In this document: positions 1-57,963 of the stretch, piece after piece | Numbering within the stretch: position 1 is the first letter of the stretch | Layout: every line of letters begins with the position of its first letter | Source: an uncultured Clostridia bacterium | GTDB taxonomy: Bacteria > Bacillota > Clostridia > Oscillospirales > Acutalibacteraceae | Direction: 5' to 3' | Assembly (NCBI GenBank): GCA_944384895.1 | Contig: CALWVB010000012.1 | Span: 1-57,963, forward strand | Length of the DNA stretch: 57,963 nt | The notes under the pieces: generated by a model | Told to the model about the DNA's origin: nothing | The model's database searches: none | What the model saw: only the letters and a program-made list of their open reading frames with translations | Made by a program: the position numbers and the translations under genes

Positions 1-1323
1 TTTTATATTAAAAATTTTTATTATACAGCAGTTCGAAACGGGATTTATGATCAGATTAGTAAAACTGCTCCTAACTTAGCTACCTATCTTTCAGGCGATA
101 CAACAAGATTTGAAAATGGCGCAAGAGAAATAATAGAATCATTTGATAATAAAGAATCAGTCGAAATGATGGTAATTAATAAATATGGCAAAGTATTGGT
201 TACTACAAGCGGTTTTTTGCCGTCATCTGAACCAATGCCAGATTATAAAGAGACAGTGCAAAGTGGAAAAACCAGTATGTGGATAGGAAATCTTACTACT
301 GGAGAAAAAGTTCTTGCAGTAACAACAGCTTTTAAAAACAGCGCTACAGGAGAATTAATCGGCAGCATAAGATATATAGTATCGTTAAGCCCGGCTGACA
401 GGCAAATTACTATATATATACTTATATCTTTTTCTATCGCTTTAGCTATAATATTTTTTGTTGTAATATCAGGCGTATATTTTATAAATTCTATTGTACG
501 TCCTGTGCGTGAAGTTGGGCAATCTGCAAGATTAATCGCTATGGGAGATTTTGATGTAAGGATTGAACGAAGATATAATGATGAAATAGGCGATTTATGT
601 GATACTATAAATTATATGGCTGGCGAATTAGGTTCTGCAGAAAAAATGAAAAATGATTTTATATCATCAGTTTCACATGAACTGCGTACACCATTAACAG
701 CTATAAAAGGCTGGGGTGAAACATTAAAAGCAGTAGGTCCGGAAAATGAACAGACATTTAAAAAAGGTATGGATGTTATAATAAATGAATCGGAACGCTT
801 ATCAGGTATTGTAGATGAATTATTAGATTTTTCACGTATACAAAGCGGACGTTTAAAAATAATGTTTAATAAAATTGATCTGTTAGCTGAACTTGAAGAA
901 GTTATTTTTATTTTTATGGAACGTTCAAAACGCGATGGCATAACATTAACGTTTAATGAACCGGAAAATATTTCTCCAATTATAGGAGATGGAAACAGAT
1001 TAAGACAGGTATTTATTAATATTTTAGATAATGCTTTTAAATATTCAAATCCAGGCGGACATGTAACTGTTACTATAGCCGAAATAAATGATAAAGCTGT
1101 TGTAACAGTAAAAGATGAAGGTATTGGTATCTCAGAAGAAGATTTACCAAAAATCAAAGAAAAATTTTATAAGGCAGATCAAACAAGAAGAGGTTCCGGT
1201 ATAGGCCTTGCTATTGCTGATGAAATAATAAGGCTCCATAGCGGTACAATTGAAATTACAAGCAAAGTTAATATTGGTACTACTGTTGTTATATCACTTC
1301 CTGTATATAAGGAACAGTTTTAA
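1..1323 (+). CDS. Sensor histidine kinase, 5'-partial (TM, HAMP-like linker, HisKA, HATPase_c)
   Basis: Frame 1 is open from base 1, so the ORF-track Met at 166 is internal and the gene runs off the left edge. H-box SHELRTPL, N-box ILDNAFKYS, G-boxes DEGIGI and GSGIGLAIA. Hydrophobic segment ITIYILISFSIALAIIFFVVISGVYF. Confidence 0.85.
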   Translation, partial: FYIKNFYYTAVRNGIYDQISKTAPNLATYLSGDTTRFENGAREIIESFDNKESVEMMVINKYGKVLVTTSGFLPSSEPMPDYKETVQSGKTSMWIGNLTTGEKVLAVTTAFKNSATGELIGSIRYIVSLSPADRQITIYILISFSIALAIIFFVVISGVYFINSIVRPVREVGQSARLIAMGDFDVRIERRYNDEIGDLCDTINYMAGELGSAEKMKNDFISSVSHELRTPLTAIKGWGETLKAVGPENEQTFKKGMDVIINESERLSGIVDELLDFSRIQSGRLKIMFNKIDLLAELEEVIFIFMERSKRDGITLTFNEPENISPIIGDGNRLRQVFINILDNAFKYSNPGGHVTVTIAEINDKAVVTVKDEGIGISEEDLPKIKEKFYKADQTRRGSGIGLAIADEIIRLHSGTIEITSKVNIGTTVVISLPVYKEQF

Positions 1324-1360
1324 ATAGATTAAAATTTATAATAATTTAGGAGATGGATAC

Positions 1361-2467
1361 ATGTCAAAAAAACCAAAGAGGCAATTTACATCAATTGGCG
1401 GACAGGCTCTTATAGAAGGTATTATGATGAAAGGTCCTACAAGAACTGCATTATGCTGCCGTTTACCGGATGGAACTATCAGCACAGAAGAATTAAAATC
1501 AAATCCTTTACGTAATAGATATAAAATCTTTAAAATACCTCTGCTTAGAGGTATTGCTGGGTTTATTGATTCTATGGTTGAAGGATATAAAGCATTAATG
1601 AAATCAGCAGAAAATGCTGGTATGGATTTGGAAGAGGAAGAATTATCTCCTTTTGAAAAGAAAATCAGTAATCTTTTAGGTGATAAATTATTTTCTGTAA
1701 TAAGCTCAATAGCAGCTGTTTTAGGTATTGTTTTAGCATTAGGTTTATTCTTTTTCCTTCCAATATTAATGTTTAATGGATTACAATATTTAATTAATTT
1801 TATAGCTGGCCATGAAATATCAATAGCTGGTTACAGAGCATTATTTGAAGGTGTAGTTAAGATACTCATTTTCATTGGATATGTAGCGCTTGTATCTAAA
1901 ATGAAAGATATCCGACGGGTATTTGAATATCATGGAGCAGAACATAAAACAATATTTTGTTATGAAGCAAAGCTTCCATTAACAGTTGAAAATGTAAAAA
2001 TACAATCCCGTTTTCATCCAAGATGCGGTACCAGCTTTATAATTGTTATGCTTATTGTTGGTATTGCAGTTTCATATGTTATATCAAGTCTTACTACTAT
2101 AGACGATAATACAATTTTATGGTTTATAATAAAAATATTAATGCTTCCTATTATTATGGGGCTTGGATATGAATTTATAAAATTTGCCGGTAAACATGAT
2201 AATATTGTAACCAGAATATTATCCGCTCCAGGTTTATGGATGCAAAGGCTTACTACAAAAGAACCTGACGCTAGTCAAATTGAAGTTGCTATTGCAGCCT
2301 TAAATGCAGTCGATCCAAATCAACCTAATCCATTTGAAGTAAAAAATGAGGAAAGTACTGAAGTTAACTCAGTATCTGAAAATGTCAATAGTGATAACAT
2401 AATAGAACCGGAAAATATTCAAAATACAGAAACTTCAAACAGTACTCAAACAGGAGAAAAAATATAA
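1361..2467 (+). CDS. DUF1385 (YqhQ-like) membrane protein
   Basis: 368-aa ORF behind a GGAG RBS. IGGQALIEGIMMKG and YHGAEHKTI motifs plus several TM helices. Conserved position immediately upstream of prmC. Low-complexity Asn/Glu/Ser tail. Confidence 0.7.
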   Translation: MSKKPKRQFTSIGGQALIEGIMMKGPTRTALCCRLPDGTISTEELKSNPLRNRYKIFKIPLLRGIAGFIDSMVEGYKALMKSAENAGMDLEEEELSPFEKKISNLLGDKLFSVISSIAAVLGIVLALGLFFFLPILMFNGLQYLINFIAGHEISIAGYRALFEGVVKILIFIGYVALVSKMKDIRRVFEYHGAEHKTIFCYEAKLPLTVENVKIQSRFHPRCGTSFIIVMLIVGIAVSYVISSLTTIDDNTILWFIIKILMLPIIMGLGYEFIKFAGKHDNIVTRILSAPGLWMQRLTTKEPDASQIEVAIAALNAVDPNQPNPFEVKNEESTEVNSVSENVNSDNIIEPENIQNTETSNSTQTGEKI

Positions 2468-3312
2468 TGCGGGTAAATGAAGCGTATAAAATATCTGTAG
2501 ATAGCTTAAAAAAGTCAGGGTGTCAAAGCCCTGACTTTGATGCTATGTGTCTATTAGAAAATGCTTTTGGCTTTACACGCACAAAAATCTTACAGATATG
2601 GCTTGATGAAATACCTGAAGATATTTTTAAACGGTATATAGATGATATTAATAAAAGAGCAAATAAAATACCATTGCAATATATAATAGGCTCATGGGAA
2701 TTCATGGGGCTAAATTTTTCTATAGGACCTGGTGTGTTAATACCTCGTGCAGATACAGAAATATTAGTTGAGACAGCTATTGATTATTTAAAATCCAACA
2801 ATATCAAAAATCCGGACATTATAGATTTATGTTCTGGTAGCGGTGCTATTGCCATTTCAATAGCTGAGTTTGTAGAAAAATCTAATGTTACAGCTTTAGA
2901 ATTATCTGATGATGCACTTGAATATTTGCAGTTTAATAATAAAATACATAATAATAAAATAAATATAATAAAACATGATATTTTAATCCCATATGAATCA
3001 GATATAAAATATAACTGCATAGTATCCAATCCACCATATATATCAAAAAACGATATGCAAGAGCTTATGGAAGAAGTAAAATATGAGCCGCAGATGGCTT
3101 TATACGGCGGTATAGATGGTCTTGATTTTTACAGAGCGATTATACAAAATTGGATACAAAACCTTGAATCTGGCGGGTTAATTGCATTTGAAATAGGTAA
3201 AGGGCAGCATATTGACATTGCGGAAATGTTGTCTAAGGCAGAGATTAAAAATATATTTATGAAACAAGATTTATCCGGAATTATACGGGTTGTAGGAGGA
3301 TATAAGACTTGA
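2467..3312 (+). CDS. prmC: Peptide chain release factor N5-glutamine methyltransferase
   Basis: NPPY catalytic motif (VSNPPYI) and SAM-binding DLCSGSGAI. The start ATG overlaps the upstream stop (TAATG), suggesting translational coupling. Confidence 0.9.
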   Translation: MRVNEAYKISVDSLKKSGCQSPDFDAMCLLENAFGFTRTKILQIWLDEIPEDIFKRYIDDINKRANKIPLQYIIGSWEFMGLNFSIGPGVLIPRADTEILVETAIDYLKSNNIKNPDIIDLCSGSGAIAISIAEFVEKSNVTALELSDDALEYLQFNNKIHNNKINIIKHDILIPYESDIKYNCIVSNPPYISKNDMQELMEEVKYEPQMALYGGIDGLDFYRAIIQNWIQNLESGGLIAFEIGKGQHIDIAEMLSKAEIKNIFMKQDLSGIIRVVGGYKT

Positions 3313-3393
3313 TTTATTCTTAATTTATTCAGTTAAAATGAAATTATTATACTAAAAAATTTCATAATATGTTATTTTAGTTAAAAATTGTAG

Positions 3394-3422
3394 TTGATAT
3401 ATTAATAAAAATACAATATAAT
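3394..3422 (+). promoter_or_regulatory. Sigma-70-type promoter candidate for the nfnAB-like operon
   Basis: TTGATA (3394-3399), 17-nt spacer, TATAAT (3417-3422), about 50 nt upstream of the 3474 start. Confidence 0.4.
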
Positions 3423-3473
3423 AGTGTCTGGATAAAATTTAAATAAATACATGATTTTAGGGTGGTATATTAA

Positions 3474-4322
3474 ATGTATCTAATCAAAGAAAAAAGGCGT
3501 CTTAATTCATCAATGACTTTAATGTCTATTCAGGCGCCGCTTATTGCAAAGAAAGCTAAAGCAGGGCAATTTATTATTTTGCGTATTAATGATTTCGGAG
3601 AACGTATACCTCTTACAATTGCTGATTGCGATATTGATAAAGGTACAGTTACGATAATATTTCAAAAGGTTGGTAAAACAACTTATGAACTTGATCAGCT
3701 TGAACAAGGAGATAGTATACAGGATTTTGTAGGCCCATTAGGTTTGCCAACTGAGCTTGAAGGATATAAAAAAGCTGCTGTGATCGGCGGCGGCGCTGGA
3801 TGTGCTATTGCTTATCCATCAGCAAAAGCATTACATAATATGGGCGCTCATGTTGATATGATAGCTGGTTTTAGAAATAAAGATATAATAATACTTGAAG
3901 ATGAAATGTCTGCTGTATGCGATAATCTTTATATAACAACAGATGACGGTTCAAACGGTAATAAAGGATTTGTAACAGATGTTCTAAAAAAACTTATAGA
4001 AAATGGCGAACAATATGATTTAGTTATTGCAATAGGTCCAATGCCAATGATGAAAGCTGTTTGTAATTTAACTAAAGAATATAATATAAAAACCATAGTC
4101 AGCATGAATCCTATTATGATTGACGGTACCGGTATGTGCGGCGGCTGCCGTATAAAAGTAGGCGGAGAGATGAAATTCGCCTGTGTAGACGGTCCGGATT
4201 TTGACGGGCATGAAGTAGATTTTGATGAAGCTATGGAACGTTTGGCTATGTATAAAAAAGAAGAAAAGCAATCTATGGACCATGCTTGTAAATTAGGTCT
4301 TGGAGGTGGCAAAAATGCCTAA
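3474..4322 (+). CDS. nfnA: FAD/NAD(P)-binding ferredoxin-NADP+ reductase-like subunit (NfnA / sulfide-dehydrogenase-like partner of a GltD-type protein)
   Basis: 282 aa with the FNR-like fold order (RIPLTIAD, GGGAGCA). C-terminal Cys cluster GMCGGCR...FACVDGP typical of the 2Fe-2S PyrK/NfnA family. Overlaps and is paired with the GltD-like gene. Confidence 0.75.
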   Translation: MYLIKEKRRLNSSMTLMSIQAPLIAKKAKAGQFIILRINDFGERIPLTIADCDIDKGTVTIIFQKVGKTTYELDQLEQGDSIQDFVGPLGLPTELEGYKKAAVIGGGAGCAIAYPSAKALHNMGAHVDMIAGFRNKDIIILEDEMSAVCDNLYITTDDGSNGNKGFVTDVLKKLIENGEQYDLVIAIGPMPMMKAVCNLTKEYNIKTIVSMNPIMIDGTGMCGGCRIKVGGEMKFACVDGPDFDGHEVDFDEAMERLAMYKKEEKQSMDHACKLGLGGGKNA

Positions 4323-5703
4323 TATGGCTCTTAAAAAAACTCCTATGCCTGAACAACAGCCCAGTATAAGAAATAAAAATTTTTCTGAGGTTGCTACAGG
4401 TTATACAAAAGAAATGGCTGTTGAAGAAGCTAAACGCTGTCTTAATTGTAAACATAAACCATGTGTAACAGGATGTCCGGTTTCTGTTAGAATACCAGAA
4501 TTTATAAAAGCTGTTGCCCAGGAAGATTTTGCTTTAGCTTATAAAATTATAAAATCTACTAATTCTTTGCCTGCTGTATGTGGCAGAGTATGTCCTCAGG
4601 AAACACAATGTGAATCAAAATGCGTTCGAGGCATAAAAGGCGAACCTGTAGCTATTGGACGGTTAGAACGCTTTGTTGCTGACTGGGCTATGGAGAATAT
4701 TGAAAAGAAAACAGAAAAAGTTAAATCAAATGGACATAAAGTTGCTATAATCGGTTCCGGCCCAGCAGGTCTTACATGCGCTGGGGATTTAGCTTCACTT
4801 GGTTATGAAGTAACAGTATTTGAAGCTTTACATACTCCTGGAGGCGTGTTAATGTATGGAATCCCGGAATTCAGGCTTCCTAAAGCCGTTGTACAAGCTG
4901 AAGTAGACGGCCTCCGAGATATGGGTGTTGATATCCAGACTAATATGGTAATTGGTAAAATTCTTACTATTGACGAATTATTTGAAGATGGATATGAAGC
5001 AGTTTTTGTAGGATCCGGAGCAGGACTTCCTAACTTTATGAAAATTGAAGGAGAAAGTTTATTAGGCGTATATTCAGCTAATGAATTTTTAACTCGTATC
5101 AATCTCATGAAAGGTTATAAGGATGAATATGATACGCCTATTAAGAAGGTTAAATCAGTAGCTGTAGTTGGCGGCGGTAATGTTGCTATGGATGCTGCAA
5201 GATGTGCTAAACGTCTTGGTGCTGAAAATGTATATATTGTTTATCGTCGTTCTGAAGCTGAAATGCCTGCACGTTTAGAAGAAATACATCATGCAAAAGA
5301 AGAAGGCATTGAATTTAAACTTCTTACCAATCCTATTAAAATTTTAGGCGATGATAAAGGCTTTGTTAATAAAATAGAATGTGTTGAAATGGAACTTGGC
5401 GAGCCGGATGCATCAGGTAGACGCAGGCCTATTGAAAAGAAAGGTTCCAATTTTACTCTTGACGTTGATTGTGTTGTTATTGCTATAGGTAATTCGCCAA
5501 ATCCTTTAATCAGAACAACAACACCTGGTATTGAGGCCAATAAACGCGGCTGTTTAATTGTAGATGAAGATTCCCTTAAAACTACACGCAACGCTGTTTA
5601 TGCCGGTGGTGATGTTGTAACTGGTGCTGCTACTGTTATTCTAGCTATGGGTGCTGGTAAACAAGCGGCTAAATCTATTGATGAATATATAAAATCTAAA
5701 TAG
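4315..5703 (+). CDS. nfnB: NADPH-dependent glutamate-synthase small-chain homologue (NfnB/GltD-type oxidoreductase)
   Basis: Two Cys clusters (CLNCKHKPCVTGCP, CGRVCPQETQCESKC) and two dinucleotide folds (IIGSGPAGL, VVGGGNVAMD). Start placed at ATG 4315 behind GGAGGTGG; the ORF track begins at 4300. Overlaps the nfnA stop by 8 nt. Confidence 0.8.
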   Translation: MPNMALKKTPMPEQQPSIRNKNFSEVATGYTKEMAVEEAKRCLNCKHKPCVTGCPVSVRIPEFIKAVAQEDFALAYKIIKSTNSLPAVCGRVCPQETQCESKCVRGIKGEPVAIGRLERFVADWAMENIEKKTEKVKSNGHKVAIIGSGPAGLTCAGDLASLGYEVTVFEALHTPGGVLMYGIPEFRLPKAVVQAEVDGLRDMGVDIQTNMVIGKILTIDELFEDGYEAVFVGSGAGLPNFMKIEGESLLGVYSANEFLTRINLMKGYKDEYDTPIKKVKSVAVVGGGNVAMDAARCAKRLGAENVYIVYRRSEAEMPARLEEIHHAKEEGIEFKLLTNPIKILGDDKGFVNKIECVEMELGEPDASGRRRPIEKKGSNFTLDVDCVVIAIGNSPNPLIRTTTPGIEANKRGCLIVDEDSLKTTRNAVYAGGDVVTGAATVILAMGAGKQAAKSIDEYIKSK

Positions 5704-5719
5704 ACATTATAAATTTAAT

Positions 5720-6272
5720 AAATAACCACCGGTCAAACGGGTGGTTTGCTCATCCCTATAAGGGGTAGTTTCCGGCCAGCGCCTAAAGACGCTGGCTTTC
5801 ACTTTGTTTAAGCCTATTGCCTTTACCTCATTTGCCGCCCCTTAAATGGCGTTGTATTACTTGCTACCTTTGAAAGGGTCTTCATACTCTCGTACATTCA
5901 ATTTATCGAGTGCTATATCGTGCTTCTCTTGCTCCTTCTATGTATTTCCGTATTGTTGCTTCATTAAGTCCTACTGTACTTACATAGTAAGCCTCTGCCC
6001 TAAAATGTCTGTTTCCGTACTTATACTTTAAATTTTTGTGTTTATCAAATATCATCAATGCACTTTTGCCTTTTAAGTATCCCACAAAACTTGACACACT
6101 TATTTTGGGTGATATACTTAACAATAGATGTGCATGGTCGGGGCATCATATTTCCTTCCAGTATTTCTACTCCTTTGTATTTACACAGTATTCTTATGAT
6201 TACTTGTAAATCTGCTCTATACTGCCCATATATTGTTTTTCTACGGTACTTAGGTATGAAAGCTATGCTATC
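5720..6272 (-). mobile_element. Degenerate IS200/IS605-family element (tnpA remnant plus downstream subterminal hairpins)
   Basis: Y1-transposase homology across three reading frames. Hairpins lie downstream of the tnpA stop at 5775-5796 (GCCAGCG/CGCTGGC) and 5724-5747 (ACCACC/GGTGGT). Confidence 0.7.
5857..6272 (-). pseudogene. tnpA: IS200/IS605 Y1 transposase TnpA, 5'-truncated with at least two frameshifts
   Basis: The minus strand reads DSIAFIPKYRRKTIYGQYRADLQVIIRILCKYKGVEILEGNMMP. A frameshift follows at the G4/C4 run 6140-6143. Next comes DHAHLLLSISPKISVSSFVGYLKGKSALMIFDKHKNLKYKYGNRHF..YYVSTVGLNEATIRKYI, carrying the HUH motif and catalytic Tyr region. A second frameshift lies near 5931-5943, then EQEKHDIALDKLNVREYEDPFKGSK and a stop. 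About 18 N-terminal residues are missing, with a TAG directly upstream of DSIAF. Confidence 0.8.
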
Positions 6273-6605
6273 CTAAATCAAACAATATATAAAAATATGC
6301 ATTTATAATAAAGAAAATATTTTAGGTTATGTTATCGTAAATAAGGGGGCGCCTGCGTGCAACCATATAAAATATGGTTGCCAAATGCAAAATAATTTGA
6401 TAAATAAAGATGATGGATATTTAAGGGAATTAGATTCTCTTTATAACTCAGTATAAATATTTTAGAAATTATTTTGCGTAAAGCGCATCTTTAGATGCGC
6501 TGCGCAGGCGCCCCCAATAAATGGTGCTTTTACATTATCTTTTCGTTTTTATTTTAGCTTTATTATAAATTCTTTATTTTAGATGATTTAAATCATCTTA
6601 GAAAA
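6254..6605 (+). repeat. Extended homology unit, copy 1 of a three-copy intergenic element
   Basis: Aligns by eye with the reverse complement of 15459-15838 on both sides of the core. Left flank: AAATCAAACAATATATAAAAAT...AGGTTAYGTTAYCGTAAA. Right flank: GGTRCTTTTACATTATCTTTTC...TGATTTAAATYATCTTAGAAAA. Confidence 0.75.
6345..6515 (+). ncRNA. Candidate structured core (GC-clamped four-stem fold), copy 1; RNA versus ssDNA function unresolved
   Basis: Outer stem GGGGGCGCCTGCG (6345-6357) pairs with CGCAGGCGCCCCC (6503-6515). Hairpin GCAACCATAT/ATATGGTTGC. Long-range stem GCAAAATAATTT/AAATTATTTTGC. Hairpin GCGCATCT/AGATGCGC. GC-only pairing in an AT-rich intergenic region. Confidence 0.5.
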
Positions 6606-6634
6606 CACTATGTGATACTTACACATCCATTTAA

Positions 6635-6695
6635 CTCACCTTTCTTTTTTGCAATAAGCCTAAATATTTTATTGTATCACGAAGGTGAGTTTTTT
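6635..6695 (+). terminator. Hairpin plus U-tract (long loop), terminator candidate T1
   Basis: CTCACCTT (6635-6642) pairs with AAGGTGAG (6682-6689), followed by TTTTTT. Confidence 0.4.
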
Positions 6696-6714
6696 GATTT
6701 AACGCTTTGTCGCC

Positions 6715-6737
6715 CACCCGCATAGCGGGTGTTTTTT
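6715..6737 (+). terminator. Rho-independent terminator T2
   Basis: CACCCGC-ata-GCGGGTG followed by TTTTTT. Confidence 0.7.
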
Positions 6738-6779
6738 GTTTCGTGCCTTGCGCACTCTACTGTCTAAAGATACTAGTAT

Positions 6780-6815
6780 AAAAAAATCCACTGAATTTTT
6801 CAGTGGATTTTTTTA
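6780..6815. terminator. Bidirectional Rho-independent terminator T3
   Basis: A7-ATCCACTGAA/TTCAGTGGAT-T7. Confidence 0.7.
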
Positions 6816-6897
6816 TTATTCTTTTTTTAGATTGTCCTCAGTAATTGTAATTTTGACATTGATTAATGCATAACATTTATTGGGACGGTGATATAAA

Positions 6898-7734
6898 ATG
6901 AATAATGAAATTGAAAGACCATATAGAACATCAGCTAATCACAGAATGAACAGGCAAAAAAAGCCTGAAGATAAGAAAAATGAACGTTTGCCATTATATG
7001 TACAACTAATTGTTTGTACTGTTATAATATCTGCTGCTTTAATATTTAGATTTGCTGATACCGGAAGCTTTGAATATATGCGCGAGCAATATACGGATGC
7101 AATGTCACAACAGATTGATTTATTAAAATTTGATGCAATAGAAACATTTTTTTCAACAAATGAGAATACGGTAGCTGCCAGTTCATCAGGAACAGCAAAT
7201 ATTAAAAATGGAGTAGAAGCAGTAAGACCAGGAAATGATAAAAGCAATTTAGCTTTAGCTATGACAAGCCAATCCAGTTCACAGATAAGTTCAGGTGCTT
7301 CAAGTGAAATGGTATCATCACAGGAAAATAAGATTGTATTTCAACCGCCTGTAGAAGATGCTGTTATTACATCTGCATATGGTTTGCGTGAAATGGATGG
7401 GCAATCTGATTTCCATAAAGGTATGGATTTTGCAGTACCATTTGGGACGCCTATAACTGCTGTTATGGCAGGAACAGTTATAGAAACAGGTGAATCAAAT
7501 AGTTATGGCAATTATATAGTTGTTGAACATGAAAATGGTATAAAGACGAGATATGCTCATTGCAGTTCTATACAGGCTTCTGAAAATGATAAAGTTACCG
7601 ATCAGGATGTTATAGCTTTTGCCGGTTCATCCGGAGATTCTACTGGACCTCATGTACATCTTGAAGTAGAGATAGACGGAGCTACAGTTGATCCGGAAGA
7701 ATTTTTCGATAAAGCATCACTTAAATATAATTAA
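6898..7734 (+). CDS. M23 family metallopeptidase with N-terminal TM anchor (SpoIVFA-like)
   Basis: LytM/M23 motifs HKGMDF (HxxxD) and GPHVHLEV (HxH). Single TM helix LYVQLIVCTVIISAALIF. Sits immediately upstream of an M50 site-2 protease, as in spoIVFA-spoIVFB operons. Confidence 0.7.
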   Translation: MNNEIERPYRTSANHRMNRQKKPEDKKNERLPLYVQLIVCTVIISAALIFRFADTGSFEYMREQYTDAMSQQIDLLKFDAIETFFSTNENTVAASSSGTANIKNGVEAVRPGNDKSNLALAMTSQSSSQISSGASSEMVSSQENKIVFQPPVEDAVITSAYGLREMDGQSDFHKGMDFAVPFGTPITAVMAGTVIETGESNSYGNYIVVEHENGIKTRYAHCSSIQASENDKVTDQDVIAFAGSSGDSTGPHVHLEVEIDGATVDPEEFFDKASLKYN

Positions 7735-7747
7735 AGGTACTTATTAT

Positions 7748-8326
7748 ATGTCATTTAATCATAAAAATACAATACAAATATCAGTATCGGTTTATTTTGC
7801 TGCTTTTGCAGCAGCTATGCTTATAATTGATACAACAGGTGTCGCAGCAATAGCTTTTTTATCCGCTATCTTGCATGAAATAGGACATTTAATAGTAATA
7901 ATTTTATTTGGCAGTCCGCCTAAAAGTATAAATTTTAAGACAACTGGAATGCAAATAATAAACCGTCCTGATATTGATTTAAGTTATAGCAGGGATATTG
8001 TTGTATGTTTAGCAGGCCCTGCTATAAATTTGTTTGTATTTATAATGTTTTATTCAGTTGATGAATTAACTGCCATAATCAATTTATTTTTAGCAATATT
8101 TAATTTATTGCCTGTTATGCATTTAGACGGTGGCAGAGCTATATATTGCTTTTTATGTAAAGTAATAAGTCACCATGCAGCGGAAATTATAATTAATATA
8201 TTATCTTTAGCTGTTATAATCCCTTTAACTATTTTGGGAATTTATATTTTTCTTAAAACAGGTTATAATTTCAGTCTTTTAATTGCATCAATTTATTTAA
8301 TAATTTTATTTATAAAAAAACGTTAG
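7748..8326 (+). CDS. M50 site-2 protease family protein (SpoIVFB-like, short form without a CBS domain)
   Basis: HEIGH zinc motif inside a TM helix and NLLPVMHLDGGRA second motif. Start placed at ATG 7748 (MSFNHKN), since the ORF-track start at 7688 would overlap the upstream gene. Confidence 0.65.
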   Translation: MSFNHKNTIQISVSVYFAAFAAAMLIIDTTGVAAIAFLSAILHEIGHLIVIILFGSPPKSINFKTTGMQIINRPDIDLSYSRDIVVCLAGPAINLFVFIMFYSVDELTAIINLFLAIFNLLPVMHLDGGRAIYCFLCKVISHHAAEIIINILSLAVIIPLTILGIYIFLKTGYNFSLLIASIYLIILFIKKR

Positions 8327-8444
8327 GCCTTGCCATTATATAGGGGTTCTTCCAATGGATTTAAATTGTAATATTATTGTATTGAATATATTGATATGAT
8401 ATAATAATATCAAATAAAGACGTAAAGGAGGCGTGTTTATTTTT

Positions 8445-8876
8445 ATGGATGTTATGATATTTATCTGGCTTGGTGCAATTGTATTATTTTGTATTGCTGA
8501 AGCTATTACTACTCAGCTCATTGCAATATGGTTTGTCGCCGGTTCAGTCGGAGCATTAATAGCTAGTTTATGCTCAGCTTCTTTATGGCTGCAGTTAATA
8601 ATATTTGTAATTTTATCTGGAATTTTTGTTGTTGCAACACGCCCATTGGCTAAAAAATTTATTAATTCACAAAAAGTGAAAACAAATGCTGACAGAATAA
8701 TAGGCATGACTGCTATTGTTACCGAACCTATTAATAATACTGAGGGAAAAGGACAAGCTAAAGTTGAAGGCCAAATTTGGACTGCGCGTTCTTCAGATAA
8801 CCAGGTTATTCCAGCTGGCGAACAAGTAATTATTGAGAGTATAAACGGTGTAAAAATTATTGTATCCAAAAAATAA
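8445..8876 (+). CDS. NfeD family membrane protein
   Basis: Two or three N-terminal TM helices followed by a soluble OB-fold-like tail (GKGQAKVEGQIWTARS). Immediately upstream of an SPFH gene. The start is ambiguous (GTG 8433 or ATG 8445/8454). Confidence 0.7.
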   Translation: MDVMIFIWLGAIVLFCIAEAITTQLIAIWFVAGSVGALIASLCSASLWLQLIIFVILSGIFVVATRPLAKKFINSQKVKTNADRIIGMTAIVTEPINNTEGKGQAKVEGQIWTARSSDNQVIPAGEQVIIESINGVKIIVSKK

Positions 8877-8907
8877 TATATTTATATAATTTTAAGGAGG
8901 ATAAAAT

Positions 8908-9831
8908 ATGCCTTTTGAAATTAATTTTGTTTTAATTGGTATAATTGCTTTAGTAATAATTGCTATTATTATTTTAATATCAAATATAAAAATCGTTCCT
9001 CAAGCTTATGCATATGTTATTGAAAGCCTTGGTGCGTATAAAGAAACATGGAGTACTGGTCTTCATTTTAAAGTACCATTTTTTCAAAAAGTTGCAAAGG
9101 TTGTTTCTTTAAAAGAACAAGTTGCAGATTTTCCACCTCAACCGGTTATCACAAAAGATAATGTAACAATTCAAATTGATACGGTTATATTTTTCCAAAT
9201 CACTGATCCAAAGCTGTATACATACGGCGTTGAACGTCCGTTGTCAGCTATTGAAAATTTATCGGCTACTACTCTTAGAAATATTATTGGCGACTTGGAG
9301 CTTGACAGTACTTTAACTTCCCGTGATGTTATTAATTCTAAAATACGTTCTATTCTTGATGAAGCTACTGATCCATGGGGTATTAAAGTAAACCGTGTAG
9401 AACTTAAAAATATCATTCCACCGCGTGAAATTCAGGATGCTATGGAAAAACAGATGAAAGCTGAACGTGAACGCCGTGAATCTATCCTTAAAGCTGAAGG
9501 TGAAAAACGCAGCCAGATTCTTGTTGCTGAAGGTCATAAGGAATCTGCTATATTAAGAGCAGAAGCTGTTAAAGAAGCTAAAATCCGTGAAGCAGAAGGT
9601 GAAGCTCAGGCGATTATGCAGGTTCAAAAGGCACTTGCTGATTCTATTGAACTGCTTAATAAAGCAAATCCTCGTGAATCTGTTGTTGCTATAAAAAGCC
9701 TTGAAGCATTTGCAAAGGCTGCTGATGGAAAAGCTACAAAGATTATTATTCCATCAAATATTCAGTCAATGGCTGGACTTGCTACATCACTTAAAGAACT
9801 TATTGTTGATGATAAAAATCCAGGCCAATAG
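8908..9831 (+). CDS. SPFH/Band-7 (stomatin-like) protein
   Basis: N-terminal TM anchor, SPFH core (VPQAYAYVIESLGAYK...ITKDNV) and a Glu/Ala-rich coiled coil EKQMKAERERRESILKAEGEK. AGGAGG RBS. Confidence 0.85.
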   Translation: MPFEINFVLIGIIALVIIAIIILISNIKIVPQAYAYVIESLGAYKETWSTGLHFKVPFFQKVAKVVSLKEQVADFPPQPVITKDNVTIQIDTVIFFQITDPKLYTYGVERPLSAIENLSATTLRNIIGDLELDSTLTSRDVINSKIRSILDEATDPWGIKVNRVELKNIIPPREIQDAMEKQMKAERERRESILKAEGEKRSQILVAEGHKESAILRAEAVKEAKIREAEGEAQAIMQVQKALADSIELLNKANPRESVVAIKSLEAFAKAADGKATKIIIPSNIQSMAGLATSLKELIVDDKNPGQ

Positions 9832-10058
9832 TAATTGTAATATATTACAAAATATTCTATTTTAAATCTCATTTAATATTATAATACGACAAAGTTTTTA
9901 CAATTATTATATTATCTGTTGTTTTTTACAGCAAACTAAAATAAAATATATTTATTGATATTTTTAAGGAGGCGGCTATAGATGATATCTCAGTGTTTCT
10001 GCTATATTCATAGCCTTCCTTCTGGCATTTTTATCTATTAATCGGCTTAGAATATAAT

Positions 10059-10105
10059 AAGGCTGCGCCATAATTTTGGTTGCAGCCTTAACGTTTGTTA
10101 TTTTA
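10059..10105 (+). promoter_or_regulatory. Hairpin plus T-rich tract in the purE leader (possible attenuator/terminator)
   Basis: AAGGCTGC (10059-10066) pairs with GCAGCCTT (10082-10089), followed by aacgTTTGTTATTTT, about 45 nt before purE. Confidence 0.35.
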
Positions 10106-10149
10106 ATTTTTATATTAATATTTATAAGGCTTCGGGAGGTAAATTAAAA

Positions 10150-10656
10150 ATGAATGATATTAAAAAAGTTGCAGTAATTATGGGAAGCGACAGTGACCTT
10201 CCAATTGTCAGCGGCGCTATAAAAGAATTAGAAAAATATGGCGTCCCATATGAAGCTCATGTATGTTCTGCTCACCGTACTCCTAAAATTGCTGCTGAAT
10301 TTGCAGCAAATGCACAGGATAATGGCTTTGGTGTTATTATAGCAGCAGCGGGAAAAGCTGCACATTTAGCCGGAGTATTAGCCGGTAATACTACTTTACC
10401 TGTTATCGGAATTCCTGTAAAAGCTTCTGAGCTTGATGGTATGGATGCATTATTAGCTACAGTTCAGATGCCTCAAGGAGTACCAGTAGCAACTGTAGCA
10501 ATAAACGGAGCTGCAAACGCAGCAATACTTGCAATTCAGATGCTTGCTATAAATAATACTGAACTTCAAAATAAGTTAAAACAATCAAAAGAAGATATGA
10601 TAGCTGGAGTTATCAAAAAGGATAAAGCATTACAGGAAAAATTAAAAGATATATAA
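10150..10656 (+). CDS. purE: 5-(carboxyamino)imidazole ribonucleotide mutase
   Basis: GSDSDLP and SAHRTP (class I) motifs. First gene of the purine cluster. Confidence 0.9.
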   Translation: MNDIKKVAVIMGSDSDLPIVSGAIKELEKYGVPYEAHVCSAHRTPKIAAEFAANAQDNGFGVIIAAAGKAAHLAGVLAGNTTLPVIGIPVKASELDGMDALLATVQMPQGVPVATVAINGAANAAILAIQMLAINNTELQNKLKQSKEDMIAGVIKKDKALQEKLKDI

Positions 10657-10690
10657 TATATAATTATTATGCATTTGGAGGATGTAAATA

Positions 10691-11728
10691 ATGATAAACA
10701 GCTACAGCGACAGTTATAAAAAAGCAGGGGTTGATGTAACTGCCGGATATAGAGCAGTTGAATTAATGAAAGAACATGTTGCCCGTACAAAGATACCAGG
10801 CGTTTTGTCTGGAATAGGTGGTTTTGGCGGATTATTTGAGCTTGACCTTGATGGTATGACAAAACCTGTTCTTGTATCAGGTACAGACGGCGTTGGTACA
10901 AAATTGAAAATTGCATTTTTAGTGGACAAGCATGATACTGTAGGAATTGACTGCGTTGCTATGTGCGTTAATGATATAGTATGCAGCGGTGCAAAACCTC
11001 TTATATTTTTAGATTACATAGCAGTAGGTAAAAACATCCCAGAACGTATCGCTTCTATTGTATCAGGCGTTGCTGAAGGTTGCGTACAGGCAGGCTGCGC
11101 GTTAGTTGGCGGGGAAACGGCTGAAATGCCGGGATTTTATGCAGCCGATGAATATGATTTAGCGGGTTTTTCAGTAGGAGCAGTGGATAAAAGCAAGATT
11201 ATCGACGGTAGTAAAGTAATGCCAGGCGACGCTTTAATTGGTGTTGCTTCTTCAGGCGTACATTCTAATGGTTTTTCTTTAGTTAGAAAAGTATTTGATA
11301 TTGAAAGCGGTATAATTAACAGCCAAATTGATGAATTAGGATGCAGATTAGGCGAATGTCTTCTTACTCCTACAAAAATATATGTAAAACCTCTCTTAGA
11401 GCTTATTTCTAAAATTGATGTTCATGCTATATCTCATATAACAGGCGGCGGTTTTTATGAAAATATCCCGCGTATGTTAAAAGATGATTTAGGCGCTGAT
11501 ATAGAAAAGAAATCAGTTCCTGCACTTCCTATTTTTGATTTGATACAGCGTACAGGCAATATACCTGAACATGATATGTATAACACATTTAATATGGGTA
11601 TGGGATTATGTATAGCAGTATCAAATGATAAAGCAGATGAAGCTGTACGTATATTAAATGCATGCGGTGAAAGAGCTTTTATTGCCGGTACTGTTACTGA
11701 TAAACATACAGGTGTTGAAATAAAATAA
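10691..11728 (+). CDS. purM: Phosphoribosylformylglycinamidine cyclo-ligase (AIR synthetase)
   Basis: [16 protein letters not shown] and GGETAEMPG motifs; 345 aa. Confidence 0.9.
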
Positions 11729-11745
11729 CAACGGGGTAAATATCT

Positions 11746-12372
11746 ATGAAAAATATAGCTGTATTAGTATCAGGAGGCGGTACTAACTTGCAGGCGCTTA
11801 TTGATGCCGCAAATAATGGCGAAATAATAAACGGGAAAATTGCCTGCGTTATATCAAGCCGTGATAATGTTTATGCTTTGCAACGCGCTAAAAACGCTGA
11901 TATTCCAGCGGAAGTTGTAAGCCGTAAGTCTTTTTCATCAGCAGAACAGTTTGATGAAGCTTTATTAAAATGTATAAAAAAATATAATGCCGATATAATT
12001 GTGATGGCAGGATTTCTTTGTATAGTCGGACAAAATATCATAAAAGAATATCCTAATAAAATTATTAATATTCATCCGTCGTTAATACCATCTTTTTGCG
12101 GCGATGGCTTTTATGGCCTTAAAGTACATAAAGCAGCATTGGATTACGGCGTAAAAGTTTCCGGAGCTACAGTTCATTTTGTAAATGAAATAACTGACGG
12201 CGGAACAATTATACTTCAAAAGGCTGTTGAAATCCAAGAAGGCGATACTCCGGAAATATTACAAAAAAGAATTATGGAACAGGCTGAATGGAAGCTGCTT
12301 CCTAAAGCTGTATCACTTGTATGCCAGGATAAAGTTAAAGTAATAGGTAACAGGACAATAATAGAGGAATAA
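11746..12372 (+). CDS. purN: Phosphoribosylglycinamide formyltransferase
   Basis: VLVSGGGTNLQALID N-terminus, INIHPSLIPSF and GATVHFV motifs. Confidence 0.9.
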   Translation: MKNIAVLVSGGGTNLQALIDAANNGEIINGKIACVISSRDNVYALQRAKNADIPAEVVSRKSFSSAEQFDEALLKCIKKYNADIIVMAGFLCIVGQNIIKEYPNKIINIHPSLIPSFCGDGFYGLKVHKAALDYGVKVSGATVHFVNEITDGGTIILQKAVEIQEGDTPEILQKRIMEQAEWKLLPKAVSLVCQDKVKVIGNRTIIEE

Positions 12373-12407
12373 ATAATATTTTAAAATATAGGGAGGATTA
12401 TTGAATA

Positions 12408-13955
12408 ATGAACAGACGTGCAATTATCAGTGTATCCGACAAAACAGGCGTAGTAGACTTTGCAAAAAGCCTTACTGAATTGGGTTTTGAGGTGCTTTCT
12501 ACAGGCGGTACATCTAAAGTATTAACTGAAGCTGGTATAAAAGTTACAAATGTTTCAGATGTAACAGGTTTTCCTGAATGTTTGGATGGAAGAGTAAAAA
12601 CTTTGCATCCTATGATTCATGCGGGCATACTTGCTATGCGTTCAAATCCGGAACATATGCAGCAGCTTGAAAAATTAGGCGTTACTCCTATCGATGTTGT
12701 TGCTATTAATCTTTATCCATTTAAACAAACAATATTAAAACCGGATGTAACTTTAGAAGATGCTATTGAAAATATAGATATAGGCGGACCTACTATGATA
12801 AGGGCTGCAGCTAAAAACTGGCAGGATGTAGCTGTTATAGTCGACCCTAATGATTATGCTAAGGTTATTGAAGAATATAAACAGAATAATGAAGTAAGCC
12901 GTGAAACAAAATTTGCTCTTGCCGGTAAAGTATTCGATCATACAGCGGCATATGACGCGCTTATTTGTAACTATCTTCGTAAGCAGAGGGGAGAGGAACA
13001 ATTCCCTGAAACTGCAACATTTACATATGAAAAGGTTCAAGATATGCGCTATGGCGAAAATCCTCATCAGCCGGCTGCATTCTATCGTGAAGTAGGCAAT
13101 CATAATAATACAATTGATGCAGCTGAACAGCTTCACGGTAAAGAATTATCTTATAATAATATCAACGATGCTAACGGCGCGCTTGATTTATTAAAAGAAT
13201 TTGGCTGGGAAGTACCTACAGCTATCGGTGTAAAACATGCCAATCCATGCGGCGTAGGTATTGGTAAGGATATTCATGAAGCTTATCTTAAAGCGTATGA
13301 ATCAGATCCAGTTTCAATATTCGGCGGTATTGTAGCTCTTAATAGGCCTGTTGATTTAGCTACAGCTCAGGAATTAGCTAAAATTTTCCTGGAAATAATT
13401 ATAGCTCCTGATTTTGATAAAGACGCTTTAGAAGTACTTACTAAAAAGAAAAATATTAGGTTGTTAAAATTACCAAAATGTGCTGATGCTAATTCATCTG
13501 AACTGCTTGATATGAAAAAGGTAGCAGGCGGATTATTAGTACAAAGACTTGATACAAAATTATTAGGCGATGAATTAAAGGTAGTAACAGACCGCGCTCC
13601 AACAGATGCTGAAATGGAACAGTTATTATTCGCATGGAAAATTGTTAAACATACAAAATCAAATGGTATAGCCCTTGCTAAAGACGGACATTCTGTAGGT
13701 ATTGGACCAGGTCAAACTAATAGAATTACTGCATTAGAACTTGCTATAAAATACGGCGGTGAAAATGTAAAAGGTTCTGTTATGGCAAGCGATGCTTTCT
13801 TCCCATTCTCCGATTGTGTTGAAGCTGCTGCAAAAGCTGGTATAACAGCTATTATTCAGCCAGGTGGATCAATTAGAGATGAAGACAGTATTAAAGCCTG
13901 TAATGAAGCTGGAATCGCTATGGTATTTACCGGAATGAGGCATTTTAAACACTAA
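12408..13955 (+). CDS. purH: Bifunctional AICAR formyltransferase / IMP cyclohydrolase
   Basis: MGS-like N-terminus (ALISVSDK-type, RVKTLHP). AICARFT region KHANPCG and C-terminal FTGMRHFKH. Confidence 0.92.
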
Positions 13956-13985
13956 TCCCCTTTTTTATGGAGGTAAAATTTTATT

Positions 13986-15251
13986 ATGGATATTTTAATG
14001 ATAGGCAGCGGCGGCCGTGAACATGCTCTCATTAGGCAGTTAAATAAAAGCGCTAAGGTTAATAAGATATATTGTGCTCCAGGTAATGGTGGAATATCAA
14101 GAGAAGCAGAATGTTTTAATGTAAGCGCTACAGATATCCCAGGCGTTGTACAGCTTGCTAAACAATTAAAGCCTGATATGGTTTTTGTTGCTATGGATGA
14201 TCCTTTAGTTGCAGGTATGGTTGATGAATTAAATAAAGCTGGTTTTAGAGCATTTGGACCGGATAAAAAAGCCGCTATAATTGAAGGAAGTAAAGTTTTT
14301 TCTAAAAATCTTATGAAAAAATATAATATTCCAACAGCGGGATATGATGTATTTGATAATGCCCAAGATGCATTAAATTTTATAGAAAAACAGAATAAAT
14401 ATCCTACTGTTATTAAAGCTGACGGTCTTGCATTAGGTAAAGGAGTAATTATTGCAGAAAATTATGATATGGCTAAAGATGCTGTAAAATCCATTATGGA
14501 AGATAAAATCTTTGGCCAGTCAGGCAATAAAGTAGTAGTAGAAGAATTTATAGAAGGTCCTGAAGTGTCTGTACTTTCCTTCTGTGACGGTAAAACTGTT
14601 GTGCCTATGGTATCTTCAAAAGATCATAAACGTGCTTATGACGGCAATAAAGGACCAAATACAGGCGGTATGGGTACAGTAAGTCCTAATCCATATTATG
14701 ATGGCCAGATGGCTAAACGCTGTATGGATGAAATATTTATTCCAACAGTTAAGGCTATGGCTAATGAAGGACGTCCGTTTAAAGGTTGTCTTTATTTTGG
14801 TCTTATGCTTACAAAAGACGGTCCAAAAGTAATCGAATATAACTGTCGGTTTGGGGATCCAGAAGCTCAGGTTGTGTTACCACGATTAAAAACAGATATT
14901 ATTGATATTCTTAATGCAGTCATAGATGAACGTTTGGACGAAATTAATATTGAGTGGTCGGATGAAGCATGTGCCTGCGTTGTTATGGCATCCGGTGGTT
15001 ACCCTAAATCATATAAGAAAGGTATAGAAATTACTGGTCTTAATGATGATGGACAGATTGAAGGCGCTATAGTTTATCATGCTGGAACAGCATATAAAGA
15101 CGGTAAATTTTATACTAACGGCGGTAGGGTATTAGGTATTACAGCTACAGGAAAAACTCTTGATGATGCGCTTGATAAAGCATATGGAGCTGTTAAACGT
15201 ATACATTTTGATGGAAATGAATATCGTACTGATATAGGTAAAATAAAATAG
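13986..15251 (+). CDS. purD: Phosphoribosylamine-glycine ligase
   Basis: GSGGREHAL N-terminus and ATP-grasp core (EEFIEGPEVSV, EYNCRFGDPE). Confidence 0.92.
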   Translation: MDILMIGSGGREHALIRQLNKSAKVNKIYCAPGNGGISREAECFNVSATDIPGVVQLAKQLKPDMVFVAMDDPLVAGMVDELNKAGFRAFGPDKKAAIIEGSKVFSKNLMKKYNIPTAGYDVFDNAQDALNFIEKQNKYPTVIKADGLALGKGVIIAENYDMAKDAVKSIMEDKIFGQSGNKVVVEEFIEGPEVSVLSFCDGKTVVPMVSSKDHKRAYDGNKGPNTGGMGTVSPNPYYDGQMAKRCMDEIFIPTVKAMANEGRPFKGCLYFGLMLTKDGPKVIEYNCRFGDPEAQVVLPRLKTDIIDILNAVIDERLDEINIEWSDEACACVVMASGGYPKSYKKGIEITGLNDDGQIEGAIVYHAGTAYKDGKFYTNGGRVLGITATGKTLDDALDKAYGAVKRIHFDGNEYRTDIGKIK

Positions 15252-15297
15252 AAAGATTATATTCAGTAACGTTTAAAGCTAACGTTTAAGAAAAAAA

Positions 15298-15387
15298 GAG
15301 GGGACACCCGCGGGCGGCTATTTAGCCGCCCCTGCATTTGCAGGGAATGCATCTTTTGAGATGCATTCCGCGGGCGTCCCTCCCTCT
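15298..15387. other. GC-rich four-way-junction palindrome cluster (outer stem enclosing three perfect hairpins)
   Basis: GAGGGGACACCCGCGG pairs with CCGCGGGCGTCCCTCCCTC. The stem encloses GCGGCTA/TAGCCGC, CCCTGCA/TGCAGGG and GAATGCATCT/AGATGCATTC with no linkers. A7 lies upstream on + (U7 on the minus strand). Confidence 0.6.
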
Positions 15388-15458
15388 TTATCTCAGGTAC
15401 ATTTTTATAGCTCTTTAACATAGTACTACCCGTTTATATAGATAAAATATTTATTCAC

Positions 15459-15838
15459 TTTTCTAAGATAATTTAAATCACTCAAAACAAAAGAATAAAT
15501 AATAAACTAAGATAAAAAATGAAAAGATAATGTAAAAGTACCGATTATGGAGGCGCCTGCGCAGCGCATCTAAAGATGCGCTTTACGCAAAATAATTTCT
15601 TAAATACTAAGGCTGAGTTAAAAAGAGAAACTAGTATTATCTTAAATGCTCATCATATTTATATAGAAAATTATTTTGCATTTGGCAACCATATGAAATA
15701 TGGTTGCACGCAGGCGCCCCCTTTTTTTACGGTAACGTAACCTGAAATGTTTTCTTTAATATATATTGCAATTTTTACTTTCATTTTTATATATTGTTTG
15801 ATTTGAGATAATATAGCTTTAAGTATTCTTCATACGTT
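15459..15838 (-). repeat. Extended homology unit, copy 2 (inverted relative to copy 1)
   Basis: The reverse complement aligns with 6254-6605, including both flanks of the core. It retains the GTATGAA..AGCTAT segment that in copy 1 overlaps the 5' edge of the tnpA remnant, but has no transposase ORF. Confidence 0.75.
15549..15721 (-). ncRNA. Candidate structured core, copy 2
   Basis: The same four paired regions as copy 1 have identical stem sequences, apart from one A/C mismatch in the outer stem (GGAGG versus CCCCC). Hairpin loops and the ~65-nt interior differ. Confidence 0.5.
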
Positions 15839-15852
15839 AAAAATATAAAAAT

Positions 15853-15904
15853 AAAAAAATCAATCCCTTAAGATTAATTAATTTTTGAGGGATTGATTTT
15901 TTTA
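15853..15904. terminator. Bidirectional Rho-independent terminator
   Basis: A7-ATCAATCCCT...AGGGATTGAT-T7. Confidence 0.65.
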
Positions 15905-16029
15905 TTATGTCTACTTAAAATTATTATATTAATTTTCTAATCATATTAATTTATTTAGCTGCATATTTATTTTATAAACAATCACGGACAAAATTATTAT
16001 AATTTTAATATATAAGGAGTGTTTATAAT

Positions 16030-16296
16030 ATGGGACTTCCAGCTAAAATTATATTAATAGCTTTAGGCGTTATATTACTAATAATGCTGATATGGTCAAT
16101 AATAAAAACGGGAAAACCATTTAAAGCAATTGTTAAGACATGTGCAACAGGTATTGGAGCACTTGCTGCAATAAATTTATTAGGCGTTTTTACCGGAGTA
16201 ACTATACCGCTAAATACTATTAGTTTAGTAGGAGTATCAGTTCTTGGAGCCCCAGGCGCCGCTGCTTTATTATTAGCTAATCTTGTATTTAAATAA
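16030..16296 (+). CDS. bofA: Pro-sigma-K processing inhibitor BofA
   Basis: 88-aa two-TM protein. The C-terminal LGAPGAAALLLANLVFK resembles the BofA signature LGIPGIAALVV. AAGGAG RBS. Confidence 0.7.
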   Translation: MGLPAKIILIALGVILLIMLIWSIIKTGKPFKAIVKTCATGIGALAAINLLGVFTGVTIPLNTISLVGVSVLGAPGAAALLLANLVFK

Positions 16297-16305
16297 TAAA
16301 GATTT

Positions 16306-16896
16306 CTATTCAGCGTGGTTAAAATATTCTGTAAATGCTTCTATATCACCTGTTAAAAGGGCTACAACAGAGTGAAATACTAAACTTGGATCAGTTTTTA
16401 TAAGCTGGTTTTTTATAATATCTGCAGTCTCCTTATTAGGTACAAGCAATTTTATTGTTGTAAGCTCTAAATTGCCGTCGTTTATAGTACAATATAGATA
16501 ACAGCTATTATTTTCTTGTTTAAATTCAAAATTAGTTTCACGTTCACGTTTTATTATAGTAAGTATATCCATAGCAGCTTTAGTTGCTTTTTCTCTAACA
16601 GTACGAGGCAAAGATGATTCAAGTTGTGAAATAATTGTATTGCCTGAATCAGTTAGCTGCAAATAGATAAAATCTTTTGTTTCTGATTCAATAATATGAC
16701 CTTTACTAAGAAGATTATTAATTGCATCATGCATTTCAAAATAATTAGCTAATCCATCTTTTACTGCTGATTCTACAATAGTTTCCCTGGATAACTTACC
16801 ATATGATTTTAATAAATAACAAACTAATAATTTTATCTGGTCTGTATTATTAAGTCCGCCTGGTACAACTCCAGCCGTAGATGCATTTATTTCCAA
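16306..16896 (-). CDS. Hypothetical protein, DUF4364-like (putative wHTH regulator)
   Basis: 196-aa ORF behind AGGAGG. The layout (N-terminal KLLVCYLL helix region, C-terminal beta-rich half) recalls DUF4364; assignment is from memory only. Confidence 0.4.
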   Translation of the reverse strand: MEINASTAGVVPGGLNNTDQIKLLVCYLLKSYGKLSRETIVESAVKDGLANYFEMHDAINNLLSKGHIIESETKDFIYLQLTDSGNTIISQLESSLPRTVREKATKAAMDILTIIKRERETNFEFKQENNSCYLYCTINDGNLELTTIKLLVPNKETADIIKNQLIKTDPSLVFHSVVALLTGDIEAFTEYFNHAE

Positions 16897-17002
16897 ATTA
16901 TCTGCCTCCTTTTTTTATTATATTACAATTGATTTGACAGTATAATTAATGGGTAATATAATAAAATCAGTAATTTTATAATATTAATAATAATTAGGAT
17001 GC

Positions 17003-17617
17003 GTGTTTAATGTGAATAATAATATAAATGATATTAATGTTGCATGGCCTAAAATAAAACGCTCGTCTAAAATGATATATGATAGGGGAGGGTTTTATAA
17101 TCAGCCAAGATTGAGGATACAAAAAGACGGCTGGATTATAACAGCTACTATTATATCATCAATTAATTCAAAATTAATAACTACTGATTATACAAGTATT
17201 AGAGCTGTTTATATCCCATGCGTCCCATATAAACTTTCTATAGACAGCGAAGGTATGTTCACATATAATTCCGGTGAAGATAATCTTGAAAAAGTTGTTA
17301 CCGGGTTTAATGATTTTGATAGATTATTTGATATATATTCTTCTGATATTAATATAACAAAAACTTTTTTAAAAGATTATAAAATTAAAAATGGAATCTC
17401 TCAAATAACAGATGTTCATATTAAAATGCCTGTTAAACCATTTGTATTTGAAAATTATAAAAATAATGAACAAATATTATGTTATGAATCAAAAGGTATT
17501 ATATTAAATCCAAATGATATATATAAAATTATGCTTTCTTTAATAAAAATTCTTAATATCCTTTATAATAACAAAATTATTGATAAACCTAAAATATTAA
17601 GTGGAACTTCTTTATAA
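17003..17617 (+). CDS. Hypothetical protein
   Basis: Long ORF with a GTG start (alternative ATG at 17069). No motif recognised. Asn/Ile-rich. Confidence 0.4.
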   Translation: MFNVNNNINDINVAWPKIKRSSKMIYDRGGFYNQPRLRIQKDGWIITATIISSINSKLITTDYTSIRAVYIPCVPYKLSIDSEGMFTYNSGEDNLEKVVTGFNDFDRLFDIYSSDINITKTFLKDYKIKNGISQITDVHIKMPVKPFVFENYKNNEQILCYESKGIILNPNDIYKIMLSLIKILNILYNNKIIDKPKILSGTSL

Positions 17618-17670
17618 ATCTTACAGCTATAACTGATAAAAATGTTATGGCTGTTTTTTATATAATTTTT

Positions 17671-17994
17671 TTATTTTATTATATAATCAATCACTTTCTG
17701 AGTAATATATGCAGCGGCAGTTGCTGATAAAGAAACTGTTAATAAACCTTTTTTAAAAAATGCTAATAATAGTGCTACAGCCAAGGCTATACCTCCGGCT
17801 ATCATACTAGATGTGGAATAAAGTATTTCAGGGAAGGTCATAGCTCCAAGTACTGCATATGGGACATAATCAAGAAATGATTTTATATAAATATTTTTAA
17901 TTTTTTTCTTAAAAAATACCATAGGAACCATTCTTATAATATATGTAAGGGCAGCCATTATAAATATAGATATAAGTATTCTTGTATAATCCAT
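17671..17994 (-). CDS. azlD: Branched-chain amino acid transport protein AzlD
   Basis: 107-aa protein with four hydrophobic segments. Its start overlaps the stop of the azlC-like gene. Confidence 0.75.
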   Translation of the reverse strand: MDYTRILISIFIMAALTYIIRMVPMVFFKKKIKNIYIKSFLDYVPYAVLGAMTFPEILYSTSSMIAGGIALAVALLLAFFKKGLLTVSLSATAAAYITQKVIDYIIK

Positions 17995-18782
17995 TATTCA
18001 GGGTTATCCTCCATATCTTCATCTGCTTTTTTAGGAAACAGTAAAGCTCCAATTCCAGCAGCTATAACTGCGCATATTATAATCGACCAATTACTTATGG
18101 ATTTAAAAATTGGGATATAATAAAGCAAACAAGAAATTGCAATAGAAATTATAACCACAAACATACAGGCAAAACTTTGCTTGCATGGAGGCACAATTAT
18201 AGCAATAAACATGCCATATATAGCAACACTAAGAGCAGCTACTAAATCCATTGGTAGAATATTGCCTGCAAATGAACCAATTAATGTACCGCTTACCCAT
18301 CCTATAACAGGCAACAATATAAGGCCATACATAAATTTATGCGTGATTATCCCTTTTTGTTGGGATGCTACTGCAAATATTTCATCAGTAATACCATAGG
18401 AGATTAATAATCTTCGTTTAAGTGTCATATCTTTACCCATTTTTTGAACTAGTGATAAAGACATTAACATATAACGTATATTTATAATAAATGTTGTTAT
18501 AGCAATACTAATTATTGGAGCTTTTTCTAATATTAATTGTACTCCAGCTACTTGTCCTGCTGATGTTAAATTTGTTAAAGATATTAATCCATTTATCCAG
18601 GCAGGAAGGCCGCCATTTGATGCAGTTATACCAAATGCAAACGACACTGAAAGATACCCTAAAGCTATTGGAATGCCAGCTTTTAATCCATTGACAAAAT
18701 CTTTGTCTAATTTCAACGATATATTCACTCCCGGATAATTTATCAAATAATAATTCTTTATTATTGTAAAATTATAAAACAT
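17994..18782 (-). CDS. azlC: AzlC family branched-chain amino acid permease
   Basis: FVNGLKAGIPIALGYLSVSFAFG N-terminal signature and multiple TM helices. The true start is probably the TTG at 18716 behind GGGAG rather than the ATG at 18782. Confidence 0.75.
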   Translation of the reverse strand: MFYNFTIIKNYYLINYPGVNISLKLDKDFVNGLKAGIPIALGYLSVSFAFGITASNGGLPAWINGLISLTNLTSAGQVAGVQLILEKAPIISIAITTFIINIRYMLMSLSLVQKMGKDMTLKRRLLISYGITDEIFAVASQQKGIITHKFMYGLILLPVIGWVSGTLIGSFAGNILPMDLVAALSVAIYGMFIAIIVPPCKQSFACMFVVIISIAISCLLYYIPIFKSISNWSIIICAVIAAGIGALLFPKKADEDMEDNPE

Positions 18783-18919
18783 TATTTTATCTTTTGCAAC
18801 AAATTGCTATTATATAGTCGGTATATATTTGTTTTGTTATTTTACTTTTTTTAAAAATATGATATACTAATTTTAATTATATATTTAAATTATTATATTT
18901 ATAAAAGGGTGTGATAACT

Positions 18920-19750
18920 TTGAAATTTTCATATTGTTTTGACAGCCATATACACAGCGATAATTCACCCGATGGAAATAATACTGTAAGCCATATATGC
19001 GAATCAGCAGTAGAAAAAGGACTGCAGGGTATAACAATAACAGATCATTGTGAAGTAAATCTCTTTTATAAAGATTTATATGATAGAACTGTAAGACAAT
19101 CTTGTTTTGAAGTAAGTAAAGCAGCATCTGTGTTTAAAGATTTTATTGGTATTTTTCTTGGTATTGAATTAGGACAACCTTTACAAGATATCGCAGCAGC
19201 AGAAAAAGCTCTTACTTTAGGCCGCTTTGATTTTGTTATAGCATCTCTTCATAATGTAAGAGGCCAACCGGATTTTTATTATATTAATTATAATAAAGAA
19301 AATGTATATGATTTATTAGATGGTTATTATAATGAACTATTACAAATGGCTATGTGGAATGAATTTGATGTATTAGGCCATTTGACATATCCTTTAAGAT
19401 ATATTATAGGTGAACATGGTATAAGCGTAGATATGTCAAGATATGATAAAATCATTGATGAGATATTTACTGTACTTATCAAAAACGGTAAAGGTATAGA
19501 AATTAATACATCAGGTTTAAGGCAAAAAATTGGAGTAACTTTACCGGATGAAAAATATATAAAAAGATATCATGATTTGGGCGGACAAATATTAACAATA
19601 GGTTCTGATGCACATAATGCAAATGATGTTGGAGCAGGTATACAGGAAGGCATGGAAATAGCCTATAATGCTGGTTTTAGGCATATTACATTATTTAAAA
19701 ACCGTACGCCTATAAGATTACCTATTTATCCGGAAAAAATGGACGAATAA
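18920..19750 (+). CDS. PHP-domain histidinol-phosphatase (HisJ) family protein
   Basis: FDSHIHS and ITITDHCE metal-binding motifs, with a later GSDAH. Start taken as TTG 18920 (the ORF track has GTG 18911). Confidence 0.7.
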   Translation: MKFSYCFDSHIHSDNSPDGNNTVSHICESAVEKGLQGITITDHCEVNLFYKDLYDRTVRQSCFEVSKAASVFKDFIGIFLGIELGQPLQDIAAAEKALTLGRFDFVIASLHNVRGQPDFYYINYNKENVYDLLDGYYNELLQMAMWNEFDVLGHLTYPLRYIIGEHGISVDMSRYDKIIDEIFTVLIKNGKGIEINTSGLRQKIGVTLPDEKYIKRYHDLGGQILTIGSDAHNANDVGAGIQEGMEIAYNAGFRHITLFKNRTPIRLPIYPEKMDE

Positions 19751-19787
19751 TATTAAAACTATAAAAAGAAAAGAGGTATAAATATAA

Positions 19788-20267
19788 ATGGATAAATTAT
19801 TAGAATTATTAAATGAAAATGCAAGATATACAAATGCACAATTAAGCGCTATGCTTGGCGAACCTAAAGAAGATATTGAAAAACGTATAAAGAAATATGA
19901 AAAACAAGGCGTTATAAAAGGTTATAAAACTATTATAAATTGGGAAATGACAGATTTTGAAAGATTAACAGCTATAATTGAATTAAAAGTTAGCCCTAAA
20001 AAGAATATTGGATTTGAAGAAATAGCTGAAACAGTTATGCGTTTTGATGAAGTTGAAAGTGTATATTTAATGTCAGGCGGATATGATTTAATGGTAATGG
20101 TAACAGGCAAATCTTTTCAGGAAATTGCTATGTTTGTCGCAAAACGTCTTGCTCCACTTGATTCAGTATTATCAACAGCTACCCATTTTCTACTTAGCCG
20201 ATATAAACAGGATGGTGTTATATTACACGGGGAACCTGTCGATGAAAGGAGGAACATCCTGCTGTGA
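19788..20267 (+). CDS. Lrp/AsnC family transcriptional regulator
   Basis: N-terminal HTH (LLNENARYTNAQLSAMLG) plus a RAM/ACT-like C-terminal domain. Overlaps the downstream aminotransferase (GTGA). Confidence 0.8.
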   Translation: MDKLLELLNENARYTNAQLSAMLGEPKEDIEKRIKKYEKQGVIKGYKTIINWEMTDFERLTAIIELKVSPKKNIGFEEIAETVMRFDEVESVYLMSGGYDLMVMVTGKSFQEIAMFVAKRLAPLDSVLSTATHFLLSRYKQDGVILHGEPVDERRNILL

Positions 20268-21433
20268 TTGATTACCAGTCTATATTGACTAAGCGTATCA
20301 AAGAGGTTAAACCATCAGGTATAAGACGTTTTTTTGATATTGCTAATGAAATGGATGATGTTATATCATTAAGTATAGGGGAACCAGATTTTTATACTCC
20401 ATGGCATATAAGGGATGCAGGTATTAAATCATTAGAAATGGGCAAAACTCATTATACCTCTAATAAAGGTTTAAATGATTTAAGAGAAGAGATATCAAAA
20501 TATATGTATAGACGCAATGAGATATCTTATTCACCTGAAGATCAAATTCTCATCACTGTAGGCGGTTCAGAAGCTATTGATTTATGTATCCGTTCTGTTA
20601 TAGACTATGGTGATGAAGTACTTATACCTGAACCGTCATTTGTATGTTATAATCCTATTACCGTTTTAGCAGGCGGTATACCAGTAACAATTGAAACTAA
20701 AGTTGAAGATAATTTCCGATTAACAGCTGATGCATTAAGAAAAGCTATAACACCTAAAACAAAGCTTTTAATATTACCTTATCCGAATAATCCAACCGGC
20801 GGGGTTATGCGCCGAGAACATCTTCAGGAAATAGCTGAAGTTTTACGCGGTACTAATATAATGGTTTTATCTGACGAAATATATGGTGAATTGACTTATG
20901 GTGATGTAAGGCATGTCTCTATAGCTTCAATTGAAGATATGTATGAACGAACAATAGTTGTAAATGGTTTTTCTAAAACATATGCTATGACCGGTTGGCG
21001 TCTTGGTTTTGTATGCGGTCCTAAGGAAATAATGTCCGCTATGACAAAACTTCATCAATATGCTATTATGAGCGCTCCAACAACTGCTCAATTTGCAGCT
21101 ATTGAAGCATTAAAAAATGGCGATGATGATATAGAAATGATGAAATCTGAATATGATAAAAGACGCAGATTAATTTTAGATGGTTTTAAACGTATAGGTT
21201 TTGAATGTTTTGAACCAGAAGGCGCCTTTTATACATTTCCTTCCATCAAACAGACCGGTATGGATTCTGAGCAATTTTGTGAAAAGTTATTATATTCACA
21301 AAGGGTAGCTTTAGTCCCTGGTACTGCTTTTGGAGATAGCGGACAAGGCTTTGTAAGAGTATCATATTGTTATTCTACTAAACATATTTTAGAAGCTTTG
21401 GATAGAATAGAAACATTTATAAAACAATTATAA
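20264..21433 (+). CDS. Class I/II pyridoxal-phosphate-dependent aminotransferase
   Basis: PNNPTG, SDEIY and the PLP-lysine motif NGFSKTYAMTGWRLG. Confidence 0.85.
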   Translation: MIDYQSILTKRIKEVKPSGIRRFFDIANEMDDVISLSIGEPDFYTPWHIRDAGIKSLEMGKTHYTSNKGLNDLREEISKYMYRRNEISYSPEDQILITVGGSEAIDLCIRSVIDYGDEVLIPEPSFVCYNPITVLAGGIPVTIETKVEDNFRLTADALRKAITPKTKLLILPYPNNPTGGVMRREHLQEIAEVLRGTNIMVLSDEIYGELTYGDVRHVSIASIEDMYERTIVVNGFSKTYAMTGWRLGFVCGPKEIMSAMTKLHQYAIMSAPTTAQFAAIEALKNGDDDIEMMKSEYDKRRRLILDGFKRIGFECFEPEGAFYTFPSIKQTGMDSEQFCEKLLYSQRVALVPGTAFGDSGQGFVRVSYCYSTKHILEALDRIETFIKQL

Positions 21434-21483
21434 ATATTATAAAATTTTATATTTTTATACATAAAATTGGAGGTAACAAACCT

Positions 21484-22365
21484 TTGCGTATTAATATTAC
21501 AGCGCCTGCAAAAATTAATTTAGCTCTTGATATATTAGGTAAACGACCTGATGGATATCATGTGGTAAATATGGTTATGCAGTCTGTTGATTTATGTGAT
21601 ACTGTAATTTTAACTAAGACAGATAGTGATGGAATAACATTAACATGTAAGAATCCTAATGTTCCTTTAAATAATACTAATATAGCTTATCGAGCCGCTG
21701 ATAAATTTTTTGAATATACGGGTATTAAAGACAGAAATATTAATATAAAAATCCGCAAAAAAATCCCTATAGCAGCGGGATTGGCCGGAGGCAGCTCTGA
21801 CGGCGCTGCCGTACTTATTGGATTAAATAAGTTATATTCAGCAAGCCTTACTAATGAACAGCTATGTTCAATTGGCGGGGAAATTGGTGCAGATATCCCA
21901 TTTTGTATTATGGGAGGAACCATGTTAGCAGAAGGGACCGGTACAATATTATCTCCATTGCCGGACATGCCGGAATGTTATTTCTTAATAGTTAAACCAC
22001 CTCTATCTGTTTCTACTGCACAAGCATATAGTATGTTTGATGAATATGGAAAAAGAAGTGAAAAAAGCATAGATTGTATTATTGATGCAATATGTGCAAA
22101 AAATTTACAAATAGTTTCTGAAAATCTTTTTAATGTATTTGAAAGTATACTGGATATTATTGAAGTTGATATAAAACCTATAAAAGATATTATGTCTTAT
22201 TACGACGCATATGGTTCATGTATGAGTGGAAGCGGACCTTCTGTATTTGCTGTATTTTCATCTAAAAATAAAGCTGAAAAATGTGCAGAAAAAATAAAAG
22301 ATGAGATTCTTGGAGCCGAAGTCTTTATTGCTTCACCAATTAATCATGGTTGTATAATTGATTAA
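21484..22365 (+). CDS. ispE: 4-(cytidine 5'-diphospho)-2-C-methyl-D-erythritol kinase
   Basis: APAKINLALDI N-terminus and GHMP motif PIAAGLAGGSSDGAA. TTG start 9 nt after GGAGG. Confidence 0.88.
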   Translation: MRINITAPAKINLALDILGKRPDGYHVVNMVMQSVDLCDTVILTKTDSDGITLTCKNPNVPLNNTNIAYRAADKFFEYTGIKDRNINIKIRKKIPIAAGLAGGSSDGAAVLIGLNKLYSASLTNEQLCSIGGEIGADIPFCIMGGTMLAEGTGTILSPLPDMPECYFLIVKPPLSVSTAQAYSMFDEYGKRSEKSIDCIIDAICAKNLQIVSENLFNVFESILDIIEVDIKPIKDIMSYYDAYGSCMSGSGPSVFAVFSSKNKAEKCAEKIKDEILGAEVFIASPINHGCIID

Positions 22366-22371
22366 AAACAG

Positions 22372-22411
22372 AAAAAATGCTCTGGAGGAAAATCCTCCAG
22401 AGCATTTTTAT
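22372..22411. terminator. Bidirectional terminator between convergent ispE and the GH51 gene
   Basis: ATGCTCTGGAGG-aaaat-CCTCCAGAGCAT, flanked by A and T tracts. Confidence 0.8.
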
Positions 22412-22425
22412 TTGTTGGAAATTTA

Positions 22426-25400
22426 TTATTGAGCGATTATTGATACTGTAAGTTCAGCAGTATCTTCAATCCAATTTCCATTTGCATCCTTAGCTTTAAC
22501 AGTTATTTTTCTATTATTGCCTTTGGATCCAAACTGTGTTTCAAATACCCAGATAACTTGATCTCCGTCTTCAGTTTGACTTATAAGCGCTTTGCCTATG
22601 TCTTTACCAGATTCATTTGCAAAAGCTAATGCAGAAACACCTTTTGATGTTTTTACTTCAACTTTGAAATTGGTATTAACAACAGCTGTTTTCTGAGAAG
22701 ATACACTGATAATATCAGCTTGAACGTTTTCATCTGCAATATATGCATCAGAAGCGACTACTTTAATTGGAAGATCAGCAACCTTATCAACTGAATCACC
22801 TACAGCAGCATAGATACCAAATACTCTGTCGCCTTTAGTACCAATTGACATATTTAATGTCCATAATTTTGTACCATTGACATTTTCTTTAACATCAATT
22901 ACAGATACACCCATAAGAGCATCATATTCATTTAAGAAGGTAAGTGATTCAACATTTGCTTCAGTTAAGATAACAACTTCAAAGTTGTCATTAGCTTTAA
23001 CTGTATAGTTTTCAGTTTTACCATCTACACTGATAATATTAAAATACTGTTCAAATACTTTAATATTAAATGTTGCTGAAGTTTCTTCAAATCCATTACC
23101 ATAATCTGCAAGGATAGTGAATGTCCTATCACCTTTAGTAGCAGCAGATATGTATAATGTCCATGTTAATGTACCATCATCATTTGTTACTACATCAGCA
23201 ACAGTTGTACCCATATTCAAGTCAAATTCATTATCGACAGTAAGATCTTTTACTAATGCATCAGTCTTTACAACAACTTTGATTGGAGTATTGATTATTG
23301 CAATAGCATCTTCAGTTACATCATTAACACTAATTACTTCTACTGACTTAGTTACAGGTTGTACATTAATAGCAGCATAGATTGCATCAATAGCATTAGC
23401 TATTTCAGTAGGAGTTGCATTTGGATTTACATAAACCATTAAACCTTCGTTTACAGCAGCAACAAGATTATTAATTTCAGTTTCTGACCAGTCAGTTGTA
23501 TCAACATTATTAGCTTCAGTAATAGCTGCAAGGAGATCAGCTTTTGTAGCAGCAGGTTTACTTGTTTCGCCATAAACAATCCATTCAACTATACCGACAG
23601 CAGATGCTGTTGGAGAAGCTTCAATAACAAGTTGAAGTTCTGTTGTTTCAACTTCATCAAATTTAGCATAGTTAAATCCATTGCCAGAACCTGCTTTTGC
23701 ATTTGCTCTGTCAATAAGAGTACAATTTGGAACAGGTACTAATTCTCCATCTGCATTTCTATAATAAAGTGTAGCGCTTTCTGGAGGTTCAACACCTGCA
23801 GATGAACCATAGTTACCATCGCAATGCCAGAGAATATCAATACTATCAACTTTAACAGGAGTATCCCATGTATAAGTTACAGTATGAGGTCCCTTTTCAG
23901 GCCATGTACCCCATGCATCATTTTCAGCAACCTGACGGTATGTTGTAGTTGGATCTGATTGTTTACCATCGTTAATAGCTGCTTCTGAATTCCAGGTTGT
24001 GCAATAAGATGTATCAACTGAAGCATCAAGAGCTACGTTATCTTTAAGAACTTCTGGACGTGTAGCAATTTCTGCACCGTAAACGATCCATTCAACTATA
24101 CCAACAGCTGCAGCTCCTGGAGCTGGTTCAATAACAAGCTGGAGTTCTGTTGTTGTTATTTCATCAAACTGTGCATAATTAAATCCATTACCAGAACCTG
24201 CTTTTGCATTGCTATTACCTATAAGTGAACAATTAGGTACTTCTACTAATTCACCATCAGCATCTTTATAATAAAGTGTAGCGCTTTCTGGAGGCTGTAC
24301 ACCGCCGGATCCGCCATAATCAACATCGCAATGCCAAAGGATATCAATACCGTCTATCTTAACAGGATTTTCCCATGTATAAGTTACAGTATGAGGACCT
24401 TCTTCAGGCCATGTACCCCATGCGTCACCTTCACTAGCTTGACGGTAGGTAATTGTTGGATCTGATTGTTTACCATCGTTAATAGCTGCTTCTGAATTCC
24501 AGGTTGTGCAGTAAGTTGTATCTACAGTGGCTTTAAGAGCTACATTTCCTTTAAGCTCTTCCGGACGTAAAGAACTATTAACTACAGTGATTGTAAATGT
24601 ATCAGAATATGTTCCATTACTTACTGTGTAAGTTAAGGATCCAAGTTCCTGTGGAGCTGGGAAGCTTACTGTAAATGTACGCTGTCCACGAGCATCTTTA
24701 TATGTAGATGTTACTTCTACAGGTTCATCATTACATGTTACTATGATTTCTTCAACTGAATCGTCAGTTTTTACTGTAAATTCAACTGTTTCACCAGTAG
24801 CATAAGATTTTTCATTAGCCTGAAGAACAAATTTTAATACAAGATTTGTTACAGCTTTTGTTACATCATTTGCAGCAGCGTCGATCATATCCTGATCAGC
24901 TGATGTAAGTTCAGCTTCTTTTGCTATAATAGCTTCAGCAGCGCTTATAGCTTCTTGAAGAGCATTATAGCTCTTTTCTGTATAATCGTCTGGTTCATAT
25001 GCTTTTGCAGAATTAACAGCACCTTTAATACCTGTCATATTTGCAGGTGTAATTATTTCTGTATGTTCGTCGCTTGTAAATTTAACAGCAGTTACAGAAT
25101 ATTTTGGTACTGTAATTGTTACAGAATCACCACAGTTTTCAATAACTTCTGTTGTTGGAGCTGGAGTTTGATTAAGATCTGTTACTGTATTAATACCATA
25201 GAGGTTATCACTTGTGAGAGTGCTTATAACAGCATCACGTTGTGTAACAGCTGGGAGATTTACTGCATTTACAGTAATAGATAATGGATAATCATTTCTA
25301 TTTACATATTTAACGTATACTTCGCCTGTAGAAGTATCTACAGAAGCTGAATAAGCAGTAAGTTTATCAGAAGCTGCTTCGGATTTAATAAGTTTATCGC

Positions 25401-27870
25401 CAACATTTGTAGCAAATAACTGCTGTACATAATAGTTAGCGGTTAAAGCAGTTGTTCTGCCTGTGAACCAGATAAGGTCTGATTCTAACCAACGTGTACC
25501 GTTTGTTACGTCGGCTTTACACATAAACGGTGCATAGGAAGCCATTTCGATTGTATCAGAATTGCGTTCGATACTTGTCATATAAATAGCTTCACAAAGT
25601 GCTGAATTATGTGTATTACCAGGGTCTTTATTTGCTGCATATTCACCGATGAATACTTTAGCGCCGTTATTCTTATAGATAGAAGTATTATCATAACGAT
25701 TTGTGCTATCAAGCATCCACTGTGATGTTGTATAATAATGTTCGTCAACTATAGTATCTGTATATTTTTCGTTAACTTCCTGCCATGCTCTGTCATAATC
25801 GCTGCCGTTTGCATATGGGCCAGCAGTTGTTATAACAATAATTTCTGGATATTCTTCTTTAACTGCTTCATACATCAAAGCAAAACGATCCCAATATACA
25901 TCGCCCCAGTTTTCATTACCAAGGGAAATATACTTGAGGTTGAATGGTTCTGGATGTCCCATTTCAGCACGGAGAGCGCCCCATTCAGTTGTTACATCGC
26001 CATTACAGAATTCAATGAAATCAAGAGCGTCATCAATAAATTCCGGCATTTCTGTAACAAGATCAGCTGTATAAATTGGGCTGCGGAACTGACAGCTTAA
26101 ACCTGCGTTGAGTACAGGAACAGCCTCGGCTCCGAGTTCTTCACACATAAGCATATATTCATAATAACCAATGTCAAAGCTCATGAGATAATCCCAATAT
26201 CCAGCCATCTGAACTCTTTCTTCACGTGGTCCAACTGTATTTTTCCAGTTGTACATTCTTTCTCTTGTTCCGATACCTTCAGATGCGCATCCGCCTGGGA
26301 AACGTAAGAATTTTGGATGGAGGTTTTCCATAGCGGTCATTAATTCTTTATTAAGGCCGCCTGCTGCGCCATCATGCCACATTTCAGAATCTTCTGGATG
26401 GAGATTCCAGAAATCTACATAGAATGTACCAGCAGCATCACCAATTATAGCTAATCTTGAATCAACTGATTCTAAAGCTGTAAGTGATCCTGTATATTTT
26501 GTCCAATCGGTTGTTATTGCTGGAATTTCAACGATATTGGAATTGAGAACTCCATCATTTGTCTCAAGGAATACACGGATAGTTCCGTCATATTCACCCT
26601 TAAGATAACCGTCAAAATTGTATGTAATACCACCATTGATTGGCATGGATGCTCTGGTGTTATTATAGGTATTGGTACCAAAACCGTTATTAGCAATACC
26701 ATAACCTAAACCAGTACCTGCATCTTCAATTGTAATAACAGCACATTTTGTATTGTTTTCATTCATTGGATTTTCAAGATCGATTTGTGCTGAGCCGGAA
26801 GCTCCGTCTTTAGCAATCTTGCTCCAGTTGTCAAGTGTATTGACATTATTGGAGAATGAAAAACGTCCATTATTCATACCATGTGCTTCAAATGAACCGT
26901 TTTCAATAAGTTCAGCATTGATACCACCGTCAAGAGCATGGTTAATATCTTCAAAGAATACGCCGTAAAGTGTTTCAGGGATTGCTTGATATGCTTGACT
27001 TACATCAAGATCAAGTGTAGCATCTGCATAACCTTCAGCTCTTACTGTACATACGATATCTTTTGAAGAAGTTACTCCAGCGCCGTTATCAACTGTTACT
27101 GTAAGAGTTACAGTTGCATCTTCCTCACCTTGTGCTGGGCGTGTAATTGTAGCTATATTGCCATCTATTGATATTACATCAGTATTATCAGATGTCCATA
27201 CTACATTATATCCAGCAGTATTTTCTGTAGGAAGTGTTATAGATGGAGAAATGATTGAATCGCTTCCAGGAATAGAGAAACTGCCAGCAACAGCATCTAC
27301 TATACTCTGGATATCATTTGAATAAACTTCCCATTCCTGAATACCAGTACCTGCGGAAGCTGGGTTGCATGTGAGAGATAAACGAAGACGAGTCGTTGTT
27401 ATCTCATCAAAAGTTGCCATATTAAGCGGAGAGCTTGCTGAGTTAACATTAACATCATAAGCTATTCCAGAATAATTTGGAACTTCTACCATAGACTCTC
27501 CATTATAATAGGTAAGCGTCGTGCCTATAGGAGCTTGAACGCCGCCTAAAGATGAACCAGAAGCCTGATCAGCGTACCAACGTACACCCATACTACTGAT
27601 TGTTACTGGGGAATCCCATGTGAGTTCTACATAGAGACCAGATGTAGTAGGCCATGTGCCCCATACACTTGCCTGATTTCCATCAAATAATTTGCCGTCG
27701 TTTAGGGCTTCAATTCTGTTATGGCTTGCTGTTCCTCTTCCTGAAGGAGTAGCCATTTCAGCAACATTTATGCCCTCATCTGCAAAAGCCGTCATAGCTG
27801 CAAATGGTACGACACTTATCACTAATAGAAGAGACAAGATAATCGAAAGGAGCCGTTTTGATGCTTTCAT
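22426..27870 (-). CDS. Secreted multidomain glycoside hydrolase, GH51-type alpha-L-arabinofuranosidase with F5/8-type-C (CBM32-like) and Ig-like repeats
   Basis: Signal peptide ending AFA|DEG. CBM4/9-like ENGSFE segment. Catalytic-core motifs LRFPGGCASEG, ISLGNENWG (acid/base Glu) and VFIGEYA (nucleophile Glu). Three F5/8-type-C modules, helical FIVAR-like linkers and three ~95-aa C-terminal repeats. No LPXTG or other anchor recognised. Confidence 0.75.
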   Translation of the reverse strand: MKASKRLLSIILSLLLVISVVPFAAMTAFADEGINVAEMATPSGRGTASHNRIEALNDGKLFDGNQASVWGTWPTTSGLYVELTWDSPVTISSMGVRWYADQASGSSLGGVQAPIGTTLTYYNGESMVEVPNYSGIAYDVNVNSASSPLNMATFDEITTTRLRLSLTCNPASAGTGIQEWEVYSNDIQSIVDAVAGSFSIPGSDSIISPSITLPTENTAGYNVVWTSDNTDVISIDGNIATITRPAQGEEDATVTLTVTVDNGAGVTSSKDIVCTVRAEGYADATLDLDVSQAYQAIPETLYGVFFEDINHALDGGINAELIENGSFEAHGMNNGRFSFSNNVNTLDNWSKIAKDGASGSAQIDLENPMNENNTKCAVITIEDAGTGLGYGIANNGFGTNTYNNTRASMPINGGITYNFDGYLKGEYDGTIRVFLETNDGVLNSNIVEIPAITTDWTKYTGSLTALESVDSRLAIIGDAAGTFYVDFWNLHPEDSEMWHDGAAGGLNKELMTAMENLHPKFLRFPGGCASEGIGTRERMYNWKNTVGPREERVQMAGYWDYLMSFDIGYYEYMLMCEELGAEAVPVLNAGLSCQFRSPIYTADLVTEMPEFIDDALDFIEFCNGDVTTEWGALRAEMGHPEPFNLKYISLGNENWGDVYWDRFALMYEAVKEEYPEIIVITTAGPYANGSDYDRAWQEVNEKYTDTIVDEHYYTTSQWMLDSTNRYDNTSIYKNNGAKVFIGEYAANKDPGNTHNSALCEAIYMTSIERNSDTIEMASYAPFMCKADVTNGTRWLESDLIWFTGRTTALTANYYVQQLFATNVGDKLIKSEAASDKLTAYSASVDTSTGEVYVKYVNRNDYPLSITVNAVNLPAVTQRDAVISTLTSDNLYGINTVTDLNQTPAPTTEVIENCGDSVTITVPKYSVTAVKFTSDEHTEIITPANMTGIKGAVNSAKAYEPDDYTEKSYNALQEAISAAEAIIAKEAELTSADQDMIDAAANDVTKAVTNLVLKFVLQANEKSYATGETVEFTVKTDDSVEEIIVTCNDEPVEVTSTYKDARGQRTFTVSFPAPQELGSLTYTVSNGTYSDTFTITVVNSSLRPEELKGNVALKATVDTTYCTTWNSEAAINDGKQSDPTITYRQASEGDAWGTWPEEGPHTVTYTWENPVKIDGIDILWHCDVDYGGSGGVQPPESATLYYKDADGELVEVPNCSLIGNSNAKAGSGNGFNYAQFDEITTTELQLVIEPAPGAAAVGIVEWIVYGAEIATRPEVLKDNVALDASVDTSYCTTWNSEAAINDGKQSDPTTTYRQVAENDAWGTWPEKGPHTVTYTWDTPVKVDSIDILWHCDGNYGSSAGVEPPESATLYYRNADGELVPVPNCTLIDRANAKAGSGNGFNYAKFDEVETTELQLVIEASPTASAVGIVEWIVYGETSKPAATKADLLAAITEANNVDTTDWSETEINNLVAAVNEGLMVYVNPNATPTEIANAIDAIYAAINVQPVTKSVEVISVNDVTEDAIAIINTPIKVVVKTDALVKDLTVDNEFDLNMGTTVADVVTNDDGTLTWTLYISAATKGDRTFTILADYGNGFEETSATFNIKVFEQYFNIISVDGKTENYTVKANDNFEVVILTEANVESLTFLNEYDALMGVSVIDVKENVNGTKLWTLNMSIGTKGDRVFGIYAAVGDSVDKVADLPIKVVASDAYIADENVQADIISVSSQKTAVVNTNFKVEVKTSKGVSALAFANESGKDIGKALISQTEDGDQVIWVFETQFGSKGNNRKITVKAKDANGNWIEDTAELTVSIIAQ
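23565..24578 (-). repeat. Intragenic tandem duplication (2 x 507 bp) encoding two F5/8-type-C modules
   Basis: aaatccattgccagaacctgcttttgc at 23674 recurs as aaatccattaccagaacctgcttttgc at 24181, an offset of 507 nt (169 codons). The protein units begin RPEELKGNVALKATVD and RPEVLKDNVALDASVD. Confidence 0.85.
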
Positions 27871-28226
27871 ACTATTTATACACCTTTCTTCTTTTAGATT
27901 CAGAATTCCAAATGAATTGTTAGAATTATTTCAATAAAACCATTCGGTAACAAATCATTAACAATTCTGTTGTGTTATATAATACCATATTTACCTAAAA
28001 ATTGGGATATAAAACCACCAACAATTAAAAAAACAAACAAATTACATATAAAATCTAAACATTTTCCACATAATGTGATTTTGTAGTTAATTTATATAAA
28101 ATTATCGCCTATATTAAAATATTTGTATAACTATTATGGTTTTTTATTGATTAAATCTTTATAATATCGCAATTTGTATTTTTGTGGTATAATTTATATA
28201 ATAACAATTGGAGGATTGATTTTTAT

Positions 28227-29462
28227 ATGAAAAAAATGCTTGATATAGAATTATATAATGAAAAAAATGCATTACAAAATATACCTAATATCATAAGAAA
28301 GCATAATATTGATAATCTTTTAATTGTTTGTGATGATAATACATATAAAGCAGCTGGTAAAAAAATTGAAGAGATTTTATATGATATTAATATAAAGAAA
28401 TTTAATATAGGAAAAGACCAATATGCATATAAAAACTTATGCGAACAATTGCATATATTTTGTAAACAAAATAATATAACAGGTATATTAGGAGTTGGTA
28501 CTGGTACAATTAACGATATATGTAAATATACAGCTTATTTATCAGAAATTCCTTATATAATAGTTGCAACAGCACCTTATATGGATGGATTTTGTTATAC
28601 TGTAGCTGAATTAATTGATGATGGATTCAAACGTACACTTGATGCAAAGGTTCCTATAGCTGTTTTAGGTGATCCTGAAATATTAGATAATGCACCAAAG
28701 GAATTAATATCTGCGGGAATTGGAGATTTAATCGGCAAATATATATGTTTAGCTGATTGGAAAATTTCATCTTTAGTAACTGATGAAGTTTATGATGAAA
28801 AAATAGCTGAAATAACAAGGCAATCGGTTAATCAGGCAATGGATTCAATTGAAGATATTATTAATAATAAAGAGGGGAGTACCCTTAAATTAATGGACGC
28901 TTTATGTATGAGCGGTATTGCTATGGCCATGTGTGGTTCATCCCGTCCAGCATCAGGTGCAGAACATCATTTATCGCATTTTTGGGAAATGAGATTTTTA
29001 GCGCTTAATAAAAAACAAATCTTACATGGTACTAAAGTTGGTATATCATCAGCAATTATTTCTCAAATTTATCATAAATTATCATATGTTGAAAATATTT
29101 CACATTTAATAAAAAATCCGCCTGTATTAAATGAAAGCTATTTATATAATTCATATGGTAAACTTACAGATGAAGTAATAAATGATAATTATCCGGATCC
29201 TATAGAAAAAATTGATCGTAATAAATTAGTCAGCAATTGGACCGAGATACGCAAAATATTAAAATCAATTGTTCAACCGGATAAAATCAGGCAATTATTA
29301 AAAATAACCGGAGGAAGTATTTATCCATCTGATATAGGTATTGATAATGCTTTAGTCTTTGAAGGTGTAAAATTTTGCCGTTATTTAAGACCGCGTTTAA
29401 CTATGTTAAGAATTAGCGATATAATTGATATTGATACATCTAAATATATACAAATTCCTTAA
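28227..29462 (+). CDS. Iron-containing ADH superfamily protein, sn-glycerol-1-phosphate dehydrogenase (AraM/EgsA)-like
   Basis: GVGTGTINDICKY, GIGDLIGKY and SGAEHHLSHFWEM motifs. Start set to ATG 28227 downstream of GGAGG (the ORF track begins at 28182). Confidence 0.65.
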   Translation: MKKMLDIELYNEKNALQNIPNIIRKHNIDNLLIVCDDNTYKAAGKKIEEILYDINIKKFNIGKDQYAYKNLCEQLHIFCKQNNITGILGVGTGTINDICKYTAYLSEIPYIIVATAPYMDGFCYTVAELIDDGFKRTLDAKVPIAVLGDPEILDNAPKELISAGIGDLIGKYICLADWKISSLVTDEVYDEKIAEITRQSVNQAMDSIEDIINNKEGSTLKLMDALCMSGIAMAMCGSSRPASGAEHHLSHFWEMRFLALNKKQILHGTKVGISSAIISQIYHKLSYVENISHLIKNPPVLNESYLYNSYGKLTDEVINDNYPDPIEKIDRNKLVSNWTEIRKILKSIVQPDKIRQLLKITGGSIYPSDIGIDNALVFEGVKFCRYLRPRLTMLRISDIIDIDTSKYIQIP

Positions 29463-29630
29463 ATACAAATTTTTATTAAATATACGCTCATTATATTTTA
29501 GGTATATTATTATGTAATTTTTTATTTTTATTTATGTTTAGTACGCAGTATATCATTAAATTTGTCAAATACCTATATAGAAAAAAGCTTTGGAAAATCA
29601 TTATAATCATCATAAGTTAATTTTTTAATA

Positions 29631-29659
29631 TTGACAATATTATCTTTAAATGATATCAT
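29631..29659 (+). promoter_or_regulatory. Near-consensus sigma-70 promoter candidate
   Basis: TTGACA (29631-29636), 17-nt spacer, TATCAT (29654-29659). Confidence 0.45.
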
Positions 29660-29660
29660 A

Positions 29661-29700
29661 CCCCTAACTAAACAAAATATTCATTTTGTTTAGTTAGGGG
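29661..29700. promoter_or_regulatory. Perfect 17-6-17 inverted repeat (candidate recombinase/operator site or hairpin)
   Basis: CCCCTAACTAAACAAAA-TATTCA-TTTTGTTTAGTTAGGGG. It starts 2 nt after the -10 box and lies about 100 nt upstream of the recombinase start. Confidence 0.5.
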
Positions 29701-29801
29701 TTATATAATATATTGCTTATATCATATATAAATATGGAATTTATTATCCTCTATCATAATCTTAAAAATCTTAAAACAAAATTCTGGTGATAAAGTTGAA
29801 A

Positions 29802-30794
29802 ATGGAATTAATGGCAAAAGCTCCTATTATTTTACGTGAATATTTAGGTTATATGGAAACCATACGTGGTAAATCTTCTAAGACTGTAGAAGAATATTAT
29901 ATTGATTTAAGGACATTTTTTAGATATTTAAAATTATCTCGCGGCCTTATAGATAAAAAAGCTGATTTTAAAGATATTAATATTGATGATATTAATTTAG
30001 ATATTATATCATCCGTAACATTAACCGAAGTCTACGAATATATGAATTATTTAAGCGATATAAGAAAAAATAAAGCCGCTGCCAGAGCACGTAAAGCATC
30101 AAGTTTAAAATCATTTTATAAATATTTATATGATCAAAATAAAATATCTCATAATCCTGTTGAAAAATTAGAACCTGCAAAACAAAAAAAAGCTTTGCCT
30201 AAATATTTAACTCTTGAAGATAGCCTTGAAATGCTTGATAAAATTGACGGCAAATATTCTGAACGCAATTATTGTATCGTAACTTTATTTTTAAACTGCG
30301 GTATAAGATTATCCGAATTATGTGGACTTAATATAAGTGATATTCGTAAGGATAATACATTAAGAGTACTTGGTAAAGGTAATAAAGAACGAACGGTATA
30401 TCTAAATAAAGCTTGTATTGATGCTATTGATAATTATTTAAAAGTACGTCCTATAAATATAAAAGAAAAAGATAAAAATGCTTTATTTATAAGTCGTAAT
30501 GGCAATAGATTAAGCCATCAGGCTGTACAGTTATTAATAAAAAAATTATTTACTCAAATGGGTATTGCCAGCCAAGGTTATTCTGTACATAAACTTCGCC
30601 ATACTGCTGCTACGCTTATGTATCAATATGGTAATATTGATATACGTACATTAAAAGAGATATTAGGCCATGAAAATCTTAATACAACTGAAATATATAC
30701 CCATGTAAGTGACAATGAATTAAAAAAAGCTATAGATGCAAATCCATTATCAAATATAAAAAGAAAATCTAAAAAATCAAATAATGATACTTAG
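29802..30794 (+). CDS. Xer-type site-specific tyrosine recombinase
   Basis: SAM-like N-domain (TVEEYYIDLRTFFRYL, ARARKASSLKSFYKYL). Catalytic residues in GIRLSEL (Arg), HKLRHTAAT (His-x-x-Arg) and LGHENLNTTEIYTHV (His, Tyr). Start ATG 29802 preferred over GTG 29787. Confidence 0.85.
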   Translation: MELMAKAPIILREYLGYMETIRGKSSKTVEEYYIDLRTFFRYLKLSRGLIDKKADFKDINIDDINLDIISSVTLTEVYEYMNYLSDIRKNKAAARARKASSLKSFYKYLYDQNKISHNPVEKLEPAKQKKALPKYLTLEDSLEMLDKIDGKYSERNYCIVTLFLNCGIRLSELCGLNISDIRKDNTLRVLGKGNKERTVYLNKACIDAIDNYLKVRPINIKEKDKNALFISRNGNRLSHQAVQLLIKKLFTQMGIASQGYSVHKLRHTAATLMYQYGNIDIRTLKEILGHENLNTTEIYTHVSDNELKKAIDANPLSNIKRKSKKSNNDT

Positions 30795-30805
30795 TTTTAC
30801 TTAAT

Positions 30806-30830
30806 AAAAAGGATTTCCTTTTATTTTTTA
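30806..30830 (+). terminator. Weak terminator after the recombinase gene
   Basis: AAAAGGA-tt-TCCTTTT followed by ATTTTTT. Confidence 0.35.
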
Positions 30831-31067
30831 TTATATTATTATAATATCTATTTTTTGACAAACCTAACAAATGGATTCCACAAACATTTTATATAGAAAA
30901 ACACTCGCAGGTAGCGTGGTCAAAAAGAAGGCCTATGCCGATGATGGAGAAAAAACTCCGTTTATTATAAAATAAACTTGCGGTTCGGCTAAAGTAAGTG
31001 ACAACAAAAGGAGAATAATCAAAAGAATTCCCCAAATAGTTTGTTACATTCACAAAGCAATATAGCG

Positions 31068-31335
31068 ACAGATAAGGTAAATGTACAGCAAAAGCGGGGC
31101 GCCTGCCCAGCGCATCATTTAGATGCGCTGGAACGCAAAATAATTTTTAAATATGAAAGCTGAGTAAAAATAAGGAACTAGTATTTCCCTAAAAATCAGC
31201 GTCTTTAATTTTATAAATTATTTTGCGTAAAGCAGACATATGAAACATGTCTGTGCGCAGGCGCCCCGCTTTAATGTATCGTAGCCCTGATAGGCTTTAT
31301 TATAAATATCGTGAATATTTTTAATAATATAATAA
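31068..31335 (-). repeat. Extended homology unit, copy 3 (divergent)
   Basis: The flanks AGATAAGGTAAATGTAC and CTTTATTATAAAT..ATATTTTTA align with the copy 1 and 2 flanks. Homology is shorter than between copies 1 and 2. Confidence 0.6.
31094..31269 (-). ncRNA. Candidate structured core, copy 3
   Basis: GCGGGGCGCCTGC pairs with GCAGGCGCCCCGC. Hairpin CCAGCGCATC/GATGCGCTGG. Stem CGCAAAATAATTT/AAATTATTTTGCG. The hairpin CAGACAT/ATGTCTG replaces CAACCAT/ATGGTTG through two compensatory pair changes. Confidence 0.5.
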
Positions 31336-31404
31336 TCTCATGCGCCTGTCAGCTCGTATCAACGTGATGTGACACGGTTGCTGATATATAGAGCTTGTCC
31401 TTAT

Positions 31405-31445
31405 AATAAATATCCCCCCGCTTTGCGGGGGAATATTTATTATTT
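31405..31445. terminator. Terminator downstream of the 5S-like carboxyltransferase gene
   Basis: CCCCCGC-ttt-GCGGGGG with flanking AT-rich tracts. Confidence 0.6.
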
Positions 31446-31464
31446 GAGAATATTTAATATTTCA

Positions 31465-32865
31465 TTATACAGGATGAACCTTATTTTCCATATCAAGCAG
31501 ATCGCCATTTAATCCATATTTTTTATTACGACGGTTTTCAAAGAATTTTAAAGCAACCTGGTCAAACTGGGCATAAGATAATACGTCTTCTTCCTGTTCA
31601 ACAAATTCAGATGGAATTTCTGCGCGCAATTTATCCAATTCCGATTTAATAAGATCAGCTGGACGGCAAGTAATAGGCTTTTCATTACCAATAATCTTTT
31701 TACGGAATTCTGGAGAAATTGGTACAGGAGTCTGGCCATATTCACCGCGTATAATACCTTTAAATTCCTTAGTAACCATCTTATAACGTTCTCCGCCTAT
31801 TATATTAAATACAGCTTGTGTACCAACAATTTGAGATGTAGGTGTAACAAGAGGCGGATAACCTGCATCTTTACGTACTCTAGGTACTTCCCTGAGAACT
31901 TCATCAAGCTTATCAAGTTTACCGGCTTGTTTAAGCTGGGAAACAAGATTGGATAACATTCCACCTGGCACCTGATAAAGCAATGTATTAGCGTCAACAC
32001 CAAGCATTTTTGTATTAAGAAGGCCGCTTTCGATATATTTTTCACGTAAAGTTTCAAAATAGTCTCTAATACTGGTTAATTTTTTAAGATCAATACCTGT
32101 ATCATATTTAGTACCCTTTAAAGCAGCTACCATAGATTCTGTAGCTGGATGTGAAGTACCAAGAGCTAATGGAGACATGGCTGTATCAATTATATCAACA
32201 CCAGCTTCAATACCTTTAAGCATAACCATAGATGCAAGGCCGGAAGTATAATGTGAATGAAGCTGAATAGGAATTTTAACTGCTGATTTTAAAGCTTTAA
32301 CAAGCTCATAAGTGCTAAATGGAGTTAAAAGACCAGCCATATCTTTTATACAAATAGAATCAGCGCCGGCATTTTCAAGCTTTTTAGCATATTTTACATA
32401 ATAATCAGTAGTAAATACTTCGCCGGTTGTATAAGAAATAGCAGCCTGAAGATGAGCTTTTTCATGTTTTGTAGCTTTAATAGCTGTTTCAAGATTTCTT
32501 ACATCATTTAAAGCATCAAATATACGCAGGATATCAATACCGTTTGCAACAGAACGTTCTACAAAATATTGTACAACATCATCAGCATAATGACGATAAC
32601 CTAACATATTCTGACCACGGAATAACATTTGCAGTTTTGTATTTTTACATTTATCACGGATTATACGAAGCCTTTCCCAAGGATCTTCATTTAAAAAACG
32701 GAGACAAGCATCAAATGTAGCTCCGCCCCAGCATTCCAATGAATGAAAGCCGACTGCATCAAGCTGTTCAAGCACAGGGAGCATTTCTTCTGTTGTCATA
32801 CGGGTAGCTATCAGCGATTGATGTGCATCGCGAAGCACCGTTTCTGTTATTTTAACTTGAGCCAA
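31465..32865 (-). CDS. Oxaloacetate decarboxylase alpha / transcarboxylase 5S-type carboxyltransferase (no biotinyl domain)
   Basis: ITETVLRDAHQSL (HMGL-like TIM barrel) and the KDMAGLL carbamylated-Lys motif. 466 aa, ending before any biotin domain. TTG start behind GAGGTG. Confidence 0.85.
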   Translation of the reverse strand: MAQVKITETVLRDAHQSLIATRMTTEEMLPVLEQLDAVGFHSLECWGGATFDACLRFLNEDPWERLRIIRDKCKNTKLQMLFRGQNMLGYRHYADDVVQYFVERSVANGIDILRIFDALNDVRNLETAIKATKHEKAHLQAAISYTTGEVFTTDYYVKYAKKLENAGADSICIKDMAGLLTPFSTYELVKALKSAVKIPIQLHSHYTSGLASMVMLKGIEAGVDIIDTAMSPLALGTSHPATESMVAALKGTKYDTGIDLKKLTSIRDYFETLREKYIESGLLNTKMLGVDANTLLYQVPGGMLSNLVSQLKQAGKLDKLDEVLREVPRVRKDAGYPPLVTPTSQIVGTQAVFNIIGGERYKMVTKEFKGIIRGEYGQTPVPISPEFRKKIIGNEKPITCRPADLIKSELDKLRAEIPSEFVEQEEDVLSYAQFDQVALKFFENRRNKKYGLNGDLLDMENKVHPV

Positions 32866-32893
32866 TTTTCAAGCACCTCATTTCAAATATCTT

Positions 32894-33325
32894 TTACTGG
32901 AGCGATACCATAGGAGTACCAGAATCAACTGTATCCCCTTTTCTGACATGTACTGAAGCAATAACACCATCTCTAGGTGATACAATTTCATTTTCCATTT
33001 TCATAGCTTCAAGAATAAGCAGAATTTGCCCGCTCTTGACAGAATCGCCAGCAGCTACTTTAACATCTAAAATATTACCTGGCATTGGTGAATTAATAGT
33101 TTCAGCGCCTGCTGCTGGAGCTGGAGCTGGCTCTGCTGCAGGTGCAGCTGGAGCAGCTGGTGTTGGTGCCGGAGCCGGTGCAGCTGGTGCTGCGGCTGCT
33201 GGTGTTGCTTGTACAGGAGCAGGTGCTGGAGCTGCTGGAGCTGACACAGGAATAGCGCCTTCGGCTAATTCTTCAACCTGTACGTCATATGATTTTCCGT
33301 TTACGGTTATTCTCAGATTTTTCAT
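32894..33325 (-). CDS. Biotin carboxyl carrier protein (1.3S/BCCP-like) with Ala/Pro linker
   Basis: EAMKMENEI biotinylation motif preceded by a long (A/P)n linker. Confidence 0.88.
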   Translation of the reverse strand: MKNLRITVNGKSYDVQVEELAEGAIPVSAPAAPAPAPVQATPAAAAPAAPAPAPTPAAPAAPAAEPAPAPAAGAETINSPMPGNILDVKVAAGDSVKSGQILLILEAMKMENEIVSPRDGVIASVHVRKGDTVDSGTPMVSLQ

Positions 33326-33387
33326 CTTTATATCCTCCCAATAATAAGGTTAATAATTTTAATTTAATATATAAGAAAACTTTAAAA

Positions 33388-34707
33388 TTAAAGCTGAATA
33401 TTTGAATGTTTCTTAGCAAGACGGGATATTCTCTTACTTGCAAGCATATCTAAAGCTGTAATAAGTTTTGCTCTTGTATTTTCCGGTTCTATAATATCTT
33501 CTATATATCCTTTTGCAGCAACTCCAAATACAGAAGCATCTGTTGCTTTATATTCATCCACAACCTTTTGACGATCATCAAGCGGATTATTGAGTGCATT
33601 TAATTTATCTTCCCAAAGTACTGCTACAGCAGCTTCAGCCGGTAAAGCCGATACATAAGCATCCGGCCATGCGCATACATAGTCAGCATTTGCAGCGCGT
33701 CCAGCCATTGCAATATATGCGCTGCCAACAGCTTTACCTGTTATAACGGCTAATTTTGCACATGTAGCTTCTGCATAAGCGTGTGTGAGCTTTGCTGCCT
33801 GGCGTATGCTATCAAAACCTTCAGCATCGACAAATGTTATAACCGGGATAGAAAATGCATCAGCAAGCCTTATTAAACGGGCTGCTTTTGCAGTAGCCTG
33901 ATCATCAAGTATTCCTCCACATGTAGCTATCATTGCTGCAGATTGTCCGTTTATCCTTGCAAGGCCGCATACAGCTTGTTTGCCATAATCAGATTGTATT
34001 TTAATAAAGCTGTCAACATCCGCTATACTTTTTATTATTTTTTCAGCATCAGAAAAATCTATATCGCCAATACCAGCATAATCGGATATAGGCACATCCG
34101 ATAGGTTATTTATAGGAAGCAATGTAATAATTTCACGAGCTTTTGCAATAGCCTCATCAGCTGTATCAACTGTAATATGAGATATCCCCTTTTCAGCTTC
34201 CTTATTTTGAGCATCTAAACTGAAAATAGCTTCTTTTGCATGGATAACAATATCGCCGGACGCAGCAAGAAGCGCCGATGACCCTGCACACGGGCCGGCG
34301 ATTACAGAAATTTGCGGAACAACTCCGGAAATATTATTTGACCATAACATAAGTTCGCCATATGCTGCTAAAGCATCACAGCCTTCATTTAAATATGCGC
34401 CTTTAGAATCGTATATTCCAATAACAGGTAATCCGGTTTTTACACATAAATCATATACTTTTTTTATTTTTGCAGCTTGTGCCATACCTACTGCACCGCC
34501 ATATACATTAATATCCTGTGCAAAAGCGTATGCAGGCGCCCCTTCAATAATACCATAGCCGATTATAACTTCGGCTGAATCATTAAAAGCATCCAATTCG
34601 GTGAATGTACCTTCATCGAATAATTTTGTAAGCCGTTCACGTGCTTTACTATCAGCAAGTTTTTCACGTGCGGCATTTAATCTAGTAATTCCGCTCTCTA
34701 AGCTCAT
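33388..34707 (-). CDS. Acyl-CoA carboxyltransferase (12S / methylmalonyl-CoA decarboxylase alpha-like)
   Basis: Two crotonase-like carboxyltransferase halves (GGAVGMAQAAKI; ADAFSIPVITFVDAEGF). Start placed at ATG 34707 (MSLESG), 8 nt after GGAGG; the ORF track begins at 34737. Confidence 0.8.
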   Translation of the reverse strand: MSLESGITRLNAAREKLADSKARERLTKLFDEGTFTELDAFNDSAEVIIGYGIIEGAPAYAFAQDINVYGGAVGMAQAAKIKKVYDLCVKTGLPVIGIYDSKGAYLNEGCDALAAYGELMLWSNNISGVVPQISVIAGPCAGSSALLAASGDIVIHAKEAIFSLDAQNKEAEKGISHITVDTADEAIAKAREIITLLPINNLSDVPISDYAGIGDIDFSDAEKIIKSIADVDSFIKIQSDYGKQAVCGLARINGQSAAMIATCGGILDDQATAKAARLIRLADAFSIPVITFVDAEGFDSIRQAAKLTHAYAEATCAKLAVITGKAVGSAYIAMAGRAANADYVCAWPDAYVSALPAEAAVAVLWEDKLNALNNPLDDRQKVVDEYKATDASVFGVAAKGYIEDIIEPENTRAKLITALDMLASKRISRLAKKHSNIQL

Positions 34708-34810
34708 CAAGAGTTCCTCCATTTCTATAAAAGCCATATCCTATGTGGCCAATCAAATTTAATTATATAATAATGTTAATAGCTTAACAAGATATATTTT
34801 CATTATTTAA

Positions 34811-35188
34811 TTAATTTTTACAGTTTTCACAATTTTTTACTAAATTACTAATGCTGAAATACAATTTATTATCCTGCTCTACGAATCCTAAAGACAACAT
34901 TACTTTTTTATAATTATTATTTTGATAATATACTCCTGTATAACCTCTCTGAGCTGCTATAACAGCCGAAGCTCTTACTAGCCCGTCAAGTAAATATGCA
35001 TCGTCAGGATCATTCATTTTTATATTAACAATTTCACAGTTATCTTTATTTTGAGCTAATATAATATGTCCGGCATTCACACCGTTTTCTGCAGCTGAAA
35101 ATGCTATTATTCCTTCTTCATTCTGTATATTATTATTTTTTAAAAGTACATCCAGTTCATTATCTTTTATAGGTAAAATTTCCAGCAT
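34811..35188 (-). CDS. Hypothetical protein (possible small GNAT-like fold)
   Basis: 125-aa ORF tightly packed against rluB. No catalytic motif recognised. Confidence 0.35.
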   Translation of the reverse strand: MLEILPIKDNELDVLLKNNNIQNEEGIIAFSAAENGVNAGHIILAQNKDNCEIVNIKMNDPDDAYLLDGLVRASAVIAAQRGYTGVYYQNNNYKKVMLSLGFVEQDNKLYFSISNLVKNCENCKN

Positions 35189-35191
35189 AAA

Positions 35192-35986
35192 TTATCTATT
35201 GCTCCTTCTTCTAATGCTTCTTGCAGCATTTGATTTGTCTATTTTTTGCTTGTCCATATTCATACCGGTTTCTGACATAAGCAACGCAACTTCTTTTTCA
35301 GTGAGTTCACGCCATTTGCCTTGTGCCAACATACCTAGTTTGACGCCGCCTATCGATATCCTGCGAAGGCGCGCTACATCAAGGCCGAGCTCTTCGCACA
35401 TTTTACGTATTTGACGGTTTCTGCCCTCTGTAAGTACTATTTCCAAAACCGTACGTTCCGGCTCCTGAAGATGTATACTAACCTGAGCCGGCAATGTTTT
35501 AACTCCATCAATAATTATACCGTTTCGCATAGCTTCAAGCTGTTCATCTGTTGGCTCCTGTCTTACCGTTACTCTATATGTTTTTGGTACATGTTTTGAT
35601 GGATGCATCATAGCATTAGCAAATTCACCGTCATTTGTAAGCAAAATAAGTCCTTCAGAATTACGGTCAAGCCGTCCAATTGGATATATCCTGGTCTTTA
35701 TTCCATGTATTAAATCAGCAACACATTTTCTCCCCTGTTCATCCGACATTGTTGTGACATATCCTCTAGGCTTATGAAGCATTATATATATGTTCTGCTG
35801 TTTTTTTATAAGACGCTTACCATTTACTGTGATAACATCATGCTTTGGATCAGCCTTATCCCCTATTTTTGCAATATGTCCATTTACTTTTACATGGCCG
35901 CTGTTAATAAGATCTTCTGATTTACGCCGCGATGCAATACCATTGTCAGACAATATTTTTTGCAGCCTTATTTTATTATCCGTCAA
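35192..35986 (-). CDS. rluB: 23S rRNA pseudouridine synthase, RsuA/RluB family
   Basis: N-terminal S4 domain (RLQKILSDNGIASRRKSEDLI), catalytic GRLDRNSEGL and a basic C-terminal tail. Confidence 0.85.
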   Translation of the reverse strand: MTDNKIRLQKILSDNGIASRRKSEDLINSGHVKVNGHIAKIGDKADPKHDVITVNGKRLIKKQQNIYIMLHKPRGYVTTMSDEQGRKCVADLIHGIKTRIYPIGRLDRNSEGLILLTNDGEFANAMMHPSKHVPKTYRVTVRQEPTDEQLEAMRNGIIIDGVKTLPAQVSIHLQEPERTVLEIVLTEGRNRQIRKMCEELGLDVARLRRISIGGVKLGMLAQGKWRELTEKEVALLMSETGMNMDKQKIDKSNAARSIRRRSNR

Positions 35987-36018
35987 AATTTTTCCTCCAC
36001 TATAATAAAAACAATTTA

Positions 36019-37149
36019 TTATTTAAATAAATTTATCAGCCATTGCCAAAAACTTGGTTTTGGTTGAGGTTCTTTTATTTTTATATCTTCATTTGCTGTA
36101 ATTATACTCGAACCTATTATTTTATTATCCAATAAAAATTGTATCTCTCCTATCACCTGTCCTTTAGATATTGGAGCATATATAAATTTAGGTATACGTA
36201 TTACCCGTTCAATACGGTTAAATTGAGAATCTAAAACCGTAACCATGCCTGGATCAGTATAAGTAAGATCAATATTATTCTTTATACCTCCCATAACAGG
36301 TATATTAATATTAACATCAGAAATATCAAGCTGTTTTTCCTGAGCTAATGAAAATCCATAATCATACATTGCCATATGGTCGTTCCAGTCATCCGGAGCG
36401 TTTAATGTTACGGCAATCAGCCTTATGCCATTGCGTTGTGCACATGATACGAGACATCTGCCGGATTTTTTAGTAAAACCAGTTTTAATTCCTATCGTTC
36501 CTTCATACATACTAAGCAATCTATTATGATTGCTTAATGTATGCTCAACAGGTGGATTACCAAATTTAACTTTAGCTGTTTTTTGACATGCAATAGATGC
36601 AAATGTTTCATTTTTCATAGCTTCCATTGCAATAAGCGCCATATCATATGCAGTAGAATAATGTTGTTCGTCGTCAAGTCCGGATGGTGTTACGAAATTA
36701 GTATTATTAGCGCCGATTTCTTTTGCTCTTTTATTCATTAATTCAGCAAAGCTTTCAGCATCGCCTGCTATAGCTATTGCTACAGCATTAGCCGCATCAT
36801 TGCCGGATGAAAGCAGCATTCCATATACTAAACCTTCTATAGTAACCTTATCGCCAGCCTTTAATCCCATAGAAGTGCCTTCTACACGAACCATTTCATC
36901 TGTAATAGTTACTATATCATCCGGTTTTCCATGTTCTATCGCAAGCAAACTGGTCATAATTTTTGTTGTGCTCGCCATGGAACGCTGTTCATTTTCATTT
37001 TTACCAAACAATATTTCACCATTTCCAGCATCTATTAAAACTGCTGAATGAGCAGATACATTAACTTGAGCTTTTACATTAGGACAATTTATAATTATTA
37101 TAAAAGCGCTTATTATTAAACAAATAATTTTACGAAATTTATTATTCAA
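36019..37149 (-). CDS. D-alanyl-D-alanine carboxypeptidase (S11, PBP5/DacB-like)
   Basis: Signal/TM N-terminus. SxxK (ASTTKIMT), SGN (LLSSGNDAA) and KTG (GIKTGFT) motifs. Confidence 0.85.
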   Translation of the reverse strand: MNNKFRKIICLIISAFIIIINCPNVKAQVNVSAHSAVLIDAGNGEILFGKNENEQRSMASTTKIMTSLLAIEHGKPDDIVTITDEMVRVEGTSMGLKAGDKVTIEGLVYGMLLSSGNDAANAVAIAIAGDAESFAELMNKRAKEIGANNTNFVTPSGLDDEQHYSTAYDMALIAMEAMKNETFASIACQKTAKVKFGNPPVEHTLSNHNRLLSMYEGTIGIKTGFTKKSGRCLVSCAQRNGIRLIAVTLNAPDDWNDHMAMYDYGFSLAQEKQLDISDVNINIPVMGGIKNNIDLTYTDPGMVTVLDSQFNRIERVIRIPKFIYAPISKGQVIGEIQFLLDNKIIGSSIITANEDIKIKEPQPKPSFWQWLINLFK

Positions 37150-37214
37150 ATAAATCCACCTGCCGCATATTATTTTTTATATACTATAAAAATATGCGGC
37201 AGATAATAGAAATA

Positions 37215-37628
37215 TTATTCTTCAATTATTTCATCAGCAGGTCCTTTTTCATTTTTGGAATTAACTGCATCTTTTATATATCCAGCTATTTTATCAACTA
37301 TATCAGGAATTAATGCAATAGCTTTTTCTGCAGTATTAGTACTGGTTGTAATAGGCATAATTTTAGTTTCTCCATTAGATACAACTATAAATGCAATTGG
37401 AACAATGGATACGCCTGCACCAGCTCCACCGCCAAAATTTTGTTTTTCACTTTTACCATTAAAATCAGAACCACCTGAACCAAAACCATATGTGACTTTT
37501 GATACTGGTATAATTGTAGTTCCGTCCAGCGTATTAATAGGATTTCCTACAATAGTATTAGCATCAACCATACCTCGGATTTTATCCATAGTAGTTCCCA
37601 TCATACCGGATACATTTGTTTCCATCAT
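37215..37628 (-). CDS. ytfJ: Sporulation protein YtfJ (GerW family)
   Basis: TIIPVSKVTYGFGSGGSDF and GGGAGAGVSIVPIAFIVV signatures. Overlaps the upstream DUF2953 gene (ATGA). Confidence 0.8.
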   Translation of the reverse strand: MMETNVSGMMGTTMDKIRGMVDANTIVGNPINTLDGTTIIPVSKVTYGFGSGGSDFNGKSEKQNFGGGAGAGVSIVPIAFIVVSNGETKIMPITTSTNTAEKAIALIPDIVDKIAGYIKDAVNSKNEKGPADEIIEE

Positions 37629-38275
37629 TTTATTGCACTGCCTTTCTCTTTTTTAGTAGATTTATTTTGTTTATCATTATTGGTATTTTTCCCATTTTTA
37701 TCTGTTAAAATAGAAATTCCATTAATAATTATAGATGTTAATATATTTATTGCAAATATTGGTAAAATCCATAACACAATATTACATTGCACATAAGTTT
37801 TTCTTGATATAAAATCTGGGCTTATACGTAAATGCCTTACTTTTAAATTTACAAATGCTTTTAATGAATTTAATACCGGATATACTGATGCGCATACAGC
37901 TCCATATAATTCACCAGTCAAAGCTGCATCATCGCAACCGATTATTAGATCTAACTGTTTTATATTAATATGAATATGCTTACGTACTTTTCGGCTTGTA
38001 TCAGAAACAATATTCCCTATTTTTTTTATAGTTTCTAAAACAAAAGATATTCCTTTGCCTTCCGGTGTTTGTTTATCTTTTTCAGTTTTCCCTTTTTTTT
38101 CTTTGTCAGGCTTTTTTTTCAGTTTTTTTCGCTTTGAAGTTATATATACAGGTATTATTCCTAAATAAACAATAATGCGTCCCTTGTTATAATACTTAAA
38201 GCTTATTCTTAAAGGAACAAAAAGCAACAGGGCAATTAAAGCTAATATAGCCAATATAATATAAAGCCAAATCAT
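37625..38275 (-). CDS. DUF2953 (YtfI-like) membrane protein
   Basis: N-terminal TM helix, Lys-rich linker and the conserved ytfI-ytfJ gene order. Confidence 0.55.
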   Translation of the reverse strand: MIWLYIILAILALIALLLFVPLRISFKYYNKGRIIVYLGIIPVYITSKRKKLKKKPDKEKKGKTEKDKQTPEGKGISFVLETIKKIGNIVSDTSRKVRKHIHINIKQLDLIIGCDDAALTGELYGAVCASVYPVLNSLKAFVNLKVRHLRISPDFISRKTYVQCNIVLWILPIFAINILTSIIINGISILTDKNGKNTNNDKQNKSTKKEKGSAIK

Positions 38276-38382
38276 GCCATGCCGCCTCCTTAGTATTAAC
38301 TGGAAATAACGGTTTTATTAATTATATGGTTTTTATTGTCTTTAATATTGATCTTCATAAAAAACCGTTATGTAATTATTTA

Positions 38383-38931
38383 TTAATCTTCAATTTCATC
38401 ATCTTCATTATGTTCTGTATTATTGTCGGGAAGCGGAGGAAGATTATCAATAGATGATAAATTAAAACATCTTAAAAAATTATCAGTAGTTCCATATATA
38501 AGTGGTCTGCCTGGTAATTCAAGCCTGCCTTTTTCTTCTATCAGCCCTTTTTCACATAACGTTGCAAAAACGCCGGAACAGTCCACTCCCCTAACCTGCT
38601 CTACAAAGGCTTTAGTAACAGGCTGGTTATAACTTATTACTGCCAAAACTTCCAGAGCAGCTTGAGACAGCGGAGAATTGCGTCTTAAATCAAGTGTTTT
38701 ACGAATATATGGCATATATTCGCTTTTAGCGCACATTTGATATTTATCATCCAATTTTATTATGCATAAAGCGCTTTTTCTTTCACAAAGCTTGTCAGAT
38801 ACATGCTGAATTATAAGATTTGCAGTATCATCATCAATTTCAAGCGTTTGAGCTATTCTTGAAATTGATACCGGTTCACCTGATGCAAATAATATAGCCT
38901 CAGCTGCACATTCAAGCTGATTAATATCCAT
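38383..38931 (-). CDS. scpB: Segregation and condensation protein B
   Basis: AILFASGEPVSI N-terminus and a tandem wHTH layout with YNQPVTKAFVEQVRGV. Overlaps scpA. Confidence 0.88.
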   Translation of the reverse strand: MDINQLECAAEAILFASGEPVSISRIAQTLEIDDDTANLIIQHVSDKLCERKSALCIIKLDDKYQMCAKSEYMPYIRKTLDLRRNSPLSQAALEVLAVISYNQPVTKAFVEQVRGVDCSGVFATLCEKGLIEEKGRLELPGRPLIYGTTDNFLRCFNLSSIDNLPPLPDNNTEHNEDDEIED

Positions 38932-39688
38932 ATTCTTCCTCCAATATTTCTTCAGGTATATCTATAACAGTGTCTTTTCTTCGCGAAGCATTTAATTTTA
39001 AACTGATATTATTCTTTTCATCATTATATAATTCAATCCTATCAGCTTTTATAAGCTCTAATACAGCCATAAAAGTTGAAACAAGTTCTGAACGGCTGTC
39101 TGCCTGTTGAAAAAGCGAGTCATATGCAATTGTTTGATTATGACGTAATTTTTTTAGTATATATATTACTCTTGACGATACTGATACAGGTTCTCTTTTA
39201 ACAATAGGGCTGAATATATCCTGTGGCGGAGGTAATTTTCTATTTCCTCGTCCTACTGCATTAAGATAAGCCGCAATTAAGATATCAGCATTATGTTTAC
39301 GATCATAAACCTTATCAGGCTCTATATTTAAAGGTTGTCTTACAAAAAGATCAAAGCCTAAAGCAATATCTTTAAGTTTTTGAGCCGCTTCTCTGCATGC
39401 TTTATATTCAATAAGTTGTCCCTTTAATTCCTGTTCCAGCTGTTCGCCTTCGTCATATTTTGGCAGTAAAGATACAGTTTTTATATATACTAGTCTTGCC
39501 GCCATATCAAGAAATTCGCTGGCGATATCCATATCTGTTTCCTGCATTGTATGAATATGTTCCATATATTGGTCAAGCAGGTCTGTTATGAATATTTCAT
39601 ATATATCGAGCTTATTTTTTGAAATAAGATACAATAACAGATCAAGAGGGCCTTCAAACTGTTCTAATTTATAATTAATCTTTTCCAT
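38921..39688 (-). CDS. scpA: Segregation and condensation protein A
   Basis: FEGPLDLLLYLI signature. Start taken at MEKINYKLEQ (39688), by analogy with ScpA N-termini; the ORF track extends to 39730. Confidence 0.85.
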   Translation of the reverse strand: MEKINYKLEQFEGPLDLLLYLISKNKLDIYEIFITDLLDQYMEHIHTMQETDMDIASEFLDMAARLVYIKTVSLLPKYDEGEQLEQELKGQLIEYKACREAAQKLKDIALGFDLFVRQPLNIEPDKVYDRKHNADILIAAYLNAVGRGNRKLPPPQDIFSPIVKREPVSVSSRVIYILKKLRHNQTIAYDSLFQQADSRSELVSTFMAVLELIKADRIELYNDEKNNISLKLNASRRKDTVIDIPEEILEEEYGY

Positions 39689-39701
39689 ATAAATACAGAT
39701 T

Positions 39702-40394
39702 TTATACTCCAAATAATGAGAAGATAGCATTTACAACAAAATACAACCCGTTATATGCTCCGCTAATTAATGCCGAATACCAATCGCCCACTATAGTAAA
39801 TCTAAGTAAAAATATAAATGCTAATAAAATGAACATAGAATATCTTTGCATAGTATACATAACTCTTTCAGGTAGAAAGAAACCATATATTTTTGAACCA
39901 TCTAAAGGTGGTACCGGTAATAAATTAAATACGGCTAAAGTTAAGCTTATTGATGACATCATTAAAAATACCTGAGCTATAATATATGGAAAAATAGCAG
40001 CAGAAGCATTAATAGGATTATAAAAAATTAAAGCTACTCTTGCTATAATCATAGCTAAAAAAGCAAATATAATATTAGAAATAGGTCCAGCTGCAGCAGT
40101 AATAGCCATACCAACGCGTGGATTTTTAAATTTATATTGGTTTACTGAAACAGGTTTTCCCCAGCCTATACCAAATAAAACAAAGCATATAACACCGAAA
40201 GCATCAATATGTTTAGTTGGATTAAGCGACATTCTACCCATCCATTTTTGGTTATCGTCTCCCAATTTATACGCCGTAAAAGCATGGGCGCTTTCATGTA
40301 TTGGAGTTAATAAAAAGATTATAAAAAAATAAGCCAAAACAGACATTAAAAAGCTGAGCCAATCGCCTCTTAATAAAGAAGTTAATAAAGTCAT
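39702..40394 (-). CDS. M50 site-2 protease family membrane protein (YwhC-like)
   Basis: HESAHAFTAY (HExxH) and NLLPVPPLDGSKI motifs, with multiple TM helices. Confidence 0.8.
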   Translation of the reverse strand: MTLLTSLLRGDWLSFLMSVLAYFFIIFLLTPIHESAHAFTAYKLGDDNQKWMGRMSLNPTKHIDAFGVICFVLFGIGWGKPVSVNQYKFKNPRVGMAITAAAGPISNIIFAFLAMIIARVALIFYNPINASAAIFPYIIAQVFLMMSSISLTLAVFNLLPVPPLDGSKIYGFFLPERVMYTMQRYSMFILLAFIFLLRFTIVGDWYSALISGAYNGLYFVVNAIFSLFGV

Positions 40395-40548
40395 AATATC
40401 AATATTCCGTCCTTTATTTAATATTAAACAAATTATATTTAGATGGATAATATTAGTATTGTATCATAATAGTAAATTACATTCAATAAAGAAAAAAATA
40501 ATTATTATTGTGTTAATATATATGAATATTAAAATAGTATGTTTTAGG

Positions 40549-40577
40549 TTGCTTTTGGATAAAAAATCATATATAAT
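40549..40577 (+). promoter_or_regulatory. Sigma-70 promoter candidate for recA
   Basis: TTGCTT (40549-40554), 17-nt spacer, TATAAT (40572-40577). Confidence 0.4.
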
Positions 40578-40625
40578 TGCTCTATATAAGAATTTATGAC
40601 GTGATTTAGGAGGAAAGCTTTTATA

Positions 40626-41792
40626 ATGGCTAAATTAGATAAAAATGATGAAAAAAATATGCTTGAAAAAAAGAAAGCATTAGAAACAGCTTTACAAAAT
40701 ATAGAAAAACAATTTGGTAAAGGCGCTGTAATGAAATTAGGCCAAAATGCCGCTATGAATGTTGAAGCTATACCAACAGGTTCTATTGCGCTTGATTATG
40801 CTTTAGGTATAGGCGGCGTACCACGCGGAAGAATTATAGAAATATACGGCCCGGAATCTTCGGGTAAAACAACGCTTGCTTTGCATATTATAGCGCAGGC
40901 TCAAAAGATGGGCGGTGAAGCTGCATTTATTGACGTTGAACATGCGTTAGACCCAGAATATTCAAAAGCTCTGGGCGTAAATATAGATTCACTTTTAGTA
41001 TCTCAGCCGGATACAGGCGAACAGGCGCTTGAAATAACCGAAGCGTTAGTACGTTCAGGTGCGGTTGATGTATGCGTAGTTGACTCCGTCGCTGCATTAG
41101 TACCACGCCAGGAAATAGAAGGCGAAATGGGTGATTCACATATCGGATTGCAGGCAAGGTTAATGTCTCAAGCTCTTCGTAAATTGGCTGGTGCTATATC
41201 CAAATCAAACTGTGTGCTTATTTTTATAAACCAGCTTCGTATGAAAGTCGGCGTTATGTACGGTAGTCCTGAAGTTACTTCAGGCGGTAATGCGCTTAAA
41301 TATTATGCGTCAGTGCGTATAGATATCAGAAGGATAGAAACAATTAAAAGCGGTACTGAAATGATAGGTTCCCGTACACGCGCAAAAGTAGTAAAAAATA
41401 AAGTCGCGCCTCCATTCAAAGAAGCTGAATTTGATATTATGTACGGCAGCGGTATTTCACGTGACGGTGAAATTTTAGATTTAGGCGTAAAGCTTGATAT
41501 AATTAAAAAGAGCGGCACATGGTTTAGCTATAATGATACAAGGATGGGCCAAGGAAGGGATAATGCAAAAATATTCCTTGCAAATAATCCTGATATAACC
41601 GATGAAATAGATAAGCAAATACGTGCAAATGCTGATAAGCTTGTATTAAGCCGTACTGCAAAAGGCAGAAAGAGTGTTGCAGCAGATATCCCAGCGCCAC
41701 CAGTACCTTCACCTTCATCATCTCCTGTGCAGGATAAACCGGTTTCATCTGCTCCTAAAGCAAGCATTGATATTACTGTTGATGATGAATAA
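40626..41792 (+). CDS. recA: Recombinase RecA
   Basis: Walker [10 protein letters not shown], plus the [10 protein letters not shown] and FINQLR motifs. Pro/Ser-rich C-terminal tail. Confidence 0.97.
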
Positions 41793-42424
41793 TGCTGATA
41801 ACTGGAATTTATATAAGAAAAGATAGGTTATATCTGCTTTATTCAGGCGACGATGCAGTCGCTTTGCTTGATGAAAAAGCAATGGCTGAATCTGGTATTA
41901 TAGTTGGATATAATATAAATGAAGAAGCTCTTAATAAGCTAATTTATCAAACAGATATACGGCGTGCAACCTCTAAGGCTTTAGATCTTTTATCGCGCCG
42001 TGATTATTGCTGTGTTGAATTAATGCGAAGATTATCAAAAAACTTCAGTGAAGATATATGCCAGGCTGTAATAAATGCTATGCTTAAGAAAAATTATATA
42101 AACGATGAGCGCTATGCCAAAAATGCAGCTTATAGTTTATTAAGCCATAAAAGTTTTTCTCCTTCTAGAGCTGTATTTGAACTAGTGTCAAGAGGTATTG
42201 ACAGAGATACTGCTCAAACGGCTGTTGATATTACTAAAGATGAATTGGAATATGATCCTATAGAGGAGATTTATTCAGTAATAGAAAGAAAATATCCTAA
42301 ATGCGCTATTGATGAAAAAATTCAGCTCAGATGTTTTAATGCGCTTTTAAGGCTTGGATATTCACGATCAGATATAATTACTGCAATGGATGAATACAAA
42401 GCAGATAATTTAAATGAAGAATAA
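41792..42424 (+). CDS. recX: Recombination regulator RecX
   Basis: Start overlaps the recA stop (TAATG). Three-helix repeats (RALDLLSRRDY...ELMRRL). Confidence 0.8.
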   Translation: MLITGIYIRKDRLYLLYSGDDAVALLDEKAMAESGIIVGYNINEEALNKLIYQTDIRRATSKALDLLSRRDYCCVELMRRLSKNFSEDICQAVINAMLKKNYINDERYAKNAAYSLLSHKSFSPSRAVFELVSRGIDRDTAQTAVDITKDELEYDPIEEIYSVIERKYPKCAIDEKIQLRCFNALLRLGYSRSDIITAMDEYKADNLNEE

Positions 42425-42448
42425 TTTTTTATGTTACGGGGGACAAAT

Positions 42449-43777
42449 ATGTCCATAAAAATAGGAATGGTATCCTTAGGATGCCCTAAGAATCAGGTTG
42501 ATGCTGAACTTATGCTTAATAAGCTCTGCAAAGATAATAATTATGAAATTGTTAATGATGAAAATAAGGCTGATGTTATTATAGTAAACACATGCGGCTT
42601 TATAGAAGACGCTAAAAAAGAATCAATTGAAACAATATTAGAATTTGTTCAGCTAAAAGAACAAGGTAAAATTAAAGCAGTTATTGCAACAGGTTGTCTT
42701 GCTGAACGTTATCGTGATGAAATGGTTAAAGAAATCCCAGAGCTTGACGGTGTAGTTGGCATCGGCTGTAATGGTCAGATTGCTGAAATAGTAAATAAAG
42801 CGGTAAATATAGGGCATATTGCCTGTTATGGTAAAAAAACTGATCTTCCAATGGAAGGACAGCGTATGCTTACTACTCTTGCTCATACGGCTTATCTCAA
42901 GATAGCTGATGGATGCGATAACTGTTGTACATATTGCGCTATTCCTATGATAAGAGGACCGTTTCGTTCTCGTAAAATTGAAGATATTGTTAATGAAGCT
43001 AATGATTTAGTTTCAAAAGGTGTTAAAGAAATTGTACTTATTGCTCAGGATACCACCCGTTATGGACTTGATATTTATAATCGTCTTGCTTTGCCTGACC
43101 TATTAACAGAGCTTTGTAAAATTAACGGTATTAAATGGATACGGTTATTATATTGTTATCCGGATTTTATCACAGATGAACTGCTTGATGTTATTGCATC
43201 AAACGATAAAATATGCCGGTATATGGATATCCCCCTGCAACATTGCGATAGAGATGTATTAAAAGCCATGAATCGCCGTGGTGATAAACAATGGTTGTCA
43301 AATCTTATTAAAAAGATACGCGATAAAATCCCAGGTATAACATTACGCACTACCCTTATAACCGGTTTTCCTGGTGAAACTGAACAGCAATTTAATGAAT
43401 TGTGCGATTTTGTAAATGAGATGAAATTTGAACATCTCGGCTGCTTTGCATATTCAGCAGAAGAAGATACTATTGCAGCCCAGATGGATAATCAAATTGA
43501 TGAAAAAATTAAACAACGCCGCCAAGAAATTATAATGGAGCAGCAAAGAGATATTGCTTTAAAGCATATCAAGGAATATATTGGCAAAACTATAACAGTT
43601 GTAGCAGAATATTATGATGAAGATAGTTTCTGCTGGATTGGAAGAAGCGAAAGAGATGCTCCTGAAATAGATGGGAGGGTAATATTTGGCTCTGCCTCCC
43701 CTATTAATACTGGTGATTTTGTTGATGTGCGTATAATTGATTGTATTGAATATGATTTAATCGGACAGCATGATTAA
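42449..43777 (+). CDS. rimO: Ribosomal protein S12 methylthiotransferase
   Basis: MTTase N-domain (SLGCPKN, NTCGF), radical-SAM CDNCCTYC and a TRAM C-terminus. Start at ATG 42449 behind GGGGGA. Confidence 0.9.
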   Translation: MSIKIGMVSLGCPKNQVDAELMLNKLCKDNNYEIVNDENKADVIIVNTCGFIEDAKKESIETILEFVQLKEQGKIKAVIATGCLAERYRDEMVKEIPELDGVVGIGCNGQIAEIVNKAVNIGHIACYGKKTDLPMEGQRMLTTLAHTAYLKIADGCDNCCTYCAIPMIRGPFRSRKIEDIVNEANDLVSKGVKEIVLIAQDTTRYGLDIYNRLALPDLLTELCKINGIKWIRLLYCYPDFITDELLDVIASNDKICRYMDIPLQHCDRDVLKAMNRRGDKQWLSNLIKKIRDKIPGITLRTTLITGFPGETEQQFNELCDFVNEMKFEHLGCFAYSAEEDTIAAQMDNQIDEKIKQRRQEIIMEQQRDIALKHIKEYIGKTITVVAEYYDEDSFCWIGRSERDAPEIDGRVIFGSASPINTGDFVDVRIIDCIEYDLIGQHD

Positions 43778-43805
43778 TAAATATTCAAAGGAGGAACATA
43801 TTGTT

Positions 43806-44405
43806 TTGAATATTCCAAATAAACTAACAATAATCAGAGTCTGTTTATCTCCAGTATTTTTAATATTTTTATTATGGTCTAGTTTGCCTCATCATTATCT
43901 TTATGCTAATTTAATATTTATAATAGCCTCTATTACAGATGCTATTGATGGGAAATTTGCAAGAAAGCATAATCTTATTACTGATTTTGGTAAATTTTTA
44001 GATCCTCTTGCTGATAAAATATTAGTAGCATGCGCACTGGTAGGTATGGTAGAACTGCATATTTTAAGCTCCTGGTATTGTGTTATAATATTAGCAAGGG
44101 AATTTATGGTAACATCTATAAGATTAGTTGCCGCTGGCAAAGGTAATGTTATTGCGGCGAATTTCTGGGGTAAATTAAAAACAGTAACTCAATTAATCGC
44201 AATTATAGCAATATTAACTTTTGAAGAAGGCTTATTTATATTAAATGAATATTTTTCAGCCTTAGCTGCGCCTTATATGAACATAATTAACACATCAGTT
44301 TTATGGCTGAATAATATATTAATGGCAATAGCAACTTTAGCTACTGTTATTTCAGGTATAAAATATGTTTCTGAAAATATACAGTATATAAAAAGCGGCA
44401 AATAA
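43806..44405 (+). CDS. pgsA: CDP-diacylglycerol-glycerol-3-phosphate 3-phosphatidyltransferase
   Basis: CDP-alcohol phosphatidyltransferase motif DAIDGKFARKHNLITDFGKFLDPLADK. TTG 43806 (NIPNKLT) 11 nt after AAGGAGG; the ORF track begins at 43770. Confidence 0.85.
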   Translation: MNIPNKLTIIRVCLSPVFLIFLLWSSLPHHYLYANLIFIIASITDAIDGKFARKHNLITDFGKFLDPLADKILVACALVGMVELHILSSWYCVIILAREFMVTSIRLVAAGKGNVIAANFWGKLKTVTQLIAIIAILTFEEGLFILNEYFSALAAPYMNIINTSVLWLNNILMAIATLATVISGIKYVSENIQYIKSGK

Positions 44406-44428
44406 TATTTTAGGGGGACGATATACAA

Positions 44429-45079
44429 TTGTTTCGTTCAAAAAAATTACAGCAGGATATAGATGCTATTAGAGAAAGGGATCCTGCTGCCAGGTCTGAT
44501 TTTGAAGTTATAGCATTATACCAAGGTCTTAAAGCTGTGCGCTCTCACCGCAAAGCTCACTGGTTTTATAAACATAATATGTTGTTTTTAGCCCGTTGGA
44601 TAAGCCAAAGAAACCGTAAAAAAACCGGTATAGAAATACATCCGGGCGCGAAAATAGGCAAAGGTTTATTAATTGATCATGGTATGGGGGTTGTTATAGG
44701 CGAGACCACTGAAATTGGCGACAACTGTACTATTTATCAAGGAGTAACCTTAGGCGGTACTGGTAAAGATAAAGGTAAAAGGCATCCTACTTTGGGTAAT
44801 AATGTGCTTGTAGGCGCAGGCGCAAAAGTATTAGGCCCAATTAAAATAGGAGATAACGTAAAAATAGCGGCTAATGCTGTCGTGTTGCAGGAAGTACCTC
44901 CTAATTCTACTGCTGTAGGCGTACCTGCAAGAGTTGTTAAGCGTGACGGCGTTAAAGTTGATCCTTTAGATCATATTCATATCCCTGACCCGGTCGCTAT
45001 GGAGTTATGCCGTCTTGATGCACAAATAGAAATATTAAAAAAGCAAATATTAAAAATAAAAAATAATATAGATGATTAA
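44429..45079 (+). CDS. cysE: Serine O-acetyltransferase
   Basis: Left-handed beta-helix hexapeptide repeats ([30 protein letters not shown]). N-terminal SATase helices with DPAA. Confidence 0.88.
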
Positions 45080-45105
45080 TCTTGATATAATAAGGTGGTT
45101 TTATT

Positions 45106-46497
45106 ATGAAGCTTTTTAATACAATGACCATGCAAAAGGAAGAATTCAAGCCTATTGCCGATGAAGTACGTATTTATGCATGCGGGCCTACTGTTTATAA
45201 TTTTATTCATATAGGCAATGCCCGTCCGTTATGTGTATTTGATGTATTGAGAAGATATATGGAATACCGTGGTATGAAGGTAAAATTTGTCCAGAATTTT
45301 ACTGATATTGACGATAAGCTGATTAATAAAGCTAAAGAAGAAGGTATAACAGTACCAGAAGTTGCCGAAAGATATATTAAAGAATTCTGGACAGATGTAA
45401 AAGGGCTTAATATTCGTGAAGCTACTGTACATCCAAGAGCTACAGAAAATATTGAGGAAATCAAAAAATTTATCGCTACTCTTATTGAAAAAGGTTATGC
45501 ATATGAAGCAAATGGAGACGTATATTTTCGTACTACTAAATTTAATGAGTATGGTAAGCTATCCCATCAGCCTATAGAAGATTTACAATCCGGCGCAAGG
45601 ATAGAGGTTGCTGATATAAAAGAAAATCCTCTTGATTTTGCTTTATGGAAAGGCGCTAAACCAGGCGAACCTATGTGGGATACTCCTTGGGGTAAAGGCC
45701 GTCCAGGCTGGCATATTGAATGTTCAGCTATGGCAAGAAGATATCTTGGCGATACTATTGATATCCATTGCGGTGGCCAGGATTTAATATTCCCGCATCA
45801 TGAAAATGAAATAGCTCAAAGCGAATGTGCAAACGGTGTTCCTTTTGCAAGATTTTGGATGCATAATGGTTATATAAATGTAGATAACCGTAAAATGTCT
45901 AAATCTTTAGGTAATTTCTTTACTGTACGTGAAGTAGCTGAAAAATATGGCTATGAACCTATACGCTATTTGATGATTGCTTCACATTACAGAAGCCCTA
46001 TTAATTATTCTGTTGAAGTAATCGAACAATGTAAAGCAGCTTTGGAAAGGCTTTATAATTGCCGTGATAATCTTGATTTTGCAATAAATAATGCACAAGA
46101 CGGAGATCTCAATAAAAATTTATGCAAAATATTTGATTCCCGCCGCGATGAGTTTATCAAAGCTATGGATGATGATTTAAATACTGCGGACGGTATTGCT
46201 GCTATTTTTGAATTGGTACGCGATATAAATGCAAATATAATAGGCCATGATGTATCAAAACAGACAATGGAATATGCTGCAAAAGTATTTGATGAACTCA
46301 CAGGTGTACTTGGTATTGTATATAACCGTTCATCTAACAATTCATTAGATGATGAAATAGAAAAATTAATTGAACAGCGTACACAGGCAAGAAAAGATAA
46401 AAATTGGGCTGAGGCTGACCGTATACGCGATCAGTTAAAGGATATGGGTATTGTACTTGAAGATACCCCGCAAGGTATTAAATGGAAAAAAATATAA
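45106..46497 (+). CDS. cysS: Cysteine-tRNA ligase
   Basis: HIGH-type motif (FIHIGNARP), KMSKS (RKMSKSLGN) and zinc-site CGPTVY. Confidence 0.95.
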   Translation: MKLFNTMTMQKEEFKPIADEVRIYACGPTVYNFIHIGNARPLCVFDVLRRYMEYRGMKVKFVQNFTDIDDKLINKAKEEGITVPEVAERYIKEFWTDVKGLNIREATVHPRATENIEEIKKFIATLIEKGYAYEANGDVYFRTTKFNEYGKLSHQPIEDLQSGARIEVADIKENPLDFALWKGAKPGEPMWDTPWGKGRPGWHIECSAMARRYLGDTIDIHCGGQDLIFPHHENEIAQSECANGVPFARFWMHNGYINVDNRKMSKSLGNFFTVREVAEKYGYEPIRYLMIASHYRSPINYSVEVIEQCKAALERLYNCRDNLDFAINNAQDGDLNKNLCKIFDSRRDEFIKAMDDDLNTADGIAAIFELVRDINANIIGHDVSKQTMEYAAKVFDELTGVLGIVYNRSSNNSLDDEIEKLIEQRTQARKDKNWAEADRIRDQLKDMGIVLEDTPQGIKWKKI

Positions 46498-46669
46498 TCG
46501 CAAAATTAGTTATAATGCAAGGGGCTTGCATCTTGTACAAATATATGATATTATATTAGTGCAAACATCACAAACAGCAGTTTTTCTATTATGTATAACG
46601 TTTATATTGGTTGTTATTTATAATTAGTTTTTTTATACATTATCGTATTTACTGAACGGAGGATGTTAA

Positions 46670-46906
46670 ATGAAAAAGATTATTCGTAGAAAAACCTATA
46701 ATACAGATACTGCTGAAAAAATAGGTTCTTATGCTCAAGGCCAGTTTGGTGATCCTGCTGGTTATGAAGAATCACTTTATAAAACTAAAACTGCTGGATA
46801 TTTTCTTTATGGCATCGGAGGCGAACAAAGTAAGTATCCAATTGAGACTATAACTCCTATAACAGACGATGAAGCAGAAGAATGGATACAGTCTTACTGC
46901 AAATAA
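46670..46906 (+). CDS. Hypothetical small protein
   Basis: 78-aa ORF behind GGAGG, followed by a clean terminator. No motif recognised. Confidence 0.5.
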   Translation: MKKIIRRKTYNTDTAEKIGSYAQGQFGDPAGYEESLYKTKTAGYFLYGIGGEQSKYPIETITPITDDEAEEWIQSYCK

Positions 46907-46933
46907 TGCATTAAAATTTTTAGCTATTAATAA

Positions 46934-46972
46934 AATATGCCCCGCTTAAAAATTAAGCAGGGCATATTTTTA
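46934..46972 (+). terminator. Rho-independent terminator
   Basis: ATATGCCCcGCTTA-aaaat-TAAGCaGGGCATAT followed by TTTT. Confidence 0.7.
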
Positions 46973-46992
46973 GTTTATTTAGGAGGTATTTT

Positions 46993-47487
46993 ATGAATAA
47001 TAAAATAACTATTAGAGAATGTACAGAAAACGATTGTACACTGATTCTTGAATTTATAAAACAACTTGCAAAATATGAAAATATGTTAGACCAGGTTACG
47101 GCAACGGAAGAAAAATTAAAAGATAGCTTATTTAATAAAAATATTGCTAAAGCAATTATTGCAGAACATGATGGTACGCCTTGTGGATATGCTTTATATT
47201 TTTATAATTTTTCTACATGGCATGGAAAACCTGGCATATATCTTGAAGATTTATTTGTTATACCTGAATACCGCAGTCTTGGAATAGGTAAATCATTATT
47301 TACATATATAGCAAAAATAGCATATGAAAATAATTTTGCACGATTTGAATGGGTATGTCTTGATTGGAATACTCCTTCTATAAAATTTTATGAATCTATG
47401 GGTGCGAAAGCTATGGACGAATGGACAACTTATCGTCTGGATGGTGATAATTTAAAAAAAGCTGGTGATATGTATTCTAAATTATAA
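46993..47487 (+). CDS. GNAT family N-acetyltransferase (diamine/spermidine acetyltransferase-like)
   Basis: 164 aa with the acetyl-CoA-binding segment YRSLGIGKSLF (Q/RxxGxG/A type). AGGAGG RBS. Confidence 0.8.
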   Translation: MNNKITIRECTENDCTLILEFIKQLAKYENMLDQVTATEEKLKDSLFNKNIAKAIIAEHDGTPCGYALYFYNFSTWHGKPGIYLEDLFVIPEYRSLGIGKSLFTYIAKIAYENNFARFEWVCLDWNTPSIKFYESMGAKAMDEWTTYRLDGDNLKKAGDMYSKL

Positions 47488-48456
47488 AAAATTATCACTA
47501 ATAACATCTAAACCAAGATATTTTGCTTTATCCCATACAAGACTATTAAAATATTTATCATTATGAGGATCTTTTGAATCATTTGACGGAGTTAGTTCAA
47601 TACAAATACCTGGACGGTTATATTTATATCTAAACCAATTTTCAAAGCCTCCCGCATAACTATTCACATTATCAGTGCTTTCCATTGGTTTATATCCAGT
47701 AGATTTCTCGATAATTTTCATTAATTTAATAGAACCAGGTACAATACCGGTATTATCATCTGTCCAATATAATACTTCTCCTTTTGCATGAAAGCTTAAC
47801 ATAAATTTAAAATTATAATTTTCACATAAATCAATTAATGCTTTGCTTTCTGGTTCAGATGCAGGTGAATATCCGCGAAAGCCATTAATATCAGGCTGAT
47901 ATATTCCAGTATCTATATCATCCCATCTGTTTGTAGGAAAATTCTGATTTAAATTTACTCCATTAGCATTAGCCCTCCAATTAATATGATAATTTAATGC
48001 CATTTCTACTCCATCAGGATTAATCATTGGCACAATATATATTGTTGCATTATCTAGTAATTGTTTAACATTTCTTCCTCCAAATTTTTGTTCACTAATA
48101 TAACATCTGGCATATTCTTCAGTCATTTTGAGTAGATAAGCACTTGTTATATATTCAGTGCCATGTGTAGCACCAGTAAATAATACTTTTTGCTGGCCTT
48201 TTCCTAGTTTTATTAAATAAAGATTTCTATCTTGCTGTGATTTTCCTATTATAGATAATTCTATAACTTCTGAATATTCATCTGATAATTCTATTATTTC
48301 ATTATTTAACTTTTCATAATTTGTAGGTATATATGGATTAACTATTTTATGGTTTATTAATATATATAATAATAAAAATGATATTATAAATATAAATGAT
48401 ATTAATAGCATTATAATATTATAAGAAATATTATACTTTTTCATATTAATCTCCAA
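47482..48456 (-). CDS. M14 family zinc carboxypeptidase with N-terminal membrane anchor (gamma-D-glutamyl-diamino-acid peptidase-like)
   Basis: HGTEY (HxxE zinc ligands), a later H in LSFHAKGE and a TM helix near the N-terminus. Confidence 0.7.
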   Translation of the reverse strand: MEINMKKYNISYNIIMLLISFIFIISFLLLYILINHKIVNPYIPTNYEKLNNEIIELSDEYSEVIELSIIGKSQQDRNLYLIKLGKGQQKVLFTGATHGTEYITSAYLLKMTEEYARCYISEQKFGGRNVKQLLDNATIYIVPMINPDGVEMALNYHINWRANANGVNLNQNFPTNRWDDIDTGIYQPDINGFRGYSPASEPESKALIDLCENYNFKFMLSFHAKGEVLYWTDDNTGIVPGSIKLMKIIEKSTGYKPMESTDNVNSYAGGFENWFRYKYNRPGICIELTPSNDSKDPHNDKYFNSLVWDKAKYLGLDVISDNFL

Positions 48457-48503
48457 ATAAATTAAAATTAATAATTAATATGAAAATTTCACAACAATTA
48501 TAA

Positions 48504-48561
48504 TAAAAAAATACGCTATGATAGTATCTGCATTAAGCATTTATTATCATAGCGTCTTTTT
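48504..48561 (-). terminator. Terminator downstream of oadB
   Basis: ACGCTATGATA pairs with TATCATAGCGT, with a U7 tract on the minus strand. Confidence 0.6.
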
Positions 48562-48596
48562 AATTAATTTATAAAAGTATGGGAAAATAAAGAATT

Positions 48597-49928
48597 TTAT
48601 CCAAGTATAGCTATAAGAACACCAGCTGCAACTGCTGAACCGATAACGCCTGCAACGTTTGGTCCCATAGCATGCATAAGAAGGAAGTTAGCTGGATTAG
48701 CTTGTTGGCCAACCTTTTGTGAAACACGTGCTGCCATAGGAACAGCAGATACGCCGGCTGACCCAATAAGCGGATTGACCTGTCCTTTTGTAGCAACATA
48801 CATAAGCTTGCCAAACAATACGCCGCCTGCTGTACCTACCATAAATGCAGCCAAACCTAAAGCTATAATACCAAGTGTTTGAAGCTTTAAGAATGTCTGG
48901 CCGTTTGCAGTAGCGCCTACTGTTATTCCTAAGAATATTGTAATAATATTCATAAGCTCATTTTGTGCTGTTTTATTTAACCTATCAACTACGCCACTTT
49001 CACGGAAGAGGTTACCTAACATAAGCATACCGACCAAAGGAGCTGCTGATGGAAGTAAAAGTGAAACAATTATAGTTACAATTATTGGGAAAAGAATCTT
49101 TTCTAATTTTGATACTGTACGAAGCTGTTTCATTACTACGCTGCGTTCTTTTTTGGTTGTTAATAATTTCATAATAGGCGGCTGTATAATAGGAACAAGC
49201 GCCATATATGAATATGCAGCAACCGCAATAGGCCCTAATAATTCCGGAGCTAATTTTGATGTAACATAAATAGCAGTCGGACCGTCTGCACCGCCTATAA
49301 TAGCAATAGATGCAGCCTGAGCGCTTGTAAACATGCCACCCATTAATTTTGCGCCGATAAATGTAGTAAAAATACCAAGCTGTGCTGCGGCACCGAGAAG
49401 GAAACTCTTTGGATTTGCTATAAGAGGTCCAAAGTCAGTCATACAACCAATTCCAAGGAAAATGAGTGGAGGATAAATACCAAGTTTTACGCCTTGGTAA
49501 AGATAATAAAACAATCCGCCTGTTTGTACAGGTTGATTCCAATATGGAACTAAACCTTGCCATACTATCGGATAATTATGCGATTCTTCCGGATGTAAAG
49601 CTGCAAGTATATCATTTATCTGTGTTGCCGATAGATTATTTTTTATTTCTTCTATCGACATATTTGCTGCATTACATAATTCATCAACCGGTATAGGAAT
49701 AAGTTCATTTTTTGGTACATCCATTATTCCTGCTAATGGAAGATTAGCTAATAACATACCAAATGCAATAGGTAATAATAACAATGGCTCAAATTTCTTA
49801 GCAATTGCAAGATATAATAATATGCATGATATTCCTATCATTACATAATTCTGCCAATAATCCAGACTCAATCCAGATGTATTTATAAGCTCTGTAATAG
49901 CTTGACCGAAGCCTTCAAATATACCCAC
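48597..49928 (-). CDS. oadB: Sodium-ion-translocating decarboxylase beta subunit (OadB/MmdB/GcdB family)
   Basis: 443-aa polytopic membrane protein with family-typical segments IGGADGPTAIY and GAAAQLGIF. Confidence 0.88.
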   Translation of the reverse strand: MGIFEGFGQAITELINTSGLSLDYWQNYVMIGISCILLYLAIAKKFEPLLLLPIAFGMLLANLPLAGIMDVPKNELIPIPVDELCNAANMSIEEIKNNLSATQINDILAALHPEESHNYPIVWQGLVPYWNQPVQTGGLFYYLYQGVKLGIYPPLIFLGIGCMTDFGPLIANPKSFLLGAAAQLGIFTTFIGAKLMGGMFTSAQAASIAIIGGADGPTAIYVTSKLAPELLGPIAVAAYSYMALVPIIQPPIMKLLTTKKERSVVMKQLRTVSKLEKILFPIIVTIIVSLLLPSAAPLVGMLMLGNLFRESGVVDRLNKTAQNELMNIITIFLGITVGATANGQTFLKLQTLGIIALGLAAFMVGTAGGVLFGKLMYVATKGQVNPLIGSAGVSAVPMAARVSQKVGQQANPANFLLMHAMGPNVAGVIGSAVAAGVLIAILG

Positions 49929-49954
49929 TTTATCCGTCCTTCCTTATATATTTT

Positions 49955-50335
49955 TTAAAAGGGGCGGGTATTTTCCATAATTCCTGCCATACCCCATATA
50001 GAACGGCCTGTGCCAACTCGCCTAATTTTGCGAATAGAATAAGTCTTTCCATTTGATGCGCCTAATGATGCTACAGCAGATGCTATTACTGCAATAATCT
50101 CATCCATATCCTCCTGCTGAGTATTTACAGCTGAAGGTATAATAGTTGGGCTGCTGTTAGGAACATTTTTGGAAATATTAACTGTTTCGTTGCCGGCTGC
50201 TTTCTTTTTATTATTTGATCCACTTTGTGCTTTGTTTATGGTTTTACCATAAATCCAGATGATAAAGGTTAAAAGAATTAATACAGCAAAAACAACAACA
50301 AGACCAGTTAGAGTAACTGTTGCAATATCACCCAT
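49955..50335 (-). CDS. oadG: OadG-family decarboxylase gamma subunit
   Basis: Single N-terminal TM helix (LTGLVVVFAVLILLTFIIW). Start set to ATG 50335 behind GAAGGAG (the ORF track begins at 50392). Adjacent to oadB. Confidence 0.7.
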   Translation of the reverse strand: MGDIATVTLTGLVVVFAVLILLTFIIWIYGKTINKAQSGSNNKKKAAGNETVNISKNVPNSSPTIIPSAVNTQQEDMDEIIAVIASAVASLGASNGKTYSIRKIRRVGTGRSIWGMAGIMENTRPF

Positions 50336-50477
50336 ACTTCTTATCTCCTTCTCTAAAATTTTACAAAATTTCAAACAGATTTTATTATACAATAATTTCT
50401 AAATGTTTTCAATTAAATAGTAAACAATTAATAATATTTGTAGCTTCATACAAAAACCATAATATAAATCTATTATT

Positions 50478-51761
50478 TTATACTTTAATTTGTACTCCGC
50501 CTACAGGACGTATTGATAATATATAACATCTGTCTTTTCCTACTACGGATTCTATAACTGATTTATATTTATCTAATATATCATTAGGAACAAATGCCTG
50601 AATAGTTCCGGCAAATCCGCCTCCATGTACTCTCCATGCACCTTTTCCACTTAATACTGTTTCTGATACTGCAAGCGCTAATGAAATCCCCTGTTCTTTA
50701 GGAAGTTTAGTTGTAAATACATTTTGTAAATACATAGCTGATGAGCGTCCAGATTCAAGAATAAATTCTTTGAATTTTTCAAAATCGCCTTGTTTTAATG
50801 CCTCTGCTTCTTTTAATACACGTTCATTATCACCAAAAAAGTGTATTGCTCTTAAAAATGCTCTATCCCCTGCTTTTTCGCGTATTATATTAATATTTTC
50901 ATATAATTTATCTAACGATGTCTCACGCAATACATTTACCCCAAGAATATTTGCAACTGTTTTCATTTCTTTAGGTATAGATGCATAATCATCAGTTAAA
51001 TCAGCATGGTTTCCACCGGTATCTACTATACATAACGAATAACCATATGATGAAATATCCAATTCTATTTTTTCAATGACTGGATTTTCAGGATCCTTAA
51101 AATCTATAGATATAAAACCACCAACTGAACTTGCCATTTGATCCATAAGCCCACATGGTTTCCCAAAAAATACATTTTCAGCGTATTGTGAAATTTTGGC
51201 ACATTGTACTGCATCAACTGTACCCTTATTAAATACATTACTCAAAATAGTCGCAACCAAAACTTCAAATGCAGCTGAACTTGATAATCCTGAACCTTTT
51301 AATACATTGGATGTTGTATAAGCGTTAAATCCACCTATATTATACCCTAGCTGTACAAAACGAGCTGCAATACCTCTGATAAGTGAACATGATTTCCCAT
51401 ATTCATTGTCTATCGGATCAAGATTTAATAAATCTATATTATCCTGATTAAATCCTTCTGATTTAATTCTTATTATATTTTCATTATTTATGCTAACAAC
51501 AGCTATTACATCAAGATTTACTGAAGCTGCTAATACCCTGCCATGATTATGGTCGGTATGATTCCCTCCAATTTCAGTACGTCCTGGAGCGCTAAATAAC
51601 ATTATATCATTAGTATCTCCATATATATTAACATAATTATCTATGGCTTTTATATAGCGTATTTTTTGTTCTTCAATATTTTTAATACCGTATAATTTCC
51701 CTAGAATATCATTATATCTGCCATTTTCAATCTCTTGTTTTATTAGCTGAATATTTGACAT
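50478..51761 (-). CDS. galK: Galactokinase (GHMP kinase)
   Basis: Galactokinase signature APGRTEIGGNHTDHNHG and GHMP motif GSGLSSSAAFEV. Confidence 0.88.
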   Translation of the reverse strand: MSNIQLIKQEIENGRYNDILGKLYGIKNIEEQKIRYIKAIDNYVNIYGDTNDIMLFSAPGRTEIGGNHTDHNHGRVLAASVNLDVIAVVSINNENIIRIKSEGFNQDNIDLLNLDPIDNEYGKSCSLIRGIAARFVQLGYNIGGFNAYTTSNVLKGSGLSSSAAFEVLVATILSNVFNKGTVDAVQCAKISQYAENVFFGKPCGLMDQMASSVGGFISIDFKDPENPVIEKIELDISSYGYSLCIVDTGGNHADLTDDYASIPKEMKTVANILGVNVLRETSLDKLYENINIIREKAGDRAFLRAIHFFGDNERVLKEAEALKQGDFEKFKEFILESGRSSAMYLQNVFTTKLPKEQGISLALAVSETVLSGKGAWRVHGGGFAGTIQAFVPNDILDKYKSVIESVVGKDRCYILSIRPVGGVQIKV

Positions 51762-51875
51762 AAATATTTTCCTTTCTGATAAAAGTAATAAATATATATT
51801 TTTTTATCTATAATTTTTACTTTAAGTAATATTTGTATTATATAATGAAATTATCCAATTTAAAATAAACCTCAA

Positions 51876-51917
51876 ATAAAAACAGGCGAAAAGATCTTTT
51901 CTTCGCCTGTTTTTATT
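51876..51917. terminator. Bidirectional Rho-independent terminator
   Basis: AAAAACAGGCGAA pairs with TTCGCCTGTTTTT. Confidence 0.75.
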
Positions 51918-51944
51918 AATAAAGTTCTAAACAAAATCTTAGAA

Positions 51945-52883
51945 TTACATCTTATTACTTAACCATTTAATACGTAGATCAGCAACCATATCTGTATACA
52001 TATTTCGGCATTCTGAATATCTTTTATTTTCAATCATGCATAAACATTTTGACAGATATTGTTTCCAAATCCGATTATATTCTAATGATTTTAAATCACT
52101 ATTATCAATTTGCTTAATAATAAACGGTGCTATAAGATAATATTCCGCTATTTGAGATTGTCCACCATCCTGTTTATTTAACCAATTATCACGAAAATTT
52201 CTGAAACTATTTAATTCATAACAATCGTCAGGTTTATTCATACATTGGCAAACTGCAGTAGTAATAAAGCAAAACTTACCTTTACGTTTAAAGCCTTCAT
52301 TTATTTGTTCAAAAGTAGCAGGAGCTAAAGAATGCTTTGGATATTTACTATTCCAAACATCTATAATATTTTGAGCAAGCATATCGGAAAATTCCGCTCC
52401 ATATTGTAAAATAGCTGGAACAACAAACGCAACAATATGCCTTGTATATAAAAATTCTGCATCCATTTTTTTGCGTTTTATACCAGAAAGCTGTTTTATA
52501 ATTTCATTAGCAATATATTCGCCGAATTCATTAATAATTTCTTCTTTTTTAAAAGTATCCGGACATAAATTAAAAGCTTCATTAAAATGATCAAGCGATG
52601 CTTTAAAATATTCACAATATTTTTCAAAGGATGGTGGATAGGTTATTTTTGTAAATACATCAGCATCTTTTTGTGGAATAATTATTGCGTGTATATCAAG
52701 ATTTTTATAAGCTCTATTCATTGCATTTATTAATGATTGCTCATCTGCTGCAACTTTTGTAGGCTTTTTATCTCTCTTAACAATAAAACTTTCTCCACAA
52801 AACATACATATTACATTTTCCAATTTTTCCGGGACCTGAAGTTCTTCGCCGCATCTCGGACATTTTTCTAAAGTAAATGCCAT
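51945..52883 (-). CDS. Hypothetical protein with N-terminal zinc ribbon and C-terminal Cys-rich CFITTAVC module
   Basis: CPRCGEEL...CMFCGE (CxxC-x16-CxxC). C-terminal KFCFITTAVCQCMNKPDDCYELNSFRNFRDNWL. Confidence 0.55.
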   Translation of the reverse strand: MAFTLEKCPRCGEELQVPEKLENVICMFCGESFIVKRDKKPTKVAADEQSLINAMNRAYKNLDIHAIIIPQKDADVFTKITYPPSFEKYCEYFKASLDHFNEAFNLCPDTFKKEEIINEFGEYIANEIIKQLSGIKRKKMDAEFLYTRHIVAFVVPAILQYGAEFSDMLAQNIIDVWNSKYPKHSLAPATFEQINEGFKRKGKFCFITTAVCQCMNKPDDCYELNSFRNFRDNWLNKQDGGQSQIAEYYLIAPFIIKQIDNSDLKSLEYNRIWKQYLSKCLCMIENKRYSECRNMYTDMVADLRIKWLSNKM

Positions 52884-52944
52884 ATTAATATTACTCTCCC
52901 GTAAAAATAAAGTTTACTTATATTATTATATCGAACTAAAAATA

Positions 52945-54330
52945 TTATTCTGAACGGCTTTGTCTTAAAGTTAAAAGTTCCGGCATATGCAAATATACCT
53001 GGTGTTCTAACTCAAGATCGCCGATAACGGTTGTACGACCGCCTTCATATTCAGCATCAACCCATTGTTTTATCTTTTCAACACGTGGGTCCCGCTTATC
53101 AATTTTATGAGCATCATCCAACATATAATAAGTATTAATCCAAGCTGTAATGCCAGCAAGGCCCGATACTTTATCAACAACTACTATAGGCGGACGTCCT
53201 AAGATATCAGTAGTATTGAATATATTGTATATTTCTTCATCTTTAAGTAAACCATCTGCATGTATACCAGCTTTAGTAGCATTAAATGCACGTCCTACAA
53301 ATGGCGTACGAGGTGGTATTTCATAATTAAGTTCATTTTCAAAATATTCTGCAATTTCTGTTATAACCTTAAGGTCAAGACCTCCTGTATTGCCTTTTAA
53401 CTGGCAATATTCAATACACATAGCTTCAAGAGGCGTATTACCTGTACGTTCGCCAATTCCAAGCAATGATGTATTTATAGCTGACGCGCCGTACATCCAT
53501 GCTGTAACAGCATTAGGAACTGCATTATAAAAATCATTATGTCCATGCCATTCAAGCTGTTCTGATGGAACATGACTATAATTCATAAGTCCGTACATAA
53601 TTTGCTGTACACTTCTTGGCAATACAACTCCTGGTATATATGAACCAAGGCCTAATGTATCACAAGCACGTATTTTAATAGGAATACCTGATTCTTTTGA
53701 TAATTCCATAAGTTTAGCAGCAAACGGCAATACAAATCCAAAGAAATCTGCACGTGTTATATCTTCAAAATGACAGCGCGGTGTTATGCCTGCTTCAAGC
53801 GCTGCACATATAACTGATAAATAATTTTCTATAGCCTCATTACGTGTCCATTTCATCTTTTTAAAGATATGATAATCAGAACAGGATACAAGTATACCAG
53901 TTTCTTTTATATTCATATCTTTTACTAGCTGGAAATCCTTTTTATTTGCACGTATCCATGAAGTAATTTGCGGGAATTCATATCCACGTTCAAGACATGC
54001 GGTAACTGCTTCTTTATCTTTATTAGAATAAAGGAAAAATTCAGATTGATGAATAATACCGGAACCATTATCTAATTTATGTAATAAATCATATAAATGG
54101 ACAATTTGTTCTACTGTATATGGTGAACGGGCTTGTTGGCCATCACGGAAGGTCGTATCAGTAATATACAATCTTTCAGGCATATTCATAGGTACAATAC
54201 GCTGATTAAAAATAAGCCTGGGTATTTCATTATATGGGTACATATTTCTGAAAAGATTTGGTTTATCTACATCCATATATTTATAACCAAATTCAAGTAC
54301 ACCTGATTTTTTATTTAAAATAGGTTCCAT
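52945..54330 (-). CDS. Isopropylmalate/homocitrate synthase family enzyme (possible Re-citrate synthase)
   Basis: HMGL-like barrel motifs ITDTTFRDGQQA and HGHNDFYNAVPN. About 50-aa N-terminal extension and no LeuA dimerisation/regulatory domain. Confidence 0.7.
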   Translation of the reverse strand: MEPILNKKSGVLEFGYKYMDVDKPNLFRNMYPYNEIPRLIFNQRIVPMNMPERLYITDTTFRDGQQARSPYTVEQIVHLYDLLHKLDNGSGIIHQSEFFLYSNKDKEAVTACLERGYEFPQITSWIRANKKDFQLVKDMNIKETGILVSCSDYHIFKKMKWTRNEAIENYLSVICAALEAGITPRCHFEDITRADFFGFVLPFAAKLMELSKESGIPIKIRACDTLGLGSYIPGVVLPRSVQQIMYGLMNYSHVPSEQLEWHGHNDFYNAVPNAVTAWMYGASAINTSLLGIGERTGNTPLEAMCIEYCQLKGNTGGLDLKVITEIAEYFENELNYEIPPRTPFVGRAFNATKAGIHADGLLKDEEIYNIFNTTDILGRPPIVVVDKVSGLAGITAWINTYYMLDDAHKIDKRDPRVEKIKQWVDAEYEGGRTTVIGDLELEHQVYLHMPELLTLRQSRSE

Positions 54331-54624
54331 AGTTTCAACTCCTTTGTTGATTATTATAACTTTTATTTATTTATAATATCATATTTAACATGTCGAAAAC
54401 AGTTTTTTTAGTAATAATTAATTAAATGTTCATAGATTACCTACTTATACTTGACTTAGATATATTAAAATACATTATTTTTTTAGTTGTAAGCATAAAA
54501 ATTATGATACTTTTTTGGATGAAATGTAAAAAATAATCATCTTATGGACAAATTGCAAATGATAGTGTATAATTTAATCTGCTATTTTGTTTAAAAGTAT
54601 GTTTAACTTCAAGGAGGATATTTA

Positions 54625-55692
54625 ATGAAACACTTAAAAAGGGGTATTTCCCTAGTCTTAGCTTTTGTATTGGCACTATCACTTACAGCATGTGGTGATA
54701 CTACATGGGTATATAAATATGATGATGTAACTATTACATCAGGCATATATCTTGCTTTTTTGCTTGACGGATATTCTCAGGTTGTTTCGGAAGAATCTCT
54801 TGATACTACAGAAGGAGACGTTCTGTCACAAGACCTCAGCGATGGTACTTCCGTTGTTGACAGAGTAAAAGAAGTTGCAAAAGAAAATGTTAGCCAGGTT
54901 CTTTTTGCTATGTCTGAATTAAATAGGCTTGGCGTTGAAATGACTGAAGAAGATAATAGTATGGTTGATACCCAATCCGACAGTATGTGGACATATTATT
55001 CACAGTTTTCTAATAACGCATATGAAAATAATGGTACAAGCGAAGAATCTTTTAAAACATATAACAGATACAATTATTCAATAACAAAACTTTTTGAAAC
55101 TCTTTACGGCGAAGGCGGAGAAAAAGAAATATCTGTAGAAGATCTTCTTGATTATTTTGAGAACAACTATTATAGTTTTAAAACAATATCTGCTCCATTA
55201 GTTGATACATCAACAGGCGAAGCTATAGAAGAAAGCGAAGCTAACGAAACTAAAGAACGTTTAGATGATTATGTAACTCAACTTAACGACGGTGTTTCTT
55301 TTGATACTGTACAAGCTCTTGAAAACGTTGCAACCGGTAATACTGATGGCAGTACTGACAGTGATGGAAATCCAGTTGTTGCACAAGCAAATGTTTTAGA
55401 TGTTGATACAATATCATCAAGTATTTCAGAAGATGCAGTAACTCAACTTGCTTCTGCTGAAGTAAATGAAGCTTTTGCAATTGAAACTGACACATATTAT
55501 TGGGTTATTCAAAAATGTGAGCTTGATGTTTCTGAAGGATCTGAAGATTTTACTAATAACCGTTTAAATATAATGAATGCACTTAAAGGCGAAGAATATG
55601 ATACATGGCTGACTGAACAGGGTAATAGTCTTGATATGACAGTTAATAACCATGCAGTTAACTATTATTCTCCTAAAAAATTAAAAGTATAG
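54625..55692 (+). CDS. Putative lipoprotein (acidic, SurA/PrsA-N-terminal-like)
   Basis: Lipobox LSLTAC after a basic and hydrophobic signal. AAGGAGG RBS. Confidence 0.65.
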   Translation: MKHLKRGISLVLAFVLALSLTACGDTTWVYKYDDVTITSGIYLAFLLDGYSQVVSEESLDTTEGDVLSQDLSDGTSVVDRVKEVAKENVSQVLFAMSELNRLGVEMTEEDNSMVDTQSDSMWTYYSQFSNNAYENNGTSEESFKTYNRYNYSITKLFETLYGEGGEKEISVEDLLDYFENNYYSFKTISAPLVDTSTGEAIEESEANETKERLDDYVTQLNDGVSFDTVQALENVATGNTDGSTDSDGNPVVAQANVLDVDTISSSISEDAVTQLASAEVNEAFAIETDTYYWVIQKCELDVSEGSEDFTNNRLNIMNALKGEEYDTWLTEQGNSLDMTVNNHAVNYYSPKKLKV

Positions 55693-55715
55693 TAATCTAT
55701 TTAATTTTAATCAAT

Positions 55716-55755
55716 AATCCCCCCTACTATTTATAACCATAGCAGGGGGGATATT
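55716..55755. terminator. Bidirectional terminator between convergent genes
   Basis: ATCCCCCCT pairs with AGGGGGGAT, with flanking T and A tracts. Confidence 0.7.
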
Positions 55756-56766
55756 TTATATTTTTCTTTCATAGCAAATATCATTTATCATGAAATCAAT
55801 AATATCCCTACTGTTTTTGTACAAACCGCATGCCAACATTAATTTAATAATTGCACATTCACTTGATATATCCTTTAAAATATACACATTTTCAGTTTCA
55901 TAAATTTTTTCAGATTTATATATTCCACCTTTACTATCAAATGGAGCTATAAAAAGTGGAATATCATATTCTTTACATCGTATGATTAAATTTTCTATAG
56001 AAAAATTTCCGTCTTCAGTACATACTGTGGATGAATGGTATGTTTCATGCAATATAGCTTTTATATTTCCTGTTATACAAATATTATTATAATTAAGTCC
56101 TGGATAAGGCATTATACGTAAAATATCAGTACTGAATACAGGATTTATCCTTTTGAACTGTACTGTATTATTATGACATTCTGATTGTTTAGATGATAAT
56201 TTTATAGTATCATTTGTTATTATACATATAGGCTCAGTTATCCCAATAAATTTATTTTCAAAGGTTCTTGATTGCATAATATGTGAAGCTATATGAATAT
56301 TAACTGTAATATTATCATTGCTCCATGCGCAAAATACGCCATTAAATTTTGTTTTTAATATAAATCTAACCGAAGCATTAAAATTTGTATATCCATTTGT
56401 ACGTTTATCTCCTAATGGATAATTAGATGCTGTTATTATTACTGGTATTGGGATATTATTTAATAATAATGAAAGTGCGCATGAAGTATAACAAAGGGTA
56501 TCCGAACCGTGAGTAATAATTATCCCATTATATTGTGTGAAATCAATGTACATGATAGTTTCATATAATTTAACCCAAAAATCCGGATTAATATTTTCAC
56601 TTAATAAAACCGAAAAATTAATAATTTCAAATGATATATCATCTGAATAATTGTTTTGATAATTATCAATTAATTGTGATTTCGTAGACATATCTGGGGC
56701 TATTACTCCATTAGATAATACGCTTTCTATTGTTCCGCCTGTAGTTATTACTAATATCTTAGCCAT
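55756..56766 (-). CDS. L-asparaginase (type I family)
   Basis: ILVITTGGTIES nucleophile-Thr motif and ITHGSDTL second motif. Confidence 0.75.
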   Translation of the reverse strand: MAKILVITTGGTIESVLSNGVIAPDMSTKSQLIDNYQNNYSDDISFEIINFSVLLSENINPDFWVKLYETIMYIDFTQYNGIIITHGSDTLCYTSCALSLLLNNIPIPVIITASNYPLGDKRTNGYTNFNASVRFILKTKFNGVFCAWSNDNITVNIHIASHIMQSRTFENKFIGITEPICIITNDTIKLSSKQSECHNNTVQFKRINPVFSTDILRIMPYPGLNYNNICITGNIKAILHETYHSSTVCTEDGNFSIENLIIRCKEYDIPLFIAPFDSKGGIYKSEKIYETENVYILKDISSECAIIKLMLACGLYKNSRDIIDFMINDICYERKI

Positions 56767-56889
56767 ATTTTAGAATATCCCATCCTTATAAAAAATTAAA
56801 AAACGCCAGATAAAATATTTATCCAAGCGTTTTTATTATATCATATTTAGATAGCGATTATTAAATATTTATGATCATATTCTTTATAA

Positions 56890-57903
56890 TTAATATTTAT
56901 GTGCAATAACCCCGGTCAATTCAACAGCATTTGAAATATGTTTATCAGAATATTTTTGAGGTTTAGAATAATCGGTTGACAAATATTTTTTGTTATCATC
57001 AGCAAATGTAGTAGTTATAATGCAATCGCTGCCCAATCTGTTCTGTGCAATAATACATCCTAAAAAGTTAGCGCCGGATGATACGCCTACGCCAATGCCA
57101 AGTTTCTCAGATAACATTCTTGCCATAATAATTGAATCGGAATCATCAACAGAAATGACCTCATCAAGCTTATCTAATTTTACTATATCAGGTATAAACT
57201 CATCAGAAATCCCCTGTATCCTATGTTTTCCTACTTTAAAACCAGTAGATAATGTAGGAGAATTAACAGGTTCAAGTGGGTAACATTTGCAATCAGGATT
57301 AATTTCTCTAAAACGTTTAGCAAGACCCATTATAGTGCCGCCTGTACCTACTCCTGCTACAACCCCATCCGGTTTAAGACCAAGAATATCTAATTGTTTA
57401 ACTATTTCTTCAGCCGTAGTCAGATAGTGAGCCTGTACGTTGTCGTAATTGGAAAATTGACACGGAAGAAATACGCCGCCATTTTTAGCTAACTCTTCAG
57501 TTTTAGCAATAGAACCTAAAAATCCGCCTTCTTCTTCAGAAACCAAATGCACCTTTGCACCATAGCTTTCCATTAAATTAATACGTTCACGGCTCATCCA
57601 ATCCGGCATATATATTATTACATCATGGCCTAAATATGCTCCAACAGCTGAAAAGGATATTCCCGTATTACCGCTTGTAGCTTCTGCTATAATATCGCCT
57701 TTTTTTATATTTCCAGTTTCATATGCTTTTTTTAATATATAAAAAGCAACCCTATCTTTAATATTTCCTGTAAGATTATAATATTCAGCTTTAGCAAATA
57801 TTCGCCTTGGCTGGCCGTTATAATTAAACTGTATTTCCAAAAGAGGAGTCTTTCCAATTAACGGCTCAATATTATCAAATTTTTGCTGTATATCTGGTGT
57901 CAT
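56890..57903 (-). CDS. PLP-dependent cysteine synthase (CysK/CysM) family protein
   Basis: PLP-lysine motif GNIKDR, SGNTGIS, and GVGTGGTIMG. About 30-aa C-terminal extension relative to typical CysK. Confidence 0.75.
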   Translation of the reverse strand: MTPDIQQKFDNIEPLIGKTPLLEIQFNYNGQPRRIFAKAEYYNLTGNIKDRVAFYILKKAYETGNIKKGDIIAEATSGNTGISFSAVGAYLGHDVIIYMPDWMSRERINLMESYGAKVHLVSEEEGGFLGSIAKTEELAKNGGVFLPCQFSNYDNVQAHYLTTAEEIVKQLDILGLKPDGVVAGVGTGGTIMGLAKRFREINPDCKCYPLEPVNSPTLSTGFKVGKHRIQGISDEFIPDIVKLDKLDEVISVDDSDSIIMARMLSEKLGIGVGVSSGANFLGCIIAQNRLGSDCIITTTFADDNKKYLSTDYSKPQKYSDKHISNAVELTGVIAHKY

Positions 57904-57963
57904 AGATAATTTCTCCTCAATAATAATATTGATACCATCTCACCCTGTAGATAGATAACTAAA

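What the first reader, a model, noticed from the sequence alone, without database searches (positions are those of the whole stretch)
6254..6737. Copy 1 of a three-copy GC-clamped multi-stem element: candidate undescribed structured RNA or IS200-derived module
The nfnB/spoIVFA-like intergenic region is AT-rich, yet 6345-6515 folds on paper into a closed four-stem architecture. The 13-bp outer stem is GGGGGCGCCTGCG/CGCAGGCGCCCCC. Inside it are hairpin GCAACCATAT/ATATGGTTGC, a 12-bp long-range stem GCAAAATAATTT/AAATTATTTTGC enclosing about 65 nt, and hairpin GCGCATCT/AGATGCGC. The same architecture recurs at 15549-15721 and 31094-31269 on the opposite strand. Homology to copy 2 extends about 90 nt on each side, to 6254 and 6605. 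On the + strand the unit is followed by strong terminators (T2 at 6715-6737). The stem of T2 (CACCCGC/GCGGGTG + U6) resembles the outer stem and U7 that close the copy 2 locus. That is consistent with a transcript of roughly 400-480 nt reading + here and - at the other loci, antisense to the adjacent tnpA remnant. I could not match it to any RNA family I know (not a tRNA, tmRNA, riboswitch or CRISPR repeat). Multi-copy near-identity argues for mobility.
Basis: seen in the sequence. Interest (0 to 1): 0.85.

Follow-up and report, generated by a model that had tools for sequence, protein, structure and literature searches.

The report
Abundant palindromic mobile repeat inside IS200
The "structured RNA" is the conserved core of a 343-bp palindromic mobile DNA repeat, present in hundreds of copies in related bacteria, and copy 1 has landed inside an IS200 transposase gene; it is a new, somewhat unusual family of a known kind, not an RNA gene.

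Summary
The architecture is real. Window 6345-6515 folds into a GC-clamped four-helix structure (z about -10 on both strands) and recurs at 15550-15720 and 31096-31267.

It is the core of a 343-bp imperfect palindrome (6261-6603). At least 234 diverged copies occur in 1.09 Mb of related metagenome contigs. Copies are intergenic, lie in either orientation relative to genes, and carry AA on both flanks in one fixed orientation.

Copy 1 sits inside an IS200. Eight of eleven IS200 relics in the related contigs are split at the same nucleotide. Removing the element plus 2 nt restores a canonical 144-aa TnpA.

No Rfam family matches. The helices are 98.8% paired, with 17 doubly changed pairs. However, hairpin loops occur in both orientations, G-U is no commoner than mismatches, and two orthologous copies at 98% identity differ by a double stem change. 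These are marks of DNA template switching, not RNA selection.

Best reading: a new MITE/REP-like mobile DNA family, neither an RNA gene nor IS200-derived. The mobilising enzyme is unknown.

The parts
6261..6603 (+). Copy 1 of the repeat: a 343-bp imperfect palindrome (left arm, four-helix core, right arm)
   Evidence: nhmmer hit covering model positions 2-354. Ends fixed by terminal motifs and by the tnpA junction.
6259..6260 (+). Left flanking AA dinucleotide
   Evidence: AA on the left flank in 17 of 21 well-ended copies and 49 of 75 left-anchored copies, against about 11% expected. TT occurs in only 3 of 75.
6604..6605 (+). Right flanking AA dinucleotide (2-bp duplication or element-borne crossover dinucleotide)
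   Evidence: AA on the right flank in 17 of 21 copies. The filled versus empty tnpA comparison shows element plus 2 extra T/A.
6345..6515 (+). Conserved core: outer GC clamp (6345-6357/6503-6515), hairpin 1 (6359-6381), AT-rich long-range stem (6387-6398/6466-6477), hairpin 2 (6482-6501), unconserved centre (6399-6465)
   Evidence: Folds. RNAalifold consensus on 80 copies. 98.8% of cells paired, 17 of 37 pairs doubly changed. Stems diverge 3-8% against 28% in the arms.
6261..6344 (+). Left arm, partly complementary to the right arm; terminal motif (A/T)GCTATATTATCCTAAATCA
6516..6603 (+). Right arm; terminal motif TGATTTAAATTATCTTAGNN
5716..6260 (-). 3' portion of the interrupted IS200: tnpA from codon F-I-P-K-Y-R-R-K onward (6260 down to 5903, with a frameshift near 6140) and the right end with hairpin 5725-5745
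   Evidence: Pfam Y1_Tnp E = 2e-31. tblastn gives two frames. Right-end comparison among IS200 copies. Coordinates.
6606..6779 (-).
   Evidence: Read from the sequence. The same layout is seen in L119, L123, L048, L022, L041 and L033.
6780..6814 (.). Host bidirectional terminator directly abutting the IS200 left end (not part of the repeat)
   Evidence: Every IS200 copy examined starts just after a terminator T run.
15460..15817 (-). Copy 2 (358 bp), flanked by AA/AA in element orientation
31058..31326 (-). Copy 3, with shorter and more diverged arms; present at the orthologous site of contig L119
15291..15389 (.). Short-core relative of the same superfamily (GC clamp plus three hairpins, a 'cloverleaf') lying next to copy 2

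Best explanation
The feature is copy 1 of a non-autonomous, interspersed, imperfectly palindromic DNA repeat. It belongs to the MITE/REP-like kind. Each copy is about 345 bp: two partly complementary arms of about 85 bp around a strongly conserved 170-bp core.

Shown:
- Hundreds of diverged copies lie in intergenic DNA of a low-GC sporulating Firmicute lineage.
- They lie in either orientation relative to genes.
- Each is bounded by the termini (A/T)GCTATATT...ATCTTAGNN and by AA on both sides in one fixed orientation.
- Copy 1 interrupts an IS200 transposase gene at a position hit repeatedly in independent IS200 lineages.
- Removing the element plus 2 nt restores the gene.

Inferred:
- The element moves, or moved, in trans by a recombinase not encoded in it.
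- Insertion is orientation-specific at an AA dinucleotide. It either duplicates 2 bp or exchanges strands over a 2-bp core, as IS607 or Tn4451-type serine recombinases do. An HUH-type single-strand reaction is the alternative.
- The conserved four-helix core is the part that must be kept for recognition, probably as folded or cruciform DNA. The arms bring the two ends together.
- The perfect stems and the 'compensatory' changes are largely produced by replication template switching within hairpins, on top of purifying selection on stem sequence.

The element is not an RNA gene, and it is not a part or a derivative of IS200.
For: Copy number and extent:
- The metagenome scan returned 120 loci.
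- nhmmer finds 234 non-overlapping copies in 1.09 Mb, with clear strand discrimination.
- The unit boundaries follow from the conservation profile and the end motifs.

Junctions:
- AA lies on both flanks, 17 of 21 each, and no longer duplication is found.
- On the left flank AA occurs in 49 of 75 copies and TT in 3 of 75.
- Filled site in L123...CACATCGTGTT[AGCTAAG...ATATAGCA]TTTGCGCC. Empty site in L152...CATATAGTATTTGCACC.

Relation to IS200:
- Y1_Tnp E = 2e-31.
- The split lies at the same nucleotide in the window, L022, L038, L041, L048, L119, L122 and L123.
- The spliced L123 TnpA is 144 aa, with 100% coverage and 80-89% identity to many intact 144-aa TnpA proteins.
- The interrupted copies are polyphyletic.
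- The tnpA-borne elements are not a clade among all copies.

Other support:
- Context: 172 of 178 copies are intergenic. Orientation relative to co-directional genes is 40 to 39.
- No known RNA: Rfam has no gathering-level hit and only chance-level matches in sensitive mode. ARAGORN finds none.
- Both strands fold about equally well, and the core is pseudo-twofold symmetric.
- DNA-level signatures. Hairpin loops occur as reverse-complement pairs: GAA 39 / TTC 33, TTT 34 / AAA 26, CAAAG 43 / CTTTG 18. In the conserved stems, G-U cells (13) are not commoner than non-pairs (21). The orthologous copies in the window and L119 differ at 98% identity by a paired A>C/T>G change in hairpin 1, and a neighbouring ordinary terminator has a flipped loop.
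- Template switching is known to homogenise inverted-repeat arms and invert loops (PMC8794818; abstract of PMC8604942).
Against: - No autonomous element with the same ends and no multi-copy transposase was found in 1.1 Mb of related contigs. Mobility of the free copies is therefore inferred, not seen. Look-ups in other samples found the purD-bofA spacer the same length as in the window, so copy 2 appears to be present, and no empty site for any free copy.
- The core stems are far more conserved than the termini. This is the reverse of a classical DDE-type MITE. It would also fit a host or RNA function for the core.
- The four-helix structure passes every covariation control.
- An asymmetric AA target is atypical for cut-and-paste MITEs.
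Confidence: 0.75

Rival explanations
1. The core is a functional structured RNA. It could be a free small RNA or a cis-acting element in untranslated regions (stabiliser, processing site or terminator), carried around the genome by a mobile repeat.
For: - 98.8% of cells are paired and 17 of 37 pairs have changes on both sides, against 3.9 in shuffles and 2-8 in slid controls.
- RNAalifold recovers the same four helices.
- Fold z-scores are about -10.
- Stems evolve 4-9 times more slowly than arms.
- On the element's minus strand the GC clamp is followed by a T run, which looks like a terminator.
- Related short-core variants keep the clamp-plus-three-hairpins layout with different hairpin sequences.
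Against: - No Rfam match.
- Orientation relative to flanking genes is random, 40 to 39. A directional cis function is therefore not selected.
- Both strands fold.
- Loop sequences are unconserved and present in both orientations.
- G-U pairs are not favoured over mismatches.
- No promoter excess over shuffles was seen around copy 1; conservation of promoters across copies was not tested.
- A double stem change between orthologues at 98% identity, next to a loop flip in an ordinary terminator, shows that the 'covariation' can arise by mutation mechanism alone (PMC8794818).
Confidence: 0.12
2. The element is an IS200/IS605-type derivative. It would be either a part of IS200 (leader or end) or a palindrome-associated non-autonomous element mobilised by the IS200 Y1 (HUH) transposase on single-stranded DNA. 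The hairpins would serve as the transposase's recognition structures.
For: - IS200 is the only transposon gene family found near the copies.
- Insertion is orientation-specific and leaves at most 2 nt.
- Stem sequences are conserved as expected for protein-bound hairpins.
- An uninterrupted tnpA (L033) is the closest relative of the window's interrupted tnpA, which allows seamless excision.
- The tnpA target is a small hairpin, CAC-ATA-GTG, followed by TT. IS200 itself inserts after a terminator hairpin plus T run.
Against: - The element lies inside the coding sequence, and its removal restores a canonical TnpA. It is therefore not a part of IS200.
- Its termini and hairpins show no similarity to the IS200 left and right ends.
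- The conserved hairpins lie 85-140 nt from the ends, and the two differ from each other. IS200/IS605 ends carry similar subterminal hairpins within about 10-20 nt of the cleavage sites (established knowledge of IS608 and ISDra2).
- There is no orientation bias relative to gene, and hence replication, direction. IS200/IS605 elements show such a bias.
- IS200's own target here is a long T run, not AA/TT alone.
- Loci with intact IS200 from other organisms carry no copy.
Confidence: 0.12
3. The copies are now immobile and maintained by the host as REP-like DNA sites (protein-binding or cruciform-forming). This would be a domesticated relic of an ancient burst. It is not exclusive of a mobile origin.
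For: - Nearest-neighbour divergence is about 28-30% in the arms and centre, while core stems stay 92-97% identical. This holds even in copies not selected by the search pattern.
- No transposase partner was found.
- Copy 3 is kept at the orthologous site in L119.
- The purD-bofA spacer that holds copy 2 keeps the same length in every sampled strain whose contig spans it.
Against: - Insertions or excisions at the tnpA site are recurrent and include a tnpA whose exons are still intact (L123), so activity was recent.
- The copies inside tnpA cannot serve a host site function there.
- No binding protein is known.
Confidence: 0.25

Closest known systems
Bacterial MITEs such as Neisseria Correia elements (CREE), pneumococcal RUP and Bacillus cereus bcr1
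   Same: Short, non-coding and intergenic, with hundreds of dispersed copies. Inverted-repeat ends, a very short flanking repeat, and the whole element folds into a long hairpin.
   Different: - The flanking dinucleotide is the asymmetric AA, always in one orientation, not a palindromic TA.
- The internal core is far more conserved than the termini.
- No parental insertion sequence with the same ends was found.
- It inserts repeatedly at one codon of IS200 tnpA.
REP / REPIN elements mobilised by RAYT (Y1, IS200-like) transposases (PMC2817692, PMC3116915, listed)
   Same: Hyper-abundant extragenic GC-rich palindromes, conserved hairpin stems, and an association with a Y1-transposase gene family.
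   Different: - REPs are 20-40 nt single hairpins with a GTAG or CGTC tag, and REPINs are doublets of about 100 nt. Here the unit is 345 bp with a four-helix core and no tag.
- RAYT genes are single-copy and flanked by REPs. Here a canonical multi-copy IS200 tnpA is interrupted by the element.
IS607-family and Tn4451/Tn5397-type serine-recombinase transposition (PMC6188088; Tn4451 from my own knowledge)
   Same: The same dinucleotide at both junctions, orientation fixed by a non-palindromic dinucleotide, almost no other target preference, and seamless in principle.
   Different: - IS607 has no inverted-repeat ends and uses GG. Tn4451 uses GA.
- No serine transposase was found with the element.
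- The only serine recombinase seen nearby is a cotJC intervening-element type, and its homologues' loci lack the element.
IS200/IS605-derived palindrome-associated elements (PATEs) and IStrons
   Same: Non-autonomous partners of Y1 transposons. Like an IStron, the element sits inside a gene, and its removal restores the reading frame.
   Different: - The ends are unrelated to IS200 ends.
- No group I intron signal was found.
- More than 95% of copies are intergenic.
T-shaped inverted terminal repeats of parvoviruses (AAV ITR) - a structural analogy only
   Same: A GC-rich outer stem enclosing small internal palindromes, with sequence variants that are reverse complements of each other.
   Different: - This is an internal chromosomal repeat, not a genome terminus.
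- Only the small loops flip, not the order of the internal hairpins.
- No Rep protein is present.

Membership tests
Any curated RNA family (Rfam 15) | Match to a covariance model at or above its gathering score | tested here: not met
   No match in the whole window at gathering thresholds. Only weak chance hits (miRNA, snoRNA, rRNA fragments) in the sensitive scans of 5700-7000 and 15200-15900.
tRNA / tmRNA | ARAGORN detection | tested here: not met
   No genes in the window
Independent structured ncRNA gene | Base pairs kept through compensatory changes | tested here: inconclusive
   Formally met: 17 of 37 pairs, with 0 of 500 shuffles reaching the observed value. It is confounded by loop flips, by subfamily structure and by a double change between orthologues at 98% identity.
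Independent structured ncRNA gene | Strand-specific signature (G-U tolerated on one strand; fixed promoter and terminator) | tested here: not met
   In the conserved stems, G-U is about as rare as A-C or other non-pairs. Both strands fold. There is no promoter excess over shuffles. T2 belongs to IS200.
MITE | Short (<600 bp) and non-coding | tested here: met
   343-358 bp. No ORF of 30 aa or more lies within 6277-6603; one 72-aa ORF ending at 6276 overlaps the first 16 bp.
MITE | Terminal inverted repeats | tested here: met
   The termini xGCTA...TAAATCAC and GTGATTTA...TAGCx are imperfect inverted repeats, and the whole unit is self-complementary at 62%.
MITE | Target-site duplication of fixed length | tested here: inconclusive
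   AA lies on both sides, and the filled site has 2 extra nt compared with the empty site. Because the target is always AA, a duplication cannot be told from an element-borne crossover dinucleotide.
MITE | Many dispersed copies | tested here: met
   234 copies in 1.09 Mb of contigs, 172 of 178 intergenic
MITE | Autonomous insertion sequence with the same ends | tested here: not met
   There is no multi-copy transposase ORF family. Solo ends occur only at contig edges or at the L122 tnpA junction. Only about 1.1 Mb was sampled.
IS200/IS605 part or derivative (PATE) | Ends identical or similar to the left and right ends of a parental IS200/IS605, with subterminal hairpins | tested here: not met
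   The IS200 left and right ends of eight copies were read and compared by eye, with no similarity to the element's arms or hairpins. No formal alignment score was computed.
IS200/IS605 part or derivative (PATE) | Orientation bias relative to replication/gene direction | tested here: not met
   40 same to 39 opposite between co-directional genes. Gene direction was used as a proxy for replication direction.
REP / REPIN-RAYT | 20-40 nt palindrome with GTAG or CGTC tag; RAYT gene flanked by REPs | tested here: not met
   No tag lies next to either hairpin in the consensus. The Y1 gene is a canonical IS200 tnpA interrupted by the element.
Group I intron / IStron | Group I catalytic core; located in a gene and removed to restore it | tested here: not met
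   No intron model hit at E <= 10. Removal restores tnpA at the DNA level, but most copies are intergenic. RNA splicing is not testable here.
Serine-recombinase-type (IS607/Tn4451-like) element | Identical non-palindromic dinucleotide at both junctions and little other target preference | tested here: met
   Compared with the GG rule of IS607 (PMC6188088).
Serine-recombinase-type (IS607/Tn4451-like) element | Serine transposase partner | tested here: not met
   A single large serine recombinase was found, in L044. Its homologues sit in cotJC intervening elements, and their loci lack the repeat.

The most novel reading that the evidence does not exclude
The repeat could be a new type of mobile element whose recognition module is a folded four-way-junction ('cloverleaf') DNA. 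It would insert strand-specifically and almost seamlessly at AA. It would also home repeatedly into one codon (YHIV|F) of IS200 transposase genes, acting as a parasite of a parasite that switches IS200 off, possibly reversibly. A further possibility is that the conserved core has been taken over by the host as a functional DNA or RNA module at hundreds of loci.
Probability: 0.2. Interest if true: 0.7.

Novelty: new variant of a known kind. Interest (0 to 1): 0.4.

Why it matters
Practical value. The result removes a false candidate for a new structured RNA. It also gives a worked example in which textbook covariation statistics (98.8% pairing, 17 compensated pairs) can be produced in a DNA palindrome by replication template switching. 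That is a caution for RNA-discovery pipelines.

Biological value. It defines a very abundant repeat family in an uncultured low-GC sporulating Firmicute lineage, one that breaks public assemblies at its copies. Three features are not explained by classical MITE biology:
- the internal four-helix core is more conserved than the ends;
- the AA junction is orientation-specific;
- insertion recurs at one nucleotide of IS200 tnpA in independent IS200 lineages.

If the last two reflect a new transposition chemistry, or targeted silencing of IS200, they would interest people who work on mobile DNA.

Tried and rejected
Pattern specificity was too low for a 596-Gb collection.
2. BLASTN of the unit against the plasmid and phage collections, and a viral-contig pattern scan, found nothing.
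3. Nested-insertion idea: the 171-bp core as an independent GGGG-ended MITE with a 5-bp duplication. The A-rich 5-mers beside the core are direct rather than inverted. However, no core-only copies exist; the three candidates still have degenerate arms. Left open, not supported.
4. Group I intron or IStron, and translational bypass of the insert in tnpA. There was no intron model hit. Stop codons follow 4-5 codons after the junction, and take-off and landing codons do not match. Rejected.
5. Large serine recombinase next to the L044 copy as the mobiliser. It belongs to a cotJC intervening element, and its homologues' loci have no repeat. Rejected.
6. An autonomous partner, sought through multi-copy ORF clustering and solo terminal motifs. 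None was found.
7. Single origin of the tnpA::element composite followed by spread. Rejected as the only explanation, because the interrupted tnpA copies are closer to intact or uninterrupted ones than to each other, and the tnpA-borne elements are not a clade.
8. Empty sites for free copies, sought through contigs from other samples. One protein was not on record. The other contigs either span the same-length purD-bofA spacer or break at the repeat.
9. Literature search by sequence strings and by topic gave no description of this element.
Full report
1. THE OBSERVATION

ViennaRNA returns that architecture as the minimum-free-energy and centroid structure: -81 kcal/mol, z = -10.2. The complementary strand folds nearly as well: -70 kcal/mol, z = -9.7.

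The repeat finder and pattern searches confirm two more copies on the opposite strand, with cores at 15550-15720 and 31096-31267. Pairwise BLAST gives 6259-6605 against 15820-15459 at 83% identity, and 6290-6540 against 31323-31070 at 70%. The copies are diverged, not near-identical.

Each half reads GGCGCCTGC, then its own hairpin, then GCAAAATAATTT, so the same pattern matches both strands of every copy. The symmetry extends weakly (62%) over the whole 330-nt unit.

2. KNOWN RNA FAMILIES

Rfam 15 gives no match in the whole window at gathering thresholds. Sensitive scans of copies 1 and 2 give only chance-level miRNA and snoRNA hits. ARAGORN finds no tRNA or tmRNA.

3. HOW MANY COPIES, AND WHERE

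A first scan of species-representative genomes was too unspecific and returned only chance hits. Plasmid, phage and viral collections have nothing.

A stricter three-block pattern scanned against metagenome contigs returned 120 loci. Nearly all come from one project (JABLTR01), and many contigs hold 2-4 copies. A profile HMM built from 120 full-length copies finds 234 non-overlapping copies in 1.09 Mb. The median score difference between strands is 136 bits, so orientation is well defined. Mean pairwise identity is 68% and mean identity to the consensus is 77%.

One of these contigs, L119, is syntenic with window 21641-31457 at 95% identity. The source is therefore a close relative of the window's organism.

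Public assemblies of the window's own organism repeatedly break at the copies. Several independent contigs of about 8.9 kb end at the edge of copy 2, and their length matches a start at copy 1.

4. ANATOMY OF THE UNIT

Conservation starts sharply at (A/T)GCTATATTATCCTAAATCA and ends at TGATTTAAATTATCTTAGNN. In the window this is:
- copy 1: 6261-6603
- copy 2: 15460-15817
- copy 3: 31058-31326, with short, diverged arms

The two termini are imperfect inverted repeats.

Directly outside both ends there is AA. It occurs in 17 of 21 well-ended copies on each side, and no longer direct repeat is present. In a larger set anchored on the left end, AA occurs in 49 of 75 and TT in 3 of 75, in DNA that is 33% A. 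The dinucleotide is therefore orientation-specific. Apart from a weak G at position -5, no further target preference is visible.

Of 178 near-full copies, 172 are intergenic. Between co-directional genes, 40 copies point with the genes and 39 against them.

5. COPY 1 LIES INSIDE AN IS200

The 'tnpA remnant' is a Y1_Tnp gene (Pfam E = 2e-31). Reading the minus strand shows that the element splits it.

- Exon 1 (ATG at 6626-6624, M-C-K-Y-H-I-V) lies to the right of the element.
- The gene resumes at 6260 with F-I-P-K-Y-R-R-K.
- Further right are the hallmarks of an IS200 left end: a stem that sequesters the ribosome-binding site (6635-6644 with 6681-6691) and a left-end hairpin at 6715-6731.
- The insertion sequence starts at about 6779, directly after a host terminator at 6780-6814.
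- The right end, with its hairpin at 5725-5745, stops at about 5716, 13 nt after the nfnB-like gene.

IS200 plus insert is 1064 bp. Without the 343 + 2 bp it is 719 bp, the canonical IS200 size (from my knowledge of the family). The proposed 400-480 nt transcript ending at T2 therefore joined parts of two different elements.

6. THE SAME tnpA SITE IS HIT REPEATEDLY

tblastn finds eleven tnpA relics in the related contigs.

- Eight in all, counting the window's own copy, are split at the same nucleotide: the window, L022, L038, L041, L048, L119, L123 and L122.
- One (L033) is uninterrupted.
- Two are too fragmentary to tell.

In the six junction pairs read in full, removing the element plus 2 nt restores the frame GTG TT|T GCN. 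In L123 both exons are free of stops. The spliced product is 144 aa and matches thousands of intact 144-aa TnpA proteins over 100% of its length, at up to 89% identity.

The DNA of one such intact gene (L152) serves as an empty site. It reads ...CATATAGTATTTGCACC, against ...CACATCGTGTT[element]TTTGCGCC in L123.

The interrupted genes are not one lineage:
- L123 is 89% identical to an intact database protein, and L122 is 74% identical to one.
- The window's copy is closest (61%) to the uninterrupted L033.
- Interrupted copies are only 36-68% identical to each other.

The elements inside tnpA are not a clade either. Each has a closer free relative, and they lie nearer the family consensus (0.71-0.86, six of the seven at 0.80 or more) than the average copy (0.77). 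The simplest reading is repeated insertion, or seamless excision, at one hot spot. Why this site is preferred is unexplained. It is a 3-bp hairpin, CAC-ATA-GTG, followed by TT.

The composite can also move or be lost as a whole. L119 carries a 1.19-kb IS200::element at a site that is empty in the window, at 22369.

7. IS THE STRUCTURE AN RNA STRUCTURE?

On 80 cores RNAalifold recovers the outer clamp, hairpin 1, the long-range stem and hairpin 2, and nothing in the centre. For those 37 pairs:
- 98.8% of cells are paired, against 95.8% in shuffles and 31-53% in slid controls;
- 17 pairs have changes on both sides, against 3.9 in shuffles and 2-8 in slid controls.

Hairpin 1 exists in five perfectly complementary stem variants. 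Between nearest neighbours, stems differ by 3-8% while the arms and centre differ by 27-28%. This holds for copies that were not selected by the search pattern.

Several results argue that this is a property of the DNA:
- (a) Loops occur as reverse-complement pairs in near-equal numbers: GAA 39 / TTC 33, TTT 34 / AAA 26, CAAAG 43 / CTTTG 18. The order of the hairpins never flips (121 of 121), and the centre rarely does (61 forward, 8 reverse).
- (b) In the conserved stems, G-U cells (13) are no commoner than non-pairs (21). G-T and A-C are equally rare.
- (c) Both strands fold.
- (d) There is no orientation bias relative to genes and no promoter excess over shuffles.
- (e) The orthologous copies of the window and L119 are 98% identical, yet they differ by a paired A>C/T>G change in hairpin 1. 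An ordinary terminator 150 nt away has its loop flipped, TTT to AAA.

Template switching during replication is documented to homogenise inverted-repeat arms, to give multi-base 'compensatory' changes and to invert loops (PMC8794818; abstract of PMC8604942).

Template switching keeps complementarity but not sequence. The near-invariance of hairpin 2 and of the clamp therefore still implies purifying selection on the sequence itself. I infer that the selected feature is a recognition structure for whatever moves or uses the element.

8. A WIDER SUPERFAMILY

The related contigs and the window also contain shorter relatives with the same plan:
- a GC clamp (GGGGCGCCCGCG-like) enclosing three hairpins, about 95 nt ('cloverleaf');
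- a form of 125-140 nt in which the middle stem is CCCTGCAAAT...ATTTGCAGGG.

Their hairpins resemble hairpins 1 and 2, and they have similar arm motifs. One sits at window 15291-15389, right next to copy 2. That resemblance is between two GC-rich hairpins and is not homology.

9. HOW IT MOVES

Nothing in 1.1 Mb looks like an autonomous partner. There is no multi-copy transposase ORF, and no gene is flanked by the termini.

IS200 TnpA is the only transposase family present. Against it:
- the element's ends and hairpins do not resemble the IS200 ends;
- the hairpins are far from the ends;
- there is no orientation bias;
- IS200's own target here is a terminator T run;
- loci with intact IS200 from other organisms lack the repeat.

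The fixed, non-palindromic dinucleotide at both junctions, with almost no other target preference, is what IS607 shows with GG, where strands are exchanged over 2 bp (PMC6188088). From my own knowledge, Tn4451 does the same with GA. However, the one serine recombinase nearby belongs to a cotJC intervening element and is unrelated. A cut-and-paste enzyme making a 2-bp duplication remains possible, although an asymmetric target would be unusual.

I rank them as follows: 2-bp exchange by an unidentified recombinase first, HUH (IS200 TnpA) in trans roughly equal to a DDE transposase. None is shown.

10. VERDICT

The finding is a real, conserved, folded element. It is the core of a mobile or formerly mobile palindromic DNA repeat that has inserted into an IS200. 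It is not an RNA gene, and it is not derived from IS200.

It is a new family with three unusual traits: the core is more conserved than the ends, the AA junction is strand-specific, and there is a hot spot in tnpA. I file it as a new variant of the MITE/REP kind and score interest 0.4.

The organism was not identified. The gene content (spoIVFA/spoIVFB-like, bofA) and 33% G+C indicate a low-GC sporulating Firmicute. The study-coded sample names look like gut-microbiome surveys, but that is my reading of the names and was not checked.

Noticed in passing
window 15255-15458 (core 15291-15389): A short-core relative of the repeat lies directly beside copy 2: a GC clamp plus three hairpins in a cloverleaf-like layout, with arm motifs like those of the main family. 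Similar 95-140 nt cores occur in L033, L052, L085, L086, L087, L109, L122 and L133.
   Followed up: partly
window 22369; L119 728-1913: A 1.19-kb IS200 carrying the repeat inside tnpA is present in the 95%-identical syntenic contig L119. It is absent from the window, between a gene end and its terminator, so the window holds the empty site.
   Followed up: yes
window 31417-31434 versus L119 (alignment A2 columns 457-474): An ordinary intrinsic terminator has its loop inverted (TTT versus AAA) between orthologues that are 98% identical. Hairpin 1 of copy 3 shows a paired double change in the same alignment. Hairpin template switching appears to be a general mutation process in this genome.
   Followed up: partly
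window 6780-6814; L119, L123, L048, L022, L041 left ends: Every IS200 copy examined begins immediately after the T run of a rho-independent terminator. This IS200 lineage seems to target 'hairpin plus T run'.
   Followed up: partly
window 6340-6344 and 6516-6520 (and the same positions in about 170 copies): The 5 nt on either side of the GC clamp are A-rich on the same strand (AAAAA and ATAAA). They are direct rather than inverted and form a symmetric internal loop. This could be a scar of an ancient nested insertion of the core into an older palindrome. No core-only copies were found.
   Followed up: partly
window 23570-23869 and 24077-24376: A 300-nt direct repeat (79% identity, spacing 507 nt) lies inside the 1814-aa ORF on the minus strand (22426-27870). 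It is probably a repeated protein domain.
   Followed up: no
L044 10282-11859; L161, L162: A large serine recombinase lies 50 nt from a repeat copy. In its homologues' loci the gene sits in an element that splits cotJC (Mn-catalase fragments on both sides, with cotJA/cotJB downstream). This is a sporulation-gene intervening element.
   Followed up: partly
L002-L005, L138-L146, L168-L175 (contig ends): Independent public assemblies of this organism end at the edges of copies 1 and 2, for example contigs of about 8.9 kb that end at copy 2 and whose length matches a start at copy 1. The repeat fragments short-read assemblies.
   Followed up: partly
window about 6140: Besides the insertion, the window's tnpA carries a frameshift: two tblastn segments lie in different frames and overlap at residues 47-75. 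It is a dead copy.
   Followed up: yes

What the first reader, a model, noticed from the sequence alone, without database searches (positions are those of the whole stretch)
31068..31335. Divergent copy 3 shows compensatory base-pair changes that preserve the fold
Copy 3 keeps the outer stem, shifted outward by one pair (GCGGGGCGCCTGC/GCAGGCGCCCCGC). It also keeps the long-range stem (CGCAAAATAATTT/AAATTATTTTGCG) and the GCATC hairpin, lengthened by two pairs (CCAGCGCATC/GATGCGCTGG). The second hairpin has changed from CAACCAT/ATGGTTG to CAGACAT/ATGTCTG. That means A-T became G-C and C-G became A-T at adjacent positions, while the loop motif ATGAAA is retained. Two double substitutions that both restore pairing are direct evidence that the structure, not the sequence, is under selection. 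In the interior a small hairpin also co-varies (GAAT/ATTC in copy 1, GGAA/TTCC in copy 3), and ACTCAG is invariant in all three copies. The copy lies about 300 nt downstream of a tyrosine recombinase gene.
Basis: seen in the sequence. Interest (0 to 1): 0.8.

Follow-up and report, generated by a model that had tools for sequence, protein, structure and literature searches.

The report
Mobile repeat with conserved cloverleaf core
The "copy 3" hairpins are real and their compensated base pairs hold up, but they are the core of a roughly 350-base, gene-less mobile repeat scattered through this low-GC gut-type Clostridia genome, the same general kind as the Bacillus bcr1 repeat, not a site tied to the neighbouring recombinase.

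Summary
Window 31094-31269 folds into a GC-rich outer stem enclosing hairpin A, a long AT-rich stem and hairpin B (z about -13 on both strands). Its hairpin B differs from copies 1 and 2 by two adjacent compensated pairs.

Across 50 copies (3 in the window, 47 from one metagenome), 44 pairs are 96% paired. Twelve pairs show double changes (0 of 500 shuffles reach this).

The unit is larger than reported: about 345-360 nt, with AT-rich arms and defined ends ((T)CTAAGATAAT...ATATAGCTTT). It has no ORF and lies between housekeeping genes in either orientation. Short-read assemblies break at it.

Copy 1 sits inside an IS200 transposase gene. Five further copies, in three other tnpA lineages, interrupt the gene at the same codon and in the same orientation. 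So the element inserts site-specifically.

No strand asymmetry was found (G·T 8, A·C 8). Hairpin loops occur in both orientations, which points to DNA-level palindrome dynamics rather than a one-strand RNA. There is no Rfam match and no link to the Xer-like recombinase.

Best reading: a new family of structured, non-autonomous interspersed repeats (bcr1/MITE/PATE-like). The mobilising enzyme is unknown.

The parts
31094..31269 (+). Copy 3, cloverleaf core: outer stem 31094-31106/31257-31269; hairpin A 31107-31131; long stem 31134-31146/31215-31227; hairpin B 31233-31253
   Evidence: covariance model R1 157 bits on +, 96 bits on -
31060..31321 (+). Copy 3, the extent still recognisable as family sequence (profile positions 55-318 of 350). 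The outer arms and ends have decayed.
   Evidence: nhmmer; alignment
15463..15819 (+). Copy 2, full-length element (core 15548-15722), between purD and a DUF4364 gene
   Evidence: Metagenome contigs of the same species end at about 15487-15578.
6259..6602 (-). Copy 1, full-length element (core 6344-6516), nested inside an IS200 copy
6603..6783 (-). IS200 left end and the first tnpA codons (...WMCKYHIVF), upstream of the copy 1 insertion
   Evidence: 76-86% identity to intact IS200 L087/L089
5722..6258 (-). Remainder of the IS200 (tnpA from IPKYRRK onward, frameshifted pseudogene, plus the right end ...GGTGGTTAT)
   Evidence: The two IS200 parts add up to about 718 nt once the element is removed, a typical IS200 size.
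15299..15382 (-). 84-nt 'mini' relative. It has the same outer stem, GCATC hairpin and third hairpin, but the long arm is reduced to CTGCAAATGCAG.
   Evidence: R1 44.5 bits, E about 1e-7, matched end to end; DNA fold z -9.1

Best explanation
The three window copies belong to a multi-copy, gene-less, mobile interspersed repeat of about 345-360 nt.

Shown:
- The whole element is a long imperfect palindrome. An A-rich left arm pairs loosely with a T-rich right arm. The tip is a GC-rich four-way junction made of the outer stem, the GCGCATC hairpin, a variable-length AT stem and a third hairpin.
- It has defined ends ((T)CTAAGATAATTTAAATCA ... TGATTTAGGATAATATAGCTTT), unrelated flanks, no ORF, and lies between genes in any orientation.
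- It enters DNA site- and orientation-specifically, immediately 3' of a T-run. The preferred target, ATATAG(N)1-2TTT, resembles the element's own right end. This explains repeated hits at the codons for KYHI(V/I/E)(F/L) in at least four lineages of IS200-type tnpA.
- The junction core is the best-conserved part. It keeps its pairing through compensated changes even in very divergent members.

Inferred:
- It is moved in trans by an enzyme encoded elsewhere.
- A target motif abutting the left end, with a similar motif at the right end, and no clear target duplication is the pattern of IS605 (Y1/HUH) and IS607 (serine recombinase) elements. It also fits the 'site-specific-recombination-like' behaviour proposed for bcr1.
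- The cloverleaf would be the cis-acting module that this enzyme, or a host factor, recognises in folded single-stranded or cruciform DNA.
- Pairing is kept by that constraint together with template-switch self-correction of the palindromes.
For: Copy number and dispersal:
- A metagenome scan gave 31 loci. nhmmer and the covariance model find about 57 distinct copies in 248 kb there, plus 3 in the window.
- Neighbours are single-copy housekeeping genes, and no transposase family is enriched.
- Copies are intergenic with no orientation bias: upstream gene same/opposite 23/26, downstream 19/29.
- Assemblies of the same species break inside the repeat.

Ends and flanks:
- 16 full copies align from (T)CTAAGAT to ATAGCTTT, and the flanks are unrelated.

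Insertion:
- Copy 1 splits an otherwise colinear IS200.
- Copies in L091 (two), L098, L101 and L116 split tnpA genes that are 34-74% identical to the reference, at the same codon and in the same orientation.

Structure:
- RNAalifold consensus and pair counts.
- Divergent length variants of 84-250 nt keep the junction.

DNA-level behaviour:
- Loop flips, G·T equal to A·C, and both strands fold equally well.
- At the orthologous copy 2 locus the hairpin B loop differs between about 98%-identical strains.

Analogy:
- bcr1 is about 155 bp, is flanked by 5-bp direct repeats, and has a cruciform structure kept by compensatory changes (PMC3184786). The TTTAT motif and a site-specific-recombination-like mechanism are described in PMC6542083.
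- In IS607/IS605 the target motif (TGGG) mirrors the right-end motif (TCGG) (10.1101/2023.11.20.567912).
Against: - No autonomous partner or candidate enzyme was found.
- No empty-versus-filled orthologous site was recovered for a canonical copy. Mobility therefore rests on dispersal plus the nested tnpA insertions.
- The nearest stable hairpin lies 85-100 nt from either end, unlike IS608-type ends (about 10-20 nt).
- The element's ends and hairpins do not resemble those of the one IS200 examined.
- There is no clear orientation bias relative to genes, as strict lagging-strand targeting might give.
- An imperfect 18-bp terminal inverted repeat (12/18) and matching TTTG / TTTTG / ATTTG flanks in three copies could mean a classical DDE-type MITE with a 3-5-bp duplication. 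A permutation test shows no copy-specific duplication overall.
- Conservation is highest in the interior rather than at the ends, which is atypical for MITEs and could reflect a host or RNA function.
- Nearly all copies outside the window come from one metagenome project, and the genome-collection scan was uninformative. Distribution is therefore poorly known.
Confidence: 0.72

Rival explanations
1. It is a structured non-coding RNA: a multi-copy sRNA gene, or an RNA module carried by a mobile element. The compensated stems would reflect selection on the RNA fold.
For: - Strong fold and covariation.
- A variable-length middle stem with a conserved junction is typical of structured RNAs.
- Orientation is well defined: R1 scores about 200 bits forward against about 110 reverse.
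- Canonical copies have a -10-like GATAAT/TAATGT about 20 nt before the outer stem and a T-run after it.
- bcr1, the closest analogue, is reported to be transcribed.
Against: - No Rfam family matches, at gathering thresholds or at E up to 10.
- G·T equals A·C (8 vs 8), and the reverse strand folds slightly better.
- Loops occur in both orientations.
- No convincing -35 box. The promoter scan does not flag a + strand promoter just upstream of copy 3.
- The T-run is absent in divergent members.
- About one copy per few kb in the sampled contigs, with random position and orientation relative to genes, does not fit a regulator or a leader.
Confidence: 0.12
2. It is a classical MITE moved by a DDE transposase. 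It would have terminal inverted repeats (CTAAGATAATTTAAATCA / TGATTTAGGATAATATAG) and a 3-5-bp duplication of a T-rich target. The cloverleaf would be passenger sequence kept by palindrome self-correction.
For: - Imperfect 18-bp inverted termini (12/18), and arms that pair along the whole length.
- TTT on both sides of most copies.
- Matching TTTG / TTTTG / ATTTG on both sides in L094, L119 and L091.
- The tnpA junctions are compatible with an ATTTG/ATTTA duplication.
Against: - The permutation test finds no copy-specific duplication (p > 0.2 for k = 3-5).
- The base after ATATAG is C in nearly all copies whatever the left flank is.
- Six of six tnpA insertions share one orientation, whereas DDE insertions usually go both ways.
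- The interior is more conserved than the termini. Copy 3 and other old copies keep the core but lose the ends.
- No IS with these ends was seen.
Confidence: 0.2
3. It is a recombination site for the neighbouring tyrosine recombinase: a folded single-stranded site like an integron attC or the CTX-phage attP, or a dif-like site.
For: - Copy 3 lies 300 nt downstream of a Xer-family gene.
- L098 has a distant Xer-like gene about 700 nt from a copy.
- A four-way junction resembles a Holliday junction.
- Folded-ssDNA substrates of tyrosine recombinases are established (own knowledge).
Against: - Copies 1 and 2 and about 55 other copies have no recombinase nearby.
- The protein is a generic Xer-family member below the equivalog cut-offs.
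- The element's boundaries lie 85-100 nt away from the junction, not inside it.
- No attC R/L boxes and no cassette array. The weak resemblance of GATAATGTAAAAGT to a XerD half-site is not kept in copy 3 (GATAAGGTAAATGT).
Confidence: 0.04
4. It is a host-exapted element: a bidirectional terminator, an insulator, or a nucleoid-protein or cruciform site. The host would maintain it regardless of how it spread.
For: - GC-rich stems survive in a 33% GC genome, even in decayed copies such as copy 3 and the mini copy.
- Canonical copies have CCCCC followed by T6-7.
- Many copies lie at gene 3' ends, and copies 2 and 3 lie between convergent genes.
Against: - The T-run follows a stem that encloses 150 nt, which makes a poor intrinsic terminator. 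It is also missing in divergent members.
- Nine copies lie between divergent genes.
- Copy 3 is followed by a separate ordinary terminator at 31413-31432.
- Related species with 82-86% identical PurH lack the element at the purD locus.
Confidence: 0.1

Closest known systems
bcr1 and the other group A 'Bacillus cereus repeats' (Okstad 2004; Klevan 2007; Kristoffersen 2011, as summarised in PMC3184786 and PMC6542083)
   Same: - Firmicute host; intergenic, gene-less, multi-copy.
- Non-conserved positions, with T-rich short repeats at the junctions (TTTAT for bcr1).
- Cruciform-like fold with independent stem-loops kept by compensatory changes.
- Mobilising enzyme unknown; a site-specific-recombination-like mechanism has been proposed.
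   Different: - About 350 nt against about 155 nt.
- A GC-rich four-way junction at the tip of a long AT-rich hairpin.
- The host is an uncultured low-GC relative of Oscillospirales-type Clostridia, not Bacillus.
- The target resembles the element's own right end, with a hot spot inside IS200 tnpA.
- Sequence homology to bcr1 could not be tested because no bcr1 sequence was available.
IS200/IS605- and IS607-type elements and their gene-less derivatives (PATEs)
   Same: - No convincing target duplication.
- Orientation-specific insertion 3' of a short motif that abuts the left end, with a related motif ending the right end (compare TGGG/TCGG in IS607 and TTGAT in IS605 IStrons).
- Strongly folded DNA.
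- IS200-type tnpA genes are abundant in the same genome.
   Different: - The hairpins are central, 85-100 nt from the ends, instead of subterminal.
- The two side hairpins are unlike each other.
- No similarity to the ends of the IS200 examined.
- No tnpB or omega-RNA.
- No strand bias detected.
Classical bacterial MITEs (Correia/NEMIS, RUP, ERIC and others)
   Same: Short, non-autonomous, AT-rich target, foldable along the whole length, intergenic.
   Different: - The terminal inverted repeats are weak (12/18).
- Target duplication is not demonstrable.
- The interior is more conserved than the ends.
- Insertion into the tnpA target always has one orientation.
REP/REPIN elements with RAYT transposases
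   Same: GC-rich palindromes in intergenic DNA, and a presumed link to Y1 (IS200-like) enzymes acting on hairpins.
   Different: - REPs are 20-40 nt with GTAG/CGTC tags and flank a single RAYT gene.
- Here the unit is about 350 nt, lacks those tags, and interrupts tnpA genes rather than flanking them.

Membership tests
Any Rfam RNA family | Match to a curated covariance model | tested here: not met
   No hit at gathering thresholds in the whole window. At E up to 10 there are only sub-threshold chance hits over 30900-31470, the best at 26.7 bits against a 56-bit cut-off.
Structured ncRNA (generic) | Covariation supporting a conserved fold | tested here: met
   12 of 44 pairs have double changes and 96.4% of cells are paired; 0 of 500 shuffles reach this. 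The test does not separate RNA from DNA hairpins.
Structured ncRNA (generic) | Strand-specific signature (G·U tolerated on the transcribed strand only; one strand folds better) | tested here: not met
   G·T/T·G is 8 and A·C/C·A is 8. Mean MFE is -80.7 forward against -82.3 reverse.
Structured ncRNA (generic) | Own promoter and terminator, or a constant position relative to a gene | tested here: inconclusive
   Only a -10-like box is present. The T-run occurs in canonical copies only. Position and orientation relative to genes are random.
Classical MITE (DDE-mobilised) | Short, gene-less, multi-copy, dispersed | tested here: met
   About 60 copies of 345-360 nt without an ORF.
Classical MITE (DDE-mobilised) | Terminal inverted repeats | tested here: inconclusive
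   12/18 matches between CTAAGATAATTTAAATCA and the reverse complement of TGATTTAGGATAATATAG (read). The same ends also share a direct repeat, T(T/C)TA(G/A)GATAAT.
Classical MITE (DDE-mobilised) | Copy-specific target-site duplication | tested here: inconclusive
   Permutation p > 0.2 for 3-5 nt. However, three copies have matching (A/T)TTTG on both sides. The T-runs blur the junctions.
Classical MITE (DDE-mobilised) | A parent IS with the same ends | not testable with these tools
   None occurs in the 248 kb of loci. The host genome is not available as a whole.
bcr1 / BCR group A | Sequence homology to the bcr1-3 consensus; restricted to the B. cereus group | not tested
   No bcr sequence was available (PMC524882 is not held). 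The host's nearest named PurH relatives are Clostridia (names are truncated), so family membership is unlikely.
bcr1 / BCR group A | Cruciform-like fold kept by compensatory changes; short T-rich repeats at the junctions | tested here: met
   compared with the description.
IS200/IS605 gene-less derivative (PATE) | Subterminal hairpins about 10-20 nt from each end | tested here: not met
   The outer stem starts about 85 nt from the left end and ends about 100 nt from the right end. The arms have only weak AT pairing.
IS200/IS605 gene-less derivative (PATE) | Oriented insertion 3' of a short target abutting the left end, with no duplication | tested here: met
   Left flanks end in TTT(T/G). Six of six tnpA insertions are at the same nucleotide and in the same orientation.
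IS200/IS605 gene-less derivative (PATE) | Ends related to an autonomous IS200/IS605 of the same genome | tested here: not met
   The IS200 hosting copy 1 has the left end TCTTTAGAC...CACCCGCTATGCGGGTG and the right end ...CCACCCGTTTGACCGGTGGTTAT, which are unrelated. Other IS lineages were not examined at their ends.
REP/REPIN-RAYT | 20-40-nt palindromes with a GTAG/CGTC tag, flanking a RAYT gene | tested here: not met
   The unit is about 350 nt with no such tag. The tnpA genes are interrupted, not flanked.
Integron attC / Xer-exploiting element | Crossover site inside the folded hairpin; R/L boxes (GTTRRRY) or a dif-like core; linkage to intI or Xer | tested here: not met
   The boundaries lie far from the junction. 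There is no linkage to recombinases. The recombinase next to copy 3 is a generic Xer family member.
tRNA/tmRNA-like | Recognised by ARAGORN | tested here: not met
   No tRNA or tmRNA in the window.

The most novel reading that the evidence does not exclude
The GC-rich four-way junction is the recognition module of a previously undescribed class of non-autonomous element. An as-yet unidentified enzyme (HUH, serine or tyrosine type) would move it as folded single-stranded or cruciform DNA. It would home sequence-specifically into the conserved KYHIVF codon block of IS200-family transposase genes, making it a parasite, or silencer, of another transposon's transposase.
Probability: 0.2. Interest if true: 0.7.

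Novelty: new member of a known kind. Interest (0 to 1): 0.45.

Why it matters
This gives a name and boundaries to a repeat that fragments assemblies of an uncultured low-GC Clostridia lineage. It also shows that what looks like textbook RNA covariation sits in a mobile DNA palindrome, where loop flips and template switching can produce the same signal. That is a useful caution for covariation-based ncRNA discovery.

If the mechanism were worked out, two features could reveal a new way of recognising transposon ends and targets. One is the conserved four-way junction. The other is the precise, oriented insertion into a conserved codon block of IS200 transposase genes. Together they would also be an example of one mobile element disabling another.

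Tried and rejected
- Rfam at gathering and permissive thresholds: nothing.
- BLAST of the element against plasmid and phage collections: no match.
- Viral-contig pattern scans: 70 hits with the outer stem alone and 1 hit with outer stem plus hairpin A, all chance matches (69 in GC-rich phage DNA, one in a low-GC contig); 0 hits with a long-stem/hairpin B pattern.
Distribution across named species is therefore unknown.
- Exact-protein look-ups gave only the same strain at the copy 1 and copy 3 loci (99.4-99.9% identical, no change inside the elements), so no empty sites were obtained.
- Relatives with 82-86% identical PurH lack the element, but they are 49% GC organisms and too distant to define an empty site.
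- Pfam scan of 139 neighbouring ORFs: no enriched transposase or recombinase.
- Group I/II intron reading of the tnpA interruptions: rejected. The element does not end in G, there is no Rfam intron hit, and most copies are intergenic.
- Using ORFs inside the element as protein-database bait: rejected. Canonical copies have stops within about 15 codons (and inspection).
- Guide-like pairing between the apical hairpin (TTATCTTA) and the end motif (TAAGATAA): no co-variation in copy 1, so not pursued.

Full report
**1. Observation**

As RNA it folds to -89.2 kcal/mol on the + strand and -91.1 on the - strand, with z-scores of -12.7 and -13.4. The structure is a 13-bp GC-rich outer stem enclosing hairpin A (CCAGCGCATC/GATGCGCTGG), a long AT-rich stem (CGCAAAATAATTT/AAATTATTTTGCG) and hairpin B (CAGACAT/ATGTCTG).

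The outer-stem motif recurs at 6344-6516 and about 15550-15722. Those two copies carry CAACCAT/ATGGTTG in hairpin B. Copy 3 therefore differs by two adjacent, fully compensated pairs. Copy 1 is in the opposite orientation to copies 2 and 3.

The loop 'ATGAAA' is not retained in copy 1. The interior helix is poorly maintained across the family.

**2. The unit is larger and is a dispersed repeat**

- Copies 1 and 2 share 83% identity over 364 nt (6259-6605 against 15459-15820), well beyond the 175-nt core.
- Metagenome contigs of the same species that carry purD stop about 236-326 nt past the gene, just inside the repeat. Contigs carrying the M23 peptidase gene likewise stop inside copy 1. This is typical of multi-copy repeats.
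- A fixed-length pattern scan of metagenome contigs returned 31 loci, almost all from one project. nhmmer and a covariance model built here (R1) find about 57 distinct copies in those 248 kb.
- Aligning 16 full-length copies with their flanks gives sharp boundaries. Similarity starts at (T)CTAAGATAATTTAAATCA and ends at TGATTTAGGATAATATAGCTTT. Everything outside is unrelated.
- The element has no ORF. It lies between genes, and its neighbours are ordinary housekeeping genes (ribosomal protein S2, NrdD, GlnA, EPSP synthase and others). No transposase or recombinase family is enriched among them.
- Orientation relative to flanking genes is essentially random: 23 same and 26 opposite upstream; 19 same and 29 opposite downstream.

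**3. Evidence of insertion**

On the minus strand, the sequence next to copy 1 is an IS200-type Y1 transposase pseudogene. Comparison with intact IS200 copies (L087, L089) shows the following order:
- the IS200 left end and the first tnpA codons, up to ...WMCKYHIVF, lie at 6783-6603;
- the element occupies 6602-6259;
- tnpA resumes with IPKYRRK at about 6258 and runs to the IS200 right end at 5722.

Without the element, the IS200 pieces add up to about 718 nt, a typical IS200 size.

Five further copies split tnpA genes at the same codon boundary (KYHI[V/I/E][F/L] | x x K Y) and in the same orientation. These are two in L091 and one each in L098, L101 and L116. The genes are only 34-74% identical to the reference TnpA. 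These tnpA lineages are far more divergent than the elements inside them, so the insertions were independent.

The DNA at that site (ATATCAYATAG[T/A]ATTT) resembles the element's own right end (GATAATATAGCTTT). Several non-tnpA targets also show ATAG followed by a T-run, and most left flanks end in TTT(T/G).

Whether 0 or 3-5 bases are duplicated cannot be settled, because T-runs sit on both sides of the junctions. A permutation test finds no copy-specific duplication. Three copies do have matching (A/T)TTTG on both sides.

**4. Structure across the family**

The analysis used 50 cores: 3 from the window and 47 from the loci (alignment A4).
- RNAalifold recovers the outer stem, hairpin A, the base of the long stem and hairpin B.
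- For these four helices (44 pairs), 96.4% of cells are paired, against 36-51% when partners are slid.
- Twelve pairs show changes on both sides. None of 500 column shuffles reaches any of the measures.
- Examples of compensated changes: outer stem T-A to C-G in 5 copies; hairpin B A-T to G-C in 19, A-T to C-G in 6, and C-G to A-T in copy 3.
- The interior CTGAGT/ACTCAG helix is only about 70% paired.

R1 also detects divergent members with the same architecture but different stem sequences and a middle arm of very different length.
- An 84-nt 'mini' copy sits at window 15299-15382, on the minus strand, 80 nt from copy 2. It scores 44.5 bits and matches the model end to end.
- Variants of 138-142 nt occur in L096, L103 and L093, and a 250-nt variant occurs in L111.

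The four-way junction is thus the conserved module. It is better conserved (88-90% pairwise identity) than the arms (70-74%). The 100% identity of the long-stem base in that table is partly a result of the search pattern. GCAAAATAAT is nevertheless invariant in all 50 cores, including those found only by nhmmer.

**5. RNA or DNA?**

Several results argue against a fold selected in one RNA strand.
- G·T and A·C mismatches are equally frequent in the conserved helices (8 and 8).
- The reverse strand folds slightly better on average (-82.3 against -80.7 kcal/mol).
- There is no Rfam match.
- There is no convincing promoter.
- The T-run after the outer stem is missing in divergent members.

Most telling, the hairpin loops exist in both orientations at comparable frequency among otherwise near-identical copies: CCTTTGG 13 against CCAAAGG 10; CTAAAG 3 against CTTTAG 2; TTC 20 against GAA 7; TTT 8 against AAA 5. 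The hairpin B loop even differs between about 98%-identical strains at the orthologous copy 2 locus.

Spacer inversion together with arm homogenisation is the known signature of replication template switching in inverted repeats. That process creates 'compensatory' substitutions in one step (PMC8794818, PMC8604942). The covariation is therefore real, but it is not by itself proof of selection.

Some constraint is still likely. A perfect GC-rich junction survives in a 33% GC genome, in old copies whose arms have decayed (copy 3 and the mini copy), and in members with quite different stem sequences.

**6. What it is**

The best-supported reading is a new family of non-autonomous, structured interspersed repeats.

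The closest described relatives in kind are the bcr1-type repeats of the Bacillus cereus group. They are about 155 bp, are flanked by 5-bp T-rich repeats, and have a cruciform-like fold kept by compensatory changes. Their enzyme is unknown and a site-specific-recombination-like mechanism has been proposed.

Three features match the logic of IS605 (Y1) and IS607 (serine) elements, where the motif next to the left end mirrors the motif ending the right end:
- oriented insertion 3' of a motif that mimics the right end;
- no clear target duplication;
- a direct repeat, T(T/C)TA(G/A)GATAAT, near both ends.

Against membership of that group, the hairpins are central rather than subterminal, and the ends do not resemble those of the IS200 examined. 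A DDE-type MITE with weak inverted ends and a 3-5-bp duplication remains possible.

I therefore commit to 'mobile, trans-mobilised, folded-DNA element with a cis-acting junction core' at about 0.7. The IS605/IS607-like style of integration is a less certain sub-claim, at about 0.4.

**7. The recombinase**

The gene at 29811-30794 is a generic Xer-family tyrosine recombinase, below the XerC and XerD equivalog cut-offs. Copies 1 and 2 and nearly all other copies have no recombinase nearby. The element's boundaries are also far from the junction. The adjacency is best treated as coincidence.

**8. Host and range**

- The window is an NCBI contig of an unnamed organism.
- Its PurH is 82-86% identical to proteins of Clostridia whose names are truncated in the output ('Soli...', 'Osci...', 'Cand...').
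- Those relatives are about 49% GC and lack the element at the purD locus and in about 21 kb around it.
- No copy was found in plasmid, phage or viral-contig collections.
- The genome-collection scan failed technically, so the true host range is unknown.

**9. Verdict**

The finding is real and correctly described at the sequence level. Its interpretation as selection on a structure is partly right. The element is an unannotated member of a known kind of bacterial repeat, not a recombinase site and not a demonstrable RNA. It has two unusual traits: a conserved four-way junction, and homing into IS200 tnpA.

Noticed in passing
window 15299-15382 (- strand): An 84-nt GC-rich cloverleaf just after purD is a miniature relative of the family. 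It has the same outer stem, GCATC hairpin and third hairpin, but the long arm is reduced to CTGCAAATGCAG, and T7 follows on the minus strand. R1 scores 44.5 bits and the fold z is -9.1. It is single-copy in the data at hand.
   Followed up: partly
window 5722-6783 (- strand): An IS200 copy with a decayed tnpA: a premature stop, at least two frameshifts, W to R in the HFWA motif, and about 36 nt missing at the start codon. Copy 1 splits it in two.
   Followed up: yes
L091:3713-4064 and 9535-9774; L098:4743-5089; L101:1708-2044; L116:916-1125: Element copies interrupt IS200-family tnpA genes of at least three further lineages, at the same codon and in the same orientation. L098 and L091 (second copy) look like duplicates of one IS-plus-element composite.
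   Followed up: partly
window 6259-6602 and 15463-15819: Copies 1 and 2 are 83%-identical inverted repeats. They bracket about 9 kb containing the M23 peptidase, NfeD, Band_7 and purE-purD genes, so they could mediate inversion. No inverted arrangement was seen in L117 or L121.
   Followed up: partly
family-wide; e.g. window 15690-15705 against L077/L117: Hairpin loops occur as reverse complements of each other among near-identical copies, and even between strains at one locus. This is the signature of spacer inversion in palindromes.
   Followed up: yes
element consensus (e.g. L108:3785-4141): The motif TAAGATAA(T) occurs three times in the same orientation: at the left terminus, in the 5' arm of the apical hairpin of the long stem, and 7 nt from the right terminus. 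These are possibly repeated protein-binding sites. No co-variation was seen in copy 1.
   Followed up: partly
window 23570-24376: Two 300-nt copies, 507 nt apart and 79% identical, lie inside the 1814-aa arabinofuranosidase-domain gene. They probably encode repeated domains.
   Followed up: no
window 31413-31432: An ordinary bidirectional intrinsic terminator (CCCCCGCTTTGCGGGGG with T-rich flanks) lies between copy 3 and the oxaloacetate-decarboxylase-like gene. Copy 3 is therefore not needed as the terminator here.
   Followed up: no
L129-L131 against the window: The nearest relatives by PurH (82-86% identity) have about 49% GC against about 33% here. The host is a strongly AT-shifted lineage carrying decayed IS copies and expanded repeats.
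   Followed up: no
right arm of canonical copies (e.g. window 15765-15800): An outward-facing promoter-like TTGCA(A/T)-N17/18-TATAT(A/T) occurs in many copies but is deleted in others, including copy 1. It could drive transcription of the flank.
   Followed up: no
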